Notes: generated by a model not told the origin, from the sequence alone. A stretch of DNA of 64,000 nucleotides from an uncultured Bacteroidia bacterium (GCA_963924815.1 CAWURO010000029.1:5616-69615), one strand, 5' to 3'; numbered from the stretch's first letter, positions 1 to 64,000 are shown. Made by a program: numbers and translations.

Positions 1-1
1 T

Positions 2-550
2 GAGGACAAAAGCTGCTCTGGAACCCCAGAAGTAAAACCTGACATTTTAATACTGGGCAAGGCATTGAGTGGTGGGGTATTGCCCGTAAGTGCAGTATTA
101 GCCAATGATGAAATAATGCTCTGCATAAAACCAGGAGAACACGGAAGCACCTTTGGTGGGAATCCCCTGGCCAATAAAGTAGCTATAGCCGCACTTCAGG
201 TTGTAAAAGAAGAAAAACTAGCAGAGAACGCCTATCAATTAGGCATCCTTTTTAGAGAGCGTATGGGAAACATAAACTCTCCTATTTTAGAAACCTATAG
301 AGGTAAAGGCTTATTAAATGCCGTAGTTATTACTCCCTTTGAGTTTAAAGGAGAAAACAAAACGGCTATGGATGTGTGCTTAAAATTAAGAGACAATGGC
401 TTACTGGCCAAACCTACGCACGATCATATTATTCGTTTTGCGCCTCCCTTAGTAATCACAGAAGCAGAGCTTCATGCTGCTTGCGATATCATTGAAGCAA
501 CGATACTTAGTTTCAACGTGCAAATCTCACACGTTGATGCCGTAATTTAG
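2..550 (+). CDS. rocD: Ornithine aminotransferase (class-III PLP aminotransferase), C-terminal part; 5' end outside window
   Basis: Frame 2 is open from the window edge. [25 protein letters not shown] precedes the listed ORF. The GKALSGG PLP-lysine context and STFGGNPLA are typical of ornithine/acetylornithine aminotransferases. Confidence 0.85.
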
Positions 551-597
551 CGGGGGTCCTATTACGTTGGGGGGGGGTGCATCTAATTCGCTGCTCA

Positions 598-660
598 ATA
601 CCCTAAAAGTCCTTTGGAAATGTAGGTTAGTTTAGTTAGATTTGGACTTTGAAAATGACA
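598..660 (+). repeat. Copy 1 of a duplicated intergenic cassette (49-nt core 598-646, then a gapped match through AAAATGACA)
   Basis: ataccctaaaagtcctttggaaatgtaggttagtttagttagatttgga matches 4822-4870 at 48 of 49 positions. Both copies continue to aaaatgaca after a short indel. Confidence 0.9.
613..644 (+). promoter_or_regulatory. Bacteroidota sigma-A type promoter motif (TTTG, 20-nt spacer, TAGATTTG) inside repeat copy 1
   Basis: TTTG at 613-616 and TAGATTTG at 637-644 fit the -33 TTTG / -7 TAnnTTTG consensus described for Bacteroides and Flavobacterium. The motif lies upstream of the TPR/HTH gene. Confidence 0.55.
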
Positions 661-786
661 CGCGATCATTGCACCATACACCGTTTCAACGACACCCGTT
701 TTCTATTGCGTACATAACGGAAATATGCACAATAAGAGGTTTGTATTGGGTATCTAAACGTTAAAAATTCTTCAGAAAAATTCAAT

Positions 787-2397
787 TTGAAAAAAGTAAA
801 ACTCATAATAATCTTTTTGTTCTTGGCGAGCACATCATTGACTTATGCTCAAAGTAAAGTCGGTTCTTTAAGAATTGTTTGGGAGAATGAATCCCTAGCA
901 GATTCCGTTCGTTTTAAGGCTATCATGGATTTCTATTTGGAGAATACGCAAAGCAGCCCAAATAGTTCTTTAAAACTTTCCAAATTTCATTATCAGTTGG
1001 CCAAACAATTGGGGAACCGAAAAGAAGAAGCCCTGGCACTAAATGAGAAAGCAATTGTTTTTTATATGCTTGGCTATAAATTAGATAGTGTAAATGCTGT
1101 GCTTCAAGAAGTATTACCCATTTACACTGAATTGAATAATTACAATGGAATAGCATCTACAAAAAATAACATTGCCGCACTATTTCAAGACAAAGGTGAC
1201 TTTCAATCTGCTCTAAATTATTACAGAGAAGCTTTAACCCTATTTAAAGCACAAAAAAATAAGTTAATGGTGGCTGATGTTCTAAACAACATTGCGGGAA
1301 TTTACTACTCCATAGAGTTATATGAATTAGCCTTACCAAACTATAAAGAGGCTTTAACTATTTATACGAAAGAAGGAGCGGACGAAAAAGCTGGGTTTCT
1401 TTGGTTAAATTTGGCTAACATTTACACTAAAACTGGACGCACTAAAATTGCCAGAGAGCATTTTCAGAAAGCATACCCGATTTTAAAAGCAAAAAACGAT
1501 TTATATTACCTTCCACAATATTTTTATCTCCTAGCGTTATTCCATGAGGGCACCGGGAACCCTGATAGTGCTCTTCTAATGATTGAAGAGGGATTGAAAA
1601 TCCTCACTGATCTAGGCAATAATGATAAAATAATATCTTCTAAACTTCTTAAAGCCAAACTAATTTTAGATTCAGATTCAGAGCATGCTTATCGTATCGC
1701 GGAAGCATTAAAAGAACCAATCCTTAATGGGAGCAATAAGTCACATAAATCTGCATTGTTTCAACTCTTATATCAATGCTACAAAAAACAAGAAAACTTC
1801 GAAATAGCAATGGAAATGAATGAGCAATATTTGCTGTATTCAGATAGTGTTCTAATAGAGGAGAATAAGACTGTAATGGTTAGAGAAGCGTTACGAGCCG
1901 ATTACAATGCTAAGCTATTTGATAATCGATTAGAGGCAGAAAAACGTGAAGCTCAATTAAAATTGAGACAACTTAAATTAGTTTATTCTCTTGTTCTGAT
2001 TGGTGCAATAATTATCCTAATTTTATTTTTCTACTACCGTTTTCGAATCAAGAAAAATAAAGCAAAACGAGATTTACTATTAGATGAAATAGAAAAGCTT
2101 AAGAGAATTGCAAATAAAGAATTACTCGTTGATTACCATAAGTTTGAATTATCTAGAAAGAAATTAGAAACCAGACTGGATAGAAAATTAAATGAAACGG
2201 ATTGGAAAGTCTTAAATATACTGCTCGATGACCCTGCAATTTCCAATAAAGAAATATCCGAAAAGGCAGACAAGAGTATCGACGGAATCGGTTCATCCTT
2301 GCGGAGGATGTATGAATACTTCGAAATAAAGGAATCAAAGTACAAAAAAATAACCCTACTGCTAGAAGCAATTAGGATTTCTAATTCTGTAGTATAG
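787..2397 (+). CDS. Membrane-anchored TPR-repeat protein with C-terminal LuxR-type HTH-like segment (putative one-component regulator)
   Basis: Signal-like N-terminus MKKVKLIIIFLFLASTSLTYAQS. Several TPR-like repeats (ALNYYREALTLFKAQ, ALPNYKEALTIYTKEG). One TM helix (LVYSLVLIGAIIILILFFYY). The C-terminal TDWKVLNILLDDPAISNKEISEKADKSIDGIGSSLRRM resembles a LuxR/GerE HTH. TTG start. Confidence 0.7.
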   Translation: MKKVKLIIIFLFLASTSLTYAQSKVGSLRIVWENESLADSVRFKAIMDFYLENTQSSPNSSLKLSKFHYQLAKQLGNRKEEALALNEKAIVFYMLGYKLDSVNAVLQEVLPIYTELNNYNGIASTKNNIAALFQDKGDFQSALNYYREALTLFKAQKNKLMVADVLNNIAGIYYSIELYELALPNYKEALTIYTKEGADEKAGFLWLNLANIYTKTGRTKIAREHFQKAYPILKAKNDLYYLPQYFYLLALFHEGTGNPDSALLMIEEGLKILTDLGNNDKIISSKLLKAKLILDSDSEHAYRIAEALKEPILNGSNKSHKSALFQLLYQCYKKQENFEIAMEMNEQYLLYSDSVLIEENKTVMVREALRADYNAKLFDNRLEAEKREAQLKLRQLKLVYSLVLIGAIIILILFFYYRFRIKKNKAKRDLLLDEIEKLKRIANKELLVDYHKFELSRKKLETRLDRKLNETDWKVLNILLDDPAISNKEISEKADKSIDGIGSSLRRMYEYFEIKESKYKKITLLLEAIRISNSVV

Positions 2398-2433
2398 CTG
2401 TTTAGAATTAACATATTAGTGTAACCATTACAG

Positions 2434-2463
2434 CTTTCACCCCTGGACGTGAAGGATGTTTTT
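2434..2463 (+). terminator. Possible intrinsic terminator after the TPR/HTH gene
   Basis: The 7-bp stem ctttcac / gtgaagg has one G-U pair and an 8-nt loop, followed by atgttttt. The stem is weak. Confidence 0.35.
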
Positions 2464-2540
2464 CAATAATGCATTAATCTTGAATCTTAATACAACTTGA
2501 ATAACACCGATAGTTTAAAAATCACTTAAAAGTAACAACC

Positions 2541-4661
2541 ATGAATATTTTCAAATCACTCTTCTTAATAACAGCACTAAATTTTTCTTATGCTGCTAAC
2601 GCTCAAGAATGGGTTCCCCACCAAAGCCCTCAAAAAATTAATGATCTGGTTGACAATGGCAGTGAATTGATAATGGCAACAGATTATGGTCTCGTTGTTA
2701 TGAATAAAACTACGCTTGAAAAAACTACTTTCACTAACCGAAATTCTAAACTTGCGAATAATCACATCAGCTCCATAACCGGAGCACCAAATGGCGATAT
2801 TTATTTGAGCACGGACCAAACTATTGGAAAATTTGATGGTTCAGATGTAAACGATGTGGTAATCCCTGCAGCTTTAACAACCAATGTAAATACACTACAA
2901 TTTTTTGATGTAGAAGTAGCTTCCAATGGCGATTTATGGATCGGCTCTTCAGAAGGTATTTTTCACAAAAAAGGCCAGAATTGGTCGAAGTATGGTAAGA
3001 CTGAGCTTGGAGAATTCTTTTTTAAAGTGTGGGATATTGAAATCGATAGCAAAGGAGATGTCTTTGCAGGTACCCAAGTCGGTGTACATAAATTCGAAAA
3101 CAATTCTTGGTCTCACATTTCAAAAGACGATTCACTCCAAGGTTACCGTAATGCCGAACTGTTTTTTAGCAAGTCAGGGGATTTGTTTTTCGGAGGAGAC
3201 TTGACTAAAACTGCTCGGTATGATGGAACTAATTGGGAAGTTTACAATCACGGCAGTGGAGCTGATCGTATGCAGTTTGTAGAAGATAAAGACAGCAATG
3301 TTTACTTGTGTGTGAAAGGTATGATTTTTCAATTAAACAACAGTACTTGGAATACCTACACCGATATACAAACTTTAGCAATGGATGATATTATAGTTAA
3401 TGAAGACTCATATTACTACATAGACACTCAGAACCAACGTTGGTTTTGTAACAATATCTATTTGTCTGTAAGTGATAAAGGTACTATTCGATCAACAAGT
3501 ATTTCCTCAAACAACACCATAGAGGCTAACAATATTAAGGGAATTCACAAGGGCCGTAATGGAAAACTGTTTTTCAGAATGGGAAGAACATCAACCGGAT
3601 CTATTGCCGTAGTTGATCCTAAAGGCAATTGGTCCTCTCTTGAATTGCCAGATAGTCTCACCCGGATAAATGGGATATATGACATTCTTTTTCTAGCAGA
3701 TGATGATATATGGCTAACTTCATACGAAGGGCTTCATCATTACGATGGCAAAAAATGGTCATCGAATGAATTAGTGCTTGGTTTTCAGAGTAAGTTGGCT
3801 ACAAATTCACTAGGAAAAATCTATGTGTTAGCTTCGAAACGTATTTATATTGTTGAGAATGGTAATGTTTCAGAGTTCACACCAACTAATTCACCACTAT
3901 CTGATTTAGAGGTAACTTCTGGCCTTGGTATTGATGCTAATGATAACTTGTGGATTGCATCTTATGATTGGAGTGGAAATTCAAAAATACAAAAAGTGGA
4001 TACTGATGGAGAATGGACCACTTTTGACCATACGAATCATCCCAGTATAGATCAACCAGCAGGAGATTTTCATTTTGATAAGAATGGAAATACTTGGATA
4101 TCAGCTAAAGTGGGTGCAATTAAATTTAATGGTGAAAATTTCACTAATCCAATTAAGGAAAACATTAGTAACCTAGAAAATTACAAAGCATCTTCTATCG
4201 AAAGTGACTCAGAGGGAAGAATGTATTTTGCACATCAATATGGGGTAACTACATTGCTTGACAGCGTTTGGGGAGAATTGCTTATCGATGATGTCCCACA
4301 TAAAAAAACATCTGCTAATACAAACATCAAATTTGATGATGCCGGAACATTATGGTGGGCAAGTAACTTCTCCGGAGTATACGCTTATACACCAGAGACT
4401 ACGGCTTCTATCTTTTCTAGTATAGAGAGGACTACTGATTTCTCAATCTACCCTAATCCTTCTGCTGGCATACTCTATTTTAAGAATATAGATGCGGATG
4501 AAGCTTCCATAAAAATTTATACTACCCTTGGAAAATTGGTATATTCAAATGATAAATTGAATCCCAATAGCCCAATACAATTAAATCAATCTCCGGGAAT
4601 ATATTTGGTTGTCATTAAAAATTCGAATTCAACCTTTACGCAGAAGCTGATTCTGAAATAG
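2541..4661 (+). CDS. Secreted beta-propeller-like protein (two-component-regulator propeller-type repeats) with type A T9SS C-terminal sorting domain
   Basis: Signal peptide MNIFKSLFLITALNFSYAANAQ. Repeated G/W-rich blades (DLWIGSSEGIF, NLWIASYDW, TLWWASNFSGVY). The C-terminal FSIYPNPSAGILYFKN...GIYLVVIKNSNSTFTQKLILK fits the T9SS type A CTD pattern. Confidence 0.75.
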   Translation: MNIFKSLFLITALNFSYAANAQEWVPHQSPQKINDLVDNGSELIMATDYGLVVMNKTTLEKTTFTNRNSKLANNHISSITGAPNGDIYLSTDQTIGKFDGSDVNDVVIPAALTTNVNTLQFFDVEVASNGDLWIGSSEGIFHKKGQNWSKYGKTELGEFFFKVWDIEIDSKGDVFAGTQVGVHKFENNSWSHISKDDSLQGYRNAELFFSKSGDLFFGGDLTKTARYDGTNWEVYNHGSGADRMQFVEDKDSNVYLCVKGMIFQLNNSTWNTYTDIQTLAMDDIIVNEDSYYYIDTQNQRWFCNNIYLSVSDKGTIRSTSISSNNTIEANNIKGIHKGRNGKLFFRMGRTSTGSIAVVDPKGNWSSLELPDSLTRINGIYDILFLADDDIWLTSYEGLHHYDGKKWSSNELVLGFQSKLATNSLGKIYVLASKRIYIVENGNVSEFTPTNSPLSDLEVTSGLGIDANDNLWIASYDWSGNSKIQKVDTDGEWTTFDHTNHPSIDQPAGDFHFDKNGNTWISAKVGAIKFNGENFTNPIKENISNLENYKASSIESDSEGRMYFAHQYGVTTLLDSVWGELLIDDVPHKKTSANTNIKFDDAGTLWWASNFSGVYAYTPETTASIFSSIERTTDFSIYPNPSAGILYFKNIDADEASIKIYTTLGKLVYSNDKLNPNSPIQLNQSPGIYLVVIKNSNSTFTQKLILK

Positions 4662-4694
4662 TAACGGTTTGCTGAAAACATGTATTTGAAATAG

Positions 4695-4724
4695 CGGTTT
4701 GGGAGCAATCTTAAACCGTTTTTT
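4695..4724 (+). terminator. Intrinsic terminator after the T9SS propeller gene
   Basis: The 9-bp stem cggtttggg / cttaaaccg has two G-U pairs and a 6-nt loop (agcaat), followed by tttttt. Confidence 0.6.
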
Positions 4725-4821
4725 GATTTAATTAATTCCCTTGTTTATCGCAAAGTTTGTGGATTATTAATCCGCTGAGGCTCTAACATTAAACGTTATG
4801 TGTAATGCTAAGGCCAAACCT

Positions 4822-4886
4822 ATACCCTAAAAGTCCTTTGGACATGTAGGTTAGTTTAGTTAGATTTGGAAATAGTAAAAATGACA
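4822..4886 (+). repeat. Copy 2 of the duplicated intergenic cassette
   Basis: Positions 4822-4870 match 598-646 at 48 of 49 positions. The shared aaaatgaca ends at 4886. Confidence 0.9.
4837..4868 (+). promoter_or_regulatory. Bacteroidota-type promoter motif (TTTG, 20-nt spacer, TAGATTTG) inside repeat copy 2
   Basis: TTTG at 4837-4840 and TAGATTTG at 4861-4868. The motif lies directly upstream of the lipoprotein ORF, whose candidate starts are ATG 4881 and ATG 4908. Confidence 0.55.
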
Positions 4887-4907
4887 TCCATAGTTAGAAT
4901 CGACAAT

Positions 4908-5552
4908 ATGAAATCACTAAAATTTATTTCGACAATTATCATTTTAATAAGTTTGTTTGCTTGTGAGCCACCTGTAACTTTTAACGAACCACAGCCAACA
5001 CAAACAGATAATTTATTAAAATTTCCTGACCGATTGAAAGGGCAATATGTGAGTCTTAACGACCATTCAACACTTTCAATTAGCGACAAACTAATTCAGA
5101 GAATTTACGACTTTGACTATAAAATTCACCCAAACCAACTCGACAGTGCAACTCAACTTTCGGGCGACACCATAATTGACTTGACGACAAATGAAAAGAC
5201 AGTAATAAAGCGTGACGGTGACAGTTTAGTAACTCACGTTCATTACATTGACACTTTATTTCAAATGGACTATGATAATGTTGTACGAAAATTTAAAGGA
5301 TACTATTTTCTAAACACTCGTTACGGCAAGACAAGCTGGGAAGTGACGAAAATTCAATTAACAAAAGGACAACTTACCGTAAGCAGTATTTCAACCAAAC
5401 TCGACATAGAGAATTTAAAGAAAATAACCGAATCTATGCAGGAAACAATTGCCCCTTACCAGTTTACAACGACCAAAAAACAGTTTAAAGAATTCATAAA
5501 AAACGATGGATTTAGCGACCGCGAAACGTTTGTAAGACAGCAGAAAAAATGA
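4908..5552 (+). CDS. Hypothetical lipoprotein
   Basis: MKSLKFISTIIILISLFAC is a good lipoprotein signal with a lipobox Cys. In-frame alternative starts are ATG 4881 (inside the repeat) and TTG 4866. I recognise no functional motif. Confidence 0.6.
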   Translation: MKSLKFISTIIILISLFACEPPVTFNEPQPTQTDNLLKFPDRLKGQYVSLNDHSTLSISDKLIQRIYDFDYKIHPNQLDSATQLSGDTIIDLTTNEKTVIKRDGDSLVTHVHYIDTLFQMDYDNVVRKFKGYYFLNTRYGKTSWEVTKIQLTKGQLTVSSISTKLDIENLKKITESMQETIAPYQFTTTKKQFKEFIKNDGFSDRETFVRQQKK

Positions 5553-5580
5553 CTTATAACTAGTCACAATCCGTTACAGG

Positions 5581-6972
5581 CTAACTTACTCCTACGCCAA
5601 TTAAACTAGCAGTGGTGGTTCTTTCTATGCGTACATCCACATAATCACCTATCGCATAGGTAGATCGCGGAAAAATCACTTTCAGGTTTTGCTCATTGCG
5701 CCCCATCCACTCGTCTGCGTTTTTCTTACTTTGCGCCTCTACCAGCACTCGGTGTATTTTACCCAATTGTGCCGCATTTAATTTGCGAGATACTTCATGC
5801 TGCGCTTCTATAACTTCAGAAAGTCGTCTTCGCTTCATATCTTCAGGTACATCATCTTCGTACTTGCGTGCAGCCAGTGTTCCGGGCCGTTCACTGTAAA
5901 AATACATGTAGCTAAACTCAAACTCACAGGTACGCATTAAGTCTAACGTTGCCTGGTGATCTTCTTCTGTCTCTGAGCAAAAACCAGTAATAATATCACA
6001 ACTCACACCACAGTTGGGGAGCACTTCTTTTATCCGATTGTATTTCATCTCATACCACTCCCGGGTGTACGTTCGGTTCATCTTTTCGAGTATGCGCGTA
6101 CTTCCACTTTGGGCCGGAAAATGAATATGTTTGGCCACGTTATCATACTTTTTCATTACAAAAAGTACTTCGTCGTGTATGTCTTTGGGATGCGACGTAG
6201 AAAAACGCACCCGTAAAGCAGGGTCTACTTGCGCTACTTTTTCGAGCAAGTTAGCAAAGCTTACACTGCTTGCTTTTTCGTCTTCAGTTAATTTATCAAA
6301 ATCTTTTCGCGCACCGCCACCATACCAAAGGTACGAGTCTACGTTTTGACCCAATAATGTTACTTCTTTATACCCTTTGTTTACCAAATCTTGTGCTTCG
6401 GCTACAATACTTTCGGGGTTTCTGCTGCGCTCTCTTCCACGGGTAAATGGGACCACACAAAAACTACACATATTGTCGCAACCTCTTGTTATACTGATAT
6501 ACGCTGTAACTCCATTGCTATTGAGTCGCGTAGGCTGAATTTCGGCGTAGGTTTCTTCTAGGCTTAATAATACGTTAATAGCCTTATGCCCGTCTTCTAC
6601 CTCACGAAGTAAAATAGGTAATTCCTTATACGCATCGGGCCCAGCTACTATGTCTACGAGCTTTTCTTCTTCAAGCAATTGCTTTTTAAGTCGCTCTGCC
6701 ATACAGCCAAGTATGCCAATGGTCAAGTTCTTGTTCTGTTTTTTATTATGCCGTAAGTGCTTCAGCCTATGGCGGATTTTCTGCTCTGCATTATCACGGA
6801 TAGAACACGTATTAATAAAAATAATATCCGCTTCCATCTCATCATTGGTGGTTTCTACCCCTATTTCTGACATGATAGAAGCTACAACCTCACTGTCTGC
6901 AAAGTTCATTGCACACCCGTAGCTCTCTATAAACAGCTTTCTTTTCTCCGTATTCTCTTGTATTACTGCCAA
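5581..6972 (-). CDS. miaB: tRNA (N6-isopentenyl-adenosine-37) methylthiotransferase MiaB
   Basis: MTTase N-terminal cysteines (SYGCAMN, NTCSIR, LGCMAE). Radical-SAM motif [19 protein letters not shown]-like C-terminus. TTG start as listed. Confidence 0.9.
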
Positions 6973-7134
6973 AGCGATGCAAATGTAGCGACAGAAGTAA
7001 TGACTAGGTTGTGATAGTCACAAAAAAATAAATGTTGTTGAAGTATCTGACAAGATAATTCATAAAAAATACCGATTGCAGCGCCCAATAGGAAAGAACC
7101 ATGCTTTTTTTATTTTGGTTAAATTTGCCTGCGC

Positions 7135-8061
7135 TTGAAATTAAAGATAGACTTCAAAATAGCTCAGAATGAATTGGCTCAAACGTGGCCTAGCTTTTTT
7201 ATGCTTGGATCCTGTTTTGCGCAAAATCAGGCCGATCGAATGGCTCAACTAGGTTTTGACGTGGTGAGCAATCCCTTTGGGATCATCTATAATCCTGTAA
7301 GTATACAAAATCTACTTCAACGAATGGGTAACAATACGGCGTATACCGAAACTGATTTTAATCAGCGAGACACCGTTTTTTCTTGGGAACATCATGGCGA
7401 TTTTAAGTATTCCGGCGTTGCGCCTGCTATAGAAACGTCTAATGCTATCCTAACTACGGCTCGCCAGGCTGCACAAAAAGCAGATGTGATCTTACTTACT
7501 TTAGGAACTTCCTTCGTGCATACGCACAACAACATCCTCGTTGCCAATTGCCACAAAATCGCAAACCACGAATTTGAACAAAAGCAGTTGACGTTTGACG
7601 AAACTAAAAACAGTATTGAACACTCTATTTCGCTAATTAAACAGCTAAACCCAACGGCATCTATCATTATTACGGTAAGTCCGGTTAGGCATTTGCGCAG
7701 TGGCATTATAGAAAACAGTAGGAGTAAAGCGGTTTTACTAGCAGCACTGCATGAAGTCTTGCGCAGCGTTACCAACGCCACTTATTTTCCTTCTTATGAA
7801 TTATTTATAGACGAACTGCGTGACTATAGATTTGCCAAAGAGGACATGACACATCCTACACCACAGGCAGAAACCTACATCTGGGATTGCTTTTGTGAAA
7901 CGTACTTTTCAGCAACTACACGTGATATCATCGAACACGTCAAAAAATACAATTTATTTGCAGCGCATCGGCCCATTCACTCTGCTAATGAGCATTTACA
8001 GAAAGTCGCAGAAAAACGAAATACCTTACAGCTTACATACCCATTTTTAAAGATCAAATGA
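7135..8061 (+). CDS. GSCFA-domain protein
   Basis: Contains the literal GSCFA motif (FFMLGSCFAQN) near the N-terminus. The size of about 308 aa is typical for the family. TTG start. Confidence 0.75.
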   Translation: MKLKIDFKIAQNELAQTWPSFFMLGSCFAQNQADRMAQLGFDVVSNPFGIIYNPVSIQNLLQRMGNNTAYTETDFNQRDTVFSWEHHGDFKYSGVAPAIETSNAILTTARQAAQKADVILLTLGTSFVHTHNNILVANCHKIANHEFEQKQLTFDETKNSIEHSISLIKQLNPTASIIITVSPVRHLRSGIIENSRSKAVLLAALHEVLRSVTNATYFPSYELFIDELRDYRFAKEDMTHPTPQAETYIWDCFCETYFSATTRDIIEHVKKYNLFAAHRPIHSANEHLQKVAEKRNTLQLTYPFLKIK

Positions 8062-8954
8062 AAAAAGTACTTATAACGGGAAGCAATGGATTGCTAGGCC
8101 AAAAACTATTGGATCTATACCTTACTATAGAAGATATAGAACTCATTGCCACCGCTCGTGGTGAAAATAGATATCCGCGCAAGGAAGGGTATACCTATAC
8201 CAGTCTAGACATCACCAATGAAAAAGAAGTACAACACGTTATCGCCCAACATGCTCCAGATTGTATTATAAATACTGCTGCTATGACCAACGTAGATAGC
8301 TGTGAAACCGATAAAGAAGGATGCGACAAACTAAATGTAGACGCTGTTGCCTACCTTATTGCAGCCGCAAATACCGCAGGTGCTCACCTTATACACTTGA
8401 GTACCGATTTTATTTTTGATGGTAAAAAAGGGCCGTATAAAGAAGACGATGAGGCAAACCCACTAAGCTACTATGGCCACAGTAAGCTACTTGCCGAAAA
8501 TATGGTGCGTGAGTATTGTACGAAGTGGAGTATCGCACGTACGGTTTTGGTATACGGCGTAGTAAATGATATGAGCCGAAGCAATATCGTTTTGTGGGCT
8601 AAAGGGGCTTTGGAAAAAGGGCAACCAATCAACGTAGTGGATGACCAATTTAGAACACCTACCTTGGCAGAAGATCTTGCCAAAGGATGTCAATTGATAG
8701 AGCATAAACAAGCTGAAGGTATTTATAATATCAGCGGAAAAGATCAAATGAGCATACTAGAACTTGTGCAACGCGTAGCTAATTATTTTGATTTAGATGC
8801 GAGCGTACTGCGTGTAGTAAGCAGTGAATCGTTAAATCAACCTGCTAAACGTCCGCCTCTCACGGGTTTTGACTTAACCAAAAGCAGAAAAGTACTGGGC
8901 TATGAGCCACATTCCTTTGAACAAGGAATTGGTGTATTGATGGAGCAGTTGTAG
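8058..8954 (+). CDS. SDR-family NAD(P)-dependent reductase, dTDP-4-dehydrorhamnose reductase (RmlD)-like
   Basis: Rossmann motif ITGSNGLLGQ and YxxxK motif (YGHSK). RmlD-like length. Overlaps the GSCFA gene by 4 nt. Confidence 0.7.
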   Translation: MKKVLITGSNGLLGQKLLDLYLTIEDIELIATARGENRYPRKEGYTYTSLDITNEKEVQHVIAQHAPDCIINTAAMTNVDSCETDKEGCDKLNVDAVAYLIAAANTAGAHLIHLSTDFIFDGKKGPYKEDDEANPLSYYGHSKLLAENMVREYCTKWSIARTVLVYGVVNDMSRSNIVLWAKGALEKGQPINVVDDQFRTPTLAEDLAKGCQLIEHKQAEGIYNISGKDQMSILELVQRVANYFDLDASVLRVVSSESLNQPAKRPPLTGFDLTKSRKVLGYEPHSFEQGIGVLMEQL

Positions 8955-8960
8955 TATTAA

Positions 8961-9830
8961 CTACAACCAGATAATACCAATAATAAAAAGCAATAATGCC
9001 AACTGCAGAATTCTGTGTATGGGCTTTTTATTTTTTTCAATAAGCCAAATCATCAGTAGTTTTAAAACGGCGATGCCGCCCAATATTAAAAAGAACTCAG
9101 GTTTGGTATTCACCATCAAAAAAATGGCATCTATCGCATAGCTAATGATAAGTATTACCTGAAAAATTCGCTTGCTGGTTTCAATCCCTATCTTGGTTAC
9201 TATACTCTCATAGCCAATTACTACATCACCTTTTACCCAAATAATATCTTTGTAAATCTCTCTAGCAAATAGGACAAAAAATAAATTAGCACCGTATAAG
9301 AAAAATATCAGACTTAAACTCTGATAGTAAAATACCAAACTAAAGAAAGCAAATACTGTTAAGAAGCTAGCCGCGAGTTCTCTAATCAATACTATTTTAC
9401 TTAGCTTATGGGAATAAAACCAGAGTGCAAATGTGTAGAAGGCAAAAAATATAAAAATTCTCCAAGAAGCATAAAGGGCTATACTCAAGCCTAAAAAATT
9501 GAGCAATAAATAAAAATTGAGCTTAAACCCACGACTTACTAAATTTTGAAAACGAGTACGATGTGGCCTATTGATTAAGTCTCTCTCGATGTCATAAAAA
9601 TTATTGACAATATAACCTCCGGCAAGTATTAGTGCCGTAGATAGGATGATAAGATGAACTTTAACTTCTAGCAACGAATGAAAAATATCTTCTTTCACAT
9701 TGAATGCAAAAAGAAAACTTATGTATTGTGCAATAGCCGTAAACAGCACGTTTTTCCAACGAACCGAAGCCAGTAAAGCTATAATCTTAAGATAAATAGA
9801 ATCGCGTTTCTGAGATATAATCGCGCTCAT
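8961..9830 (-). CDS. UbiA-family aromatic/polyprenyl prenyltransferase (polytopic membrane protein)
   Basis: About 8-9 hydrophobic helices. Asp-rich prenyl-diphosphate motif NNFYDIERDLINRP. Lies immediately downstream of the mevalonate-pathway genes on the same strand. Confidence 0.75.
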   Translation of the reverse strand: MSAIISQKRDSIYLKIIALLASVRWKNVLFTAIAQYISFLFAFNVKEDIFHSLLEVKVHLIILSTALILAGGYIVNNFYDIERDLINRPHRTRFQNLVSRGFKLNFYLLLNFLGLSIALYASWRIFIFFAFYTFALWFYSHKLSKIVLIRELAASFLTVFAFFSLVFYYQSLSLIFFLYGANLFFVLFAREIYKDIIWVKGDVVIGYESIVTKIGIETSKRIFQVILIISYAIDAIFLMVNTKPEFFLILGGIAVLKLLMIWLIEKNKKPIHRILQLALLLFIIGIIWL

Positions 9831-9840
9831 ACACTAGCGT

Positions 9841-10770
9841 TTATATACGATGCACCAACTCTAGCTCGTAGCTACTTAGTTGTTTTTGTGCCTTTTCGTA
9901 ATCTCGGGTGAAACCCAAAATATAGCCCCCACCACCACTTCCGCAGAGTTTAAGGTAGTAATCGCCTGTTTCGATTCCTGTTCTCCACACTTCTCGAAAT
10001 GCCGGAGGAATCATAGGACTAAAATTTTGAAGTAGCAATGCTGAAAGATGTTTCAAATTGCCAAACAACGGATTAAAATCTCCTTTTAAGAAAGACTTAA
10101 TGCACGCGTCGTTATACTTTCTAAGCTCGCTTTTCATCATATTACGAAAACCTTGCTCTTTCATTTTCTCCATAAAAATTTGAACCATTGGTTGCGTTTC
10201 TCCCGGAGATTGGGTGTTTAATAAGAAGATAGCACCTTTACTATCTGATGTTTCTAGGGGCAGACCTACGGTGTCTAAATCTTCTTTAGACTTAATCACT
10301 ACCGGAAGGTTTAAGTAACAAATCAACGGATCTAAGCCTGAACTTTTACCGTGGAAATGAGATTCCATTTGTCCAAATATGGCTTTCAATGCTGAAAGTT
10401 CACCTTTGTTGACATTTTCAGAATCTATTTTATGTATCGCATATTTGTCGTAAATAGCTGCGACAAGTGCGCCACTACTGCCTACGCCAAAACCTTGAGG
10501 TATCGTAGAATCAAATGAAAGTCCCTGCTGAATATCTTTTTTGAATGCTTGTAAATCGAGTTTTGCTATCCCCTCATCAGAAGTATCAAGATACGATAAG
10601 TAGGTGTAATAGGTACGCAGATGCTCGTTTGATTCGGAGTACTTGTCTTCTGCAAAGTGAAATTTACCCTTGTAAAAATTATAAGGAATAGACAGTCCCA
10701 TTGCATCTTGAATAATGCCATACTCACCGAAGAGAAGTATTTTACTATAGAAAAGTGATTCTTTAATCAT
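9841..10770 (-). CDS. GHMP-family kinase (mevalonate kinase or phosphomevalonate kinase candidate)
   Basis: N-terminal KILLFGEYGI and GHMP ATP-binding motif PQGFGVGSSGALVAA. A TATCTTTG -7-like box (10781-10788, minus strand) sits just upstream. Confidence 0.7.
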   Translation of the reverse strand: MIKESLFYSKILLFGEYGIIQDAMGLSIPYNFYKGKFHFAEDKYSESNEHLRTYYTYLSYLDTSDEGIAKLDLQAFKKDIQQGLSFDSTIPQGFGVGSSGALVAAIYDKYAIHKIDSENVNKGELSALKAIFGQMESHFHGKSSGLDPLICYLNLPVVIKSKEDLDTVGLPLETSDSKGAIFLLNTQSPGETQPMVQIFMEKMKEQGFRNMMKSELRKYNDACIKSFLKGDFNPLFGNLKHLSALLLQNFSPMIPPAFREVWRTGIETGDYYLKLCGSGGGGYILGFTRDYEKAQKQLSSYELELVHRI

Positions 10771-10940
10771 TTAAGCGAAGCAAAGATAGTTATTTTGATT
10801 TAGGATGAGGGAAATCGGATGTATATACGCTGATTTTAGATGTATGCTCGACCATTTTTTTGTGCCTAACACTTTTGATTAACTACGGTAACACTATTTA
10901 AGCTTTTATAAATACGACATCAACACAGATTTTTTTCTGC

Positions 10941-11969
10941 TTAAAGTCTCTCCGCTCCCATTCCCACATCATCGTGGATAAACGCACCGTTTTCACAGTA
11001 TTGAGCGAGTTCTTCTTCTATAAATGCTTTTGCGGCGGCCTGGTCTGCCTGCGGATACAGAAAATGTACATTGGCTCCTGCGTCTAGCGTAAAGCACCAT
11101 TTTACTCCATCTTTTTCTCTTTTTGCCCAGATAGCTTCTATGATTTTGAGCGTATTGGGCTTCATTAAAATGAAATACGGATTACTACTCATCATCAAAC
11201 TATGCAGTGTGAGTGCTTCGCTTTCTACCAGATTGATAAATCCATCTAAATCTCCTGATTTTAGGATGGCTTTAATCGCCGTCATATTCTCGCCTGCTTG
11301 TGAAAATCGAGCAGTAGCATACGGATTATCATCTATGAGACCGTGACCTACGGTGCTACTGACAGTCTTCTGTCCTTTGTGTACTAGTAGTATGGTATCG
11401 CAGTAGCTCTTGAATACTTCTGCTACATTATCATACGCTATCGCAAAATTGTCACTGCTCCCTGCAAAATCACTGTGCTCACCCCACTGCCCTATTGGTC
11501 CATAGATGCTTCGGCTTGCACTTCCACTTCCTAATCTGGCCAGTATAGACGCAGTTTGTTTGAAGTCTTTTTCCGCTAATAATCCTTTTTCTTTTGCAAT
11601 ATCGCAAATACAAAGTGCTAATGCGCTCATACCGCTGGCGCTACTGGCTATACCGCTACTATGCGGAAAGCTATTACTGGTATCTATAATGTACTTCCCT
11701 GTGGTAACGAATGGAAAGATATGAGCGATACGTTTTAGAAACTGCTCTATCTTAGGCACAAAACTTGGTTCGTGGTTTCCTTCCAAAAGCACGGTAATTT
11801 CTAAATCGGCTTGTTCTACCAACGTAAGTTTGGTGGTTGTAGCACAATTATTTAGCGTGAAGCTAATAGAAGCATTGCTCGGCATTTGAGTTCCTTCCGG
11901 CTTTTTACCCCAATATTTTACGAGTGCTATATTGCTAGGACTCTTCCAGGCGGCGGTGTAAGTGGTCAT
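10941..11969 (-). CDS. mvaD: Diphosphomevalonate decarboxylase
   Basis: AWKSPSNIALVKYWGK N-terminal signature, HSSGIASSASG GHMP motif, about 342 aa. Confidence 0.85.
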   Translation of the reverse strand: MTTYTAAWKSPSNIALVKYWGKKPEGTQMPSNASISFTLNNCATTTKLTLVEQADLEITVLLEGNHEPSFVPKIEQFLKRIAHIFPFVTTGKYIIDTSNSFPHSSGIASSASGMSALALCICDIAKEKGLLAEKDFKQTASILARLGSGSASRSIYGPIGQWGEHSDFAGSSDNFAIAYDNVAEVFKSYCDTILLVHKGQKTVSSTVGHGLIDDNPYATARFSQAGENMTAIKAILKSGDLDGFINLVESEALTLHSLMMSSNPYFILMKPNTLKIIEAIWAKREKDGVKWCFTLDAGANVHFLYPQADQAAAKAFIEEELAQYCENGAFIHDDVGMGAERL

Positions 11970-12020
11970 TTATAATTAGAAGTAACAAAGGTAAACGGTG
12001 TTTAGTGAATACAAAATGGG

Positions 12021-12947
12021 TTATTTGATAAGTTCAGAATAAGATAAAACGGTTTCAAATCCTTTTTGATGAAAGTAGTTCGGTGTTTGGTTGTCACCAC
12101 ACGCTAAAATAAAATCACCGCCCCAAGCACCTAAACTTTTGATCGCAAAAGGATAATCTGCAAATAATTTTTCTTTTACCGTAGGCATTTCGATTATGCC
12201 CGAAATACATGTTTCATGTGCTGTAATAAGTTGCTGAAACGCATCAAAATCTTGGCAAGCAATCAGCGCTTCTGTTAGGTTAGAAATAGTTTCTATATCC
12301 TGAACTTTGACTTTTTTGCTTTTGTATGCAGCTATTCCCTCACGGCTATCTTGTTTTTGGTTCAAGTGAACGAGGTACAACTTATCTTTAAAAGAAGGTT
12401 GGTACACATAGCCTTCCCACATTGCTGGACTGCGATACAAAACATCCCCTCCAAGCATCCCCACGGCGATGTCGTATCCACTACCTCCAAAACTAGCTTC
12501 TAGCAGTTCAAAGGCATCTACTTCTGCCCATTTAGAAATATTGCAGAGTAAGGTGCTGCTGCTGCCAAGCCCCCAGTTATTTGGAAAATCAAGATGCGTT
12601 TTCACTACGTAACTTCCGTTTTTCAAAAACTCAGGATTTAAGGCAATCGCCTTAGTTAGTATTTGACAAAGTTTATCGCTTATCGCATTGGTGTTGCACA
12701 CATCCATCGGATGCGTTTGTACCTGTATTTGATTATTAGCTTCTACCAATAAAAACTCTTCTCGGTACCAGGTTTCACCTTCACTGTCTATGCTATACCA
12801 CGTTAGTGTATTATCGGCCAGGTTTTCTTCAAATAACACTTCCATTTTCTGGCCCAATTTGGTGGGCACCGCCAAGGATAATGCAGAATCTAATACCACA
12901 TACTCGCCTGTGATTAATAATTTGCCATGTGAAAAGAAAGTTTGCAC
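12021..12947 (-). CDS. GHMP-family kinase (phosphomevalonate kinase or mevalonate kinase candidate)
   Basis: HGKLLITGEYVVL N-terminus and NNWGLGSSSTLL GHMP motif. Clustered with mvaD. Confidence 0.65.
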   Translation of the reverse strand: MQTFFSHGKLLITGEYVVLDSALSLAVPTKLGQKMEVLFEENLADNTLTWYSIDSEGETWYREEFLLVEANNQIQVQTHPMDVCNTNAISDKLCQILTKAIALNPEFLKNGSYVVKTHLDFPNNWGLGSSSTLLCNISKWAEVDAFELLEASFGGSGYDIAVGMLGGDVLYRSPAMWEGYVYQPSFKDKLYLVHLNQKQDSREGIAAYKSKKVKVQDIETISNLTEALIACQDFDAFQQLITAHETCISGIIEMPTVKEKLFADYPFAIKSLGAWGGDFILACGDNQTPNYFHQKGFETVLSYSELIK

Positions 12948-13149
12948 GTGTGCGAATTTAGCAGAACCCCAAAGTTAAAATGGTACGATTTCATACTTTT
13001 CTCAAATAGCGCACCATTCTAGGCCTTTTCCATTCCCTAACACTCAATAGTACGGCCCGATTATTTTTATGTTTTATCCGTAAATTTCTTATTTATACCT
13101 ATTCAAGCCAAGCATAAATCATCAAATTTCATTACGTTTGAGGTATAAA

Positions 13150-14784
13150 ATGAGTCCATCTGAATTAGCATTTAATAAAAACGAAGACACCAATAAGATT
13201 TTATTGAGTGACTACGCCAAATTAGCTAAGAAAATATACCAAGGGGGTGGTGAAAAATCTGCCGCTAAACAAAAAGATCAAGGCAAATTACTAGCACGTG
13301 AGCGCATTACTTACCTTAAAGATGATGACGCTGACTTTTTAGAAATTGGCACATTCGTAGGATATGACATGTATCCAGAATACGGAGGTTGTCCTGCAGG
13401 AGGTGTAGTAGGTGGTATTACCAAAGTAGCGGGTAGACAATGCCTAATTGTGGCCAATGATGCTACAGTTAAGGCAGGTGCTTGGTTCCCAATTACCGCT
13501 AAAAAGAACCTTCGATTTCAAGAAATTGCCTTAGAAAACAACTTGCCCATTATCTATTTGGTAGATAGCGCAGGCGTTTTCTTACCCATGCAAGACGAGA
13601 TATTTCCAGACAAAGAACACTTTGGTAGGATATTTAGAAATAATGCCATACTCAGCAGTAGAGGTATTCCTCAAATAGCTGCAGTCATGGGAAGTTGCGT
13701 TGCAGGTGGTGCATACTTGCCCATTATGAGTGACGAGGCTCTCATTGTAGATAAAACGGGAAGTATATTTTTAGCAGGCAGCTACTTAGTAAAAGCAGCT
13801 ATCGGTGAAAATATAGACAACGAAACACTCGGAGGATCTGTTTCCCAAACAGACTTATCTGGGGTTATTGACGACCGTTTCCCCAATGACGAAGCTTGTT
13901 TAGACCGCATCAAGTTTTTGATGGATAAAGTAGGATCATTTGAAAAAGCAGGCTTCAGTAGAACCAAAGCATTTAAACCTAAATTAAAGGAAAAAGAACT
14001 TTACGGACATCTACCGGCAGAACGTTCTAAAACGTATAACACCCTAGAAATTATTCATCGATTGGTGGACAATTCTGAGTTTGAGCAATACAAGGAAAAG
14101 TATGGGAAAACTATTCTTTGTGGTTATGCCCGCATAGATGGTTGGGCTGTTGGCATTGTTGCCAATAACCGTGAACTGGTAAAAAGCGAGAAAGGTGAAA
14201 TGCAATTTGGTGGAGTTATATACTCTGACAGTGCTGACAAAGCAGCGCGTTTTATCATGAACTGTAATCAAAAGAAAGTACCTCTTTTATTCTTGCAAGA
14301 CGTTACAGGCTTCATGGTAGGCAGCAGAAGTGAGCATGGCGGAATAATAAAGGATGGAGCAAAATTAGTAAGCGCTATGAGCAACAGCACCGTTCCTAAA
14401 TTTACCGTGATAATGGGCAATAGTTATGGAGCTGGTAACTACGCCATGTGCGGCAAAGCTTATGATCCAAGACTTATCGTAGCTTGGCCAAGTGCCAAGA
14501 TCGCCGTAATGGGTGGCGAGCAAGCAGCAAAGGTTTTATTGCAAATAGAAAAAGCAAGCTTAGCTAAAAAAGGAGAAGTGATAACCGAAGAAAAGGAACA
14601 AGCACTGCTTTCTAAAATAATCGATCGATACAATAAACAAACAACTCCAGAATATGCCGCATCTAGACTTTGGGTGGATGAGATAATTGACCCACTACAT
14701 ACCCGAAAATGGGTCAGTGCGGGTATAGAAATGGCCAACAATGCACCTGTGGCAAAGTATAATGTAGGTGTGATTCAAACTTAA
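13150..14784 (+). CDS. Acyl-CoA carboxylase carboxyltransferase (beta) subunit, methylcrotonyl-/propionyl-CoA carboxylase type
   Basis: Two carboxyltransferase halves, with GGAYLP and GNSYGAGNYAMCG motifs. About 545 aa from ATG 13150. The listed TTG 13138 is an alternative start. Confidence 0.85.
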   Translation: MSPSELAFNKNEDTNKILLSDYAKLAKKIYQGGGEKSAAKQKDQGKLLARERITYLKDDDADFLEIGTFVGYDMYPEYGGCPAGGVVGGITKVAGRQCLIVANDATVKAGAWFPITAKKNLRFQEIALENNLPIIYLVDSAGVFLPMQDEIFPDKEHFGRIFRNNAILSSRGIPQIAAVMGSCVAGGAYLPIMSDEALIVDKTGSIFLAGSYLVKAAIGENIDNETLGGSVSQTDLSGVIDDRFPNDEACLDRIKFLMDKVGSFEKAGFSRTKAFKPKLKEKELYGHLPAERSKTYNTLEIIHRLVDNSEFEQYKEKYGKTILCGYARIDGWAVGIVANNRELVKSEKGEMQFGGVIYSDSADKAARFIMNCNQKKVPLLFLQDVTGFMVGSRSEHGGIIKDGAKLVSAMSNSTVPKFTVIMGNSYGAGNYAMCGKAYDPRLIVAWPSAKIAVMGGEQAAKVLLQIEKASLAKKGEVITEEKEQALLSKIIDRYNKQTTPEYAASRLWVDEIIDPLHTRKWVSAGIEMANNAPVAKYNVGVIQT

Positions 14785-14790
14785 AAATTA

Positions 14791-16335
14791 ATGAAAAAGT
14801 ATAGTATAATAATAGCGCTAATTGCTGCTACATCAAGCATTTATGCTCAAAATCCGAGTGACCAATTTTGGCATTTAGCACCAAATAGTTCTAAAATAAA
14901 CTCCGGAGTGGGGCTTGAAGAAGCCATAGCAATGATGAAGGATAAAAAACCTATTACAATAGTGGTGGCAGTTGCTGATGCTGGTGTCGATGTTTATCAT
15001 CCAGATCTCAAAAATAGGCTATGGACCAATAAAGGTGAAATAGCCGATAACGGTATAGATGACGACGGAAACGGCTACAAAGATGATGTTTATGGTTGGA
15101 ACTTTATCGGAGGCACTATTGAGGATAACTTGGAGGTTACTCGAGAATACCGCCGACTGAAGACTATTTATGAAGGCAATATCGAAGCGCAAGAAAAAAA
15201 CCCGACGGATTATGCTAGATATCTAGCTATAAAAAAAGACTTTCTGGAAAACAGCGTAAATGCTACGCTCTATTTTGAGGCCTACGAAGGTTTAAAACTG
15301 GGTATGGATTTTTTAGCAGATACCTATGGAGAGGATATGACAATCGCCGAACTAATAGCGCATCAAAGCAAAAGCAAATTTGAAGAGTCTGCTAAACAAG
15401 TGCTTTTAAGTAATTCAAAGAAACGACCGCTTAATTTTAAGGCGATGAGAGAAGGCTTAAATGAGGGATACGAACATTTTAAACAACAAGCAAAATACAA
15501 CTACAATGTAGACTTCGACCCTAGACCAGAAAATGTAGGGGATGATTACGCAGATGTAACCAATAGAATTTATGGTAATGACAGCGTTTACTATGGTGAG
15601 CACTCGTCTCATGGTACTCACGTTGCCGGTATCATAGCAGCAGATGCGAGCAATGATTTTGGCGCTCAAGGTATATGTCAAAGTTGCGAAATTATGAGTA
15701 TCCGAAATGTACCCGATGGAGACGAGCGCGATAAAGATGTAGCTAATGGCATTCGATACGCTGTAGATAATGGCGCTAAAATCGTGAACATGAGTTTCGG
15801 AAAAGGGTATGCCTACAATGTAGACGTCGTTAAAAAAGCCATTAAATACGCAGAGAGTAAAGGTGTACTGCTGGTACATGCAGCAGGAAACAGCAATCAA
15901 AACAATGACATCACTGACAACTTTCCGAAAAATTTTGATGCCAGCAATAACTGGATTGAAGTGGGCGCACTAAGTTGGATGAAAAAGCCAAATAAAATTG
16001 CAGAATTCTCTAACTACGGTCAAAAGGAAGTGGATCTTTTTGCCCCGGGAGTGGCTATTTATTCTACCACACCTGAAAATAAATACGAAGCATTTGACGG
16101 AACCAGTATGGCAAGTCCTGTAGTGGCAGGCGTAGCTGGTTTTGTGTGGAGCTATTACCCTAATCTTACCGCTGCTGAGTTAAGAGAAATATTATTGGAA
16201 AGTGCTATCCCTATTAAAGGCCGTCAACGTATACCTGGTCAAAAAAAGAAAGTTAACATAAATACTTTAGCTAAAACAGGCGCAGAAATAAATCTTCCAG
16301 CTGCATTAAAACTTGCCGAAACTAGATCTAAATAA
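14791..16335 (+). CDS. Secreted S8 (subtilisin-family) serine peptidase
   Basis: Signal peptide. Catalytic triad contexts VADAGVD (Asp), HGTHVAGIIAA (His) and GTSMASPVVAG (Ser). Confidence 0.9.
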   Translation: MKKYSIIIALIAATSSIYAQNPSDQFWHLAPNSSKINSGVGLEEAIAMMKDKKPITIVVAVADAGVDVYHPDLKNRLWTNKGEIADNGIDDDGNGYKDDVYGWNFIGGTIEDNLEVTREYRRLKTIYEGNIEAQEKNPTDYARYLAIKKDFLENSVNATLYFEAYEGLKLGMDFLADTYGEDMTIAELIAHQSKSKFEESAKQVLLSNSKKRPLNFKAMREGLNEGYEHFKQQAKYNYNVDFDPRPENVGDDYADVTNRIYGNDSVYYGEHSSHGTHVAGIIAADASNDFGAQGICQSCEIMSIRNVPDGDERDKDVANGIRYAVDNGAKIVNMSFGKGYAYNVDVVKKAIKYAESKGVLLVHAAGNSNQNNDITDNFPKNFDASNNWIEVGALSWMKKPNKIAEFSNYGQKEVDLFAPGVAIYSTTPENKYEAFDGTSMASPVVAGVAGFVWSYYPNLTAAELREILLESAIPIKGRQRIPGQKKKVNINTLAKTGAEINLPAALKLAETRSK

Positions 16336-16338
16336 AAG

Positions 16339-17955
16339 ATGAAAAAGCTATTTTACTTCCTCACGTTAGTTATTGTTTTTATGAGTTCTTGTGGAGAACC
16401 AAAAATAGCCGTAGATCAAATACTCATTGCAGACAAAATTTATATCTGCAATGAGCAATTTGATGTTACAGAAGCTATTGCGATAACCGATGGTAAGATT
16501 GTAGACTTTGGCACAGCGAAAGAAATTAAATCTAAGTACGCCGGCAAAATTGAAGAGGTAGATGGTACTATTTATCCGGGATTTATTGACGCGCATTCAC
16601 ACTTTTACGGGTATAGCTTAACCTTACATAAAGTTAATTTAATCAACGTTAGTAGCCTAGACGAACTTATAGATAGAACCATAGCATTTGCCAAAACGTC
16701 CAACGAAGCATGGATTACTGGCCGAGGCTGGGATCAAACTACATGGGAAGAGAAAGGTACCTTAACGAATAATTTACTAAACGCCTATTTCCCCAATACA
16801 CCCGTTTTTCTAAAACGAGTTGACGGGCATGCAGGATTGGCCAACGCTAAAGCACTAGAGCTAGCAGGCATATCTGTAAATACTAACGTGGCAGGAGGAA
16901 CTATCGAAATCCAAAATGGACGATTGACAGGTATACTTACCGATAATGCAATGAATCTCATTGACAACATTGTTCCAGCACCTTCTAGATCAAGTGAAAT
17001 TAAAGCGTTACTAATGGGCCAGCAAGCATGTTTTAATGCTGGACTTACTACTGTAACCGACGCAGGCTTAGATCTAGGTACGATACTACTCATCGATAGT
17101 TTACAAAAAACTGGAGATTTAACCATTAGGGTATATGCAATGGCTAATCCAACCGATGAAAATTTTGAATATTTCAAAAAGAATGGTCCTATTGCTAACG
17201 ATAAACTGCAAGTCTCCTCCTTTAAGTTGTACGCCGACGGATCTTTAGGTTCTAGGGGAGCAAAACTCAAACAACCTTATTGCGACCATGCCGATCATAG
17301 CGGTGTGTGGGTTACAGAACCCAACGAACTGGTGAAATTATACCAACAGGTATACGATATTCATTTTCAAGCCAACACGCATTGTATAGGCGACAGTGCC
17401 AATAAACGTGTATTGGAGATTTACGGTAATTTCCTAAAAGGAAAGAACGATAAACGCTGGAGAATTGAACATGCCCAAGTGGTATCTCCAGAAGACAGAA
17501 CCTTATTTTCAAAATACTCCATTATACCTTCGGTACAACCTACTCATGCCACCAGTGATATGCGTTGGGCAGACAAACGCTTATGTAACACGCGAATGAA
17601 TGGTGCTTATGCGTATAAAAGTCTACTCAAACTAAATGGATGGATGCCATTGGGTACAGATTTTCCGGTAGAGGATATCTCGCCTTTAAAGACATTTTTT
17701 GCCGCTGTTTATCGACAAGACACTAAAAATCAACCTATGGGCGGATTCCAAATGGAAGAAGCACTAAGTCCGAAAGAAGCCTTACTGGGCATGACTTTAT
17801 GGGCCGCGCGAGGCAATACTATGGAACAAAAAATAGGTTCGCTCGAAAAAGGCAAACTTGCCGACTTTGTTATTCTAGCTGAGGACATCTACCCAGAGAA
17901 ATATATGCTGAAAACAAAAGTAACCGGCACTTATTTGGAAGGCGTTAAAAAGTAA
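16339..17955 (+). CDS. Amidohydrolase-family metal-dependent hydrolase (YtcJ-like), lipoprotein
   Basis: Lipoprotein signal (VIVFMSSCG). HxH metal site GFIDAHSHF. Amidohydrolase-3-like length. Confidence 0.75.
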   Translation: MKKLFYFLTLVIVFMSSCGEPKIAVDQILIADKIYICNEQFDVTEAIAITDGKIVDFGTAKEIKSKYAGKIEEVDGTIYPGFIDAHSHFYGYSLTLHKVNLINVSSLDELIDRTIAFAKTSNEAWITGRGWDQTTWEEKGTLTNNLLNAYFPNTPVFLKRVDGHAGLANAKALELAGISVNTNVAGGTIEIQNGRLTGILTDNAMNLIDNIVPAPSRSSEIKALLMGQQACFNAGLTTVTDAGLDLGTILLIDSLQKTGDLTIRVYAMANPTDENFEYFKKNGPIANDKLQVSSFKLYADGSLGSRGAKLKQPYCDHADHSGVWVTEPNELVKLYQQVYDIHFQANTHCIGDSANKRVLEIYGNFLKGKNDKRWRIEHAQVVSPEDRTLFSKYSIIPSVQPTHATSDMRWADKRLCNTRMNGAYAYKSLLKLNGWMPLGTDFPVEDISPLKTFFAAVYRQDTKNQPMGGFQMEEALSPKEALLGMTLWAARGNTMEQKIGSLEKGKLADFVILAEDIYPEKYMLKTKVTGTYLEGVKK

Positions 17956-18127
17956 ATCGTGCTTTAGTAAACTTATTTAGGTTTACTTAAATTTCTATTT
18001 TTCTAAATAATACAATTGATTTAACCTTCTCTTTGAGGCACAAAAAATGGACGATAAGATGAAAAAATCACTCCAATTGTCCATATTTTAATTGGTGCAA
18101 AGTCACTCGTATTGAGTGATATGTATA

Positions 18128-19417
<1,290 letters not shown>

Positions 19418-19493
19418 TTTATTCTGATTGACCCTAATTGGATGTTGCGAAAGTACCTTTATTTATACTGATTTAAAAGACTAACAACCATAT

Positions 19494-19525
19494 TTTTAGT
19501 ATGTTTTAAGAATGAATTAGATTTG
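19494..19525 (+). promoter_or_regulatory. Possible promoter for the 19543 gene (TAGATTTG -7 box with a weak T-rich -33 region)
   Basis: TAGATTTG at 19518-19525 lies 17 nt upstream of ATG 19543. The -33 region is only TTTTAG. A TAnnTTTG motif alone is expected by chance many times in AT-rich DNA. Confidence 0.3.
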
Positions 19526-19542
19526 TAATAAATAAAAAATAA

Positions 19543-20208
19543 ATGTCTGAAGATATTGTACAAATAATAGGTGGATTAAACACGAAAGCTGGCTTAAAAC
19601 AGCATATTTATAGAAACACACTTACGGTATTTGAAGAACTAAAAAGATGTGCTAAAGATATAGCCGAAAAACTCACTCCTGAGGTTATCAAAAAAGACCC
19701 ATCTCTAGAAGTACAGTTTTTTGAAAAAGGAGAGTTCGAATTTCACCTTAAATTCAGTGGGGACACTATAGCATTTATTATGCATACCAACGTATTTACG
19801 TTTCCCCCAGAGCATGAAGTGAGTAAAATGGAGTATGTTACAGAAGCTTATGGGAGAGGATACTGCGGTATGATAATGGCCTATAATTTTCTTTCAGATT
19901 CTATAAAGTATCAAAGACTAGGCGATATCGGCTATCTGTTAGCTCGACTCTTTATAAACTCCGAAGGACATTTTTATGTAGATGGACAACGACAATTAGA
20001 CTTTCTGTTCAAAAATTTTAGCCAACAAGAAATAGACGAAACGGCCATCATTAAAATCATAGAGCAAACCATGCTGTATGCACTCGATTTTGACCTCTAT
20101 GTGCCTCCTATGGAAGCCATGGGAGATATGACCTTGGAACAAAAAAACTACGTAAATAATCCGAGTGGTTTTGCAACCGGAAAACGTTTGGGTTTTAAGA
20201 ATGAATAA
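19543..20208 (+). CDS. Hypothetical protein (soluble, 221 aa)
   Basis: Clean ORF with an ATG start and sensible composition. I recognise no motif. Confidence 0.6.
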   Translation: MSEDIVQIIGGLNTKAGLKQHIYRNTLTVFEELKRCAKDIAEKLTPEVIKKDPSLEVQFFEKGEFEFHLKFSGDTIAFIMHTNVFTFPPEHEVSKMEYVTEAYGRGYCGMIMAYNFLSDSIKYQRLGDIGYLLARLFINSEGHFYVDGQRQLDFLFKNFSQQEIDETAIIKIIEQTMLYALDFDLYVPPMEAMGDMTLEQKNYVNNPSGFATGKRLGFKNE

Positions 20209-20209
20209 T

Positions 20210-20473
20210 TTAAATATTCAACTCCATCCACTCCACTCCATTGGCTGTAGCTTTGAAGGAACTCTCTCGCATTTTATCGCTATCATACACCCACGACAAC
20301 GTATTGAAATCGTTAGCTGCAACCAGTAATTTGTAATGGATTAGATTTTTAACCGCATCTGCTATTACACTGGCTTTTTTTTCGGCTTGCACCTCCGAAA
20401 CTATGCTCTCAAAACTCTCCGAAAAAATACACAACCGGAGCACTTCCATCTCCAACTCGGGAAGCTCTATCAT
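20210..20473 (-). CDS. Small hypothetical protein, translationally coupled to the upstream glycosyltransferase
   Basis: ATG 20473 overlaps the GT2 stop as ATGA. The listed start at 20494 would overlap by 25 nt. No recognisable motif. Confidence 0.5.
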   Translation of the reverse strand: MIELPELEMEVLRLCIFSESFESIVSEVQAEKKASVIADAVKNLIHYKLLVAANDFNTLSWVYDSDKMRESSFKATANGVEWMELNI

Positions 20474-21567
20474 TTTAATTTTCTTTCTTTCCATTGGTAT
20501 TTTAACACTTGTGATAACGGCGGCAAAATGGCCATGTACATGATATGAAACGGCTGTCCTATCAAAATGGTTTTAAACCAACCCAATAAACTAAAAAACG
20601 AGCTAAAGGAACTGTAAAACTTATCTTCGGCAAGTACCTTGAGCACTACCAATAGTGCTGCTGCTGTGCATCCCAAACTACTGAATGACAAAAAAGATAA
20701 CAGTATCACCAAGTTATACAACCATACGAAAGCAAGTACACGTGTATTTTGTTTTAGATCATAATCGCCATTTTTGCTGGCCCACCGTATCCGTTGATTC
20801 AAAAATTCCCGAAAATGCTGTGGCCCCGATGTCATTACCATAGCATCTTGTTTTTTATTAAAACAAATCCCCTCGAGGCTAGTAGCATGCACATGTTGCA
20901 TTAAATAGATATCGTCTCCACTGGCTTTATTCTCCCTATAATCGAATGATTGCAAAATATTTTTACGATACGCCAGATTCGCACCATTACATAGCATAGG
21001 CTTTCCCCAAGCTATATGTGCCGCTCCTATGGCTATAAGTGCATTAAAGTCTAACCTTACCATCTTTGACCAAAAATTAGTCGTTGCATAAAAATCTACC
21101 GGACCGCTTACCAACTGCACTTTTTCTTGGGCAAAAGGATGAAGCATAGATACCAACCAAGTTGACGGCAATACACAATCAGCATCTGTTTGCAGTACAA
21201 TATCTCCATAAGCGTGCTGCCACGCCAGTTTTAAGGCTTCTTTTTTACCCGTTAGTGAGTTATTCAACACTTTGTGCCTAAGCGAAATATTATTAGCCGC
21301 CAGAACCTTCACGCTGCTATCCGTGCTATGGTCGTTAATTAAAAGTACTTCTACTTGGTGCGGCCCAAGTTCTAAACCATTTAAAGAGGTAATCAAATTC
21401 GTTAAATTTTCGGCTTCGTTGCGAAATGGGATCACGATAGTTACTGAAGTAGCAAACGACTCGTTTGTAGGAGACAGCTTTATGTTGTTCCAGCGTTCAG
21501 CATACAAACTAAGTAGCCTATAGTACCCTACTCCCATAAACAATATGATACAAATATAGAGTATCAT
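20470..21567 (-). CDS. Family 2 glycosyltransferase (membrane-associated)
   Basis: N-terminal TM helix. GT-A features VTIVIPFRNE and LQTDADC (DxD-like). QRIRWA motif typical of processive GT2 enzymes. C-terminal TM helices. Confidence 0.8.
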   Translation of the reverse strand: MILYICIILFMGVGYYRLLSLYAERWNNIKLSPTNESFATSVTIVIPFRNEAENLTNLITSLNGLELGPHQVEVLLINDHSTDSSVKVLAANNISLRHKVLNNSLTGKKEALKLAWQHAYGDIVLQTDADCVLPSTWLVSMLHPFAQEKVQLVSGPVDFYATTNFWSKMVRLDFNALIAIGAAHIAWGKPMLCNGANLAYRKNILQSFDYRENKASGDDIYLMQHVHATSLEGICFNKKQDAMVMTSGPQHFREFLNQRIRWASKNGDYDLKQNTRVLAFVWLYNLVILLSFLSFSSLGCTAAALLVVLKVLAEDKFYSSFSSFFSLLGWFKTILIGQPFHIMYMAILPPLSQVLKYQWKERKLK

Positions 21568-22526
21568 CTAGTTCGTATTGTGCTACTAAGCAAGTATAGT
21601 GTTCCTATTAAACCAGGCAAGATCAAGTTAATAAACCATAAACAAGTTACGGCATGCAAGATGGCATTATCTGAGAGTAAACCCCCAAACAAAAGAGTAG
21701 TTACAAATACACGAACTCCTATATCAGATATAGCAGGAACTGGCGCCACGCTTTGCATCACATAGGCAATTGGAATTAAGGCAATTGTATACACAGGTAA
21801 AGAGAAATTTGAGAACAGTTGCAACAGTAAAAAAAACTGAAAAGCAAAAACAGTGTACCGAATAAATGCAATCGCCACAACCCGCGCAAACAGCTTGCGA
21901 TCATACTTTTTTATAAGCTTAAATGCTTTTGTAATTTTTTTGGGAATTCGCGGCTTTAACCAACGCAATAAGGGTTGTATAAAGAAAATAAGTAAGCAAA
22001 TTAAAACCATAACCATTACCAACATCCACACCTTATTAAACTCCTGCCAAACAGAGCCATAATCACCAAAAAAAGCCATGACTACCATGCACGATAGACC
22101 TATACCGTATGTCATTAACACCTGCGCTATATTACCTGTTACGGTAGCAATAACCACTTTAATAGGATGCAGTTTTTTAAGTAAAAGTCCGCGTCCTATG
22201 TACTCCCCCGAACGTGCCGGCGTAAAATTACTTATTGCCATACCTCCCAAAATCGTAAAAAATGCTCTAATATTAGTCAGTCTAATTTCTGATCGGATTA
22301 ACAGCTTAAATTTTTGCGCTTCGGCGTTCCAATTTACAAGCGCTAGTATGAGGACTAAAGAGAAAATCAACGGGTTTTTACTAAATTGAAGAACTATATC
22401 CGTAAGATTACCGTTGTCCATTTTGGATAACTGTATCACAAAGAAGTATATAGATACGATACTAAATATCCATTTTAGTAATGGATATATTCGTTTATAA
22501 TCAAATGTTTGCGACGCGTGGCTCAA
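21564..22526 (-). CDS. Polytopic membrane protein, flippase-like / lysyl-PG-synthase TM-region-like (UPF0104-type)
   Basis: About 8 TM helices. The stop overlaps the GT2 start by 4 nt. The family call is by resemblance and context only. TTG start. Confidence 0.5.
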   Translation of the reverse strand: MSHASQTFDYKRIYPLLKWIFSIVSIYFFVIQLSKMDNGNLTDIVLQFSKNPLIFSLVLILALVNWNAEAQKFKLLIRSEIRLTNIRAFFTILGGMAISNFTPARSGEYIGRGLLLKKLHPIKVVIATVTGNIAQVLMTYGIGLSCMVVMAFFGDYGSVWQEFNKVWMLVMVMVLICLLIFFIQPLLRWLKPRIPKKITKAFKLIKKYDRKLFARVVAIAFIRYTVFAFQFFLLLQLFSNFSLPVYTIALIPIAYVMQSVAPVPAISDIGVRVFVTTLLFGGLLSDNAILHAVTCLWFINLILPGLIGTLYLLSSTIRTR

Positions 22527-22571
22527 GAGTGTATTATCTTTAGATGGCTATGGCTACATTTGCTCCTTAGC

Positions 22572-23141
22572 GTGGCGAAAGATAACAATTACGATAAGAT
22601 AATCTTGGGAATAGACCCCGGAACTAATATTGCTGGTTACGGTATTATTGGAGTTACTAAAAATTCCATGGAGCTAATCAGTATGGGCATTTTTGATTTA
22701 CGAAAAGAAACAGATTATGCCAATAAATTGAAGGCTATATTCGAAAAATGTACGCAGTTAATGGACACATACTTACCAGACGAAGTGGCTCTAGAGGCTC
22801 CTTTTATGGGTAAAAACCCGCAGAGTATGCTTAAATTAGGTAGAGCTCAGGGTGTAAGTATGGCGGCGGCACTTAATCGGCAGATTCCTGTTTTTGAATA
22901 TGCACCATTAAGAGTTAAGCAAAGTGTTACCGGCAAGGGAACTTCTAGCAAAGAACAAGTAGCTGCCATGGTTCAAGTTTTACTAAATCTAGAAACCAAA
23001 CATTCTAAGCTAGACGCTACAGACGCGGTAGCTGTGGCGATATGCCATCATTTTATGAATAGTGGCGGGCCAGCTAAACCAAAAGAAAGCTATGGAAGTT
23101 GGGCTAGTTTTATCAGCAAAAACCCGGACAAGGTAAAGTAA
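22572..23141 (+). CDS. ruvC: Crossover junction endodeoxyribonuclease RuvC
   Basis: ILGIDPGTNIAGYGII N-terminal catalytic Asp motif. DATDAVAVAICH C-terminal motif. GTG 22572 gives the usual N-terminal length. The listed ATG 22509 adds 21 unlikely residues and overlaps the divergent gene. Confidence 0.85.
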   Translation: MAKDNNYDKIILGIDPGTNIAGYGIIGVTKNSMELISMGIFDLRKETDYANKLKAIFEKCTQLMDTYLPDEVALEAPFMGKNPQSMLKLGRAQGVSMAAALNRQIPVFEYAPLRVKQSVTGKGTSSKEQVAAMVQVLLNLETKHSKLDATDAVAVAICHHFMNSGGPAKPKESYGSWASFISKNPDKVK

Positions 23142-23540
23142 CTATGCTAATTGAAACGCAGAAGAAATAGTCTTAGCAATTTCTGTCATTCTCTCTGGAG
23201 ATAAATTCAATTTCAGATTTGCAAAACTTACATCACCTACCTCGTGTATAGGGATAAGATGAATATGTGCGTGAGGCACTTCTAATCCCACTACAGCTAC
23301 TCCTACTCTCTCACAAGGAATAGATGCATCTATCGCATTAGCCACCTTTTTTGCAAATAAGGTTAACCCACTATACATGTCATCGTCTAGATCAAAAATA
23401 TAATCTACTGCTACTTTAGGAATAACCAAGACATGCCCTTCTTTAATCGGGGATACGTCCAAAAAAGCCAAGAACTCATCCGTTTCAGCTATTTTATAAC
23501 ATGGGATCTCTCCCGCAACAATCTTTTCAAATACAGTCAC
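23142..23540 (-). CDS. HIT-family nucleotide hydrolase/transferase
   Basis: Histidine triad HAHIHLIP and HVLVIPK. 132 aa. Confidence 0.9.
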   Translation of the reverse strand: MTVFEKIVAGEIPCYKIAETDEFLAFLDVSPIKEGHVLVIPKVAVDYIFDLDDDMYSGLTLFAKKVANAIDASIPCERVGVAVVGLEVPHAHIHLIPIHEVGDVSFANLKLNLSPERMTEIAKTISSAFQLA

Positions 23541-24010
23541 TAAAGACCTATTTCTAAAATCTCGAAGTGAATAATACCCGCCGGAACTTGAATCTCTGCT
23601 ATTTCACCTAGTTTCTTACCCATCAGGCCCTCTCCAATTGGAGATTTTACCGATATTTTACCTGCTTTCAAATCCGCTTCACTTTCATCTACGATGGTGT
23701 AACTTACTTCTTTATTTACTTTTTTATTGAGTAATCGTACTTTGCTCAGAATATTCACCTTGCTTAGATCTATATCTTTGGGATCAATTACGCGGCAATT
23801 CGCCATCGTATTTTTCAGTTGAGATATTTTCATCTCTAATAGTCCTTGCTCCTCTTTCGCAGCGTCATACTCCGCATTTTCAGACAAGTCACCTTTATCT
23901 CTAGCATCTGCTATTTGACCTGTAATACGTTTACGCTCTACCTTTTCTAAGTGCGCTATTTGTTCAATCAAAGAATCATATCCTTGTTGGGTTACATAGT
24001 TTATTGCCAT
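23540..24010 (-). CDS. greA: Transcription elongation factor GreA
   Basis: GreA signature DLSENAEYDAAKEEQ. 157 aa from ATG 24010. The listed longer start (24076) runs through a perfect hairpin and adds a Cys-rich extension unlike GreA. Confidence 0.9.
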   Translation of the reverse strand: MAINYVTQQGYDSLIEQIAHLEKVERKRITGQIADARDKGDLSENAEYDAAKEEQGLLEMKISQLKNTMANCRVIDPKDIDLSKVNILSKVRLLNKKVNKEVSYTIVDESEADLKAGKISVKSPIGEGLMGKKLGEIAEIQVPAGIIHFEILEIGL

Positions 24011-24029
24011 TATTTTTATTTTGTTGGTT

Positions 24030-24073
24030 GTATAAAAACACAATGTTGCGGCTCTATGTGAACCGCAACATTG
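24030..24073 (-). terminator. Intrinsic terminator after the PorV/PorQ-like gene (minus strand)
   Basis: Perfect 11-bp stem caatgttgcgg / ccgcaacattg (24041-24051 and 24063-24073) with an 11-nt loop. On the minus strand it is followed by tgttttta. Confidence 0.7.
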
Positions 24074-24107
24074 CAAAGATAATTTTTATTCGTAGGTATA
24101 ACCGATA

Positions 24108-25205
24108 TTATTCGCCTATATTAAGTCGCACACCAAAAGTATGAGAACCTCCAAATGGATTAGAATGTCTGTATGCATAATCTAAACCAAAAGTTGTTTC
24201 AGAATCTTTACTAACAGGTACTTCAAATGTAAAGCCCCCTGTTATTCCGGTGAATGCATTCGTTCTTGTATCGTAATTTAGGATACCTTTTTCGTAGCCA
24301 TAACCAGCTCTTAACTGTAACATTTTTTTGTACCCATACTCGGCACCAATTGTAAATTGATTGGCAGAGAATGCGTTATTCGTAAATGTAAAAGCAGGCG
24401 TAAATCTATGAAAATAGGTTTCATTGTTTTTGTCTAATCTGACGTCATACGACGCGCTAATATTCATTAGAGTAGGAAGGTTAAAACTTGCTGCACGCTG
24501 ACTTACAGTAGCCTGTTGATCTGTTTCTGGATCCGTTCTTTTTACAGACAAACCATCACCAGAGTATGCCGCATCAGGACCTATATTTTTAAGAGAAACG
24601 CCAAATTTAACATCATTTTTCTTCATCTTGTTATACCCTTTATCTTTGGGGTTACTTCGTAAGGTCGTGATATATTGTATCCCTGCATCTAAACCTAATC
24701 CTTGTGCTTTTACATTGGTAATAGACTCTGAAAAAATCTTAAAACCTACGCCACCAGATATCTCTCTAGTAAACTGCTTAGAATAAGCTGCAGAAAGATT
24801 AGTAAATCTAGGTTTGTATGTTCCTATTCCTCCATCTGGCTGCTCATTTGTAGTAATAGGGATGTCTCCCAAATCATAACTCATAACGCTAAAGCCAAGT
24901 ACTCCATTTCCCCCTAAATTTTGGGCAAAACCAAACGTATTGATATTAATATCACTACCTAGTAACCACGCTGTTCTTGAAAAGATGATTTCTGTTTTCG
25001 GTGTATACGCTAAGCCGCCAATATTGCTGTACATGGCTTCTAATCCGCTTACGCTGCTCACAGAAGCCCAACCCCAGCCGGCACTTCTTCCCCAACCATT
25101 AATATTTAGTTGTGTAGCACCTGCTTGGCCAATACGGTCCGGATTCCCAGCCATAATAGCTGTTGTAGCTGACAATAAAATCGATAATATTATAATTTTT
25201 TTCAT
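24108..25205 (-). CDS. PorV/PorQ-family-like outer-membrane beta-barrel protein
   Basis: Signal peptide. The N-terminal segment GQAGATQLNINGWGRSAGWGWASVSSVSGLEAMYSNIGGLAY follows the G-x-A-x-x-L-x-I-x-x-x-R-x-x-G-x-G pattern of PorV/PorQ-type barrels. The rest shows alternating beta-strand character. The family call is by pattern only. Confidence 0.6.
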   Translation of the reverse strand: MKKIIILSILLSATTAIMAGNPDRIGQAGATQLNINGWGRSAGWGWASVSSVSGLEAMYSNIGGLAYTPKTEIIFSRTAWLLGSDININTFGFAQNLGGNGVLGFSVMSYDLGDIPITTNEQPDGGIGTYKPRFTNLSAAYSKQFTREISGGVGFKIFSESITNVKAQGLGLDAGIQYITTLRSNPKDKGYNKMKKNDVKFGVSLKNIGPDAAYSGDGLSVKRTDPETDQQATVSQRAASFNLPTLMNISASYDVRLDKNNETYFHRFTPAFTFTNNAFSANQFTIGAEYGYKKMLQLRAGYGYEKGILNYDTRTNAFTGITGGFTFEVPVSKDSETTFGLDYAYRHSNPFGGSHTFGVRLNIGE

Positions 25206-25234
25206 TATTCTTCTAATTTTAAATGTTACAATGC

Positions 25235-28200
25235 CTAGAATGAATCCAAGTCTAACTCACGCATTACACCCATCCATTTTAGTATTTTCTCTCCAAGCTC
25301 ACCTGCATCAATATGTATGATATACATACCACTTGCTATCGGCACACCTGCACCATTTTTCAGGTTCCAATCTGTTTCCGTTGTTAAGTCGTCTTTCTTA
25401 ATTCTTCTAACAAGTGCCCCATCTAAGGTATAGATTGATATATCACATTTTGGTGGTAAATTGGTAAATTTAACTCTGTTGTCAATAGCACTGGTCTCGT
25501 AAGTAGAGTATGCATAATATGGATTAGGAACTATGTTCGCTAAATCTATAAGAGCTTTTTTACCAGCCTCACTATTTACGTTGTTGTAAATATCATCGGT
25601 GTTAAATTTATACTTTGGTAGTCCATCGTTGACAGCTGAAGTTTCTGGAGTTCTACCGTACGGCAATGCAACGCGAAGTTTGATAGTAACCTCATTCTGA
25701 GGTACTGGCATACCAGATGCATTTTCCTTCATATTCTTACCTAAGGCCAAATAAGTAGGAATTACCCAATCGCAGTTTTGATAAATTTTGGTTAACGCCT
25801 CATATCTCTTATCCTCTGCCATAGTTGGAACTATAGTATTGAAAATATCGTAGTATGCGTTTCCTTTATCATATGCTATACCTGTCTCCGGGAGTTTAGG
25901 GTGCTTACTTTTAACCACACCTTGATGAGAACCCATTACGTATATAAAATGACGCCCACCAAACTTTGGATACAACGCACCTCCTACAAAGCCCTGATCA
26001 TCGGTTGGATTCCACTTCATATCTCGACCATTTTCTGATCTTAAGTATGAATCTTCACCAATAATAATGTTCATTCTTTCTCCTGTATTTAAGTTAATCG
26101 CATACCCTGGGAAGATGGTTTTACCAGGAGGCAAATCTGTACCCTTATAGTTTAGGGTGCCTTTTCTCATATCAAATTTCTGAGCTCCTCCTTCATTTAG
26201 TCCAGGATCTTCACCCATTTCAATCATAACACACTCGGTCCATTTACTCTCATCTGGCGTAATTACTATATCTACATTGCTCAAGTATTGTAAGTAAATA
26301 CTTGCTGGGTAATCATATCCAAAAGTAAAAGGCTGCTCCAAATTAACAGGTCTTGAAGGAGGTCGAGTAGGATCCACTTTTGCGGTTCTAGAAACTAATC
26401 TATTCGGAGCTATTCGCCCATCCCAAATTCGTTCGTATGCAGCTCCCCTATCTATACTTCCAACATTTGCGGCGTAATCGTGCCAAGAAGGTTCGTTAAA
26501 ATTAGTGTTAGCGCCTTGTAATCCTGATCGAATCCAATCGTAAGCACCAAATTGTCTTGCTTGCGTTACATCTTGATCTTTTACAGCAGTAAGCCATTCG
26601 TTACTTGGATCAGAGAAAGTAACTGACCAATCTATCAATCCATTTTTAGGATATAATGCTGAGTTTCTTCCTGGCGCTGCTATTTGTTCCACCGTTACTG
26701 CTAATCCCCAATCAAAAATGGACTTCCCAGTAGTTGACTCTAGAATAATTTGCTCGTTTTTATAGCTAATTGCAGTATCGCCGTCAATTATATCTCCGGT
26801 TTCAATGCGTTCTAGTTTCCACGAAACTCTACTCGCAGGTAGGGTGTCTTCGTTTCCAGTAATAGCCTGACCTCTGTATGGCACTAGAGACAACTCGAAA
26901 TTACCTTTTGGCACTTTAAGTGGATCTATTACTTTTATGTCAATTGGGCCATGTCCATTCTCATACTTAGGATTAGCTGATATCCCATCTCTTAGTATCT
27001 CATCTTTGGTTTCTTGGGTAAGTTCTAAGCTATTAAAGCCATTTCCTTTACCCGATAGTCTAATCAATTCGGGACCATCTCCATAAAATGATGGAGCCGA
27101 AGAACCCCCATACTTAGGTGCTAATTTATGTGGTGACGCAGAGAATTTCTGTACTCTTCTTCCTCCTAGATATGGTGTAGTCTGACTATTGCCTGCAGCA
27201 TAAGATACAACTATATAGTAATACGTTTTAAAATTAACCAATGTTTTATCAGAGCCTGTTGCAAATTCATCCTCCACAATTTTAATAGTATGCACTAACC
27301 CCTCGTTATTGCCTCTAACTTTCAGCACAGGAATACTTGCTCCAACATCAGCCTTAAACTCACGATTGATCAATGTCTCAAAGTTGTCGGTTAAATCACA
27401 TTGAAAAATTTCTCTTGCTTTAGATAAATCATCTAACTCCGATAAACTTACTCCCCCATTTTTCAATTGAAATACTCTATACCCCTGGAAAGTAAATACT
27501 TCTGGTTGATTTAAACCATTGATTATAGTATCTCTATAATTCTCTACAAATCGAGAATTAGTATTTCCTAGAGAAAGCACTAATTGCTGATCTTGCTCGT
27601 GCACTTCTACGTCAGGTGCATCAGGACCATCAATAAGATTAAAACAAGAATTAAATAGTTGTTGTGCTTTTTTACTTGCTTCTTTTAGCAAATCTAATGA
27701 CCCAGAAGCACCACCAAAAGGAGCTCTTGCCCATACTACTCCAACAGTAAGTCTTTGAACAGAACCTGGCTCTAACTCAAAAGGACCAGATGACTGTATA
27801 AATCTTCTATCCGCAGGCGAGTTTCCAGCCTCTTTCTCATTCCACATTTTTTTGTTATGTGTTGGGTCTGTGTCCCCTGGGAACATCCAATCTGCTTTAG
27901 TACCATCTGTTCCAACTATACCGTCACCTCCATAAAGAATATCGGTACCCGTTCTCCATTTACCTTGTAAGTAGTTATAAAAATCTGTAGCTAAACTTGG
28001 ATTACCATTTACCGTGTTCGCATCATTATTGTAATAAACGAATTTAGACATCCCAAGCTCTTTTTCAACCAACACCCCATTCTCAAGAACTTTAGCAGTT
28101 GGCCCTTCAAAGAAATCAACTCCTACTGATGGTGGATTTAACCCGTAACCTGTAACTCCTTCATCATTATCATCACCGTTATAGCAATAACCTAACGAAA

Positions 28201-29134
28201 GACCTACGTCACAACCTACATAATCATCATTATAGAAACCCAGATCTGCATCTACCCACTGACCAAAATATGTGTTGATTAATTTAGTAGCCCCTCTATT
28301 GGTAATTCGAGTCGTGTAGAAGGTCATATCATTAATCTCGTCATTAGTTGCAAACGCAAAAGCAGTTGTTTGCATCTCAACCCCAATTGGATCTCCTTGT
28401 GTTTCAGAGTGTACATTTCCTTTATCATTATAAATCCACCACAACATTTGATCGGGTTGATCTACTCCTTCGTTGGGTATATTAACACCCTGACATTGCT
28501 CTCTTAAGATAGGATAATCACCTCCTGATGGTGTATAATATCCATTACCATCTACATCTTTATATGGTGCAAGAGGGTATACATCACTCGGACCTTGTCC
28601 TGGCCAGTCATATAGTTGGTCAGCTGGCTCTGTAACTAAACCAGTTGCCCAATCAATAATATTTTTACCATCTACTTTGAATATTTTATCCCACTTTTCA
28701 CAAACCGAACTACTCGTATTTGCTGTATTGGGATCTAATGGTCCCGGCCAAAAGTCTGAACCACGCTGACGATAAGTCATAGCTGCAAGTCTTAAGTTAC
28801 CGCCTAAATCTTCGCCTCCTATCCAAATAGCCCCAGAGAAAAGACTGTTTTTACGAACAGAGTTCAAATCTTCTATTTTTGGAATTTCATATTTAGCAGC
28901 ATTAAGGTCCCACCACATGTCACCACCATTTAATATCTTGGTACGCACGTTGTTGATATCCAAATCTGCACTTTGAGTAGCCGCATCACAATCGCTACCA
29001 AATTTCATCTTTTCAGAAGAACCTCCACTGCGTGTGGTACGTGGTGCTTCTAGATTCACATTTTCTCGTGCAATAGTTACTATGCATAAAAGCATACCTA
29101 GCACTAATGTTATTTTTCTTATTTCTTTCTTCAT
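25235..29134 (-). CDS. Large secreted protein of unknown function (1299 aa) with T9SS-CTD-like C-terminal beta-sandwich
   Basis: ATG 29134 gives the signal peptide MKKEIRKITLVLGMLLCIVTIA. The body is rich in G/D/N/W/Y and I cannot name any domain in it. The C-terminal IVPNPYYAYS...ISIYTLDGALVRRI...GVPIASGMYIIHIDAG resembles T9SS/FlgD-Ig-like sorting domains. Confidence 0.7.
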   Translation of the reverse strand: MKKEIRKITLVLGMLLCIVTIARENVNLEAPRTTRSGGSSEKMKFGSDCDAATQSADLDINNVRTKILNGGDMWWDLNAAKYEIPKIEDLNSVRKNSLFSGAIWIGGEDLGGNLRLAAMTYRQRGSDFWPGPLDPNTANTSSSVCEKWDKIFKVDGKNIIDWATGLVTEPADQLYDWPGQGPSDVYPLAPYKDVDGNGYYTPSGGDYPILREQCQGVNIPNEGVDQPDQMLWWIYNDKGNVHSETQGDPIGVEMQTTAFAFATNDEINDMTFYTTRITNRGATKLINTYFGQWVDADLGFYNDDYVGCDVGLSLGYCYNGDDNDEGVTGYGLNPPSVGVDFFEGPTAKVLENGVLVEKELGMSKFVYYNNDANTVNGNPSLATDFYNYLQGKWRTGTDILYGGDGIVGTDGTKADWMFPGDTDPTHNKKMWNEKEAGNSPADRRFIQSSGPFELEPGSVQRLTVGVVWARAPFGGASGSLDLLKEASKKAQQLFNSCFNLIDGPDAPDVEVHEQDQQLVLSLGNTNSRFVENYRDTIINGLNQPEVFTFQGYRVFQLKNGGVSLSELDDLSKAREIFQCDLTDNFETLINREFKADVGASIPVLKVRGNNEGLVHTIKIVEDEFATGSDKTLVNFKTYYYIVVSYAAGNSQTTPYLGGRRVQKFSASPHKLAPKYGGSSAPSFYGDGPELIRLSGKGNGFNSLELTQETKDEILRDGISANPKYENGHGPIDIKVIDPLKVPKGNFELSLVPYRGQAITGNEDTLPASRVSWKLERIETGDIIDGDTAISYKNEQIILESTTGKSIFDWGLAVTVEQIAAPGRNSALYPKNGLIDWSVTFSDPSNEWLTAVKDQDVTQARQFGAYDWIRSGLQGANTNFNEPSWHDYAANVGSIDRGAAYERIWDGRIAPNRLVSRTAKVDPTRPPSRPVNLEQPFTFGYDYPASIYLQYLSNVDIVITPDESKWTECVMIEMGEDPGLNEGGAQKFDMRKGTLNYKGTDLPPGKTIFPGYAINLNTGERMNIIIGEDSYLRSENGRDMKWNPTDDQGFVGGALYPKFGGRHFIYVMGSHQGVVKSKHPKLPETGIAYDKGNAYYDIFNTIVPTMAEDKRYEALTKIYQNCDWVIPTYLALGKNMKENASGMPVPQNEVTIKLRVALPYGRTPETSAVNDGLPKYKFNTDDIYNNVNSEAGKKALIDLANIVPNPYYAYSTYETSAIDNRVKFTNLPPKCDISIYTLDGALVRRIKKDDLTTETDWNLKNGAGVPIASGMYIIHIDAGELGEKILKWMGVMRELDLDSF

Positions 29135-29165
29135 CGATTCTATCTTTTGAGCTGTGTTACTTTTA

Positions 29166-32100
29166 TTAGAAATATACTCTGACACCTAATCTTGTTAATC
29201 TTGGAACAGAATAGCTATATGGGTTGTTAACCTTTGCATTATACATGTCAACGTAAGACTGTGTACGAACTTGATTTTCTGCTTGCTGAACTCCAATTGG
29301 AGAACTTAACCAACCATCATTATTTGCTAAACCCGTAAATCCATAAACACTTTCTACGTTTTGCGTATTTAGCAAGTTTTGAACCCATAAGAAAACGCTT
29401 AAATCCATAGCATTTCTTCTGTATTGATCTTTAGTGTGTTTTTTCTTAATTGTGAAATTTTTATTAAAGTTGGCATCTACTTTAAACTGCCAAGGTAGTC
29501 TAGACCCAAAAGGATTACCATCTAAAGTCTGTCTTCCGCTTGAGCCAATAGCAACACTGGCAATTGGATTGACATATGCAGAATATGGCCCTCCTGATTT
29601 AGTGCTAATAATAAAGTTTGCTCCTGCATCTTCAAAAACTCGTGTTTTGCCCCAAATAGGACCAGTATAATCATTGCCACTTTTAAATCTGTAGTCTAAG
29701 ATTGCAGTGATTTGATGTCTGATATCACGCTCAGTTGGATAAAGAGATCTCAAATTAGGAAGGTTAGCTTGAATTAACGTTGCTGCAGAATTTACGTTAG
29801 ATCCTGTACCATCCGCAAAAAGTAGTGAATAGTTAAGCGCTAAAGAAGTTCTGCCTTCACCTCTTAACTCATACTCTGCTCTAAAGTTTTTAATAGTTTC
29901 AAAATCTAAATTTTGGTAACTATTATACGAAATAGGATACGATTGATCAATTCTAACCAAGGCATAATCTCCAACAGTTTCTCTATAGGCTGCTATTAAG
30001 CTTAACGCTGAGTTTTTTGATAACGTTTGTTTAAATCCTAACTCGTAGCTGGTAGTGATACGTGGCTTTAAGTTTGGATTTGCTAAGACACTACCTTGAT
30101 TTGATTCCAGGTAAGCATAGGCATTGATTGGGGCAAAAATGGCTCCGTTTTGAGGACGTTGCGCCAATTTATCGTAATTCGCAAAAAACTGTGCTTCAGA
30201 ATTAATCGGGAATGAGAACCATACCCTTGGCAATACATTAATTACAGGGGTGTAATCTTCAAATGATTCATTAACCAGTCCTTCTTTGGCATCTACCAAA
30301 AATGGCTGTATCCTGCCGCTATTTGAGTTTTGAGCTAGTAATGCTGGATTAGACAACTCACTACCATCGGCATTATACCATTTGCTTCCGTCTCTATAAC
30401 CAAGCACTTTTTTAGGATCATTAATGTCATTTACATAAACCACATAATCATCTCCTATGTTAGCAGGTATATCGTATCCGTTTAATAAGGCAGCTCCTCT
30501 TCCAGAAGCTATATTGGCAAGCTCCCCGGCACTATAGGTAGGAAATAATGAATACTGATCTTTTATGCCACTCTGATTTGCATCATAACGCTCTACACGC
30601 ACTCCTAATCTTAAGATCAAATCTTTGAACTGGAATTTATCTTGTAGCCAAATTGCACTGTATACCGGAGCGAATGAACCGATACTCTTATTTTGTGCGT
30701 CGTTAATAAAATCATTAAGACCGAATTTTTTACGTGTTCTTCTACCTAAATAATCATACCCATAATAATTTACGTAGCTATTACCGTTGTTCCATAAATC
30801 TGCTGCACTAAACATTTTTAAGTCAAAAATACTTGGATCTAAGCTATTGATGTCTATATAAGAGGTTTCTCCATATAAGTTACCGTTGATATCTTTGATA
30901 CCTTTGTCTATCAGTTTTGCTCTAAGATTTTTATCAAACGTTTTTTGTTGATCCTTATCTACTCTAATATTATAAGAAACAGAATCAGTAAATGTTCCAA
31001 AGTCATCATAAGAATGTTGACCTCCTATAATATAGCCGTTTTCTGTAATTTGATCTAAACTAGAAATATGACTATTAGCCAATAATGGCATTAATCTCCA
31101 TAAGTTAGTCGCCCCAATTCCCCAACTACTAAACGAGGTTTGCTCGTAGTACATTCCAAATTGTAAATCATGTGAATTTTCCAAGTTTAAAATAGCCTCA
31201 CCTTGTGCATATGCAGCAGCTCTTTCGGTTTGAGACTTAGAATACCCATTATTACCTGCACCTGGATTATTCCATAAAGAATAAGTTAAGCCTGGAGTAA
31301 ATCCATTGAGCAAACCTAACTGCTGAATAACTTGATCGTCGCTAAAGATACCCGTTCTGTTTGAACCTCCAAAAGCTGCTTTCGCATAATCAAAGATAGC
31401 TTGGGTGTAGTTTGCTCTTTCTGGATTCTTATCGCTCGCCTCAAAAGTGATGTTGTTTGTTCCGTAATCTACCAGATTAAAGAATCCTGCACGCGTTACC
31501 GTATCTCCTTTTTGATCTATAAAGCGAGTCGCCTCTTCAGTGTATTGATAAACCGGTACTCTGTTAGAAGTGAATTTACCGATATGACCGTAATCGAAAA
31601 TATTGTCACCGAAAAGTATATTTTGAGTTTCGCTCCAGCTACTTTGATAATCTAAACGAATCGTATAAAATGCATCCGAAAACAATGATTTTTCTTTCTC
31701 TTTATCGTCTTCAGATGTTTCTCCTAAACGTTGAGTATATTTCAAATAGGTTCTAAGTGTTTGATTAGTTGAGTTACTATAGTTGCTATAGTCCATCAAA
31801 CTTTGTGAATAATTCCAATTGTTGCCTTGACCTTGGTTGTAACTTCCAAACAGCGTAAGGGAAGTGCTTTTGTTAGGCAAAAACTCAATTTTACCTTGTG
31901 CATTTCCTACATAAGCTCCCACATTTTTCCGAGCTTTACTCCACTCCAAGTCACTTTTATCCAAAAGCAACGAGCTATAGACAAACCCTGGGCCATTAGG
32001 ATTTTCTATGATAGGATTTTCTTGAATCTTTTGAAGTGATGCATCTTTTAAGTAGTAAAATCCACCATAACCTGGTCTAGGATCTGCCGTGTAGTTGATA

Positions 32101-32948
32101 TTGGCAGCAAATTGATAGCCTAAAGCCACATATTCTTTGTCTCCTCCTCCTTTATTTTTAACCCATAATGGACCAATTGAAGAAAATTCTGCTTGATTGT
32201 AATGATATGGATCAAAAGGGCTAGATGATATAAGCTCAAAGGATCTAAACGTCCCTCTTGATGGACCTTTTGTGGTAACACTAATTGCTCCTCCTGTAAA
32301 GTCACCATATTGAGCAGGAATACCTGATTGAATAATATCTATTTGGCCTTGAGCAGATTGAGGAACGCTTGCGCTACCCACAACACGCACACCATCTACG
32401 AAGTATGCAGTACCATCTGTTCTACTTCCTAAAAAAGAGATGCCGCCATTACCATCTTGATTTGCCCCAGAAGTTGTAGCTGCTATTGCTCCTAAATCAC
32501 GCGTTGGCAATTTAGCAATTTCTCCAGCGCTCAATGTCTTAGAGTTTTTATCCTTCTCAATCATCGGCTTACCTGCACGAACTACAATTGGGCCCAATAC
32601 CTGACCTCCTCCATCTTCAACACTGGTTTGAGATATTTCAATATTCAAAAACTTGGTACTATTGGATGATACTTCGATATCGGTCACTTGCTTATCTTGA
32701 TAATCAATATACTTAACTGTAATAGTATAAGACCCTGGATCAAGAGCATTGATTACATATTTTCCATTATCATCGGTAAACGTTCCACCCTTGCGAATAC
32801 CATCTTTTTCAAGTTGGATTGTCGCGTATGCGATAGGAACCTTGGTTTTAGCGTCTGTAATGTTTCCTTGTAACTTTCCAAAATTGGACTGAGCATACAC
32901 GGAAGACCCTAATAAACAGGCAAATAATACGGTAAGTAGTTTATTCAT
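29166..32948 (-). CDS. Very large TonB-dependent-receptor-like outer-membrane protein (1260 aa) with carboxypeptidase-regulatory-like N-domain
   Basis: ATG 32948 gives the signal peptide MNKLLTVLFACLLGSSVYAQS. CarboxypepD_reg-like segment (GNITDAKTKVPIAYATIQL...GSYTITVKY). Plug-like segment (ISFLGSRTDGTAYFVDGVRV). Long beta-rich body ending in the OMP terminus RLGVRVYF. Confidence 0.75.
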   Translation of the reverse strand: MNKLLTVLFACLLGSSVYAQSNFGKLQGNITDAKTKVPIAYATIQLEKDGIRKGGTFTDDNGKYVINALDPGSYTITVKYIDYQDKQVTDIEVSSNSTKFLNIEISQTSVEDGGGQVLGPIVVRAGKPMIEKDKNSKTLSAGEIAKLPTRDLGAIAATTSGANQDGNGGISFLGSRTDGTAYFVDGVRVVGSASVPQSAQGQIDIIQSGIPAQYGDFTGGAISVTTKGPSRGTFRSFELISSSPFDPYHYNQAEFSSIGPLWVKNKGGGDKEYVALGYQFAANINYTADPRPGYGGFYYLKDASLQKIQENPIIENPNGPGFVYSSLLLDKSDLEWSKARKNVGAYVGNAQGKIEFLPNKSTSLTLFGSYNQGQGNNWNYSQSLMDYSNYSNSTNQTLRTYLKYTQRLGETSEDDKEKEKSLFSDAFYTIRLDYQSSWSETQNILFGDNIFDYGHIGKFTSNRVPVYQYTEEATRFIDQKGDTVTRAGFFNLVDYGTNNITFEASDKNPERANYTQAIFDYAKAAFGGSNRTGIFSDDQVIQQLGLLNGFTPGLTYSLWNNPGAGNNGYSKSQTERAAAYAQGEAILNLENSHDLQFGMYYEQTSFSSWGIGATNLWRLMPLLANSHISSLDQITENGYIIGGQHSYDDFGTFTDSVSYNIRVDKDQQKTFDKNLRAKLIDKGIKDINGNLYGETSYIDINSLDPSIFDLKMFSAADLWNNGNSYVNYYGYDYLGRRTRKKFGLNDFINDAQNKSIGSFAPVYSAIWLQDKFQFKDLILRLGVRVERYDANQSGIKDQYSLFPTYSAGELANIASGRGAALLNGYDIPANIGDDYVVYVNDINDPKKVLGYRDGSKWYNADGSELSNPALLAQNSNSGRIQPFLVDAKEGLVNESFEDYTPVINVLPRVWFSFPINSEAQFFANYDKLAQRPQNGAIFAPINAYAYLESNQGSVLANPNLKPRITTSYELGFKQTLSKNSALSLIAAYRETVGDYALVRIDQSYPISYNSYQNLDFETIKNFRAEYELRGEGRTSLALNYSLLFADGTGSNVNSAATLIQANLPNLRSLYPTERDIRHQITAILDYRFKSGNDYTGPIWGKTRVFEDAGANFIISTKSGGPYSAYVNPIASVAIGSSGRQTLDGNPFGSRLPWQFKVDANFNKNFTIKKKHTKDQYRRNAMDLSVFLWVQNLLNTQNVESVYGFTGLANNDGWLSSPIGVQQAENQVRTQSYVDMYNAKVNNPYSYSVPRLTRLGVRVYF

Positions 32949-33029
32949 AAACGTTGTTTTTATACGGTTTTTTGGAACTTCAATATTTGTTATAAAAATG
33001 CAATAATTCAAATTAATTTTAGGTAGGGG

Positions 33030-34034
33030 TTACTTTGGGTTCACAAGTGGGTGATTTCCCATCCAATTTACGATCTTATTTCCCAACACTTTGGCTAATT
33101 CTTGAAATGAATCTTTAGTTAAACCACCTATATGAGGCGTTAGAATAACACCGTTATTCCCCCCTAAATACGCCAATTCTTTCTTTTCGTTTTCACTTAA
33201 TGCTTCTAATAGTTCATTGGGTAAAACATCCAATGCAACTCCCCTTATTTTGTTCGATTCTAAACCACCAATTATATCTGCTAAGACACAGACTTTACCT
33301 CTTGATAAATTAAGTAAATAGAAAGGTTTTTTCATTATATCTATAAACTGTTTATCAATCATAGCTTCAGATGCTTTGTTCAAAGGTACGTGCAAACTAA
33401 GTATATCTGCTTGATCCTGAATCTCTTTTAAGCCTACTTCTTGTACATTTTCTGATCCAAATCCCGATGTATATAAGTCATAGGCTATCACCTTACAGCC
33501 AAAAGACACCAATTTAGCTGCTAATACACGTCCTACATTACCGTAACCAATTATCCCCACACATAAATTTGCTAGTTCTACACCCTCATTACCCTTGCGA
33601 TCCCAAATTCCATTGAGTATCTCTTTGTGGCCTTTATTAATATTAGCTAGTAAACTAAGCATCATTCCCACGGTTTGCTCGGCAACGGCATTTCTATTCC
33701 CCTCGGGGGCATTGAAACAGATAATTTTATGCTCTTCAGCATAATCAGTATCTATGTTATCCATGCCAGACCCTAATCTCCCTATTACTCTTAGTTTGGT
33801 TGCCTTAGCCATCCAACTAGCGCTAATATAAAGCTTGGTACGAACTATTAAAATAGTCGTCTCTTGTATTGCTATTTCTAACTCTGCTAGAGTGATATGA
33901 GGGCGGTAAATAACAGAGTGATTTTCAAGCATATCCAGCAAAACCGGATGTACTTCATCAATAATCAATATATGGTGCGAATCACTCAATTTTTTTAGGT
34001 AGTGCAAATATCTAACTCTATTGGTTTCTTTCAC
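33030..34034 (-). CDS. D-isomer-specific 2-hydroxyacid dehydrogenase (phosphoglycerate dehydrogenase-like)
   Basis: NAD-binding motif GIIGYGNVGRVLA. Catalytic-region motifs LNLSRG and TPHIGG. GTG start as listed. Confidence 0.75.
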   Translation of the reverse strand: MKETNRVRYLHYLKKLSDSHHILIIDEVHPVLLDMLENHSVIYRPHITLAELEIAIQETTILIVRTKLYISASWMAKATKLRVIGRLGSGMDNIDTDYAEEHKIICFNAPEGNRNAVAEQTVGMMLSLLANINKGHKEILNGIWDRKGNEGVELANLCVGIIGYGNVGRVLAAKLVSFGCKVIAYDLYTSGFGSENVQEVGLKEIQDQADILSLHVPLNKASEAMIDKQFIDIMKKPFYLLNLSRGKVCVLADIIGGLESNKIRGVALDVLPNELLEALSENEKKELAYLGGNNGVILTPHIGGLTKDSFQELAKVLGNKIVNWMGNHPLVNPK

Positions 34035-34112
34035 TACAAAGAAGCCATAATGGATTTTTTTTATTAGTAGAGGATAATGGGTAAGTGATACGATGTATCT
34101 TGATACTTATGA

Positions 34113-34910
34113 TTACCTGAGTAACACTTTGGTGAAATTTACTTTTTTACCCAAAAACACTTCTGATTCTTTTAAAAATTCATCGGTAAGATCAGACAAA
34201 TAATATGCGTCTTCCTCTTTGGGTAAATGATTATGTAAATTATTATTATTTAAGTAATCATCTACTTCTTCCGCAATAATTTTAGGGGTATGGAGCACTT
34301 TTAGCCCATTGCTAAAATAGTTTTCTATTTGCTGATAAATAATAGGGTAATGGGTGCAAGCCGGTATTAATAACTCGCAGTCATTGAAATCTTCAAAATA
34401 CCGATCAAACACAGGGAAGAGCACCTTTTCTTCCAAAAATCCATCTTCTATAAGAGGTACGAGGAGAGGCGTCGCCTTGCTAACGATCTCTAAATTAGGG
34501 TTCAGATCAGCCAAAGCCTGATTAAACATTCCAGAATTTATGGTCTTCCGTGTGCCTATTATTCCAATTTTTTTATACTTGGTTTGCCTGGCAATAAGAG
34601 ATACGATAGGGCTTATTACCTCTACAATTTGAGACGATGAATATGGGAGTAAATTCGTTTTTGTAATAACCGTAGTTGCACTATTGCAAGCAACTACAAC
34701 CATTTTACAATTTTTATCTTTGAGAAAACGGGTAATCGCCATCACATAGCCAATAAGAGCATCTTCGCTTTTATCGCCATAAGGCAAATGAGCAGTATCA
34801 CCAAAATAGATGAACTGCTCATTAGGAAGTTTTAGTTGCAAAGCTTTGAGAATAGTAAGTCCTCCAAGCCCTGAGTCAAAAACACCTATAGGTTGTGACG
34901 CCTCGATAAT
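34113..34910 (-). CDS. murI: Glutamate racemase MurI (start codon apparently non-canonical)
   Basis: Catalytic Cys contexts VVACNSATT and IPACTHYPI. The conserved N-terminal PIGVFDSGLGGLT is encoded in frame upstream of the listed TTG. No ATG, GTG or TTG lies between it and the in-frame TAG at 34926-34928. ATT 34910 or ATC 34907 are the only plausible starts. Confidence 0.8.
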   Translation of the reverse strand: MIEASQPIGVFDSGLGGLTILKALQLKLPNEQFIYFGDTAHLPYGDKSEDALIGYVMAITRFLKDKNCKMVVVACNSATTVITKTNLLPYSSSQIVEVISPIVSLIARQTKYKKIGIIGTRKTINSGMFNQALADLNPNLEIVSKATPLLVPLIEDGFLEEKVLFPVFDRYFEDFNDCELLIPACTHYPIIYQQIENYFSNGLKVLHTPKIIAEEVDDYLNNNNLHNHLPKEEDAYYLSDLTDEFLKESEVFLGKKVNFTKVLLR

Positions 34911-34914
34911 AGTA

Positions 34915-35424
34915 TTATTTAAGACCTAACTTAGCTTTTACAAGAGCCATAATATCATAAGAAGCATCGCTGTAGATAATGCTGCTGCCATCTGTAGTAT
35001 CCATTACATAAGCGTAACCATTTGCTTTAGCTACTTCGGCAATAGTCTTCTTTACTTTTTCTAACAATGGAGCAAGTAGCTCTTCTTGTTTGCGTTGCAA
35101 TTCTTCACTAGCTCTCTGGTTCAGTTCTTGTAATTGTTTTTGAAGATTTTCAATTTCCTGAGCTTTTATTTCCAACATCGCTTTAGACGCATTTGGATCC
35201 TCAGTTTGTTTCAAATAACTCTCGTACTTGGTTCTTGTCTCATTTTGTTTGTCCGCAAGTATTTGTTGCCACTGCTCTTGCTCTTTCATTAATTTTTTTT
35301 GTATGCTATCGGCCTCAGGCATTGCTTCAATAAGCTGGCTGCTATTGATATGTGCTACCTTAGTCTGGGCTTGTACTGCCACAAAGGCAAATAACATTAC
35401 GAAAATTCCAACTGCGTTTCTCAT
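34915..35424 (-). CDS. OmpH/Skp-family periplasmic chaperone
   Basis: Signal peptide, Q/E/K-rich coiled-coil body, 169 aa. It sits in the conserved ompH-ompH-murI arrangement of Bacteroidota. Confidence 0.8.
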   Translation of the reverse strand: MRNAVGIFVMLFAFVAVQAQTKVAHINSSQLIEAMPEADSIQKKLMKEQEQWQQILADKQNETRTKYESYLKQTEDPNASKAMLEIKAQEIENLQKQLQELNQRASEELQRKQEELLAPLLEKVKKTIAEVAKANGYAYVMDTTDGSSIIYSDASYDIMALVKAKLGLK

Positions 35425-35469
35425 CTGGTTTATTATAATTTATATTTAATTGTTTGTAATTTTAAACTT

Positions 35470-36069
35470 TTAACGTGGAGGCAGATCATCAACTGTATTA
35501 TCACGACTTCCTGGGGGTAAGTTGGCATCATCTTTCCCTCCATTAGTTGAAACTACCCCTAACTCTTCTAACACCTCTCCACTTCTATCGTACTTAGAAT
35601 TGGCTACAAGCATAAGCATATCTCCGCTTTTATCAAAAATAAAATCCAAGCCATTAGACTTTGCTATTTTATTTATTGCTTCATATACTTTGTCTTGAAG
35701 GGGTTTTACTAACTCCGCTCGTTTCTTAAATAATTCGCCCTCATAACCAAACTTATCATTCTGAAGCTTTTTCGCCGCTCGTTCCTTCTCAATGATTTCG
35801 TTTTCACGTTTAGTTTGGACATCTTTTGTCATAATTACTTTTTCTGCTTGATACTGCTTGTACATCTTATCTACTTCAGCAAATTGAGCATCAATTTCTT
35901 CTTGCCATTGTTTGCTTATTTCATTAAGCTCTGCTTGCGCTGATTTGTATGCCGGCAGTTGACTAAGGATATATTCAGAATCTACATACGCAAATTTCTG
36001 TGCAGAAACCTGCAAGCTAAAGATAGCACTAAAGGCTAGAAGGAGTGTTGTTTTAATAAGTACTTTCAT
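35470..36069 (-). CDS. OmpH/Skp-family periplasmic chaperone (second copy)
   Basis: Signal peptide MKVLIKTTLLLAFSAIFSLQVSAQ. Coiled-coil body. Low-complexity C-terminal tail. Confidence 0.8.
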   Translation of the reverse strand: MKVLIKTTLLLAFSAIFSLQVSAQKFAYVDSEYILSQLPAYKSAQAELNEISKQWQEEIDAQFAEVDKMYKQYQAEKVIMTKDVQTKRENEIIEKERAAKKLQNDKFGYEGELFKKRAELVKPLQDKVYEAINKIAKSNGLDFIFDKSGDMLMLVANSKYDRSGEVLEELGVVSTNGGKDDANLPPGSRDNTVDDLPPR

Positions 36070-36205
36070 TATGATCTCGTTTCATTCATAAATAACATAA
36101 ATGATGCTAGATTGCCTAACGTGATGCAAACATATAAAAAATACCCACTGTTACTTAATTTGGGGGAATTTTTACGCACAGAATAACTGTAGGGTATAAC
36201 GTACA

Positions 36206-36742
36206 CTAGTGTTTTAACCTTATGGTCTCTGTCTGAATAGTATTGCTCACATTAAGCGCCCGATCTAGTAACGCTATTTTTAGTTTAAGTGAATCCGGTT
36301 TAGATAACAGTGGATTGGCAGAAAGCTTAATGGATATGTTACCCTTAATTGCTTTGTATTTGCCGGCAGGAGTAAGTACCGGTATGCGCTCATGCTGATT
36401 GCCATATGGAGCACCTAATTGATCTTTTAGTTCTATAAAAGCGCCAGAAGCATCCACTACTAAATACGTAACTGGTAAATTATGAAAATATGCACTCCCA
36501 AAATTGAACGGTGCTGCGGTATCGCTACTGGTTAAACCAATGTCTCCATCCCCATCTTGAAAACCAATAACAAGCACTATTAAACTATCATTCCCTAACG
36601 TGTCTTGCAAAAGAGAAACTTCATTCAAGCTAATTTCAGGCACATTACTAAAAGACACTTCATCAGATTTACAACTGTATACATGAAATAGTATCAGTAG
36701 AGAAACTACTTTTGCGGTATATATGGTCCATTTGCCTAGCAT
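36206..36742 (-). CDS. Hypothetical lipoprotein
   Basis: ATG 36742 gives MLGKWTIYTAKVVSLLILFHVYSC with a lipobox-like Cys. No recognisable domain. Confidence 0.5.
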   Translation of the reverse strand: MLGKWTIYTAKVVSLLILFHVYSCKSDEVSFSNVPEISLNEVSLLQDTLGNDSLIVLVIGFQDGDGDIGLTSSDTAAPFNFGSAYFHNLPVTYLVVDASGAFIELKDQLGAPYGNQHERIPVLTPAGKYKAIKGNISIKLSANPLLSKPDSLKLKIALLDRALNVSNTIQTETIRLKH

Positions 36743-37691
36743 AGAAAATATTTGGAATATCTCAGAGCACAATTTTAACGAGATATCGCTAAAGATATTT
36801 CGATTTCAGGCAAAAAATAATTCAGTATATGCTCAATACCTTGATTTAATTGACCAAGATGCTTCTAAAATTGACCGTTACACTCAAATACCCTGTTTGC
36901 CCATTACATTTTTTAAAACGCATAAGGTTACAACAGGAGATTTTGAATCTTCCATAATTTTTGAGAGTAGCAGTACCACCGGAATGGGAGTATCTAAAAA
37001 TTACATACAAAATATTTCCCATTATCATCAAAACTGTCTGCAGATCATAGAACAAAAATTAGGAGACATTCGAGAATATGAAATTTTTGGGCTTTTGCCT
37101 AATTATTTAGAACGCCAGCATTCTTCTTTAGTTAGTATGGTTGAATTTCTGATGCATCACAACAAACAAGATGATGGTTTTTACCTCTATAATCACCAAG
37201 CCTTAATTGATCGAATTGATGCTTCTACAAAGAAGATACTTCTTTTTGGGGTAAGCTTTGCTTTGCTCGATTTTGCAGAGCAATACACAACTACCAAGGA
37301 AATAACCGTAATAGAAACTGGCGGGATGAAGGGTCGTAAAAAAGAAATCACCAAAGAGGAGGTCTATACAGAGTTGAAAACAGCCTTTATAAATGGTGCC
37401 ATTATTTCTGAATATGGTATGACGGAGTTACTAAGCCAAGCTTACTCAAATGATAAAGGTATTTACACTAGCCCATCTTGGATGAAGGTATTACCCAGAG
37501 CAGACAACGACCCACTTAGTCACGCTGTCACAGGCCAATCGGCAGCGCTTAACATTATTGACCTTGCCAATTTGAATTCCTGTTGCTTTATAGCTACAGA
37601 TGATTTAGGTAAAGTTCACTACAACGGGCAATTTGAGGTTTTAGGTCGTTTAGATTATGCGGATATTAGAGGTTGCAGTTTGATGATTTAA
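36723..37691 (+). CDS. LuxE/PaaK-like acyl-protein synthetase / acyl-adenylate-forming enzyme family protein
   Basis: The N-terminal pattern FNEISLKIFRFQAKNNSVYAQYL and the internal ETGGMKGRKKE (adenylate-forming GGxKG-like) resemble flavobacterial LuxE-family proteins. The call is by resemblance. Confidence 0.55.
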   Translation: MVHLPSIENIWNISEHNFNEISLKIFRFQAKNNSVYAQYLDLIDQDASKIDRYTQIPCLPITFFKTHKVTTGDFESSIIFESSSTTGMGVSKNYIQNISHYHQNCLQIIEQKLGDIREYEIFGLLPNYLERQHSSLVSMVEFLMHHNKQDDGFYLYNHQALIDRIDASTKKILLFGVSFALLDFAEQYTTTKEITVIETGGMKGRKKEITKEEVYTELKTAFINGAIISEYGMTELLSQAYSNDKGIYTSPSWMKVLPRADNDPLSHAVTGQSAALNIIDLANLNSCCFIATDDLGKVHYNGQFEVLGRLDYADIRGCSLMI

Positions 37692-37693
37692 CA

Positions 37694-37996
37694 TCATTTT
37701 GATTCATTTTCAGTTACTTCCGATAGATGATTTAGTTTATCAGACTGATGTTCTTCCCACGTTTTATGCCCAAATTTAGGAGCAGGTGGCTCCTTATAAT
37801 CAGGGCGAGAAATGACATATCTGTTCTATCTTATTTGAAGTACCCCATATAATACGGATACCATAGATATATATAAGAACTTCTTCCAAGAGAAATTAAA
37901 GTCATCACCAAAACCCAATGCCACAATTAAAATTAGCGCCTGATAGGACGCTATCTTTAAAATATTGGTGACCGTATATCTTGTACTAATCTTCAT
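37694..37996 (-). pseudogene. Small two-TM membrane-protein ORF interrupted by a single in-frame TAG (37826-37828): nonsense pseudogene, readthrough gene or sequence error
   Basis: ATG 37996 opens 56 codons (MKISTRYTVTNILKIASYQALILIVALGFGDDFNFSWKKFLYISMVSVLYGVLQIR) that end in TAG. The same frame then stays open for 43 more codons (NRYVISRPDYKEPPAPKFGHKTWEEHQSDKLNHLSEVTENESK) to TGA 37694-37696. Together they fill the gap between the LuxE-like gene and frr. Both halves are below the ORF-track cut-off. Confidence 0.35.
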
Positions 37997-38049
37997 ATTA
38001 ACCGATTGTAGACCAGTGTTTATGTTGTCTTATGAGGAAACAATAATTA

Positions 38050-38613
38050 TTATATGGTCATTATTTCTTTTTCTTTAATCACTATAGCCTCGTCTATGCG
38101 CACGCTATATGACTCTATTACTTTTTGCACATCTGCTTCAGCGTCTTTTGCCATATCCTCACTTAGACCATCTTTTTGCAACAATTTTATCATGTCAATC
38201 GCATCCTTACGCGCACCTCTAAGGCCTATCTTACCATGCTCATTTTCTGCTTTTGCTAGTTTTACAATACCTAAACGTCTTTCTTCGGTAAGTGGGGGAA
38301 CGTTAATTATAACTTGCTCGCCATCATTCTGGGGATTTAATCCGATGTTAGCATACATAATCGCTTTGCCAATCTCTTCTAACATTCCTTTTTCCCAAGG
38401 TTTAACAATGATAGTCTTTGCATCTGGCGTGTTGATATTAGCAACTTGACTGAGCGGCAATTTACTCCCATAGTATTCTACCATTACGCTGTCTAGCATA
38501 CTTGGCGTAGCCCTTCCGGCTCTTAGTTTCGCTAATTCTGTAAATACGTGATTTAGACTTTTTTGAGCTGACTCACGCAACTCATCCATTATCATTTTAA
38601 TATCCTCATTCAT
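38050..38613 (-). CDS. frr: Ribosome recycling factor
   Basis: Full-length RRF-like sequence (RAGRATPSMLD, LNPQNDG, PPLTEERR). 187 aa. Confidence 0.95.
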   Translation of the reverse strand: MNEDIKMIMDELRESAQKSLNHVFTELAKLRAGRATPSMLDSVMVEYYGSKLPLSQVANINTPDAKTIIVKPWEKGMLEEIGKAIMYANIGLNPQNDGEQVIINVPPLTEERRLGIVKLAKAENEHGKIGLRGARKDAIDMIKLLQKDGLSEDMAKDAEADVQKVIESYSVRIDEAIVIKEKEIMTI

Positions 38614-38665
38614 ATAGAAGTGTTTTTTTTCCTAACTCTGCAAAGAAAATTAAATATTGCTTGTC

Positions 38666-39568
38666 TTACAAAATTAATATCTTGTATAAATACAATGCCA
38701 TGAAAGCAATCGAAACTAAGCTTGCAAAAGCCGCGTTTGCAAAAACGGATGTTTTCTTATACCCAAAGGCAAAACTGAGCAAGATTGTGCTTGACATGAG
38801 CACATAGATCATTAAGTTTAGCTCTGCCGTCAAAATGATAAGAGCAACAGCAATAGCTGCCTGAATCAACATCGTGTAATTTAAAATTTTTGATTTATTT
38901 GGGAATCTAAATTGGTAACTATTGATACCTAAAAAATGAACCACAATGCAAAGTATTATAAATGGCACAAATAGCTTAACTAGGATAGTGTTAAAAACGG
39001 AATAATCTAAGGAAAGTGAAGGCACTAAGCTTTCCATTTGAGGAGAGAGTTCCATTACAAAAAGCAGTCCCAGATACGAAAAAACGACCATCAAAAAATA
39101 GACAATACTAAGTACAAAGTTTCTAGCTTCTCTTATTCCTGTTCGTACAAAAAGAACAAAAAAAGGAAACATAAGCAGTATACTGATATTACTAACAGCC
39201 TGAGCAATCCCCAATAAAATACCAAACAGCATCATAAGCGTAGAAGATTTCTCGGGGTTACTTCCCGCTTCAAAAGCTAAAAAGAAAGCACTCAAACATA
39301 TTGCTCCATAAACGAGGTCACCAAAAGCCAATGCCGGCATTAACAGAACAGACAAAACTGAAAAGACAACTAAGGGCAGGTGTGATTTTTGACCGAGAAT
39401 CCCGTTTTTATAACAAAAATAGTCCAACACTAAGCCTTCTATTAAGAGTAAAAAGACCTTGGCGGTCGACATATAGGAATAATCCCCTATGATAACATAA
39501 AACCCAAATAAAGTGAGGCAAGCCACTATAAATGATGTGAAAATTTTATGTGTCAGATAGTGAATCAA
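38666..39568 (-). CDS. Polytopic membrane protein of unknown function
   Basis: About 9-10 hydrophobic helices and no motif I recognise. The start overlaps the stop of the upstream ORF by 4 nt. Confidence 0.6.
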   Translation of the reverse strand: MIHYLTHKIFTSFIVACLTLFGFYVIIGDYSYMSTAKVFLLLIEGLVLDYFCYKNGILGQKSHLPLVVFSVLSVLLMPALAFGDLVYGAICLSAFFLAFEAGSNPEKSSTLMMLFGILLGIAQAVSNISILLMFPFFVLFVRTGIREARNFVLSIVYFLMVVFSYLGLLFVMELSPQMESLVPSLSLDYSVFNTILVKLFVPFIILCIVVHFLGINSYQFRFPNKSKILNYTMLIQAAIAVALIILTAELNLMIYVLMSSTILLSFAFGYKKTSVFANAAFASLVSIAFMALYLYKILIL

Positions 39569-41040
39569 TTATATATAAGTTTAAGAAGCGCAAATCTGCG
39601 ATTTTTTGAAGTAGGAATTATCAATTTATTAGAAGAAACTTGTTTTGCCTCTTCGGGGATTATTGCCACAAAATCTAATTGAGATTTCAGAAGCTTGGCA
39701 CTCTCTACCCGTCCATTATTATAAATGGTGTATTGCATAACCTCTCCAGAGCTCCTTAGTTGGTCATTATATAACAGCTGTATGAATCTATCTCCCACAA
39801 AAACCACCGCAGAACTATAATAGCCTCCATCATTAATAGTCGTTTGATTTTTAATTATTAGCTCATGCCAATCTAAAAATGCATCATGATCATAGTTTAA
39901 TACCAGTAATTCATTGAAATTATAGATATTTTTTGATGTGCTTACAGGAATGCCATTCACTATCACAATATCTTCTTGCGTAGCTATTTCTTTTTGCTCA
40001 GCAATAATTAGCATCCCCCCATCGCTTCTTGATACTGCTCTCAAGATAGAAAAGTCTTCCGAGATTATACCATCGCTTTGATCCTTTTTAATTCCGCCCT
40101 TTAATACAGTAGGGAATTGACCTAATTTACATTGACCTATCCCTTTATCCTTATCTAATTTAAAAAAGAGAACACCTTTGAGGCCATATGAATTAAGTGA
40201 CGAATAAAACGCCGTAACTATAGCATCATCATTTAGCCTATCGTAGACTAATATTTCTGATTTAAGTGCAAGTGAATCGCTTAACCTAAAATCATTTAAT
40301 GTGCTATCCTTTAAGTGATATAATAATTGAGTTTCTACCTTTTCTTTTCTTCTTTCTTTTTTCGAAATACAACTTAGAAAATATACTTCCCGATTATTAC
40401 AAACCAAAATATCTCGAATTAAAAAGGACGAATACGTATAGGGCAATTCAACTTTTTTATGACTTAACTTCCTTAAATTCATGTCAAACAAAGTGTGATT
40501 TATAATTATGTCGCCTTTATTACTTTCTTCTAAAGCAAGCAACGAGAGTGTCCGCAAATCGTCACTTACACGCAACCTTAAATCTCCTAGAGATCCCATT
40601 TCATTGGGCGGCACCGAGAGTAGCAAAACAGATTCCCCTATACGTTTAAAATCATAGGAATACCATTGAGCTAGGATATCATTCTCTCCCCTAATTTCAG
40701 CATACTTAGTTTTGATAACTAAGAGCCCCTTTACTGTTGCAAAAATTTGAAGCAGTCTAGCATTTTTTAACTCAATAACTAGGGATTGATCAATGACCAT
40801 CTGATGGCTATATTTTTCTATAATTACATTTTTACTGTAAAATCTATTTCGATACCGCAATAAGTATATGCCCGATTGATTTTCCCCTAAAACGCTGGTA
40901 TATACTGCAGCACCTTTGAGTTTTATCGGATTACTCCATTGTAACACTTGCCCTTCTGCACCAAGGAAGAATAGAAGTGTTGCTAAAGCTAAAATGCGTA
41001 TATTTTGTGTGTACTTTTGCAAAAAGATATTGAGTCTCAC
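39565..41040 (-). CDS. Hypothetical secreted protein (491 aa)
   Basis: N-terminal hydrophobic signal (ILALATLLFFLGAEGQ). Beta-rich composition. No recognisable motif. GTG start as listed. Confidence 0.55.
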   Translation of the reverse strand: MRLNIFLQKYTQNIRILALATLLFFLGAEGQVLQWSNPIKLKGAAVYTSVLGENQSGIYLLRYRNRFYSKNVIIEKYSHQMVIDQSLVIELKNARLLQIFATVKGLLVIKTKYAEIRGENDILAQWYSYDFKRIGESVLLLSVPPNEMGSLGDLRLRVSDDLRTLSLLALEESNKGDIIINHTLFDMNLRKLSHKKVELPYTYSSFLIRDILVCNNREVYFLSCISKKERRKEKVETQLLYHLKDSTLNDFRLSDSLALKSEILVYDRLNDDAIVTAFYSSLNSYGLKGVLFFKLDKDKGIGQCKLGQFPTVLKGGIKKDQSDGIISEDFSILRAVSRSDGGMLIIAEQKEIATQEDIVIVNGIPVSTSKNIYNFNELLVLNYDHDAFLDWHELIIKNQTTINDGGYYSSAVVFVGDRFIQLLYNDQLRSSGEVMQYTIYNNGRVESAKLLKSQLDFVAIIPEEAKQVSSNKLIIPTSKNRRFALLKLIYN

Positions 41041-41071
41041 AAATAACGATTATTAATAAGTAAAACATCTC

Positions 41072-42247
41072 TTGCAGCACCAAGTTATTCATAAAAAAGA
41101 ACCCGAAAAAGCCATATTAATTGGAGTAGAGCCCAAAAATACGCCCATTAAGTCCAGTAGCATATATCTTGACGAACTTGAGTTTTTAGCCTATACGGCA
41201 GGAGCTACAACGCTCAAGAGATTTGTACAGCGGCTTGAAAAACCTCATCCAAAGACCTATATTGGAGAAGGTAAAATGGAAGAGATAACGGCTTATGTAA
41301 AAGCAAATGAGATAGACTTAGCTATTTTTGACGATGAGCTTAGCCCATCACAAATACGTAATTTAGAAGAGTTTATACAATGTAAAATTGTAGATAGGAG
41401 CAGTCTTATCTTAGATATTTTTGCAAAAAACGCACAAACTGCACAAGCCAAAACACAAGTAGAATTGGCTCAAAGCGAATATCTATTGCCCAGGCTTACA
41501 CGGATGTGGACCCACCTTCAAAAACAAAAAGGAGGTATTGGAATGAAAGGTCCTGGAGAAAAAGAGATAGAAACGGACAGAAGGGTTATTAGAGACAAAA
41601 TCGCTAAACTGAAAAAAGAGCTACATGACATCGACAAGCAGAGCATAACCCGACGAAAAAATAGAGAAACCATGACGCGTGTTGCCTTAGTCGGCTATAC
41701 CAATGTTGGCAAATCTACTATCATAAACTTACTTGCTAAAGCAGAAGTGTTGGCGCAAGATATGTTATTTGCTACCCTAGACAGTACCGTGCGTAAAGTT
41801 GTATTCCCTCCAGATCCGGTTACATTTGAGCCTTGCGTATTCTTACTTTCTGATACTGTAGGTTTTATTCGTAAGCTGCCACATCAACTGGTAGAGAGTT
41901 TTAAAAGCACTCTGGATGAAGTAAAAGAAGCCGATATTTTATTGCACGTAGTGGATGTTAGTCATCCACAGTTTGAAGAGCAAATGGATACTGTTTCTTC
42001 TACCTTAGAAGAAATAGGTGCTAGTAATAAAACTATGATTACTGTTTTTAATAAGATAGATCAATATAAACCGATGGCAACCAGTGATGATATTTTTGAA
42101 GATGAGACTATATATGATATTCCTACACTCAAAAAAACATGGATGTCTAAATTGGATGATAATATCGTTTTCATTTCAGCAACTCAAAGTGACAACATTG
42201 ACGAACTAAAAGCACTGATCAGAAAAAATGTAAGCAAAGGTCTTTGA
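41072..42247 (+). CDS. hflX: GTPase HflX
   Basis: HflX N-domain. G1 motif GYTNVGKST, G3 motif DTVGFI, G4 motif NKID. TTG start as listed. Confidence 0.9.
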   Translation: MQHQVIHKKEPEKAILIGVEPKNTPIKSSSIYLDELEFLAYTAGATTLKRFVQRLEKPHPKTYIGEGKMEEITAYVKANEIDLAIFDDELSPSQIRNLEEFIQCKIVDRSSLILDIFAKNAQTAQAKTQVELAQSEYLLPRLTRMWTHLQKQKGGIGMKGPGEKEIETDRRVIRDKIAKLKKELHDIDKQSITRRKNRETMTRVALVGYTNVGKSTIINLLAKAEVLAQDMLFATLDSTVRKVVFPPDPVTFEPCVFLLSDTVGFIRKLPHQLVESFKSTLDEVKEADILLHVVDVSHPQFEEQMDTVSSTLEEIGASNKTMITVFNKIDQYKPMATSDDIFEDETIYDIPTLKKTWMSKLDDNIVFISATQSDNIDELKALIRKNVSKGL

Positions 42248-42250
42248 CTT

Positions 42251-43207
42251 TTATTTTTTTTCTAAAAGTCCAATCTCAATCAGTCTTTCTGTAAGAAATT
42301 CACCTGCAGAGACATCTTCGTATTTTTTTGGATGAGTCTCATTTACACAATTAGGCAAACAATCTAATCTCATTTCAGATGCGGGATGCAAGAAAAATGG
42401 AATTGAAAAACGGGTTGTACCCCATTGTTCTTTGGGAGGATTTACTACTCTATGTGTAGTAGAACGCAATTTATCGTTGGTTAAACGCTGCAACATATCG
42501 CCCACGTTTACCACCAGTTGATTTGGCAATGCGGTAATAGCAATCCAGTTATTCTGTTTATCTAATACTTCCAAACCTTCGGCACTAGCTCCCATGAGCA
42601 AGGTTATAAGATTAATATCTTCGTGCTGACCAGCTCTAACGGCATTCTTAGGTGCATCATGTATCGGGCCATAATGTATGGGTCTCAGTATGCTATTACC
42701 ATATTGTATATAATCATCAAAATAGAACTCGTCCAAGTCTAAATACAGTGCTATTGCACGCAGCATATATTTTCCTGTTTCCTGCAATGCAGCATAAGCT
42801 TGTAGACCGTAGTCATTAAATAGTGGCACCTCATCTACAACTACATTTTCGTGATAGTCATATTGATGTTTTAGGGCCTCAGGAATATTTTGCCCAAAGT
42901 GAAAAAATTCCTTTAAATCACCTACTTTACTATCTTTGCTATGCTCTGTTCCCCAAGAAGTAAAACCACGTTGACCCGCAATACCTTCTATGCGATACTT
43001 CATTTTAACTTCCATCGGCAAAGCATAAAACTCTTTGGTATATCGATATAAATTTTCATTTACTTCATCACTTAATTCGTGATTATAAACAGCAACAAAA
43101 CCTATTTTTTCATAGGCTTCTCCTAAATCTTGAACAAATTTTTGTTTTTGATCGGCATTTCCGTGTTTGAATTCATTGAGATTGAGGGAAATTATTGCAG
43201 TGCTCAT
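42251..43207 (-). CDS. 2-oxoglutarate/Fe(II)-dependent oxygenase (isopenicillin-N-synthase family)
   Basis: HxD...H facial triad contexts GQHEDINLITLL and STTHRVVNP. About 318 aa. Confidence 0.8.
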   Translation of the reverse strand: MSTAIISLNLNEFKHGNADQKQKFVQDLGEAYEKIGFVAVYNHELSDEVNENLYRYTKEFYALPMEVKMKYRIEGIAGQRGFTSWGTEHSKDSKVGDLKEFFHFGQNIPEALKHQYDYHENVVVDEVPLFNDYGLQAYAALQETGKYMLRAIALYLDLDEFYFDDYIQYGNSILRPIHYGPIHDAPKNAVRAGQHEDINLITLLMGASAEGLEVLDKQNNWIAITALPNQLVVNVGDMLQRLTNDKLRSTTHRVVNPPKEQWGTTRFSIPFFLHPASEMRLDCLPNCVNETHPKKYEDVSAGEFLTERLIEIGLLEKK

Positions 43208-43308
43208 GGTGTTTTATTTCTCACAAAATTACGATTACGCTTTATATAAACTCACAGTGAAGTCATCTATTCTTAACATTGAGCTGTAAATGGTGCATTA
43301 AGCAACGG

Positions 43309-44586
43309 CTAATTTAATTTATTTTCACCTCCTTTTAAGACTTCTGTGATTGCTTTTGTTTTTAGTTGCACTTCCATCCATTCATGTTCAGCGATAGAAT
43401 CTATGGTAATTGCCCCTCCTGCATTGTAGTTTAAAACCTTAGTTTCCATGTCGCATAAAACACTCCTTATAACTACATTAAAATCAAAATTTCCATCGGG
43501 GGCAAGATATCCTAGCGCTCCACTGTACCAGCCACGTTTGAAATTTTCAAGACCTTCAATGTACTTCATAGCGGCTATTTTGGGAGCACCGGTCATACTT
43601 CCCATAGGGAATGTTGCTTTCAAAATATCACTTATTGAAACCTTTGGTAGCACCTCTCCTTTCACGGTTGAAATCATTTGATGTACCTGTAAGTAGCTAT
43701 ATATTCCAAATAATTCATTCACTTGTACCGTTCCTGATTTGCACACTCTGTTCAGGTCATTTCGGACTAAGTCCACAATCATTACATTCTCAGCTCTGTC
43801 TTTTTCTGAATTTTTGAGTTGCGCAATAAGCACCGCATCTTCTTCGGGAGTTAGCCCTTTTTTTATGGTGCCTTTTATGGGTTGACTAACCAAGGTCTCC
43901 CCTCGTTTCATTAGGAAACGTTCCATACTTGCTCCACATAAATAAAGTTGATTTGCCCTTAAGTAAGCCCCCATGGGCACTGGCGATTTTTGGAGTAAGT
44001 CTAAGTGAAATAGAATTGGCTGAAAGGCCTTAAAGCTATGTGAATAAGGAACACAATAATTGAGTTCATACACCTCACCACTTCTTATTAACTCTTGTAT
44101 TTCTTCTATTTTTCGGATATAGTTGTCATGCGATATGGGAGAAGATACCGATGAAACCTCCCGTTTATTTTTAACTATAACAGCATCGAAAAAATCCAGC
44201 GTTAAATCTCCTTTTAGGATACTAACTTTCTGATATTTATCAATGGCTAATAGAATTTGAGGCTCAAAAAAGAGTAATTCAGGAGTTTCGACAATTGCAT
44301 TATTCTCACTACTTAGCGTTTCAAAATGATTTTTAACATCGTATCCTAGCACTCCAAACAGCCATTTTCCTTGGGTAGTAGCTTGCTCAAAAGTAGACCA
44401 TGATGTATAAACCTGTGTAGCGCCAATTGCAGCTAACAATTCAAACTCACCGCTATAAACGCCGGTATTAAGTTGGCAACTATCTAATATGCATTGGTAA
44501 TTAAACTTATGTGCATAAGCATATACTAACTCCTTAAAGCGATTTACACCCCGCTGAGTAATATATTCTTGTAACTTATCCTTCAA
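43309..44586 (-). CDS. pabB: Aminodeoxychorismate synthase component I-like chorismate-binding enzyme
   Basis: Chorismate-binding C-terminal motifs FPMGSMTGAPK, RGWYSGALGY and GGAIT. Overlaps the uvrC stop by 11 nt. Confidence 0.75.
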   Translation of the reverse strand: MKDKLQEYITQRGVNRFKELVYAYAHKFNYQCILDSCQLNTGVYSGEFELLAAIGATQVYTSWSTFEQATTQGKWLFGVLGYDVKNHFETLSSENNAIVETPELLFFEPQILLAIDKYQKVSILKGDLTLDFFDAVIVKNKREVSSVSSPISHDNYIRKIEEIQELIRSGEVYELNYCVPYSHSFKAFQPILFHLDLLQKSPVPMGAYLRANQLYLCGASMERFLMKRGETLVSQPIKGTIKKGLTPEEDAVLIAQLKNSEKDRAENVMIVDLVRNDLNRVCKSGTVQVNELFGIYSYLQVHQMISTVKGEVLPKVSISDILKATFPMGSMTGAPKIAAMKYIEGLENFKRGWYSGALGYLAPDGNFDFNVVIRSVLCDMETKVLNYNAGGAITIDSIAEHEWMEVQLKTKAITEVLKGGENKLN

Positions 44587-46372
44587 AATACTCCTTCACT
44601 AGTTTAGCCTTTGCTGGTCCTACTACCCCAGCAATATCCTCAAAACTCGTTTTTTTAATTCGCGCTACGGACTTAAATATCTTAAGCAATTCGGTAGCGG
44701 TTTCGTCACCAATACCTTTTATTTCGGTGAGTTTACTTACTATCGTCTCTTTACTCCTACGGTTACGGTGATGCGTTATGCCAAAACGATGTGCCTCGTC
44801 TCGCATATGCTGTATTACCTTGAGACTTTCAGATTTTTTATCAATATACAAGGGTAAACTATCGCCTGGATAATAGATTTCTTCTAGTCTTTTAGCAATG
44901 CCTACGATCGCCATTTTGCCGTACAAATTCAAATCTCTAAGTGCTTGAACCGAACTGCTAAGCTGCCCTTTTCCTCCATCTATAACTATAAGTTGAGGAA
45001 GCGGCTGGTTTTCTTCCACCATTCGCTTATAACGTCGGGTAAGGACTTCATACATGCTAGCAAAGTCATCAGGCCCTTCTACTGTTTTGATATTAAAATG
45101 ACGATAGTCTTTTTTACTGGGTTTCCCGTCTCTAAAAACAACACAGGCACTTACTGGGAAGGCCCCTTGTATGTTGGAGTTGTCAAAACACTCCATGTGA
45201 TACGGTATTTCGGTAAGTCTCAAATCTTGCTTTATAACCCCAAGTAAGCGATCTGTTTTTAGTTGCGGATCTAGTTTTTCATACTGATTGCTTTTTTCTT
45301 GCATGTACAACGAGGCATTTTTATAACTCAAATCCAATAGTTTCCGCTTATCTCCACTTACGGGAACAATAAAATTACCTTGCAGAGGAAGTCTTATAGG
45401 CACTATGACTTCTTCCGTAGCGCTATTTAAGGTTGCAATTTCACCATAGGCCATTTCCAAAAGATCTTCGATGCTCTCGTCCATCTTTTTTTTCATTTCC
45501 AAGTTTTTGGATTGGATAATTATACCCCCAGAAATACGCAAATAATTAATATAGGCATAGCGTTCGTTTTGAGCAATATTGAGCACATCTACATCATTTA
45601 TGCGTGAATTTACCACCGTACTTCTACTTTGGTATTTATCTAAAATTTCTAGCTTGTTTAGATATTTGGCGGCTTCTTCATATTGCCAATCCGCAGCAGC
45701 TCGCTCCATCTTATACTTTAGGTGATCTTTTACCTCTTTTAAATTTCCGCGCAGTATATTTTTAATACCTTTTATGCTTTCGGTATATTCTTCTTCTGTT
45801 TCCAACCCTTCGCAAGCTCCCTTACAATTACCTATTTGGTATTCTAAGCAAACCTTAAATTTATGTGCGGCTATATTGCCTTGAGACAGGTTGTATGTGC
45901 AATTGCGCGTAGGATAAATCTGCTTACACAGGTCGAGTACTATTTTCATTAACCTGATATTGCTATAAGGACCAAAGTATGTGCCGGCCCCTTTTTTAGG
46001 ATTACGCATGGCAAACACTTTTGGAAATCGTTCCTTAGTAACCATAATAAGCGGAAAGCTTTTATCGTCCTTTAGGTTAATATTATATTTAGGCTGAAAC
46101 TCTTTAATTAGACTGTTTTCCAATAAGAGCGCATCCATCTCGGTGGGCACTACCGTGATATTTACATCCCATATTTTACTCACCAAAATGCGCGTTTTGC
46201 CGCTATCGTGGTGATTTTTGTTGAAATAAGAACTTACGCGTTTCTTTAAACTTTTAGCCTTGCCGATATAGAGTAACGCTCCATCCTTATCATAGTATTT
46301 GTATACGCCAGGAGCATCTGGCATTATTTTTAGCTTCTTGGTAATCGGTGCTATTTCGGACGTTTTGGGCAA
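44576..46372 (-). CDS. uvrC: Excinuclease ABC subunit C
   Basis: GIY-YIG N-domain (PGVYKYYDKDGALLYIGKAKSLKKRVSSYF). UVR domain (YEEAAKYLNKLE). C-terminal HhH. TTG start as listed. Confidence 0.95.
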   Translation of the reverse strand: MPKTSEIAPITKKLKIMPDAPGVYKYYDKDGALLYIGKAKSLKKRVSSYFNKNHHDSGKTRILVSKIWDVNITVVPTEMDALLLENSLIKEFQPKYNINLKDDKSFPLIMVTKERFPKVFAMRNPKKGAGTYFGPYSNIRLMKIVLDLCKQIYPTRNCTYNLSQGNIAAHKFKVCLEYQIGNCKGACEGLETEEEYTESIKGIKNILRGNLKEVKDHLKYKMERAAADWQYEEAAKYLNKLEILDKYQSRSTVVNSRINDVDVLNIAQNERYAYINYLRISGGIIIQSKNLEMKKKMDESIEDLLEMAYGEIATLNSATEEVIVPIRLPLQGNFIVPVSGDKRKLLDLSYKNASLYMQEKSNQYEKLDPQLKTDRLLGVIKQDLRLTEIPYHMECFDNSNIQGAFPVSACVVFRDGKPSKKDYRHFNIKTVEGPDDFASMYEVLTRRYKRMVEENQPLPQLIVIDGGKGQLSSSVQALRDLNLYGKMAIVGIAKRLEEIYYPGDSLPLYIDKKSESLKVIQHMRDEAHRFGITHHRNRRSKETIVSKLTEIKGIGDETATELLKIFKSVARIKKTSFEDIAGVVGPAKAKLVKEYFEG

Positions 46373-46546
46373 GGATACGAAGGTAGTAAATATGAAATGA
46401 AGGCAAACACATAAAATATAGTTAACTTCTAGATTAATTAATGAGGGAAGCCGTAAATAATATTTTTTTTACATAGTTATTTAAAGAATAATTGCTGTAA
46501 TAAGGTAACTATTCGCTTGCTTTGTACGTTGTAAAACAAAATCATC

Positions 46547-47299
46547 TTGAGGCATTTTTTTGCACTTCTTGCTATTACTCTTTTCTGTGCTGCACAAGCA
46601 CAGCAGCAAAGCTTTAGTGCTCAATTTAAATCCCTTGAAAACGGTGAAGGTGTTATCTATGCCAGAGTATTTACGCTTGGTGGCGAAGCTAAACTCACCA
46701 ATGTTGATGGATTAGTCGAACTGAATTATGCAAAAGGTGCTACTATAATCGTAACTCATTTGAGTTTTGATTCTTTGCAAATAAATACAGCTGATTTTGA
46801 AGGAAGAAAGAACTTGATATTTTACTTACAACCTAAAACCTATCAACTGCGTCAAGTATCGTTCTCTATTCTAGGAAACAGATCTCTTTTTGACAACAAG
46901 TTTGTTAAAAATGATTTAGGCAAATCTGACGAGGAGAAAGTACGCGAAAAGCTAAATATCATTGATATGAAAAAGGAGCTTAAAGGTCTAGATCAAGCTG
47001 CTCAAGGCGGCGTTGTACTAGGTAGTCCAATATCGTATTTATACGATCGATTTAGTAAAGCAGGCAAAGAAAAGACAAAGTATGCTATGCTTGTAGAACA
47101 GGACAAACTAGCAACTATATCCCGCAAACAATTCGATGACCTTACAGTAACAACGCTTACCAATTATACCGACGAAGAATTAGAAAAGTTTAAGATATTT
47201 TGCGCATTTCATCCTTCTTACATACAAGCGTTAGATGCCCTTCAATTGTATTTTGAAATACTGCGTTGCCGAGACGAGTACATTAAAAAAGGATATTAA
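46547..47299 (+). CDS. Hypothetical secreted protein with carboxypeptidase-regulatory-like N-terminal segment
   Basis: Signal peptide MRHFFALLAITLFCAAQAQQ. GVIYARVFTLGGEAKLTNVDGLVEL resembles a CarboxypepD_reg fold. The remainder is unknown. TTG start. Confidence 0.5.
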   Translation: MRHFFALLAITLFCAAQAQQQSFSAQFKSLENGEGVIYARVFTLGGEAKLTNVDGLVELNYAKGATIIVTHLSFDSLQINTADFEGRKNLIFYLQPKTYQLRQVSFSILGNRSLFDNKFVKNDLGKSDEEKVREKLNIIDMKKELKGLDQAAQGGVVLGSPISYLYDRFSKAGKEKTKYAMLVEQDKLATISRKQFDDLTVTTLTNYTDEELEKFKIFCAFHPSYIQALDALQLYFEILRCRDEYIKKGY

Positions 47300-47301
47300 C
47301 T

Positions 47302-48129
47302 TTATTTTGCTTTTAGGTCTGCCATACACTGCTCTCCAAAAAGAGTTATGTCTTGGCCGGTAGTAAACTGATCTATGTACTGAACGACTTCACCTGCTCC
47401 ATTTTTCCAATACATTACGCAACTTGCATTAGAACAATGTGAACCATTGGCCTGATCGTGATGCGGACTCGTAGGAGGAACCCCATTATTTACTAACCCA
47501 AGCACATGGCCAATTTCATGCGTAACAGTGCTCTGTTCAACCATGTTTTTTTCGGCTTCTTTGCTACTGGAGGCACTTATTACAGGCTTAAAAATAGCTA
47601 CTACTGCCGAGCCATCAATAGTAAGACCTAGCACGCGGGTTTCTATGACTCCGTCTTTTATGAGATAGCCATTCAAAAATAGCAGTACGATGCCTTTTAC
47701 TGAGTCCTTATTAGAATATCGCTGCACATCAGCGGCAATATCTATAATGTTTTGTCGGGTATAATTATTTTGAGCTAGGACACCTAAATTCTTCATGCTA
47801 TCTAACACATGCGGAACTTTAACTGGTATATTTTGAGTAGCTAGTAATTGATTTAGATTGTAATCTGTTATACGCCAATTATCAAATCCCCCAAAGTTGA
47901 GATACGGATCTGCACCTTGTTCATAGGCAATAATTAATTCTAGTTTATTGGTATGACCATACAAGTTGTCTACGAATCGATCGGGTGAAGCTTCAGGGAC
48001 ATCTTTTCTACACGAAAACTGTGCGAAGCCTATCACTAATAGGAACCATAGAAAAAAACCATGGTTAACGCGTTTAAAATTCACGCTATTTACACCTATT
48101 TGATTCGCAATACTCCTTTTCACACTCAA
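47302..48129 (-). CDS. Zinc metalloprotease-like lipoprotein (HExxH zincin)
   Basis: HEIGHVLGL zinc-binding motif. Signal sequence with Cys (GFAQFSCRKD). Confidence 0.7.
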   Translation of the reverse strand: MSVKRSIANQIGVNSVNFKRVNHGFFLWFLLVIGFAQFSCRKDVPEASPDRFVDNLYGHTNKLELIIAYEQGADPYLNFGGFDNWRITDYNLNQLLATQNIPVKVPHVLDSMKNLGVLAQNNYTRQNIIDIAADVQRYSNKDSVKGIVLLFLNGYLIKDGVIETRVLGLTIDGSAVVAIFKPVISASSSKEAEKNMVEQSTVTHEIGHVLGLVNNGVPPTSPHHDQANGSHCSNASCVMYWKNGAGEVVQYIDQFTTGQDITLFGEQCMADLKAK

Positions 48130-48136
48130 CTTTATT

Positions 48137-48745
48137 TTATCTCACTTTCACGTTTAGCACTTTTTTACCTTCGATGAAGCCTTCAAGTAAATCACCCGGA
48201 GCCACCGGCCCAACTCCTTCTGGAGTTCCGGTAAAGAGTAGATCGCCAATTTTTAAGGTGAAATACTGGGACGAATGCTCGATTAGCTGTGAGATGTTAT
48301 GTAACATAAGCGAGGTGTCTCCATCTTGCACAACTTGGCCATTTTTTTTGAGTTGAAAATGAAGGTTATTCAAATCAAAATCATCCACACTTAAAAAGTC
48401 GCCTAGCACAGCACTTTGGTCAAAGGCTTTTGCTTTCTCCCATGGTAAACCTTTCGCTTTTAAAGCACTTTGTACATCGCGGGCTGTAAAGTCAATGCCT
48501 ACGGTAAATTCTGCAAAATATTTAGGAGCGAACTTCGCTTCTATGTTTTTACCTAATCTATTGATACGCACCACTACTTCGAGTTCGTAATGTACATCGC
48601 TGGTCCAGTCAGGTATATAAAATGCATCGCGTTGTCTAAATACGGCAGAGTCTGGTTTCATAAAGATTACAGGTTCTGCGGCTAACTCATTCCCAAGTTC
48701 GGCGGCATGAGCGGCGTAGTTTCTTCCTATGCAAATTATTTTCAT
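48137..48745 (-). CDS. Fumarylacetoacetate hydrolase (FAH)-family protein
   Basis: MKIICIGRNY N-terminus. ELEVVV and GTPEGVGPV motifs typical of short FAH-family hydratases/isomerases. Confidence 0.85.
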   Translation of the reverse strand: MKIICIGRNYAAHAAELGNELAAEPVIFMKPDSAVFRQRDAFYIPDWTSDVHYELEVVVRINRLGKNIEAKFAPKYFAEFTVGIDFTARDVQSALKAKGLPWEKAKAFDQSAVLGDFLSVDDFDLNNLHFQLKKNGQVVQDGDTSLMLHNISQLIEHSSQYFTLKIGDLLFTGTPEGVGPVAPGDLLEGFIEGKKVLNVKVR

Positions 48746-48835
48746 ATTGGATTAGTGTTACTCAATTAAGGTAGATTATGCTTCGTTAATTTAAACTTTT
48801 ATGCTGCACAAAATTATGCATTTTTGCGCCAAGCA

Positions 48836-49393
48836 ATGCTAGATCCTACCGAACTTCTCTATGCCTATTCACAAGGCTATTTTCCGATGGCCGTGCCAGA
48901 GGATAACAATGAGATTTTTTGGTTTAAACCTGATATGCGTGGCATAATACCGCTTGGTGCTTTTCACGTTTCTAAAAACTTAAACCGGCTATATAACAAA
49001 GGTCATTTTGAACTTCGCATAAATGGAGATTTTGAAGGGACCATGCGTGGCTGCGCTGCACGTGACGACACCTGGATAAGCGAGGAAATAATTGCTTCCT
49101 ATGGAAAATTAAATGAAATGGGCTATGGCTTTAGTTTTGAAACGTGGAGAAATGAAAAACTGGTAGGCGGCCTTTACGGCGTGGCATTGGGAAGGGTTTT
49201 TTTTGGTGAAAGCATGTTTCATACGGAAACGGATGCGAGTAAAATCGCATTACTATTTTTGGTTGAATTTCTACAAGAAAATAATTTTCAGTTACTGGAC
49301 ACGCAATATATCAATGATCATTTAGTGCAATTTGGGGCTATAGAAATTCCAAATGAAGAATATGAGGAACTCTTGGCAAGAGCACTAGAGTGA
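48836..49393 (+). CDS. aat: Leucyl/phenylalanyl-tRNA--protein transferase
   Basis: YSQGYFPMA and FFGESMFH motifs. ATG 48836 is preferred over the listed TTG 48824. Confidence 0.85.
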   Translation: MLDPTELLYAYSQGYFPMAVPEDNNEIFWFKPDMRGIIPLGAFHVSKNLNRLYNKGHFELRINGDFEGTMRGCAARDDTWISEEIIASYGKLNEMGYGFSFETWRNEKLVGGLYGVALGRVFFGESMFHTETDASKIALLFLVEFLQENNFQLLDTQYINDHLVQFGAIEIPNEEYEELLARALE

Positions 49394-49620
49394 TGTTTCT
49401 TACTGTGAATTATACCAATTTAGTTTTTAAGTGTCGTATAAATAAATTGAGTTTATCGAAGGTTTGTAAAGGCGAAAAATCATTGCATAGCCTGAGCTAT
49501 GGTATTATTTTTTTAACGAATAGAAATCGAGTGAAAAACGATTTATATGCGGCAATTGAAAGCTATTTTGGTATTAGACAATGACGTTGTATTAATCAGC
49601 GTAACTCATTCAGTAGTCGC

Positions 49621-50592
49621 TCACAACAACTCCTTTATCGTTGCTATCTTTTTTTCTGTTTCTAACCATTCCGCAGTAGGATCTGATTCTTTGGTGATGC
49701 CGGCTCCGGCAAATAGCTCTACGCTGTCTTTTGCAAATCGCATACAACGGAGGTTCACAAAAAAAGTCGCGGTATTTTTGCGTAACACCCCTGTAATACC
49801 CGAATAAAAACTTCTGTTCATGGTCTCAAATTCTTGAATAAAACCAAAGCTCTTATCACGTGGCAAACCACATACGGCGCTTGTAGGTTGCAAATGCTTT
49901 AGTAATTCTAAGGCTTGCAATTTATCTGCTTGGGCAGTGTAGGCTGTTTTTAAATGCTTTATATCACCAAAGGTAGCTTCTTGCACTTCAGATTTGGTAA
50001 AGTTACTGAGTCCTATTTTAGCTAATTTTTCTTCAATAAACTGTGCCACCATCTTTTGCTCCTCACGCTCTTTATCGGTAAATTCTTCTGACAACGACTT
50101 AGTACCTGCCAGTGCTACTGTATAGACTACCCCGTCGGCATAATGTAATAACAACTCAGGTGATGCACCTACCCAAACCTCTGGACCTATATTGACATAA
50201 TATCCAAATGAATGGGGATATTTTTTTACTGCTTTTTGAAAGGATTCTTCAGGATCAAACTGTCCTTGTATTATTTCATTTCTAGCCAGAACAACCTTTT
50301 CTAAATCACCGGTTACCATATCTGCACATGCCAAATAAACGCTGGTTTCATACTCACGTTGTGTAAGTGGCTCATTAGGGGATAAGTCAAATTCGGTAAT
50401 CGTATTCTCACTCGGATTATTACTAAAAAAGTATGCCTGTTTACTTCTGTCAAATGGGTAAAAAAGTAATCCTTCCCTTTGCATCCAATAGGCATCTATC
50501 TCATCAAAAGACTCCATACTATCGGCAGTATAACGCTCTATTTTCTTTTCATCTGGCAGATATACCAGCGCTCCTATATTCTGTAAGGCCAT
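49621..50592 (-). CDS. menF: Isochorismate synthase (menaquinone pathway type, short form)
   Basis: Chorismate-binding motifs (LQPTSAVCG, RSFYSGITG, AGAGIT). Abuts the hotdog thioesterase gene, with a shared nucleotide at 50592. Confidence 0.75.
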   Translation of the reverse strand: MALQNIGALVYLPDEKKIERYTADSMESFDEIDAYWMQREGLLFYPFDRSKQAYFFSNNPSENTITEFDLSPNEPLTQREYETSVYLACADMVTGDLEKVVLARNEIIQGQFDPEESFQKAVKKYPHSFGYYVNIGPEVWVGASPELLLHYADGVVYTVALAGTKSLSEEFTDKEREEQKMVAQFIEEKLAKIGLSNFTKSEVQEATFGDIKHLKTAYTAQADKLQALELLKHLQPTSAVCGLPRDKSFGFIQEFETMNRSFYSGITGVLRKNTATFFVNLRCMRFAKDSVELFAGAGITKESDPTAEWLETEKKIATIKELL

Positions 50593-51050
50593 TATTTTTT
50601 ATCTATTACCGCAAGCGTCATTCTGCTTACGTTGATTAGAACTCCTTCATTATCTTTTGTTTCTACTTCCCACACTTGAGTACTCCTGCCTAAGTGCACG
50701 GCTACGGCCTTAGCAAAAACATAGCCATCTCTAACCCCCTTAAGGTGATTGGTATTTAACGATAAACCCACACATACTTTGCCACTTGCATGCGCTACTA
50801 AATTGCCAGCTAGACTGGCTACGTTTTCGGCAAGTGCAGCCACTGCTCCGCCGTGCAATAAGCCCATGGGTTGATGCACTATTGAGGTTACAGGCATGCG
50901 CATCGTTACGCTATTCTCCGTTACTTCTGTCACTTCCATATGTAAGTGCTCCGCTAAAGTATTCTTACCGAATTCGTTTAATTGAGATATGTTTATAGCT
51001 TTGTGGTCTATCAAGGTAATATCGTTAAAAGTGACTGCAAAGAAAACCAT
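50592..51050 (-). CDS. PaaI/DHNA-CoA-type hotdog-fold thioesterase
   Basis: HQPMGLLHGGAVAALAE hotdog active-site region. Context with menF suggests a 1,4-dihydroxy-2-naphthoyl-CoA hydrolase role. The start is uncertain (51050, or TTG 51014). Confidence 0.7.
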   Translation of the reverse strand: MVFFAVTFNDITLIDHKAINISQLNEFGKNTLAEHLHMEVTEVTENSVTMRMPVTSIVHQPMGLLHGGAVAALAENVASLAGNLVAHASGKVCVGLSLNTNHLKGVRDGYVFAKAVAVHLGRSTQVWEVETKDNEGVLINVSRMTLAVIDKK

Positions 51051-51651
51051 TTATATCATTAGACACGGCGAAACAGCATACAATAAGAAAGGAATAATTC
51101 AAGGTAGCGGGATAGACAGTGACTTAAACGAAGTAGGTAGAAAGCAAGCGGAGCAGTTTTTTCAAGCGTATTATCACTTGCCTTTTGATAATATATACAC
51201 CAGTGAACTTAAACGTACGCACCAAAGTGTAGAACCCTTTATCCGTGCTGGCAAAAGCATGGAGATAATGCCTGAGTTTAATGAGATAAACTGGGGGATT
51301 TTTGAAGGATTAAAAAGTACACCCGAGAGTTTTAAGCGCTATACTGCAATGACAGACGATTGGAGAGCCGGATTACTAGACCGATGTGTAGATGGCGGAG
51401 AAACACCTAATCAACTTCAAAAAAGACAAGCCGTAGGTTTACAAAAAGTACTGGACAGACCGCATGAAAAACAAATCTTGATTTGCATGCACGGACGAGC
51501 TATGCGCAGCTTCATGTGTCTGTTAACCAAAACTCCACTCGAGCAAATGGATGATTTTAAGCACAATAATTTGTGCATGTATAAGCTAGAATATGACGGC
51601 GAAACATTTGACATTGTAGAACACAATTGCATCAAGCATTTGTGGATATAG
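51031..51651 (+). CDS. Histidine phosphatase (phosphoglycerate-mutase-like) family protein
   Basis: The RHG motif IYIIRHGETAYN lies right after GTG 51031. The listed ATG 50989 adds an unlikely hydrophobic extension. Confidence 0.8.
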   Translation: MTAKKTIYIIRHGETAYNKKGIIQGSGIDSDLNEVGRKQAEQFFQAYYHLPFDNIYTSELKRTHQSVEPFIRAGKSMEIMPEFNEINWGIFEGLKSTPESFKRYTAMTDDWRAGLLDRCVDGGETPNQLQKRQAVGLQKVLDRPHEKQILICMHGRAMRSFMCLLTKTPLEQMDDFKHNNLCMYKLEYDGETFDIVEHNCIKHLWI

Positions 51652-52020
51652 GATGTAGATAATTAGCATTTACTTCTCCCATCTTTTCTGAAATGGAAGT
51701 TATTAATTTTAAAATCGATGATGTTATGTCTTAGGGTGGCTTCATCTTTGATAGTATCAAATGATACTATTAAAGATACGTTCATTTAATGCTAATTAAT
51801 GAAATGAAACATTTTTTTTTAATTGGGCACGGCGTTCAGCAGCTATCCGAAGTCAACTCCTTTGGGCTCGCTTTCAGGAGACAATAAAGGAATTGAAATT
51901 TACCACAAATGTGTATACACAGTACGAATTAAAAATCAGCAAAGCTATACCTCGCCCTTCAGTTAGGTTTTAATCGTAGTCTTCGTATCCTAGTGGATTC
52001 TCCGAAATATCACTTTAATA

Positions 52021-52419
52021 CTACCTTGATATATTCAAAGATTTTCCTCCTATAATAACATAGTCATCGGCAGGATAAAATTTGGATTTACCATTCGAGT
52101 CTTTCACTGCAAAATAGGTGAAAATGCCAATAGTTTTATCCTCATGAAATGGTTTATAGATTTCATCTTTACTTATATTGACCGGAAGCGCCACAATGTA
52201 TGTTACTCTACCACTATATTTCGAACCACTAGTAACTAAACTTGGGCAATAATTATTCTCAAATGTCTTAGAAACGATGTCTACCTGAATATCCGAACTA
52301 AAGCTATCAACCATTCCGTTTTCTTTAATGTTAAAAAGGTAAATCATATCAAATGACGATTTGGCATTTATTCTTAGCGTATCATTAGTTCTTGAAATTG
52401 TTCCTGAACAAAGCTTCAA
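52021..52419 (-). CDS. Hypothetical protein (TTG start; possibly the distal part of a frameshifted gene)
   Basis: 132-codon ORF with no ATG start. Its frame is open upstream to 52461 and overlaps the end of the preceding ORF. Confidence 0.4.
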   Translation of the reverse strand: MKLCSGTISRTNDTLRINAKSSFDMIYLFNIKENGMVDSFSSDIQVDIVSKTFENNYCPSLVTSGSKYSGRVTYIVALPVNISKDEIYKPFHEDKTIGIFTYFAVKDSNGKSKFYPADDYVIIGGKSLNISR

Positions 52420-52453
52420 TGAAATTTCATTTTGATGTTTTCCGGAGCATCCT

Positions 52454-52729
52454 TTAAGCTCTTAAATTTAAATTCCCATCGTTATCATATCTTATCACGT
52501 ATGCAGCAGAATCGTACGATCCTCGAGAAAATGAACCCGAAAAAGTCTTTGTTACACCTGTTTGTTTGTCAGCATACTTAGCTGTTTCATTTGGTTTGTC
52601 ATTAAACTCAATGGTCTCATTTTGTTTTAGTTTATACTTTTTATACCCGTCATGAAGCTTAAGTTGAATAAAAGAGGGGAGCATTAAAATTGCAAAAAAT
52701 ATCGAAAGGAATGTACAAGCTTTTTTCAT
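52454..52729 (-). CDS. Small hypothetical secreted/membrane-anchored protein
   Basis: MKKACTFLSIFFAILMLPSFIQL signal/anchor. 91 aa. No recognisable motif. Confidence 0.45.
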   Translation of the reverse strand: MKKACTFLSIFFAILMLPSFIQLKLHDGYKKYKLKQNETIEFNDKPNETAKYADKQTGVTKTFSGSFSRGSYDSAAYVIRYDNDGNLNLRA

Positions 52730-53012
52730 TATCTGTGGTTTGGCCCAAATTTAAAGTTTTTTTCGAAAAATAAATAAACCTATTATCTTACTCAACTACC
52801 TGATTTTCATTCCCTTTATCCGTTTGTAAACGCTTACAAGCATTTATAAGCGTAAGTAAGTACTTAAACTTCGCTTGCCACTTGCAAGCCTCATTCTCTT
52901 TGCAGTATTGTTCGAATGGAACAGCAGAAATTAATAAACAGTAATAATCGTTAGCCTCGGCTATCACACGAAAAAAAACACATTTAACATCAACGTAAAA
53001 TTTAACATTATT

Positions 53013-53381
53013 ATGAACGCATTTAAAAACAAAGTACAGTTAATCGGTAATCTAGGTATGAACCCAGAAGTAAAAGCTCTTGAGAACGGAAAAAAAGTAG
53101 CCAAGTTTACATTGGCCACCAACGAAACCTACAAAAATCAAAACGGTGAACGGGTTACAGACACCCAATGGCACAATGTAGTAGCCTGGGGTAAAACCGC
53201 AGAACTCATGGAACAATTGCTCACCAAAGGCAAAGAAGTGATGCTAGAAGGTAAACTAACCAATCGCAGCTGGGACGACAAAGACGGCAACAAACGTTAC
53301 ATTACAGAGATCGTAGCTAATGAGTTTATGCTCTTGTCTGCTAAAGAAAGTACCAAAAAAGGAGGTGATTTACCTTTTTAG
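53013..53381 (+). CDS. ssb: Single-stranded DNA-binding protein (short form with acidic/DLPF tip)
   Basis: OB-fold pattern NKVQLIGNLGMNPEV...TQWHNVVAWGKTAE. C-terminal GGDLPF protein-interaction tip. Confidence 0.9.
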   Translation: MNAFKNKVQLIGNLGMNPEVKALENGKKVAKFTLATNETYKNQNGERVTDTQWHNVVAWGKTAELMEQLLTKGKEVMLEGKLTNRSWDDKDGNKRYITEIVANEFMLLSAKESTKKGGDLPF

Positions 53382-53494
53382 CAGCCATTTATCAACCAAA
53401 AAGAGTCATTGGTAAATGGCGTGTAACTCTTTTTACTGCTTAACCGTTAAGCTTGTGTAAGAATTGAATTGTTAAGCATTTTCAGTAAGTTTAT

Positions 53495-53533
53495 GAAGCC
53501 CCTGCGACGCCAATTGCGGGGGCTTCTTTTTTT
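53495..53533 (+). terminator. Intrinsic terminator downstream of ssb
   Basis: The 11-bp GC-rich stem gaagcccctgc / gcgggggcttc has one G-U pair and a 10-nt loop, followed by ttttttt. Confidence 0.75.
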
Positions 53534-53552
53534 ATCCTGATACGCTGGGACG

Positions 53553-54005
53553 TTATGAAATTATTTGAGCCGTATGTTCCTTGGTATTTACTTTTTCGAT
53601 GACGTCTAGTATTATTCCTTTTTCGTCAATGATAAAGGTAGTGCGTGCGACTCCCATATACGATTTGCCATACATACTTTTTTCAACCCATACACCATAT
53701 GCTTGTATAGTCTCTTTATTTACGTCGGCCAGTAAGTCAAAATTTAGGTTATATTTTTCGATAAACTTTTGATGTTTTTTAGCCGTATCCGGACTCACTC
53801 CTAACACTTTATATCCCTGCGCTTGCAGTTGCTTGTAGTTTTCACTTAGATTACACGCTTGAGCTGTACAACCTGGAGTATCGTCTTTAGGATAAAAATA
53901 CAGCACTAATTTTCGGCCTGTAAAATTCCCTAAACTTATTTTCTCTCCTTTTTGATTTTCACCGCGAAACGCAGGTGCTTTATCTCCTATTTGTGGTACT
54001 GACAT
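53553..54005 (-). CDS. bcp: Thioredoxin-dependent peroxiredoxin Bcp
   Basis: The peroxidatic Cys context DDTPGCTAQAC also holds the resolving Cys five residues later. 150 aa. Confidence 0.9.
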   Translation of the reverse strand: MSVPQIGDKAPAFRGENQKGEKISLGNFTGRKLVLYFYPKDDTPGCTAQACNLSENYKQLQAQGYKVLGVSPDTAKKHQKFIEKYNLNFDLLADVNKETIQAYGVWVEKSMYGKSYMGVARTTFIIDEKGIILDVIEKVNTKEHTAQIIS

Positions 54006-54037
54006 ATGTATACAACAATACTTGATAAAAATGGATT

Positions 54038-54077
54038 ACAAAAAATAAAGCCCAGGAATTTTACTTCACTGGGCTTT
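54038..54077 (-). terminator. Intrinsic terminator between the M23 peptidase gene and bcp (minus strand)
   Basis: Perfect 9-bp stem aaagcccag / ctgggcttt (54047-54055 and 54069-54077) with a 13-nt loop. On the minus strand it is followed by attttttg. Confidence 0.6.
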
Positions 54078-54161
54078 ACAAGTTTTTATTAGTTAATGAT
54101 TTTACTTTTCTAAGTAGCCTTAAAAATATTCATAGACGTCAATTAGGATAAGATGACAATG

Positions 54162-56003
54162 TTATAACTTTAATCTCTGGGCAAATTCAGCTCTATTCCC
54201 TCTTCCATCAATAACTACCAGTTTAAAATCATATACCCCAGGTTTCAACCACTTGGGGATTTCGCCCCAAATCACACCTGTTTTAGGCTCATACTCCGCC
54301 AATATCCATTTACCGTCCATCGAACATATAATTCTATCTATTTTACTTAGATTTTCACTTACCGAAAATTTGAAGTTTTTACCCAAATTACGTAGCCTGA
54401 GCACAGGCGGTTTGTTATCGTAAGTAATAGCATATTCACCCAAAGATCTAGTTCTAAATGTGAGGATGTTCCCCTTTAGTACTCCCCCCTCATAGGTAAG
54501 GCGTTTACCATCTATACTCACTGCGCACAGCTTATCGCCATAGCTCAGCCAAGCATCAGGCACCGTATATTTAATGTCGATATAGGTATGCAATGGCGTG
54601 TATGGATAATGCATTTGAAATGTTTTACTAAGCATATTTTCCTTCTTTGGTTTTATGCTCATCTTAAAATCAAATGGATGATAAACAGCCTCATTGGGTA
54701 TAGAAATATTCCATTCATAAAACGTAAAACTAGCACCTGAACTTATTCGTTTTTTCTCATCAAATGTCACTTTGGAATCCATTTTCAATGCTTTGCCAGC
54801 CGTATCACCAACAACTACCCAACTGATGCTATCTATTTGCCCCACATAATCTTGTGTGTACACTTTCATGCGCACAGAATCTCCTTGCTTCAGAAGAATT
54901 TCTCCTTCTTGATTTTGCTTGTAATAGGGTAACGGGTTAAATTTTTCTTTGAATAATCGTATATAGGTCCGACCCTCTACCCATTTTAGATACGGATCGA
55001 TATGGGTGTAGATGAATCTACCTTGATCAAAATCAAAACGTTCTATTTGATACTGGTACAATAAGCTTCCGTTTGCCGTTACCCAGCAATAATTTACGCC
55101 GAGCACATTATTCCTATCTGTAAAGTAATCATCTGTTTGCAAGCCAAAACTATATGTACCTGGGGTAAGATTTAAGGTTTTATAACCTTTAAAAATATCA
55201 CTCCACTTACTGAAAGACGTATTTGGATAGTTACCCTGAGCATATAATATTTCCTTGTCTTTTTGATAAATACCGATACGTTTAATCTCGGGTTTCAATT
55301 TATCTACGACCTTAATGCCATGCAGCAAAGGATTGGTGGAGTTTCCTTTTTTGTCCCTAATTTCAAAATGAAGATGCGGTCCCGCGCTGCCTCCGGTGTT
55401 GCCACTTAGTGCAAAGTTTTGCCCTTTAGATAGTTTTATTTCTCCTGCTTTGGGATATAAATCAACTTCAAACGCACGTTGTTCGTACTGCGCCTCCTTT
55501 ACATAATTAGCAAGTGCCCCTGTAAACTTTTGTAAGTGCCCATACACAGAAGTAAAACCATTAGTGTGACGAATATATACCACTCTCCCGTAGCCGTTCA
55601 CATCTACTTTAACTCGCTCTACATAGCCGTCTGCTACGGATAAGACTTCCCACCCTTCTTGACCACCTGTTCGTATATCTAGACCTGCGTGAAAATGAGT
55701 TCCTCGTAATTCACAAAAAGTTCCTGACACATATATCGCACTGTCAAATGGACTTCTAAAGTAATCCTGACTGTACCCATTAGTATTTCTAATGAAGGTG
55801 AATGGCTCATTCTTGATCAGACTGGGCTTTGTGGGTATTTCCTCTTCTATAAAATCATCTACCTCCTTATCTACAATTTCTGAGAGGTCCTTGTCCAAGT
55901 CACCCGCTGCATTGCCGGTACTTGGTGTTTTCTTACAAGTTGCAAATAGTGAAAATATGCCAACTATAAGCACCAAGTATATATATGAAAATTTGTGTGA
56001 CAC
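54162..56003 (-). CDS. M23-family metallopeptidase lipoprotein with large C-terminal extension
   Basis: Lipoprotein signal (IFSLFATCKK). M23 zinc motifs HFHAGLD and GPHLHFEIR. The roughly 350-aa beta-rich C-terminal region is of unknown function. Confidence 0.85.
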   Translation of the reverse strand: MSHKFSYIYLVLIVGIFSLFATCKKTPSTGNAAGDLDKDLSEIVDKEVDDFIEEEIPTKPSLIKNEPFTFIRNTNGYSQDYFRSPFDSAIYVSGTFCELRGTHFHAGLDIRTGGQEGWEVLSVADGYVERVKVDVNGYGRVVYIRHTNGFTSVYGHLQKFTGALANYVKEAQYEQRAFEVDLYPKAGEIKLSKGQNFALSGNTGGSAGPHLHFEIRDKKGNSTNPLLHGIKVVDKLKPEIKRIGIYQKDKEILYAQGNYPNTSFSKWSDIFKGYKTLNLTPGTYSFGLQTDDYFTDRNNVLGVNYCWVTANGSLLYQYQIERFDFDQGRFIYTHIDPYLKWVEGRTYIRLFKEKFNPLPYYKQNQEGEILLKQGDSVRMKVYTQDYVGQIDSISWVVVGDTAGKALKMDSKVTFDEKKRISSGASFTFYEWNISIPNEAVYHPFDFKMSIKPKKENMLSKTFQMHYPYTPLHTYIDIKYTVPDAWLSYGDKLCAVSIDGKRLTYEGGVLKGNILTFRTRSLGEYAITYDNKPPVLRLRNLGKNFKFSVSENLSKIDRIICSMDGKWILAEYEPKTGVIWGEIPKWLKPGVYDFKLVVIDGRGNRAEFAQRLKL

Positions 56004-56144
56004 GTTAAATTAACTTGTAAGGGGCAAAGTTATAGTGACGCAAGTCCAAACTTGTTAAGATGTAAACATTCGTATTTTTTTTAGTATAAATTTTTAAAGT
56101 AGTAGGAAATTCAAATTGATCTGTTACTTTTAATAAAACACCCT

Positions 56145-56184
56145 ATGATAATAATATTATCAAATTAATGATAATAATAGTATC
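56145..56184. repeat. Two 17-nt direct repeats (16 of 17 identical) spaced 23 bp start to start in a divergent promoter region
   Basis: atgataataatattatc (56145-56161) and atgataataatagtatc (56168-56184) lie between the M23 peptidase gene and the DUF1508-like gene. This may be an operator, but the sequence is AT-rich and of low complexity. Confidence 0.4.
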
Positions 56185-56231
56185 TTTATTGTTGTTGCTA
56201 AACCTTGTATTAACACACTTTAAAATATAGT

Positions 56232-56603
56232 ATGAAAAGACCTATTTACACTATCGAGGAGCACGACTCCACTTTTCACCTTGAGCTTTATGATCAAGGA
56301 GTTAATTTATTACTTACCAGTAGATCATATAGTACGTTCAAAGAATGCCACGCATTTCTGGATACCTTACGATTACACATGCACTTTCAGACCAACTATG
56401 TAAAAACTAAAAACACTACTGGTCAATATGGCTTTGAAGTACGTACATGCTGGGACGAGCTTATAGCAAGTAGCACTTGGTTTGCTACCATTGAAGATAG
56501 GGCAGATGGCCTACAGGCTGCATTTTCATGTAATACGGGCGCTGTCTTTGTGCATACCAATATGTATACCGAAGCCCCTAGAGTACTTTTTCAAGTAGCT
56601 TAA
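56232..56603 (+). CDS. YegP/DUF1508-like tandem-repeat protein
   Basis: Two repeats of the DUF1508 pattern (FHLELYDQGVNLLLTSRSYSTFKECHAFLDTL and YGFEVRTCWDELIASSTWFATIEDRADGLQAAF). Confidence 0.6.
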   Translation: MKRPIYTIEEHDSTFHLELYDQGVNLLLTSRSYSTFKECHAFLDTLRLHMHFQTNYVKTKNTTGQYGFEVRTCWDELIASSTWFATIEDRADGLQAAFSCNTGAVFVHTNMYTEAPRVLFQVA

Positions 56604-56727
56604 CATTCATTCTTCTACATCTTTAATGGCTTAGATGAGTCTTTCAAAGGCCTGCGGATAAATATCCAAAATTCTATGTTGATTACTGCATTTTACAAAT
56701 TTCTTTTGCAGACCTAAAAAAAACTTT

Positions 56728-58071
56728 TTGAATACCTATCTACGCGACATACTCAAACTTAGCTGGCCTATCATTATCGGGCAAATTGGCATAGTTTTAA
56801 CAGGTTTTTTTGACAGCTTAATGGTTGGATACTTGGGGCACGAAGAACTTGCTGCGGCGGGAATTAGCAACAGCATCTATTTTTTAGTTGCGGTGTTCCC
56901 ACTGGGTGTTACCATTTCTTATTCTACCATTATCAGCATGCTACAAGGTAAGAATAAAACGTCGTCATACAGCCTAGTGGCACGTGATTGTTTTATCATG
57001 ACCTTGGCACTTTCGGCATTAGCCTCCGCCGTAATTTTTGGAATAATTTACAACTTCGGCATTTTTAAGCAAACGGATATTGTTGAGCAATTATCTATCC
57101 CATATCTTAAACTTTTGTTATGGTCGCTCACACCCATGTTATTCTTTTTGTTTTCCAAGCAACTTTGTGATGGCTTTGGCTATACAAAAGGAGGTATGGT
57201 TATAACCTTAATCGCCTTGCTGATAAATATATTTTTTAATTGGCTTCTTATCTACGGGCATTGGGGTTTTAACGCTTACGGCCTTAACGGTGCGGGCTAT
57301 GCCACTATTATCTCCCGTATCTTCTTAGCAGTAGCCATGACCTATTTGTTATTTAAGTCTACACACACACCTATCCGTTACCCCGATTTTATTAGCTCTT
57401 TCAAGGGACATTCTAAAATATACTTTTACAAGCAAATTATTAGGTTGGGCTTTCCTTCAGGACTTCAGTATTTTTTTGAGGTAGCTGCTTTTGCTGCTGC
57501 CGCAATTATGGCGGGATGGATAGGCGCCAAAGAACTAGCAGCGCATAATCTTGCCATCACACTTGCGTCTCTCACCTACATGATTGCCAGTGGCATTTCT
57601 GCAGGAAGTAGTATTTGCACTGCAAAAGCATATGGCAATGGCAATCGACACAATATGAGGCAGTATGGCATTATGGGCCACAAGTTAGGCATTGGAGTAA
57701 TGTTGTTCTTTGCCTTCCTGTTTTTCATCTTTAATCACCAACTCGCATCCTTGTTTACGCAAGAGCCTGAGGTTATCTTAATGGGTTCCCAACTTCTTAT
57801 TTTAGCTGCTATTTTTCAATTAGGGGATGGGTTACAAGCATTATCCGTGGGCTTACTCAGAGGCATTAATGATGTTAATATTCCTAGTTTACTCATATTT
57901 ATTGCCTATTGGATAATTGCTATGCCTATCGGGTATGCACTATCTAACTCTGCCAATACCTATTCTTTTTTTCAAGGTGTAAACGGAATATGGATTGGAC
58001 TAAGCATCGGACTTACACTTTCTGCTATTGTACTAACTTCAAGATTTTATTACTTACTTCGCAATTCATGA
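56728..58071 (+). CDS. MATE-family efflux transporter
   Basis: 12 predicted TM helices. MATE-like N-terminus (ILKLSWPIIIGQIGIVLTGFFDSLMVGYLG). TTG start. Confidence 0.85.
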   Translation: MNTYLRDILKLSWPIIIGQIGIVLTGFFDSLMVGYLGHEELAAAGISNSIYFLVAVFPLGVTISYSTIISMLQGKNKTSSYSLVARDCFIMTLALSALASAVIFGIIYNFGIFKQTDIVEQLSIPYLKLLLWSLTPMLFFLFSKQLCDGFGYTKGGMVITLIALLINIFFNWLLIYGHWGFNAYGLNGAGYATIISRIFLAVAMTYLLFKSTHTPIRYPDFISSFKGHSKIYFYKQIIRLGFPSGLQYFFEVAAFAAAAIMAGWIGAKELAAHNLAITLASLTYMIASGISAGSSICTAKAYGNGNRHNMRQYGIMGHKLGIGVMLFFAFLFFIFNHQLASLFTQEPEVILMGSQLLILAAIFQLGDGLQALSVGLLRGINDVNIPSLLIFIAYWIIAMPIGYALSNSANTYSFFQGVNGIWIGLSIGLTLSAIVLTSRFYYLLRNS

Positions 58072-58799
58072 AACTTACCCTTACTTGTTTAGCTATCTTG
58101 TTATTTGCAACAACACGAGCACAATTATCGATTGGCTTAATAGTTGAACCTGCATTAAATATTGGCACCGTAGGGTCACAACCCAAAGCATTAAGTAATT
58201 CGTTTACCAGGCTTAAAAAGCCTGACTTTAACACCAGCTTTGGTGTCGAAATAAAAAATCAGTTGGATCGCTATGCGTCTTTTACCGTTATACCGGGTTA
58301 TTACCAAACTAATTTTTTAATAGTTAAAGAAGATTTACAGTACTTAGATGTTATACATCCCGAACTTAGAGCAATAAGGGATCAAAGTCAAGGAGCGCAA
58401 AAGAATGCTTATCTACATTACCGCCAAAAATATATTGGATTACAATTATTATTTGCTAAAAAGTTACAAATACAAGGATTGCCTATTAGCACATTCTTCG
58501 AACTAGGAGGAGGGGTAGGTGCACATTACTTAGTTGGCAACGACATAAAGATAAGAACGGAAGGTTTTGCCATCGATCAACAATATATTCATGTCATTAC
58601 TCAGAACACAGGATTCACTCCTTCTAATTTTACGATTAATGCAATAGGAAATGCTGACCTAAACTACCAACTTGACCCCAATACTTTTATTATTGCGGGA
58701 TTAAAACTAAATATTCCGATGGTAAGTAATGCGAATTTGGAACCGCAGGTTCGTATTTATATGCCGACACTACGATTTGGCATTCGATTTTTACTGTAA
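58068..58799 (+). CDS. Hypothetical outer-membrane beta-barrel protein
   Basis: ATG 58068 overlaps the MATE stop as ATGA and gives the signal peptide MKLTLTCLAILLFATTRAQ. The rest shows an alternating beta-strand pattern. Confidence 0.5.
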   Translation: MKLTLTCLAILLFATTRAQLSIGLIVEPALNIGTVGSQPKALSNSFTRLKKPDFNTSFGVEIKNQLDRYASFTVIPGYYQTNFLIVKEDLQYLDVIHPELRAIRDQSQGAQKNAYLHYRQKYIGLQLLFAKKLQIQGLPISTFFELGGGVGAHYLVGNDIKIRTEGFAIDQQYIHVITQNTGFTPSNFTINAIGNADLNYQLDPNTFIIAGLKLNIPMVSNANLEPQVRIYMPTLRFGIRFLL

Positions 58800-58807
58800 A
58801 AACTAGC

Positions 58808-60961
58808 TTATCGCATAAGATACAATCCTCCGCTTACAGATTGAGGATATTCATAGCCATTCTCGGGGTTAAGATATCGAATGAAGAAATAATAATGCCC
58901 TACTGGAGATAACTCATTCTCGTAATAGCCGTCCCACGCAAAGAGTCCTTCCTTACCTTCATATAACTTCTCACCCCAAATATTGTATACTTCCAAACCA
59001 ATTATTTCTACATTGCCAGATGCTCTAAATAGATCATTAAGCCCATCACCATTTGGGCTAAACGCATCGGGTACAAATATTTGACACGCATAATCCAAGA
59101 AGGTTAGGTTAATGTCATCAGTGGCCGTTCCACATTTATTAGTTACTACCACTGAATAAGAGCCTGACTTGGTTATTTGCCTAACCCCACCTCCTGCATA
59201 ACCATCACTCCAAGTATAGGTAGCTTCTGGAGCAGTTACATTAATATTTTTCATTCCATCACCGCAAAGCAGACTATCGCCACCCAATTTTACGACGGGT
59301 GCACCGATCATTTGCACGGTGAAACTATCTTTAAACGAGCAGACGCCTCTACTTACTTGAGCCCAATAAATGCCCACCTTGTTAATAGACAAGAAAGAAT
59401 CTGTAGCATTTGTATTCCAAAGAACATTAGCTCCATTAGGAGAGATTCTTTTGGTAAATGATGTACCAGAACAAATAACCGTATCGGCTCCCATCTCAAA
59501 AACCGGTATTTCATTCACCATAGTAGTAACCAACGCCGTGTCTCTGCAACCACTTTCATTTACAGCATAACGAATGGTATTTAACCCTAGTTTAGATGGG
59601 GTAAAATTACCCGTAATTGCATTTATATCACCCAGCCACTGGCCACCCAAAGTCGTGGTGGTTAGATTATACTCCGTCGCACCTTGGCAATAACTAGCGG
59701 CAAGCCCACTAATACTATTTATAGGTTGAGGAATAACTTTTATGGTATCTGAATAATTACCCGTGCAGCCAATATCATCTGTAATATTAAGTGACATTTT
59801 ATAATCCCCTACAGAACTGTATGAATGTATGTTTTTAGCCGAATTACTTGTCCCACCATCCCCAAAATTCCAACTGTAATTAAACAATGGATTACTCGAA
59901 TTATAGTTAAAGTCAAAAACATTTCCGTCTACACACATTACGCTATCATATTGAAGCAATGAACTATCTAATGGACTGGGTAACACCGTCATGAGAAGAT
60001 TAAACGAATCCGAGCAAAATTCAATATTGTTTTTTGAGCCAATGGCCACTAACTTAACATTATAGGTGCCTGGAATCGAAAATGAATGACTTGAGTTCCA
60101 TGAGTTATCTGTGATACCATCCCCAAAGCGCCACATGATATATGTATAATCCCAAGTAGCTCCGACTAGAGAACCAAATGAAGATTTATTTTTAAACCAA
60201 AATTGATTACTCCGTCCGTCGGGACGCGTGTAGCATTGTATTGCTGAGTTATAGAGTGAATCTATAAATAGCTCAAAATTGACTACTGGCATTGGCGCGA
60301 CGGTATCTAGCTTATAATACTCAGCTTGACACCTGAAGGAACTTACTTTAAGACCTACATTATAAATTTTATGTGTTGGGTACGAATAGGTAGGATTAGC
60401 TATCGTAGATTTTACCCCGTTACCAAAGTCCCAACTATAGGTTACTGCCGTTGACGCATCTGTTTGGGCAACATTACTGGTAAAGCTAAAGCTGTTACCT
60501 CTTTGACATTGATAAGGATCGTCAATGCTAAAACTTACCGCCAAATTTTTTGTGGTCAAATTTATTTCCGGATAAGAAGACGTGCGAAAGTTAAATATAC
60601 TGCCTCCTCCGTTAAATTCAAAAACAGCGAAATAGTAAGTCGTATTCGTTTCCAGATTGTCTATCACAACGGAAGCACCCGTACCATTATAAACTACAAA
60701 CTCATTGGCAGAGAGTGCATGACCAAGTCCAAAACTATCGTTTGCTAAATAATAACTATTGTTTGATGGAGTAATCGCAACCGCAGACCCTTTAGATGCG
60801 ACCACTAATCTCCCGTTTCCGTTTCCATTAGTCCACGACAATGTTGTTTGAGAACAATACGTGGACACAACCGTCAAATTACTCGCGGCTATACTGGGAG
60901 TTTGAGCTTGTAAAGTACCTAAACTAGCAATAAATAAATAAATAAATAAAAGATTTCTCAT
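58808..60961 (-). CDS. PKD-repeat surface protein with type B T9SS (gliding-motility-associated) C-terminal domain
   Basis: Signal peptide. PKD-like repeats (YSWDFGNG, MWRFGDG, YSWNFGDGG). The C-terminal FVPDAFSPNGDGLNDLFRASG...WDGYYENELSPVGHYYFFIRY is the type B CTD pattern. Confidence 0.85.
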   Translation of the reverse strand: MRNLLFIYLFIASLGTLQAQTPSIAASNLTVVSTYCSQTTLSWTNGNGNGRLVVASKGSAVAITPSNNSYYLANDSFGLGHALSANEFVVYNGTGASVVIDNLETNTTYYFAVFEFNGGGSIFNFRTSSYPEINLTTKNLAVSFSIDDPYQCQRGNSFSFTSNVAQTDASTAVTYSWDFGNGVKSTIANPTYSYPTHKIYNVGLKVSSFRCQAEYYKLDTVAPMPVVNFELFIDSLYNSAIQCYTRPDGRSNQFWFKNKSSFGSLVGATWDYTYIMWRFGDGITDNSWNSSHSFSIPGTYNVKLVAIGSKNNIEFCSDSFNLLMTVLPSPLDSSLLQYDSVMCVDGNVFDFNYNSSNPLFNYSWNFGDGGTSNSAKNIHSYSSVGDYKMSLNITDDIGCTGNYSDTIKVIPQPINSISGLAASYCQGATEYNLTTTTLGGQWLGDINAITGNFTPSKLGLNTIRYAVNESGCRDTALVTTMVNEIPVFEMGADTVICSGTSFTKRISPNGANVLWNTNATDSFLSINKVGIYWAQVSRGVCSFKDSFTVQMIGAPVVKLGGDSLLCGDGMKNINVTAPEATYTWSDGYAGGGVRQITKSGSYSVVVTNKCGTATDDINLTFLDYACQIFVPDAFSPNGDGLNDLFRASGNVEIIGLEVYNIWGEKLYEGKEGLFAWDGYYENELSPVGHYYFFIRYLNPENGYEYPQSVSGGLYLMR

Positions 60962-61174
60962 TTAATTACATCAAATATAACATCTCTAAATGTTTCGCAC
61001 CAAAAAGTAGAAAAAATTTAGTTCTAAAAGTAATCTTATGGTATTGCTATGCCCATGATTTTATTAGATTTGCGGCAACCGTAAAGAACCCTAAAAAACA
61101 CCTTGTTTTCTTATGAATAAGAACATTTACCAGTTGCTTTTATATTGGTATTTTTAGTAGTTAGTTAGTTTAAA

Positions 61175-61205
61175 TAAGGGGGCATCAATGCTCCCTTATT
61201 TTTTT
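61175..61205 (+). terminator. Intrinsic terminator whose U-tract polarity favours the plus strand; its T-run overlaps the stop codon of the minus-strand methyltransferase gene
   Basis: The 9-bp stem taagggggc / gctccctta has one G-U pair and a 6-nt loop, followed by ttttttt on the plus strand. On the minus strand only attt follows the hairpin. Confidence 0.6.
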
Positions 61206-62061
61206 ATATTCTCGCCACGATGCCTAAAGGCAAAATTTGTTCGGTTCTTGAACGCAAGCATAACTCTGAGATATCTACATCTCTATTCGGGAAATAATCT
61301 GTCATCAAATTTTGGATAATGTACGGTGATAAACCCAAGGAGTATACGTTTAGTACTAAAAAGCCTTTATCGTCCAATAATTGGGCAACTTGCTCCAAAA
61401 GCAAACCAAGTTTTTCTTCTAATTTCCATCTTTCCCCTTTAGTACCAATTCCATACGCTGGAGGATCTAAAATTACACCTTGATATTTCTTGCCTCTCTT
61501 TACTTCCCTGCTTACAAATTTTAGCGCGTCTTCAACCACCCATCTGATGCCATTTTGCTTGCTTAGTTCTTGATTTTCGTTGGCCCAATTAACGACTTGT
61601 TTTATAGAGTCTACGTGCACAACATCTACCCCCGCAGCCTTTGCCGCAAGAGATGCCCCACCTGTATACGCAAACAAGTTTAATACGCTTGCTTTAGCCC
61701 CTAAAGCCTTACTTTGCGTGTATATGTAATCCCAGTTAGCCGCTTGCTCCGGAAAAATACCGATGTGTTTAAACTGGGTAAAGTTGAGTTTTAGCTTAAT
61801 AGAATCTTGCTCTAAGCCATACTTAATGAACCAAGGGATGCCATTGCCTTTTAGTTTCCACTCCCCTTTGTGACTGCCCTGCTGCGCAAAGCTGCCCGAC
61901 GCCATTTTATCCCATTCTGCTTGTGACAATCGCGGGCTCCAAATGGCCTGCGGTTCAGGTCTACTGAGTACATGCTGTCCAAACTGTTCCAATTTCATTC
62001 CGTTGCCAGAATCAATCAACTCATACTCTTTCCAATGTACTGGGAAAATCGCTTTTATCAT
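61204..62061 (-). CDS. Class I SAM-dependent methyltransferase (RlmI/RlmK-type, PF10672-like)
   Basis: SAM-binding NLFAYTGGASL and catalytic-loop DPPAYG. The start overlaps the exonuclease stop as ATGA. Confidence 0.75.
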   Translation of the reverse strand: MIKAIFPVHWKEYELIDSGNGMKLEQFGQHVLSRPEPQAIWSPRLSQAEWDKMASGSFAQQGSHKGEWKLKGNGIPWFIKYGLEQDSIKLKLNFTQFKHIGIFPEQAANWDYIYTQSKALGAKASVLNLFAYTGGASLAAKAAGVDVVHVDSIKQVVNWANENQELSKQNGIRWVVEDALKFVSREVKRGKKYQGVILDPPAYGIGTKGERWKLEEKLGLLLEQVAQLLDDKGFLVLNVYSLGLSPYIIQNLMTDYFPNRDVDISELCLRSRTEQILPLGIVARI

Positions 62062-62756
62062 ACTACACTTATTTCGGTTTCTGCCAAGGCTGGCTCGCTA
62101 TTCATTCTCAAAAAAATAGATGCCAAGGTCACTACATCTTTTTCACAGTATTTTTTTATTCTTTCTAAATCATTTTGCTGATAATATGCTTCATATATCA
62201 TACTGCCATCTAGATCGTCTTTGGGTGTAGGTAACTCAAATACTGCTGCTAACAAATCTAATGAAGTGTAGCTTTTAAAATCCCCAAATTTCCATAGTTG
62301 CATGGTATCCAGATGCTGAATATCCCATGGTTTTTTACCTGCCAAATCAAGTACTTCTGGCATTTCTATCGCATTGGCTAAAATACGGCGACACAAATAA
62401 GGGAAGTCAAATTCCTTCCCGTTATGCGCACACAAAAAATGTGTTTTACTGAAATAATTTTGGGACAGTAAATCACAAAAATCTTGTAAAACCCCTTGCT
62501 CATTATCTCCATAAAAGCTCTTTACTCTGAATTGACGTCCCTCTTTGGTATTTACTAAAAAACCGACACTAATGCAAATTACCTTACCAAACTCAGCATA
62601 GATACCTGCTCTTGGATAGAGTTCTTCTGGCGTCTCATCGTTCTTAGCTAAGCGACTCGCTTTTTGGTTCCATAATTTTTTCCACCTATCACTTAGCGCG
62701 TTATAGTCCTTGGCTTGCGGAACCGTTTCAATATCTATAAAGAGTACATTTTCCAT
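62058..62756 (-). CDS. DEDD-type 3'-5' exonuclease, PolB-exonuclease-domain-like
   Basis: ExoI motif LFIDIETV. The later motifs AHNGKEFDFPYL and YCEKDV are consistent with RNase-H-fold 3'-5' exonucleases related to the PolB exo domain. Confidence 0.7.
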   Translation of the reverse strand: MENVLFIDIETVPQAKDYNALSDRWKKLWNQKASRLAKNDETPEELYPRAGIYAEFGKVICISVGFLVNTKEGRQFRVKSFYGDNEQGVLQDFCDLLSQNYFSKTHFLCAHNGKEFDFPYLCRRILANAIEMPEVLDLAGKKPWDIQHLDTMQLWKFGDFKSYTSLDLLAAVFELPTPKDDLDGSMIYEAYYQQNDLERIKKYCEKDVVTLASIFLRMNSEPALAETEISVV

Positions 62757-62762
62757 TTTTTT

Positions 62763-63518
62763 TTACCAACTGCCGCCAGCTCCACCACCACCAAAACTTC
62801 CGCCGCCGAAACCGCCTCCAAAACCGCCTCCACCCATACCGCCACTTCCACCTCTGCCGCCACTCAGGCCAGCTAACAATAGAAAAGGTAATGCGTTGCT
62901 ACCGAGATTATTATTTTTATTGAATGTTTTACCGTTGTTACCTCCACTATTGAAGAGCATATAGACTAAGATAAAAATGACAATTATTAACCAAAAAGGC
63001 ATTCCTTTTTTGGAACCTTTAGGATTGTCATTTACGAACTCACCATTCATATACTGAATAACTGCATCTGTTCCTTCATTAAAACCTTTACCGTAGTTTT
63101 TTTCTCTAAAATTGGGTTTTAGTATGTTTTCGATTATTCGTTTTGCATACATATCGGGAAGGGCACCTTCTGCTCCTCGACCCACTTGTATAAATATTTT
63201 TCGGTCATTAATTGCCGCAAATATGAGTATCCCATTATCCTTGCCTGCTTGACCTATCTTCCACTTTTCAACCAAACGATAGCTGTAATCAAAAGCATCG
63301 TCACCTTCTAATGAACTTTCCGTAACAATAACTATTTCGGTGGATGTAGAATCATAATAGGCTTTAAGTTTTTGCAATAAGAAGAGCTCTTGATCAGACT
63401 CCAATACATTCGCAAAATCGTTGACCCAACGCACATTTGTTGGCGCATTAGGTGGCTCCTTAGCTCCCGCAAATACAAAACTGATGAGTAGAATAATTAA
63501 TCCTGCTTTTCTACCCAT
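62763..63518 (-). CDS. TPM-domain protein (YgcG-like) with TM helix and Gly-rich tail
   Basis: Signal peptide. TPM-like segment (VNDFANVLE...EIVIVT...GILIFAAINDRKIFIQVG). TM helix (FWLIIVIFILVYMLF). C-terminal GGGGFGGGFGGGSFGGGGAGGSW tail. Confidence 0.75.
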   Translation of the reverse strand: MGRKAGLIILLISFVFAGAKEPPNAPTNVRWVNDFANVLESDQELFLLQKLKAYYDSTSTEIVIVTESSLEGDDAFDYSYRLVEKWKIGQAGKDNGILIFAAINDRKIFIQVGRGAEGALPDMYAKRIIENILKPNFREKNYGKGFNEGTDAVIQYMNGEFVNDNPKGSKKGMPFWLIIVIFILVYMLFNSGGNNGKTFNKNNNLGSNALPFLLLAGLSGGRGGSGGMGGGGFGGGFGGGSFGGGGAGGSW

Positions 63519-63951
63519 AGCTTATTTCATTTGGCAATTCATTTTCATCATCACTTTGGTAAGGGAAAAATTGTTTTAGCTGTATCCCTACTTCGGCTAT
63601 CCCGGCTTCAAGACCGGCTACCAATTCTCCTTTAGAAAGATGCAATTTAATAATTTCTTTTGTGCTTTCCCAAAAATCTTCAGGGACCACTTTATTTATT
63701 CCTTCATCTCCAACTATAGCAAATTTTTTTTCTTTCACCGCTACATAAATTAAGACCCCATTTCGTTCTTTGGTTTTATCCATTCCCAAGTGAGCAAACA
63801 AATTTTTGGCTTTATACAGCGGGTCTGTCTTACACCACTTATCCATGTGCAACCTCACCTCACCAGATGTTTCTAGTTCAGCATCAGCAATAGCTTGCAG
63901 TACTTTTTGCTCTTCGTACGAAGTGAGTGGTTCCCACTTAAATAAACCCAT
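63511..63951 (-). CDS. TPM-domain protein (cytoplasmic/periplasmic phosphatase-like)
   Basis: AIADAELETSGEVRLHMD and GVLIYVAVKEKKFAIVGDEGI fit the TPM pattern. ATG 63951 is preferred over the listed TTG 63960. Confidence 0.7.
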   Translation of the reverse strand: MGLFKWEPLTSYEEQKVLQAIADAELETSGEVRLHMDKWCKTDPLYKAKNLFAHLGMDKTKERNGVLIYVAVKEKKFAIVGDEGINKVVPEDFWESTKEIIKLHLSKGELVAGLEAGIAEVGIQLKQFFPYQSDDENELPNEISYG

Positions 63952-63960
63952 CAAATTCAA

Positions 63961-64000
63961 TTAAAACTCAACTTTAGGTGCATTTTTAGAACCTGCATCT
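63961..64000 (-). CDS. 3' end of a LemA-family protein gene (remainder outside window)
   Basis: The minus-strand frame reads ...DAGSKNAPKVEF then stop. A PKV-x-F C-terminus and the LemA-TPM-TPM gene order are typical of this family. Only 13 codons are visible. Confidence 0.45.
   Translation of the reverse strand, partial: DAGSKNAPKVEF

Follow-up and report, generated by a model that had tools for sequence, protein, structure and literature searches.

The locus described here raises the question of whether a predicted TonB-dependent transporter (gene 1), a large protein with a T9SS sorting domain (gene 2) and a PorV/PorQ-type barrel (gene 3), encoded in a row, work together at the outer membrane. 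Bacteroidota are the dominant agents of polymer turnover in guts, soils, lakes and oceans, and they owe this in large part to lipoprotein-capped TonB-dependent transporters and to proteins secreted by the T9SS. The reading that we favour, with about even confidence, is that the trio encodes an uptake machine powered by TonB, with an extracellular cap that reaches the surface through the T9SS and sits on a dedicated PorQ-like barrel. A literature search covering PorV/PorQ-like barrels and T9SS with TonB-dependent transporters retrieved no description of the trio. In what follows, the window refers to the whole stretch of DNA that was analysed (64,000 nt).

The three genes form a conserved operon

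The three genes lie on the minus strand: gene 1 at 29166-32948 (an ORF of 1260 aa from its ATG, with the C-terminal end ...RLGVRVYF), gene 2 at 25235-29134 (1299 aa from its ATG) and gene 3 at 24108-25205 (365 aa). These ORFs confirm the co-directional array described in the initial annotation, with gaps of 31 bp between genes 1 and 2 (29135-29165) and of 29 bp between genes 2 and 3 (25206-25234). The trio is closed by a hairpin and T-run (24039..24075, minus strand) located just upstream of greA, whose ATG is at 24010. The perfect 11-bp stem previously proposed as a terminator (CAATGTTGCGG/CCGCAACATTG) forms the core of this structure, and its stem proved longer, extending to 16 pairs over 24075-24039 before TTTTT. 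Terminator-like sites are not in excess across the region (6 found versus 6.9 expected). An equivalent hairpin and T-run, with differing stem sequence, is present at the same position in almost every one of some 60 related loci.

Synteny was counted in the closest 80 related genome loci. Gene 2 is preceded by gene 1 in 58/62 loci and followed by gene 3 in 66/70, which settles in favour of strong conservation the question, raised with the initial annotation, of whether the triplet stays syntenic. The four exceptions lack both gene 1 and gene 3. The whole trio recurs also at 37-40% identity. It is a real, widely conserved and unnamed three-gene operon of Bacteroidota. Adjacency of genes 1 and 3 to gene 2 is not obligatory, because some gene 2 paralogues have no neighbouring gene 1 or gene 3 (L008, L043, L046, L068 and L086) and because one locus (L082) contains tandem copies of gene 2 followed by greA, with gene 3 absent.

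ORF translations and HMM scans of the window revealed neither a PUL-type regulator nor such an enzyme set near the trio, and nothing in the neighbouring genes or regulators pointed to a substrate. Two Skp/OmpH-like ORFs, judged from reading their translations, are located a few genes upstream. Elsewhere in the window, two other T9SS cargos are encoded, one of type A at 2541-4661 (46.7 bits) and one of type B at 58808-60961 (36.2 bits), which suggests that the host organism uses the T9SS, with core genes lying outside the window; within the window, we found neither T9SS core genes nor canonical porU and porV.

HMM searches of the three proteins, a check proposed at the outset, gave a match at the family level only for gene 3, a match to the CTD only for gene 2, and CarboxypepD_reg together with a weak Plug for gene 1. 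Single-sequence searches of the PDB with genes 1, 2 and 3 returned nothing useful.

Gene 1 is a predicted TonB-dependent transporter

Gene 1 is organized, in this order, into a signal peptide, a CarboxypepD_reg N-terminal extension, a TonB-box-like strand, a plug, a barrel and the terminal VRVYF. The N-terminal extension (residues 26-104; 32637..32873, minus strand) matches PF13620 with 58 bits and PF13715 with 52 bits, the Pfam E-value for CarboxypepD_reg being 1e-15. The strand LGPIVVRA (residues 118-125; 32574..32597, minus strand), located between this extension and the plug, is a putative TonB box by its position and pattern: most of 51 aligned homologues have a hydrophobic strand of the xVxV type at this place (e.g. 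IQEVTVTA, LKTVVV). The plug domain (residues 136-220; 32289..32543, minus strand) reaches 20.0 bits with PF07715, below the gathering score of 23.9, and Pfam gave no TonB_dep_Rec match in gene 1 itself. Homologues sharing 38-44% identity with gene 1 carry PF07715, and some of them also PF00593 (TonB_dep_Rec). Neither SusC/RagA nor any other NCBIfam family matched gene 1 at E<=0.1.

The AF2 model of residues 116-1260 (pLDDT 86.7, pTM 0.83) was compared with the PDB using Foldseek. The top 50 matches are all TonB-dependent transporters, XusA among them, with E-values from 1e-25 to 1e-20 (best 8.5e-26) and TM scores on the target of 0.60-0.79; they cover a plug-plus-barrel fold, in which the barrel of gene 1 has about 450 extra loop residues. 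Gene 1 is thus predicted by its modelled fold to be a TonB-dependent transporter of Oar/SusC-type architecture. Its first description as a TBDR-like protein with a CarboxypepD_reg domain, a plug-like segment and the end VRVYF is borne out by Pfam for the N-terminal extension and by AF2 and Foldseek for the transporter fold.

The same succession of CarboxypepD_reg extension, TonB box (putative in gene 1), plug and barrel is observed in Oar of Myxococcus xanthus, an architecture reported to be dominant in Bacteroidetes, and protein secretion depends on Oar (PMC6434023). This brings up a very unlikely outward role, in which the barrel of gene 1 would export or assemble surface material, like Oar for PopC, or would act in outer-membrane biogenesis under an extracellular canopy made of genes 2 and 3, like that of BamG-BamH. 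In the BAM complex of Bacteroides, a 14-stranded FadL/PorV-like barrel binds a surface protein via its extracellular loops (PMC12578637). The housekeeping context with its two Skp/OmpH-like ORFs upstream and the high conservation of the trio would also fit such a role. However, the likeness of gene 1 to Oar lies in domain order alone; Oar is without a T9SS-type partner, M. xanthus is without T9SS, and outside the N-terminal extension no solved chain in the PDB is matched in sequence by gene 1 or by its family profile, which matches CarboxypepD_reg-type domains only. The likeness to BamG-BamH holds at the level of the FadL/PorV superfamily, while the trio has neither BamA nor BamD. Moreover, the conserved plug and TonB-box-like strand are typical of a normal importer, and gene 2 already bears its own T9SS export signal. 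In the uptake machine that we favour, the TonB-box-like strand would couple gene 1 to the inner-membrane TonB/ExbBD motor, and the plug would gate a barrel with unusually large extracellular loops.

Gene 3 is a member of the PorV/PorQ family

Gene 3 scores 128.4 bits against NF033709, the model of the PorV/PorQ family (cut-off 90), over model positions 3-325 of 326. The three equivalogs fail: PorV proper (NF033710) with 65.9 bits versus a cut-off of 250, PorQ proper (NF033711) with 56.1 versus 220 and PorV2 proper (NF052325) with 31.5 versus 325. The PorV/PorQ pattern first noticed in gene 3 therefore holds for the family and for none of these three members, and gene 3 is an outer-membrane barrel of the PorV/PorQ family but separate from PorV, PorQ and PorV2. 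Searching the PDB with the gene 3 family profile retrieved PorV of F. johnsoniae (6h3i_F, E=2.3e-16), followed weakly by the FadL-type TbuX/TodX.

Gene 2 has a large, mainly beta body

Gene 2 is made up of a putative signal peptide, a mainly beta body of about 1,175 residues and a C-terminal T9SS sorting domain of type A. The putative Sec signal peptide MKKEIRKITLVLGMLLCIVTIA was read from the sequence by eye, and no lipobox was seen in this reading. The initial annotation could match the body to no domain that it could name, and our searches agree. Pfam gave no family for gene 2, NCBIfam matches are confined to the CTD, and sequence searches of the PDB gave nothing, including a profile search that admitted E-values as high as 10. 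The AF2 model calculated without the CTD (pLDDT 80.7, pTM 0.61) consists mainly of beta strands. Its best Foldseek matches in the PDB have TM scores of 0.1-0.15; they are very weak and partial and we do not read them as homology, so that the modelling and fold search advised at the outset brought no convincing relative. Among these, the more probable belong to glycoside hydrolases, phosphorylases and polysaccharide lyases, which hints faintly at a glycan as substrate.

Near the N-terminus, a segment combines a highly conserved start with low pLDDT over much of its length. This segment (residues 47-110, including ...CDAATQSADLDINNVRTKILNGGDMWWD...; 28805..28996, minus strand) contains residues 51-75, which are 73% identical across 24 diverse homologues versus 44.6% overall, and the stretches with pLDDT below 50 are model residues 1-24, 31-60 and 64-77. 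The segment may be a partner-binding element.

The gene 2 family comprises, at 50% identity, 7,286 clusters at E<=1e-3 and 2,244 clusters at E<=1e-30. Longer members carry Big_9, cadherin-like (Ig/cadherin-like) and BNR inserts, and no catalytic domain was found in the extra inserts of these relatives. One 2574-aa protein appearing as a fusion of genes 1 and 2 (P0374) was rejected as a read-through or gene-calling artefact, the signal peptide of gene 2 being kept in its middle.

Three identities were considered for gene 2 and rejected. The PorU model (NF033707) gives 13.7 bits versus a cut-off of 420 and touches the C-terminal region only; Pfam did not match a C25 peptidase and Foldseek did not reveal a gingipain-like fold, in agreement with the earlier statement that gene 2 lacks a C25 sortase motif and is not porU. 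The PorZ model (NF052228) gives 18 bits versus a cut-off of 260, again on the CTD only (model positions 686-744). A SusD-like protein is excluded by the model, which is mainly beta and not all-alpha, by the lack of a SusD match in Pfam and by the lipobox not being seen. With this body and with a gene 1 devoid of a SusC/RagA match, the earlier view that the locus is not a SusC/SusD pair stands. The findings named beforehand as refuting the proposed module were PorU and PorV matches, a SusD fold and an unconserved neighbourhood, and none of these occurred.

Gene 2 has a conserved sorting domain similar to the CTDs of PorZ and PorU

The sorting domain of gene 2 (residues about 1199-1299; 25238..25540, minus strand) matches TIGR04183 and the CTDs of PorZ and PorU. 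With TIGR04183, full-length gene 2 gives 20.3 bits, below the cut-off of 23, while the CTD scanned alone gives 25.5 bits, above it. Within the gene 2 family, TIGR04183 matches 23/23 CTDs and PF18962 12/23; the CTD part of the PorZ model matches 23/23 (best E 3.8e-10) and the PorU CTD 19/23. For the CTD of gene 2 itself, the PorZ tail and the generic type-A model give equally good scores. Several homologues are named T9SS sorting-domain proteins by NCBI. The tail, which initially was said to resemble a T9SS sorting domain, can thus be assigned to type A on the strength of the whole family, the full-length score of gene 2 lying below the cut-off.

This domain ends with a terminal extension, KWMGVMRELDLDSF (25238-25279, minus strand), that is present, strict or slightly changed, in almost all full-length gene 2 representatives. 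The CTD blocks are 59-68% identical, versus 44.6% for the whole protein. The CTD therefore looks functional, since it is more conserved than the body, which is unexpected for a discarded tag. Two cases (L082 and L086) are informative on the loss of the tail relative to the loss of gene 3; they are anecdotal, and the orphan paralogue L008 keeps an intact tail.

Retention of the CTD, which binds a barrel, is reported for two cargos, PorZ (on PorQ) and PorU (on PorV) (PMC10202324). As in these couples, the trio has a protein with a type-A CTD resembling those of PorZ and PorU encoded beside a barrel of the PorV/PorQ family. It differs from them in that the body of gene 2 is unrelated, gene 3 fails the equivalogs and a transporter belongs to the unit. 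In the favoured uptake machine, gene 2 would use Sec to cross the inner membrane and then, guided by its type-A CTD, the T9SS to cross the outer one; the sorting domain would be kept, as in PorZ and PorU, and bound by the gene 3 barrel, which would anchor gene 2 on the cell surface beside the gene 1 transporter.

The same likeness leaves room for another function. Genes 2 and 3 could be a T9SS accessory pair, a third CTD-protein/barrel couple beside PorU-PorV and PorZ-PorQ with a role in the processing of cargo, the delivery of glycolipid or attachment at the surface, with the transporter as a co-regulated neighbour or as a supplier of substrate or energy. We regard this as unlikely. It would agree with the PorZ- and PorU-like tail of gene 2, with the family of gene 3, with the strong, housekeeping-like conservation adjoining greA, and with a trio devoid of PUL-type regulator and of SusD. 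Against it, the body of gene 2 is without a C25 peptidase and the PorU and PorZ models miss all but the CTD. Genes 1 and 3 are also equally tightly linked to gene 2, and they are lost together. Furthermore, no homologue from a studied T9SS model species appears among the matches listed, most of which are unnamed, so that this point is not an exclusion.

SprB-SprF provides a different precedent, in which the gene for a large surface cargo neighbours that for a PorV-like barrel dedicated to it, and cargo genes are reported beside cognate PorP/SprF-type barrels (PMC10202324). By analogy, gene 2 could be an ordinary T9SS cargo, a secreted or surface-located enzyme or adhesin that loses its CTD by cleavage, gene 3 its private export shuttle like SprF for SprB, and gene 1 a transporter importing the products without a stable complex. 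The type-A signal, the adhesin-like inserts of longer gene 2 relatives (Big_9, cadherin-like, BNR) and the carbohydrate-active enzymes among the better fold matches speak for such a cargo. We nevertheless judge it rather improbable. The CTD and C-terminal tail are more conserved than the gene 2 body and resemble the retained PorZ and PorU tails, and no catalytic family was recognisable in gene 2 by Pfam, PDB or Foldseek searches. Compared with SprB-SprF, moreover, the CTD of gene 2 is of type A and not type B, gene 3 is of the PorV/PorQ and not the PorP/SprF family, and a transporter is linked.

A model for the trio

We propose that the trio is one operon for an outer-membrane uptake machine, whose three proteins would form a physical complex, with gene 2 docked on gene 3 and in contact with gene 1. 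As extracellular cap, gene 2 would capture the substrate and perhaps also process it, a function analogous to that of SusD or of the surface lipoproteins of Bacteroidota. SusC-SusD and XusA-XusB (PDB 9gbc) resemble the trio in the CarboxypepD_reg extension, plug and barrel of the transporter, in a TonB box (putative in gene 1) and in a neighbouring gene for a large partner at the cell surface (predicted for gene 2). In contrast to these systems, the partner in the trio is a mainly beta protein of 1,175 residues with a T9SS CTD, neither a lipoprotein nor SusD-like; the trio adds a gene for a PorV/PorQ-type barrel; and it shows no SusC/RagA match and no PUL-type regulator or enzymes. Judging by how strongly the trio is conserved and by its housekeeping neighbours, the nutrient would be one of general use and not one confined to a niche.

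The very high conservation of gene 2 counts against a cap, unlike the fast evolution of SusD-type binders, and could point instead to an enzyme, a structural role or a role in biogenesis. The fullest form of the model is a T9SS cargo with a sorting domain that is never removed, permanently anchored in a PorQ-like barrel and capping a transporter. That this constitutes an undescribed three-protein complex, common in uncultured Bacteroidota, and that the gene 2 family has a new fold, we advance tentatively, as somewhat short of an even chance.

If the uptake model is true, the operon joins two systems that are usually studied apart, a transporter and a T9SS-delivered partner held by its own PorV/PorQ-type barrel. 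It would also represent a third dedicated couple of a CTD protein and a barrel, and would imply wider roles for PorV-family barrels and for retained sorting domains. Gene 2 stands for a large unannotated family: thousands of proteins about 1,300 residues long that have neither a Pfam or NCBIfam family nor a structural relative, which makes it a clear candidate for structural and functional studies.

The trio may matter in uncultured lineages. Among the matches listed, most of which are unnamed, those to gene 2 that bear an organism name all come from uncultured genomes, which may be one reason why the trio has lacked a description. Some of the contigs that carry it are only 2.0-2.4 Mb long.

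Conservation and boundaries of the three-gene unit

Three open reading frames were found on the minus strand where the initial annotation had placed them: gene 1 (29166-32948, 1260 aa), gene 2 (25235-29134, 1299 aa) and gene 3 (24108-25205, 365 aa), with the reported gaps of 31 bp between genes 1 and 2 and 29 bp between genes 2 and 3. The terminator said to close the array is also present 3' of gene 3 (24075-24039, minus strand); its perfect 11-bp core extends to 16 pairs and is followed by a T-run. Terminator-like sites are not enriched across the region (6 found versus 6.9 expected). Nearly all of some 60 related loci have a strong hairpin and T-run, differing in stem sequence, at the equivalent position; the three-gene unit therefore ends at this hairpin.

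For the 80 closest loci we counted synteny wherever the contig extends far enough. Gene 1 lies directly upstream of gene 2 in 58/62 and gene 3 directly downstream in 66/70, while greA follows gene 3 in 57/62; the neighbourhood is thus conserved across relatives, and the trio is also found at 37-40% identity. Four exceptions occur without gene 1 and without gene 3, two of them in genomes holding the full trio elsewhere. Searches with gene 2 give more than 5,400 matches in the 90%-clustered database; at 50% identity, the matching clusters number 7,286 at E<=1e-3 and 2,244 at E<=1e-30. Gene 2 is present in at least 594 species-level genomes. All matches bearing organism names come from uncultured genomes, labelled among others Flavobacteriales, Chitinophagales, Sphingobacteriales, Bacteroidales and Lentimicrobiaceae, and their protein annotation reads 'hypothetical' or 'T9SS sorting domain-containing'.

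Between gene 3 and greA (24010-24107, minus strand) there is nearly always a single strong hairpin with a T-run (about 60 related loci among L001-L080, which carry gene 2 homologues). About two thirds of the loci examined have an exact match to the Bacteroidota -7 promoter box (TAnnTTTG) just 5' of the hairpin; the copy in the window, directly 5' of the hairpin, is TATCTTTG. The hairpin may therefore act both as operon terminator and as promoter-proximal attenuator in the greA leader. This arrangement recalls the E. coli greA leader.

Gene 1 is predicted to be a TonB-dependent transporter

The anticipated CarboxypepD_reg-like N-terminal extension (Pfam, E=1e-15) and C-terminus (...RLGVRVYF) were both found in gene 1. 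Its Plug score is below the Pfam gathering score (20.0 versus 23.9), and it has no NCBIfam match, hence none to SusC/RagA; homologues of 38-44% identity carry Plug and some also TonB_dep_Rec. An AF2 model of residues 116-1260, based on a shallow alignment of 51 sequences, reached a pLDDT of 86.7 and a pTM of 0.83. The top 50 Foldseek matches to the PDB are all TonB-dependent transporters (E 1e-25 to 1e-20, TM on target 0.60-0.79), among them PirA, PfeA, FhuA, BtuB and Bacteroides XusA. By its predicted fold, gene 1 is thus a TonB-dependent transporter, in line with the initial annotation. The model is about 450 residues longer than its targets, and the extra residues are taken to be in extracellular loops. 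A hydrophobic strand between extension and plug, LGPIVVRA, with an equivalent in most of the 51 aligned homologues (e.g. IQEVTVTA), occupies the position of a TonB box, which it resembles.

Gene 1 shares its domain order with the Oar subclass, an order reported as dominant in Bacteroidetes (PMC6434023). By analogy, the module might work outward, with a role in export or biogenesis in the manner of Oar or a BAM canopy; we consider this improbable.

Gene 2 is an unannotated giant protein with a conserved sorting domain

Full-length gene 2 matches no Pfam family, and its NCBIfam matches are confined to the C-terminal region and below cut-off: 20.3 versus 23 for TIGR04183 (T9SS type-A sorting domain), 18 versus 260 for PorZ and 13.7 versus 420 for PorU. 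No relative was found among PDB sequences, even with a family profile and an E limit of 10. The AF2 model of residues 24-1200 is mainly beta (pLDDT 80.7, pTM 0.61; alignments behind the models were shallow, with 51-53 sequences of 39-80% identity), and Foldseek gave TM values of only 0.1-0.15, the more probable of these weak matches being glycoside hydrolases, phosphorylases and polysaccharide lyases. Gene 2 is therefore not PorU, PorZ or SusD. These results agree with the initial annotation, which could name no domain in the body and had argued against both porU and a SusC/SusD pair; as far as sequence and fold searches go, gene 2 is without known relative, also among solved structures. Residues 51-75 are among its best kept (73% identity), and pLDDT is below 50 over much of the N-terminal region, which would fit an element folding only on a partner.

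The suspected sorting domain (CTD) was recovered when the C-terminal 115 residues were searched alone (TIGR04183, 25.5 bits, above cut-off), and all 23 sampled family CTDs match this model. The PorZ model, in its CTD portion, likewise matches every one of them (best E 3.8e-10), and the PorU CTD matches 19/23. PorZ and PorU are the cargos reported to retain the CTD, which PorQ and PorV bind (PMC10202324); genes 2 and 3 could likewise form a T9SS accessory couple, which we hold to be unlikely. Across diverse homologues the CTD is 59-68% identical, versus 44.6% for whole gene 2, and bears an extra conserved tail, KW.G..R..DL..[FY]. We infer that the CTD has a lasting job and is not a discarded tag. 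That gene 2 is an ordinary cleaved cargo and gene 3 its private shuttle seems to us quite unlikely.

Gene 3 and a model for the module

Gene 3 passes the PorV/PorQ family model NF033709 (128 versus a cut-off of 90), in line with the family pattern noticed at its N-terminus. It fails the equivalogs for PorV (66 versus 250), PorQ (56 versus 220) and PorV2 (31 versus 325), so that the PorV-specific match that would have pointed to an ordinary porU-porV pair is absent. A profile of 31 orthologues matched F. johnsoniae PorV in the PDB (6h3i_F, E=2.3e-16), then, weakly, FadL-type channels. By these profiles, gene 3 is a barrel of the PorV/PorQ family and distinct from PorV, PorQ and PorV2.

The best-supported reading, to which we give an even chance, is that gene 1 would be a TonB-powered importer and gene 2 an extracellular cap, exported by T9SS, that would stay anchored, by a CTD it retains, to its own PorQ-like barrel, gene 3. 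The parts of this machine are found here; their assembly and direction of action we infer. The source organism appears to use T9SS, because the window encodes a standard type-A cargo (2541-4661, plus strand, 706 aa; strong sorting domain, 46.7 bits, no other recognised family) and a type-B cargo (58808-60961, minus strand, 717 aa; 36.2 bits). Gene 2 is named in neither Pfam (2025 copy) nor NCBIfam (June 2026), neither assigns gene 1 to a family of TonB-dependent receptors, and no account of the trio was found in open-access full-text papers and preprints. Transporter-plus-surface-partner systems and pairs of CTD proteins with PorV-family barrels are known kinds; their combination here is new.

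Paralogues and other genes of the window

Gene 2 paralogues occur outside the trio (loci L008, L043, L046, L068, L082, L085 and L086), some, such as L086, being orphans without genes 1 and 3. L082 holds a tandem pair (3-2378 and 2682-6773) directly upstream of greA, without gene 3, and the downstream member, which is complete, ends in a degenerate tail (...KSFVINRAFDAQRL); at L085 the copy is preceded by gene 3. In the database protein P0374 (2574 aa, ENA contig of 408,919 bp) a gene 1 homologue runs into a gene 2 homologue whose signal peptide is kept mid-protein; given this internal signal peptide we rejected a true fusion, the likelier cause being loss of a stop codon or a gene-calling artefact.

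The reading frame of murI (glutamate racemase) stays open beyond its annotated TTG start (34842-34928, minus strand), where it codes for the conserved N-terminal motif PIGVFDSGLGG, with no ATG, GTG or TTG between the preceding in-frame stop and this motif. Translation probably begins at ATT or ATC, the two isoleucine codons in ...NNTIIEASQ..., unless the sequence contains an error. For three minus-strand ORFs NCBIfam gave no match at E<=1e-5: 39565-41040 (491 aa), 21564-22526 (320 aa) and 36206-36772 (188 aa), the last with a lipoprotein-like N-terminus (...LILFHVYSCKSDE). A subtilisin-like (S8) serine protease (14791-16335, plus strand, 514 aa), whose nearest NCBIfam models, those of mycosin and PatA-type proteases, score far under cut-off, is flanked by a carboxyltransferase and an amidohydrolase-like gene.
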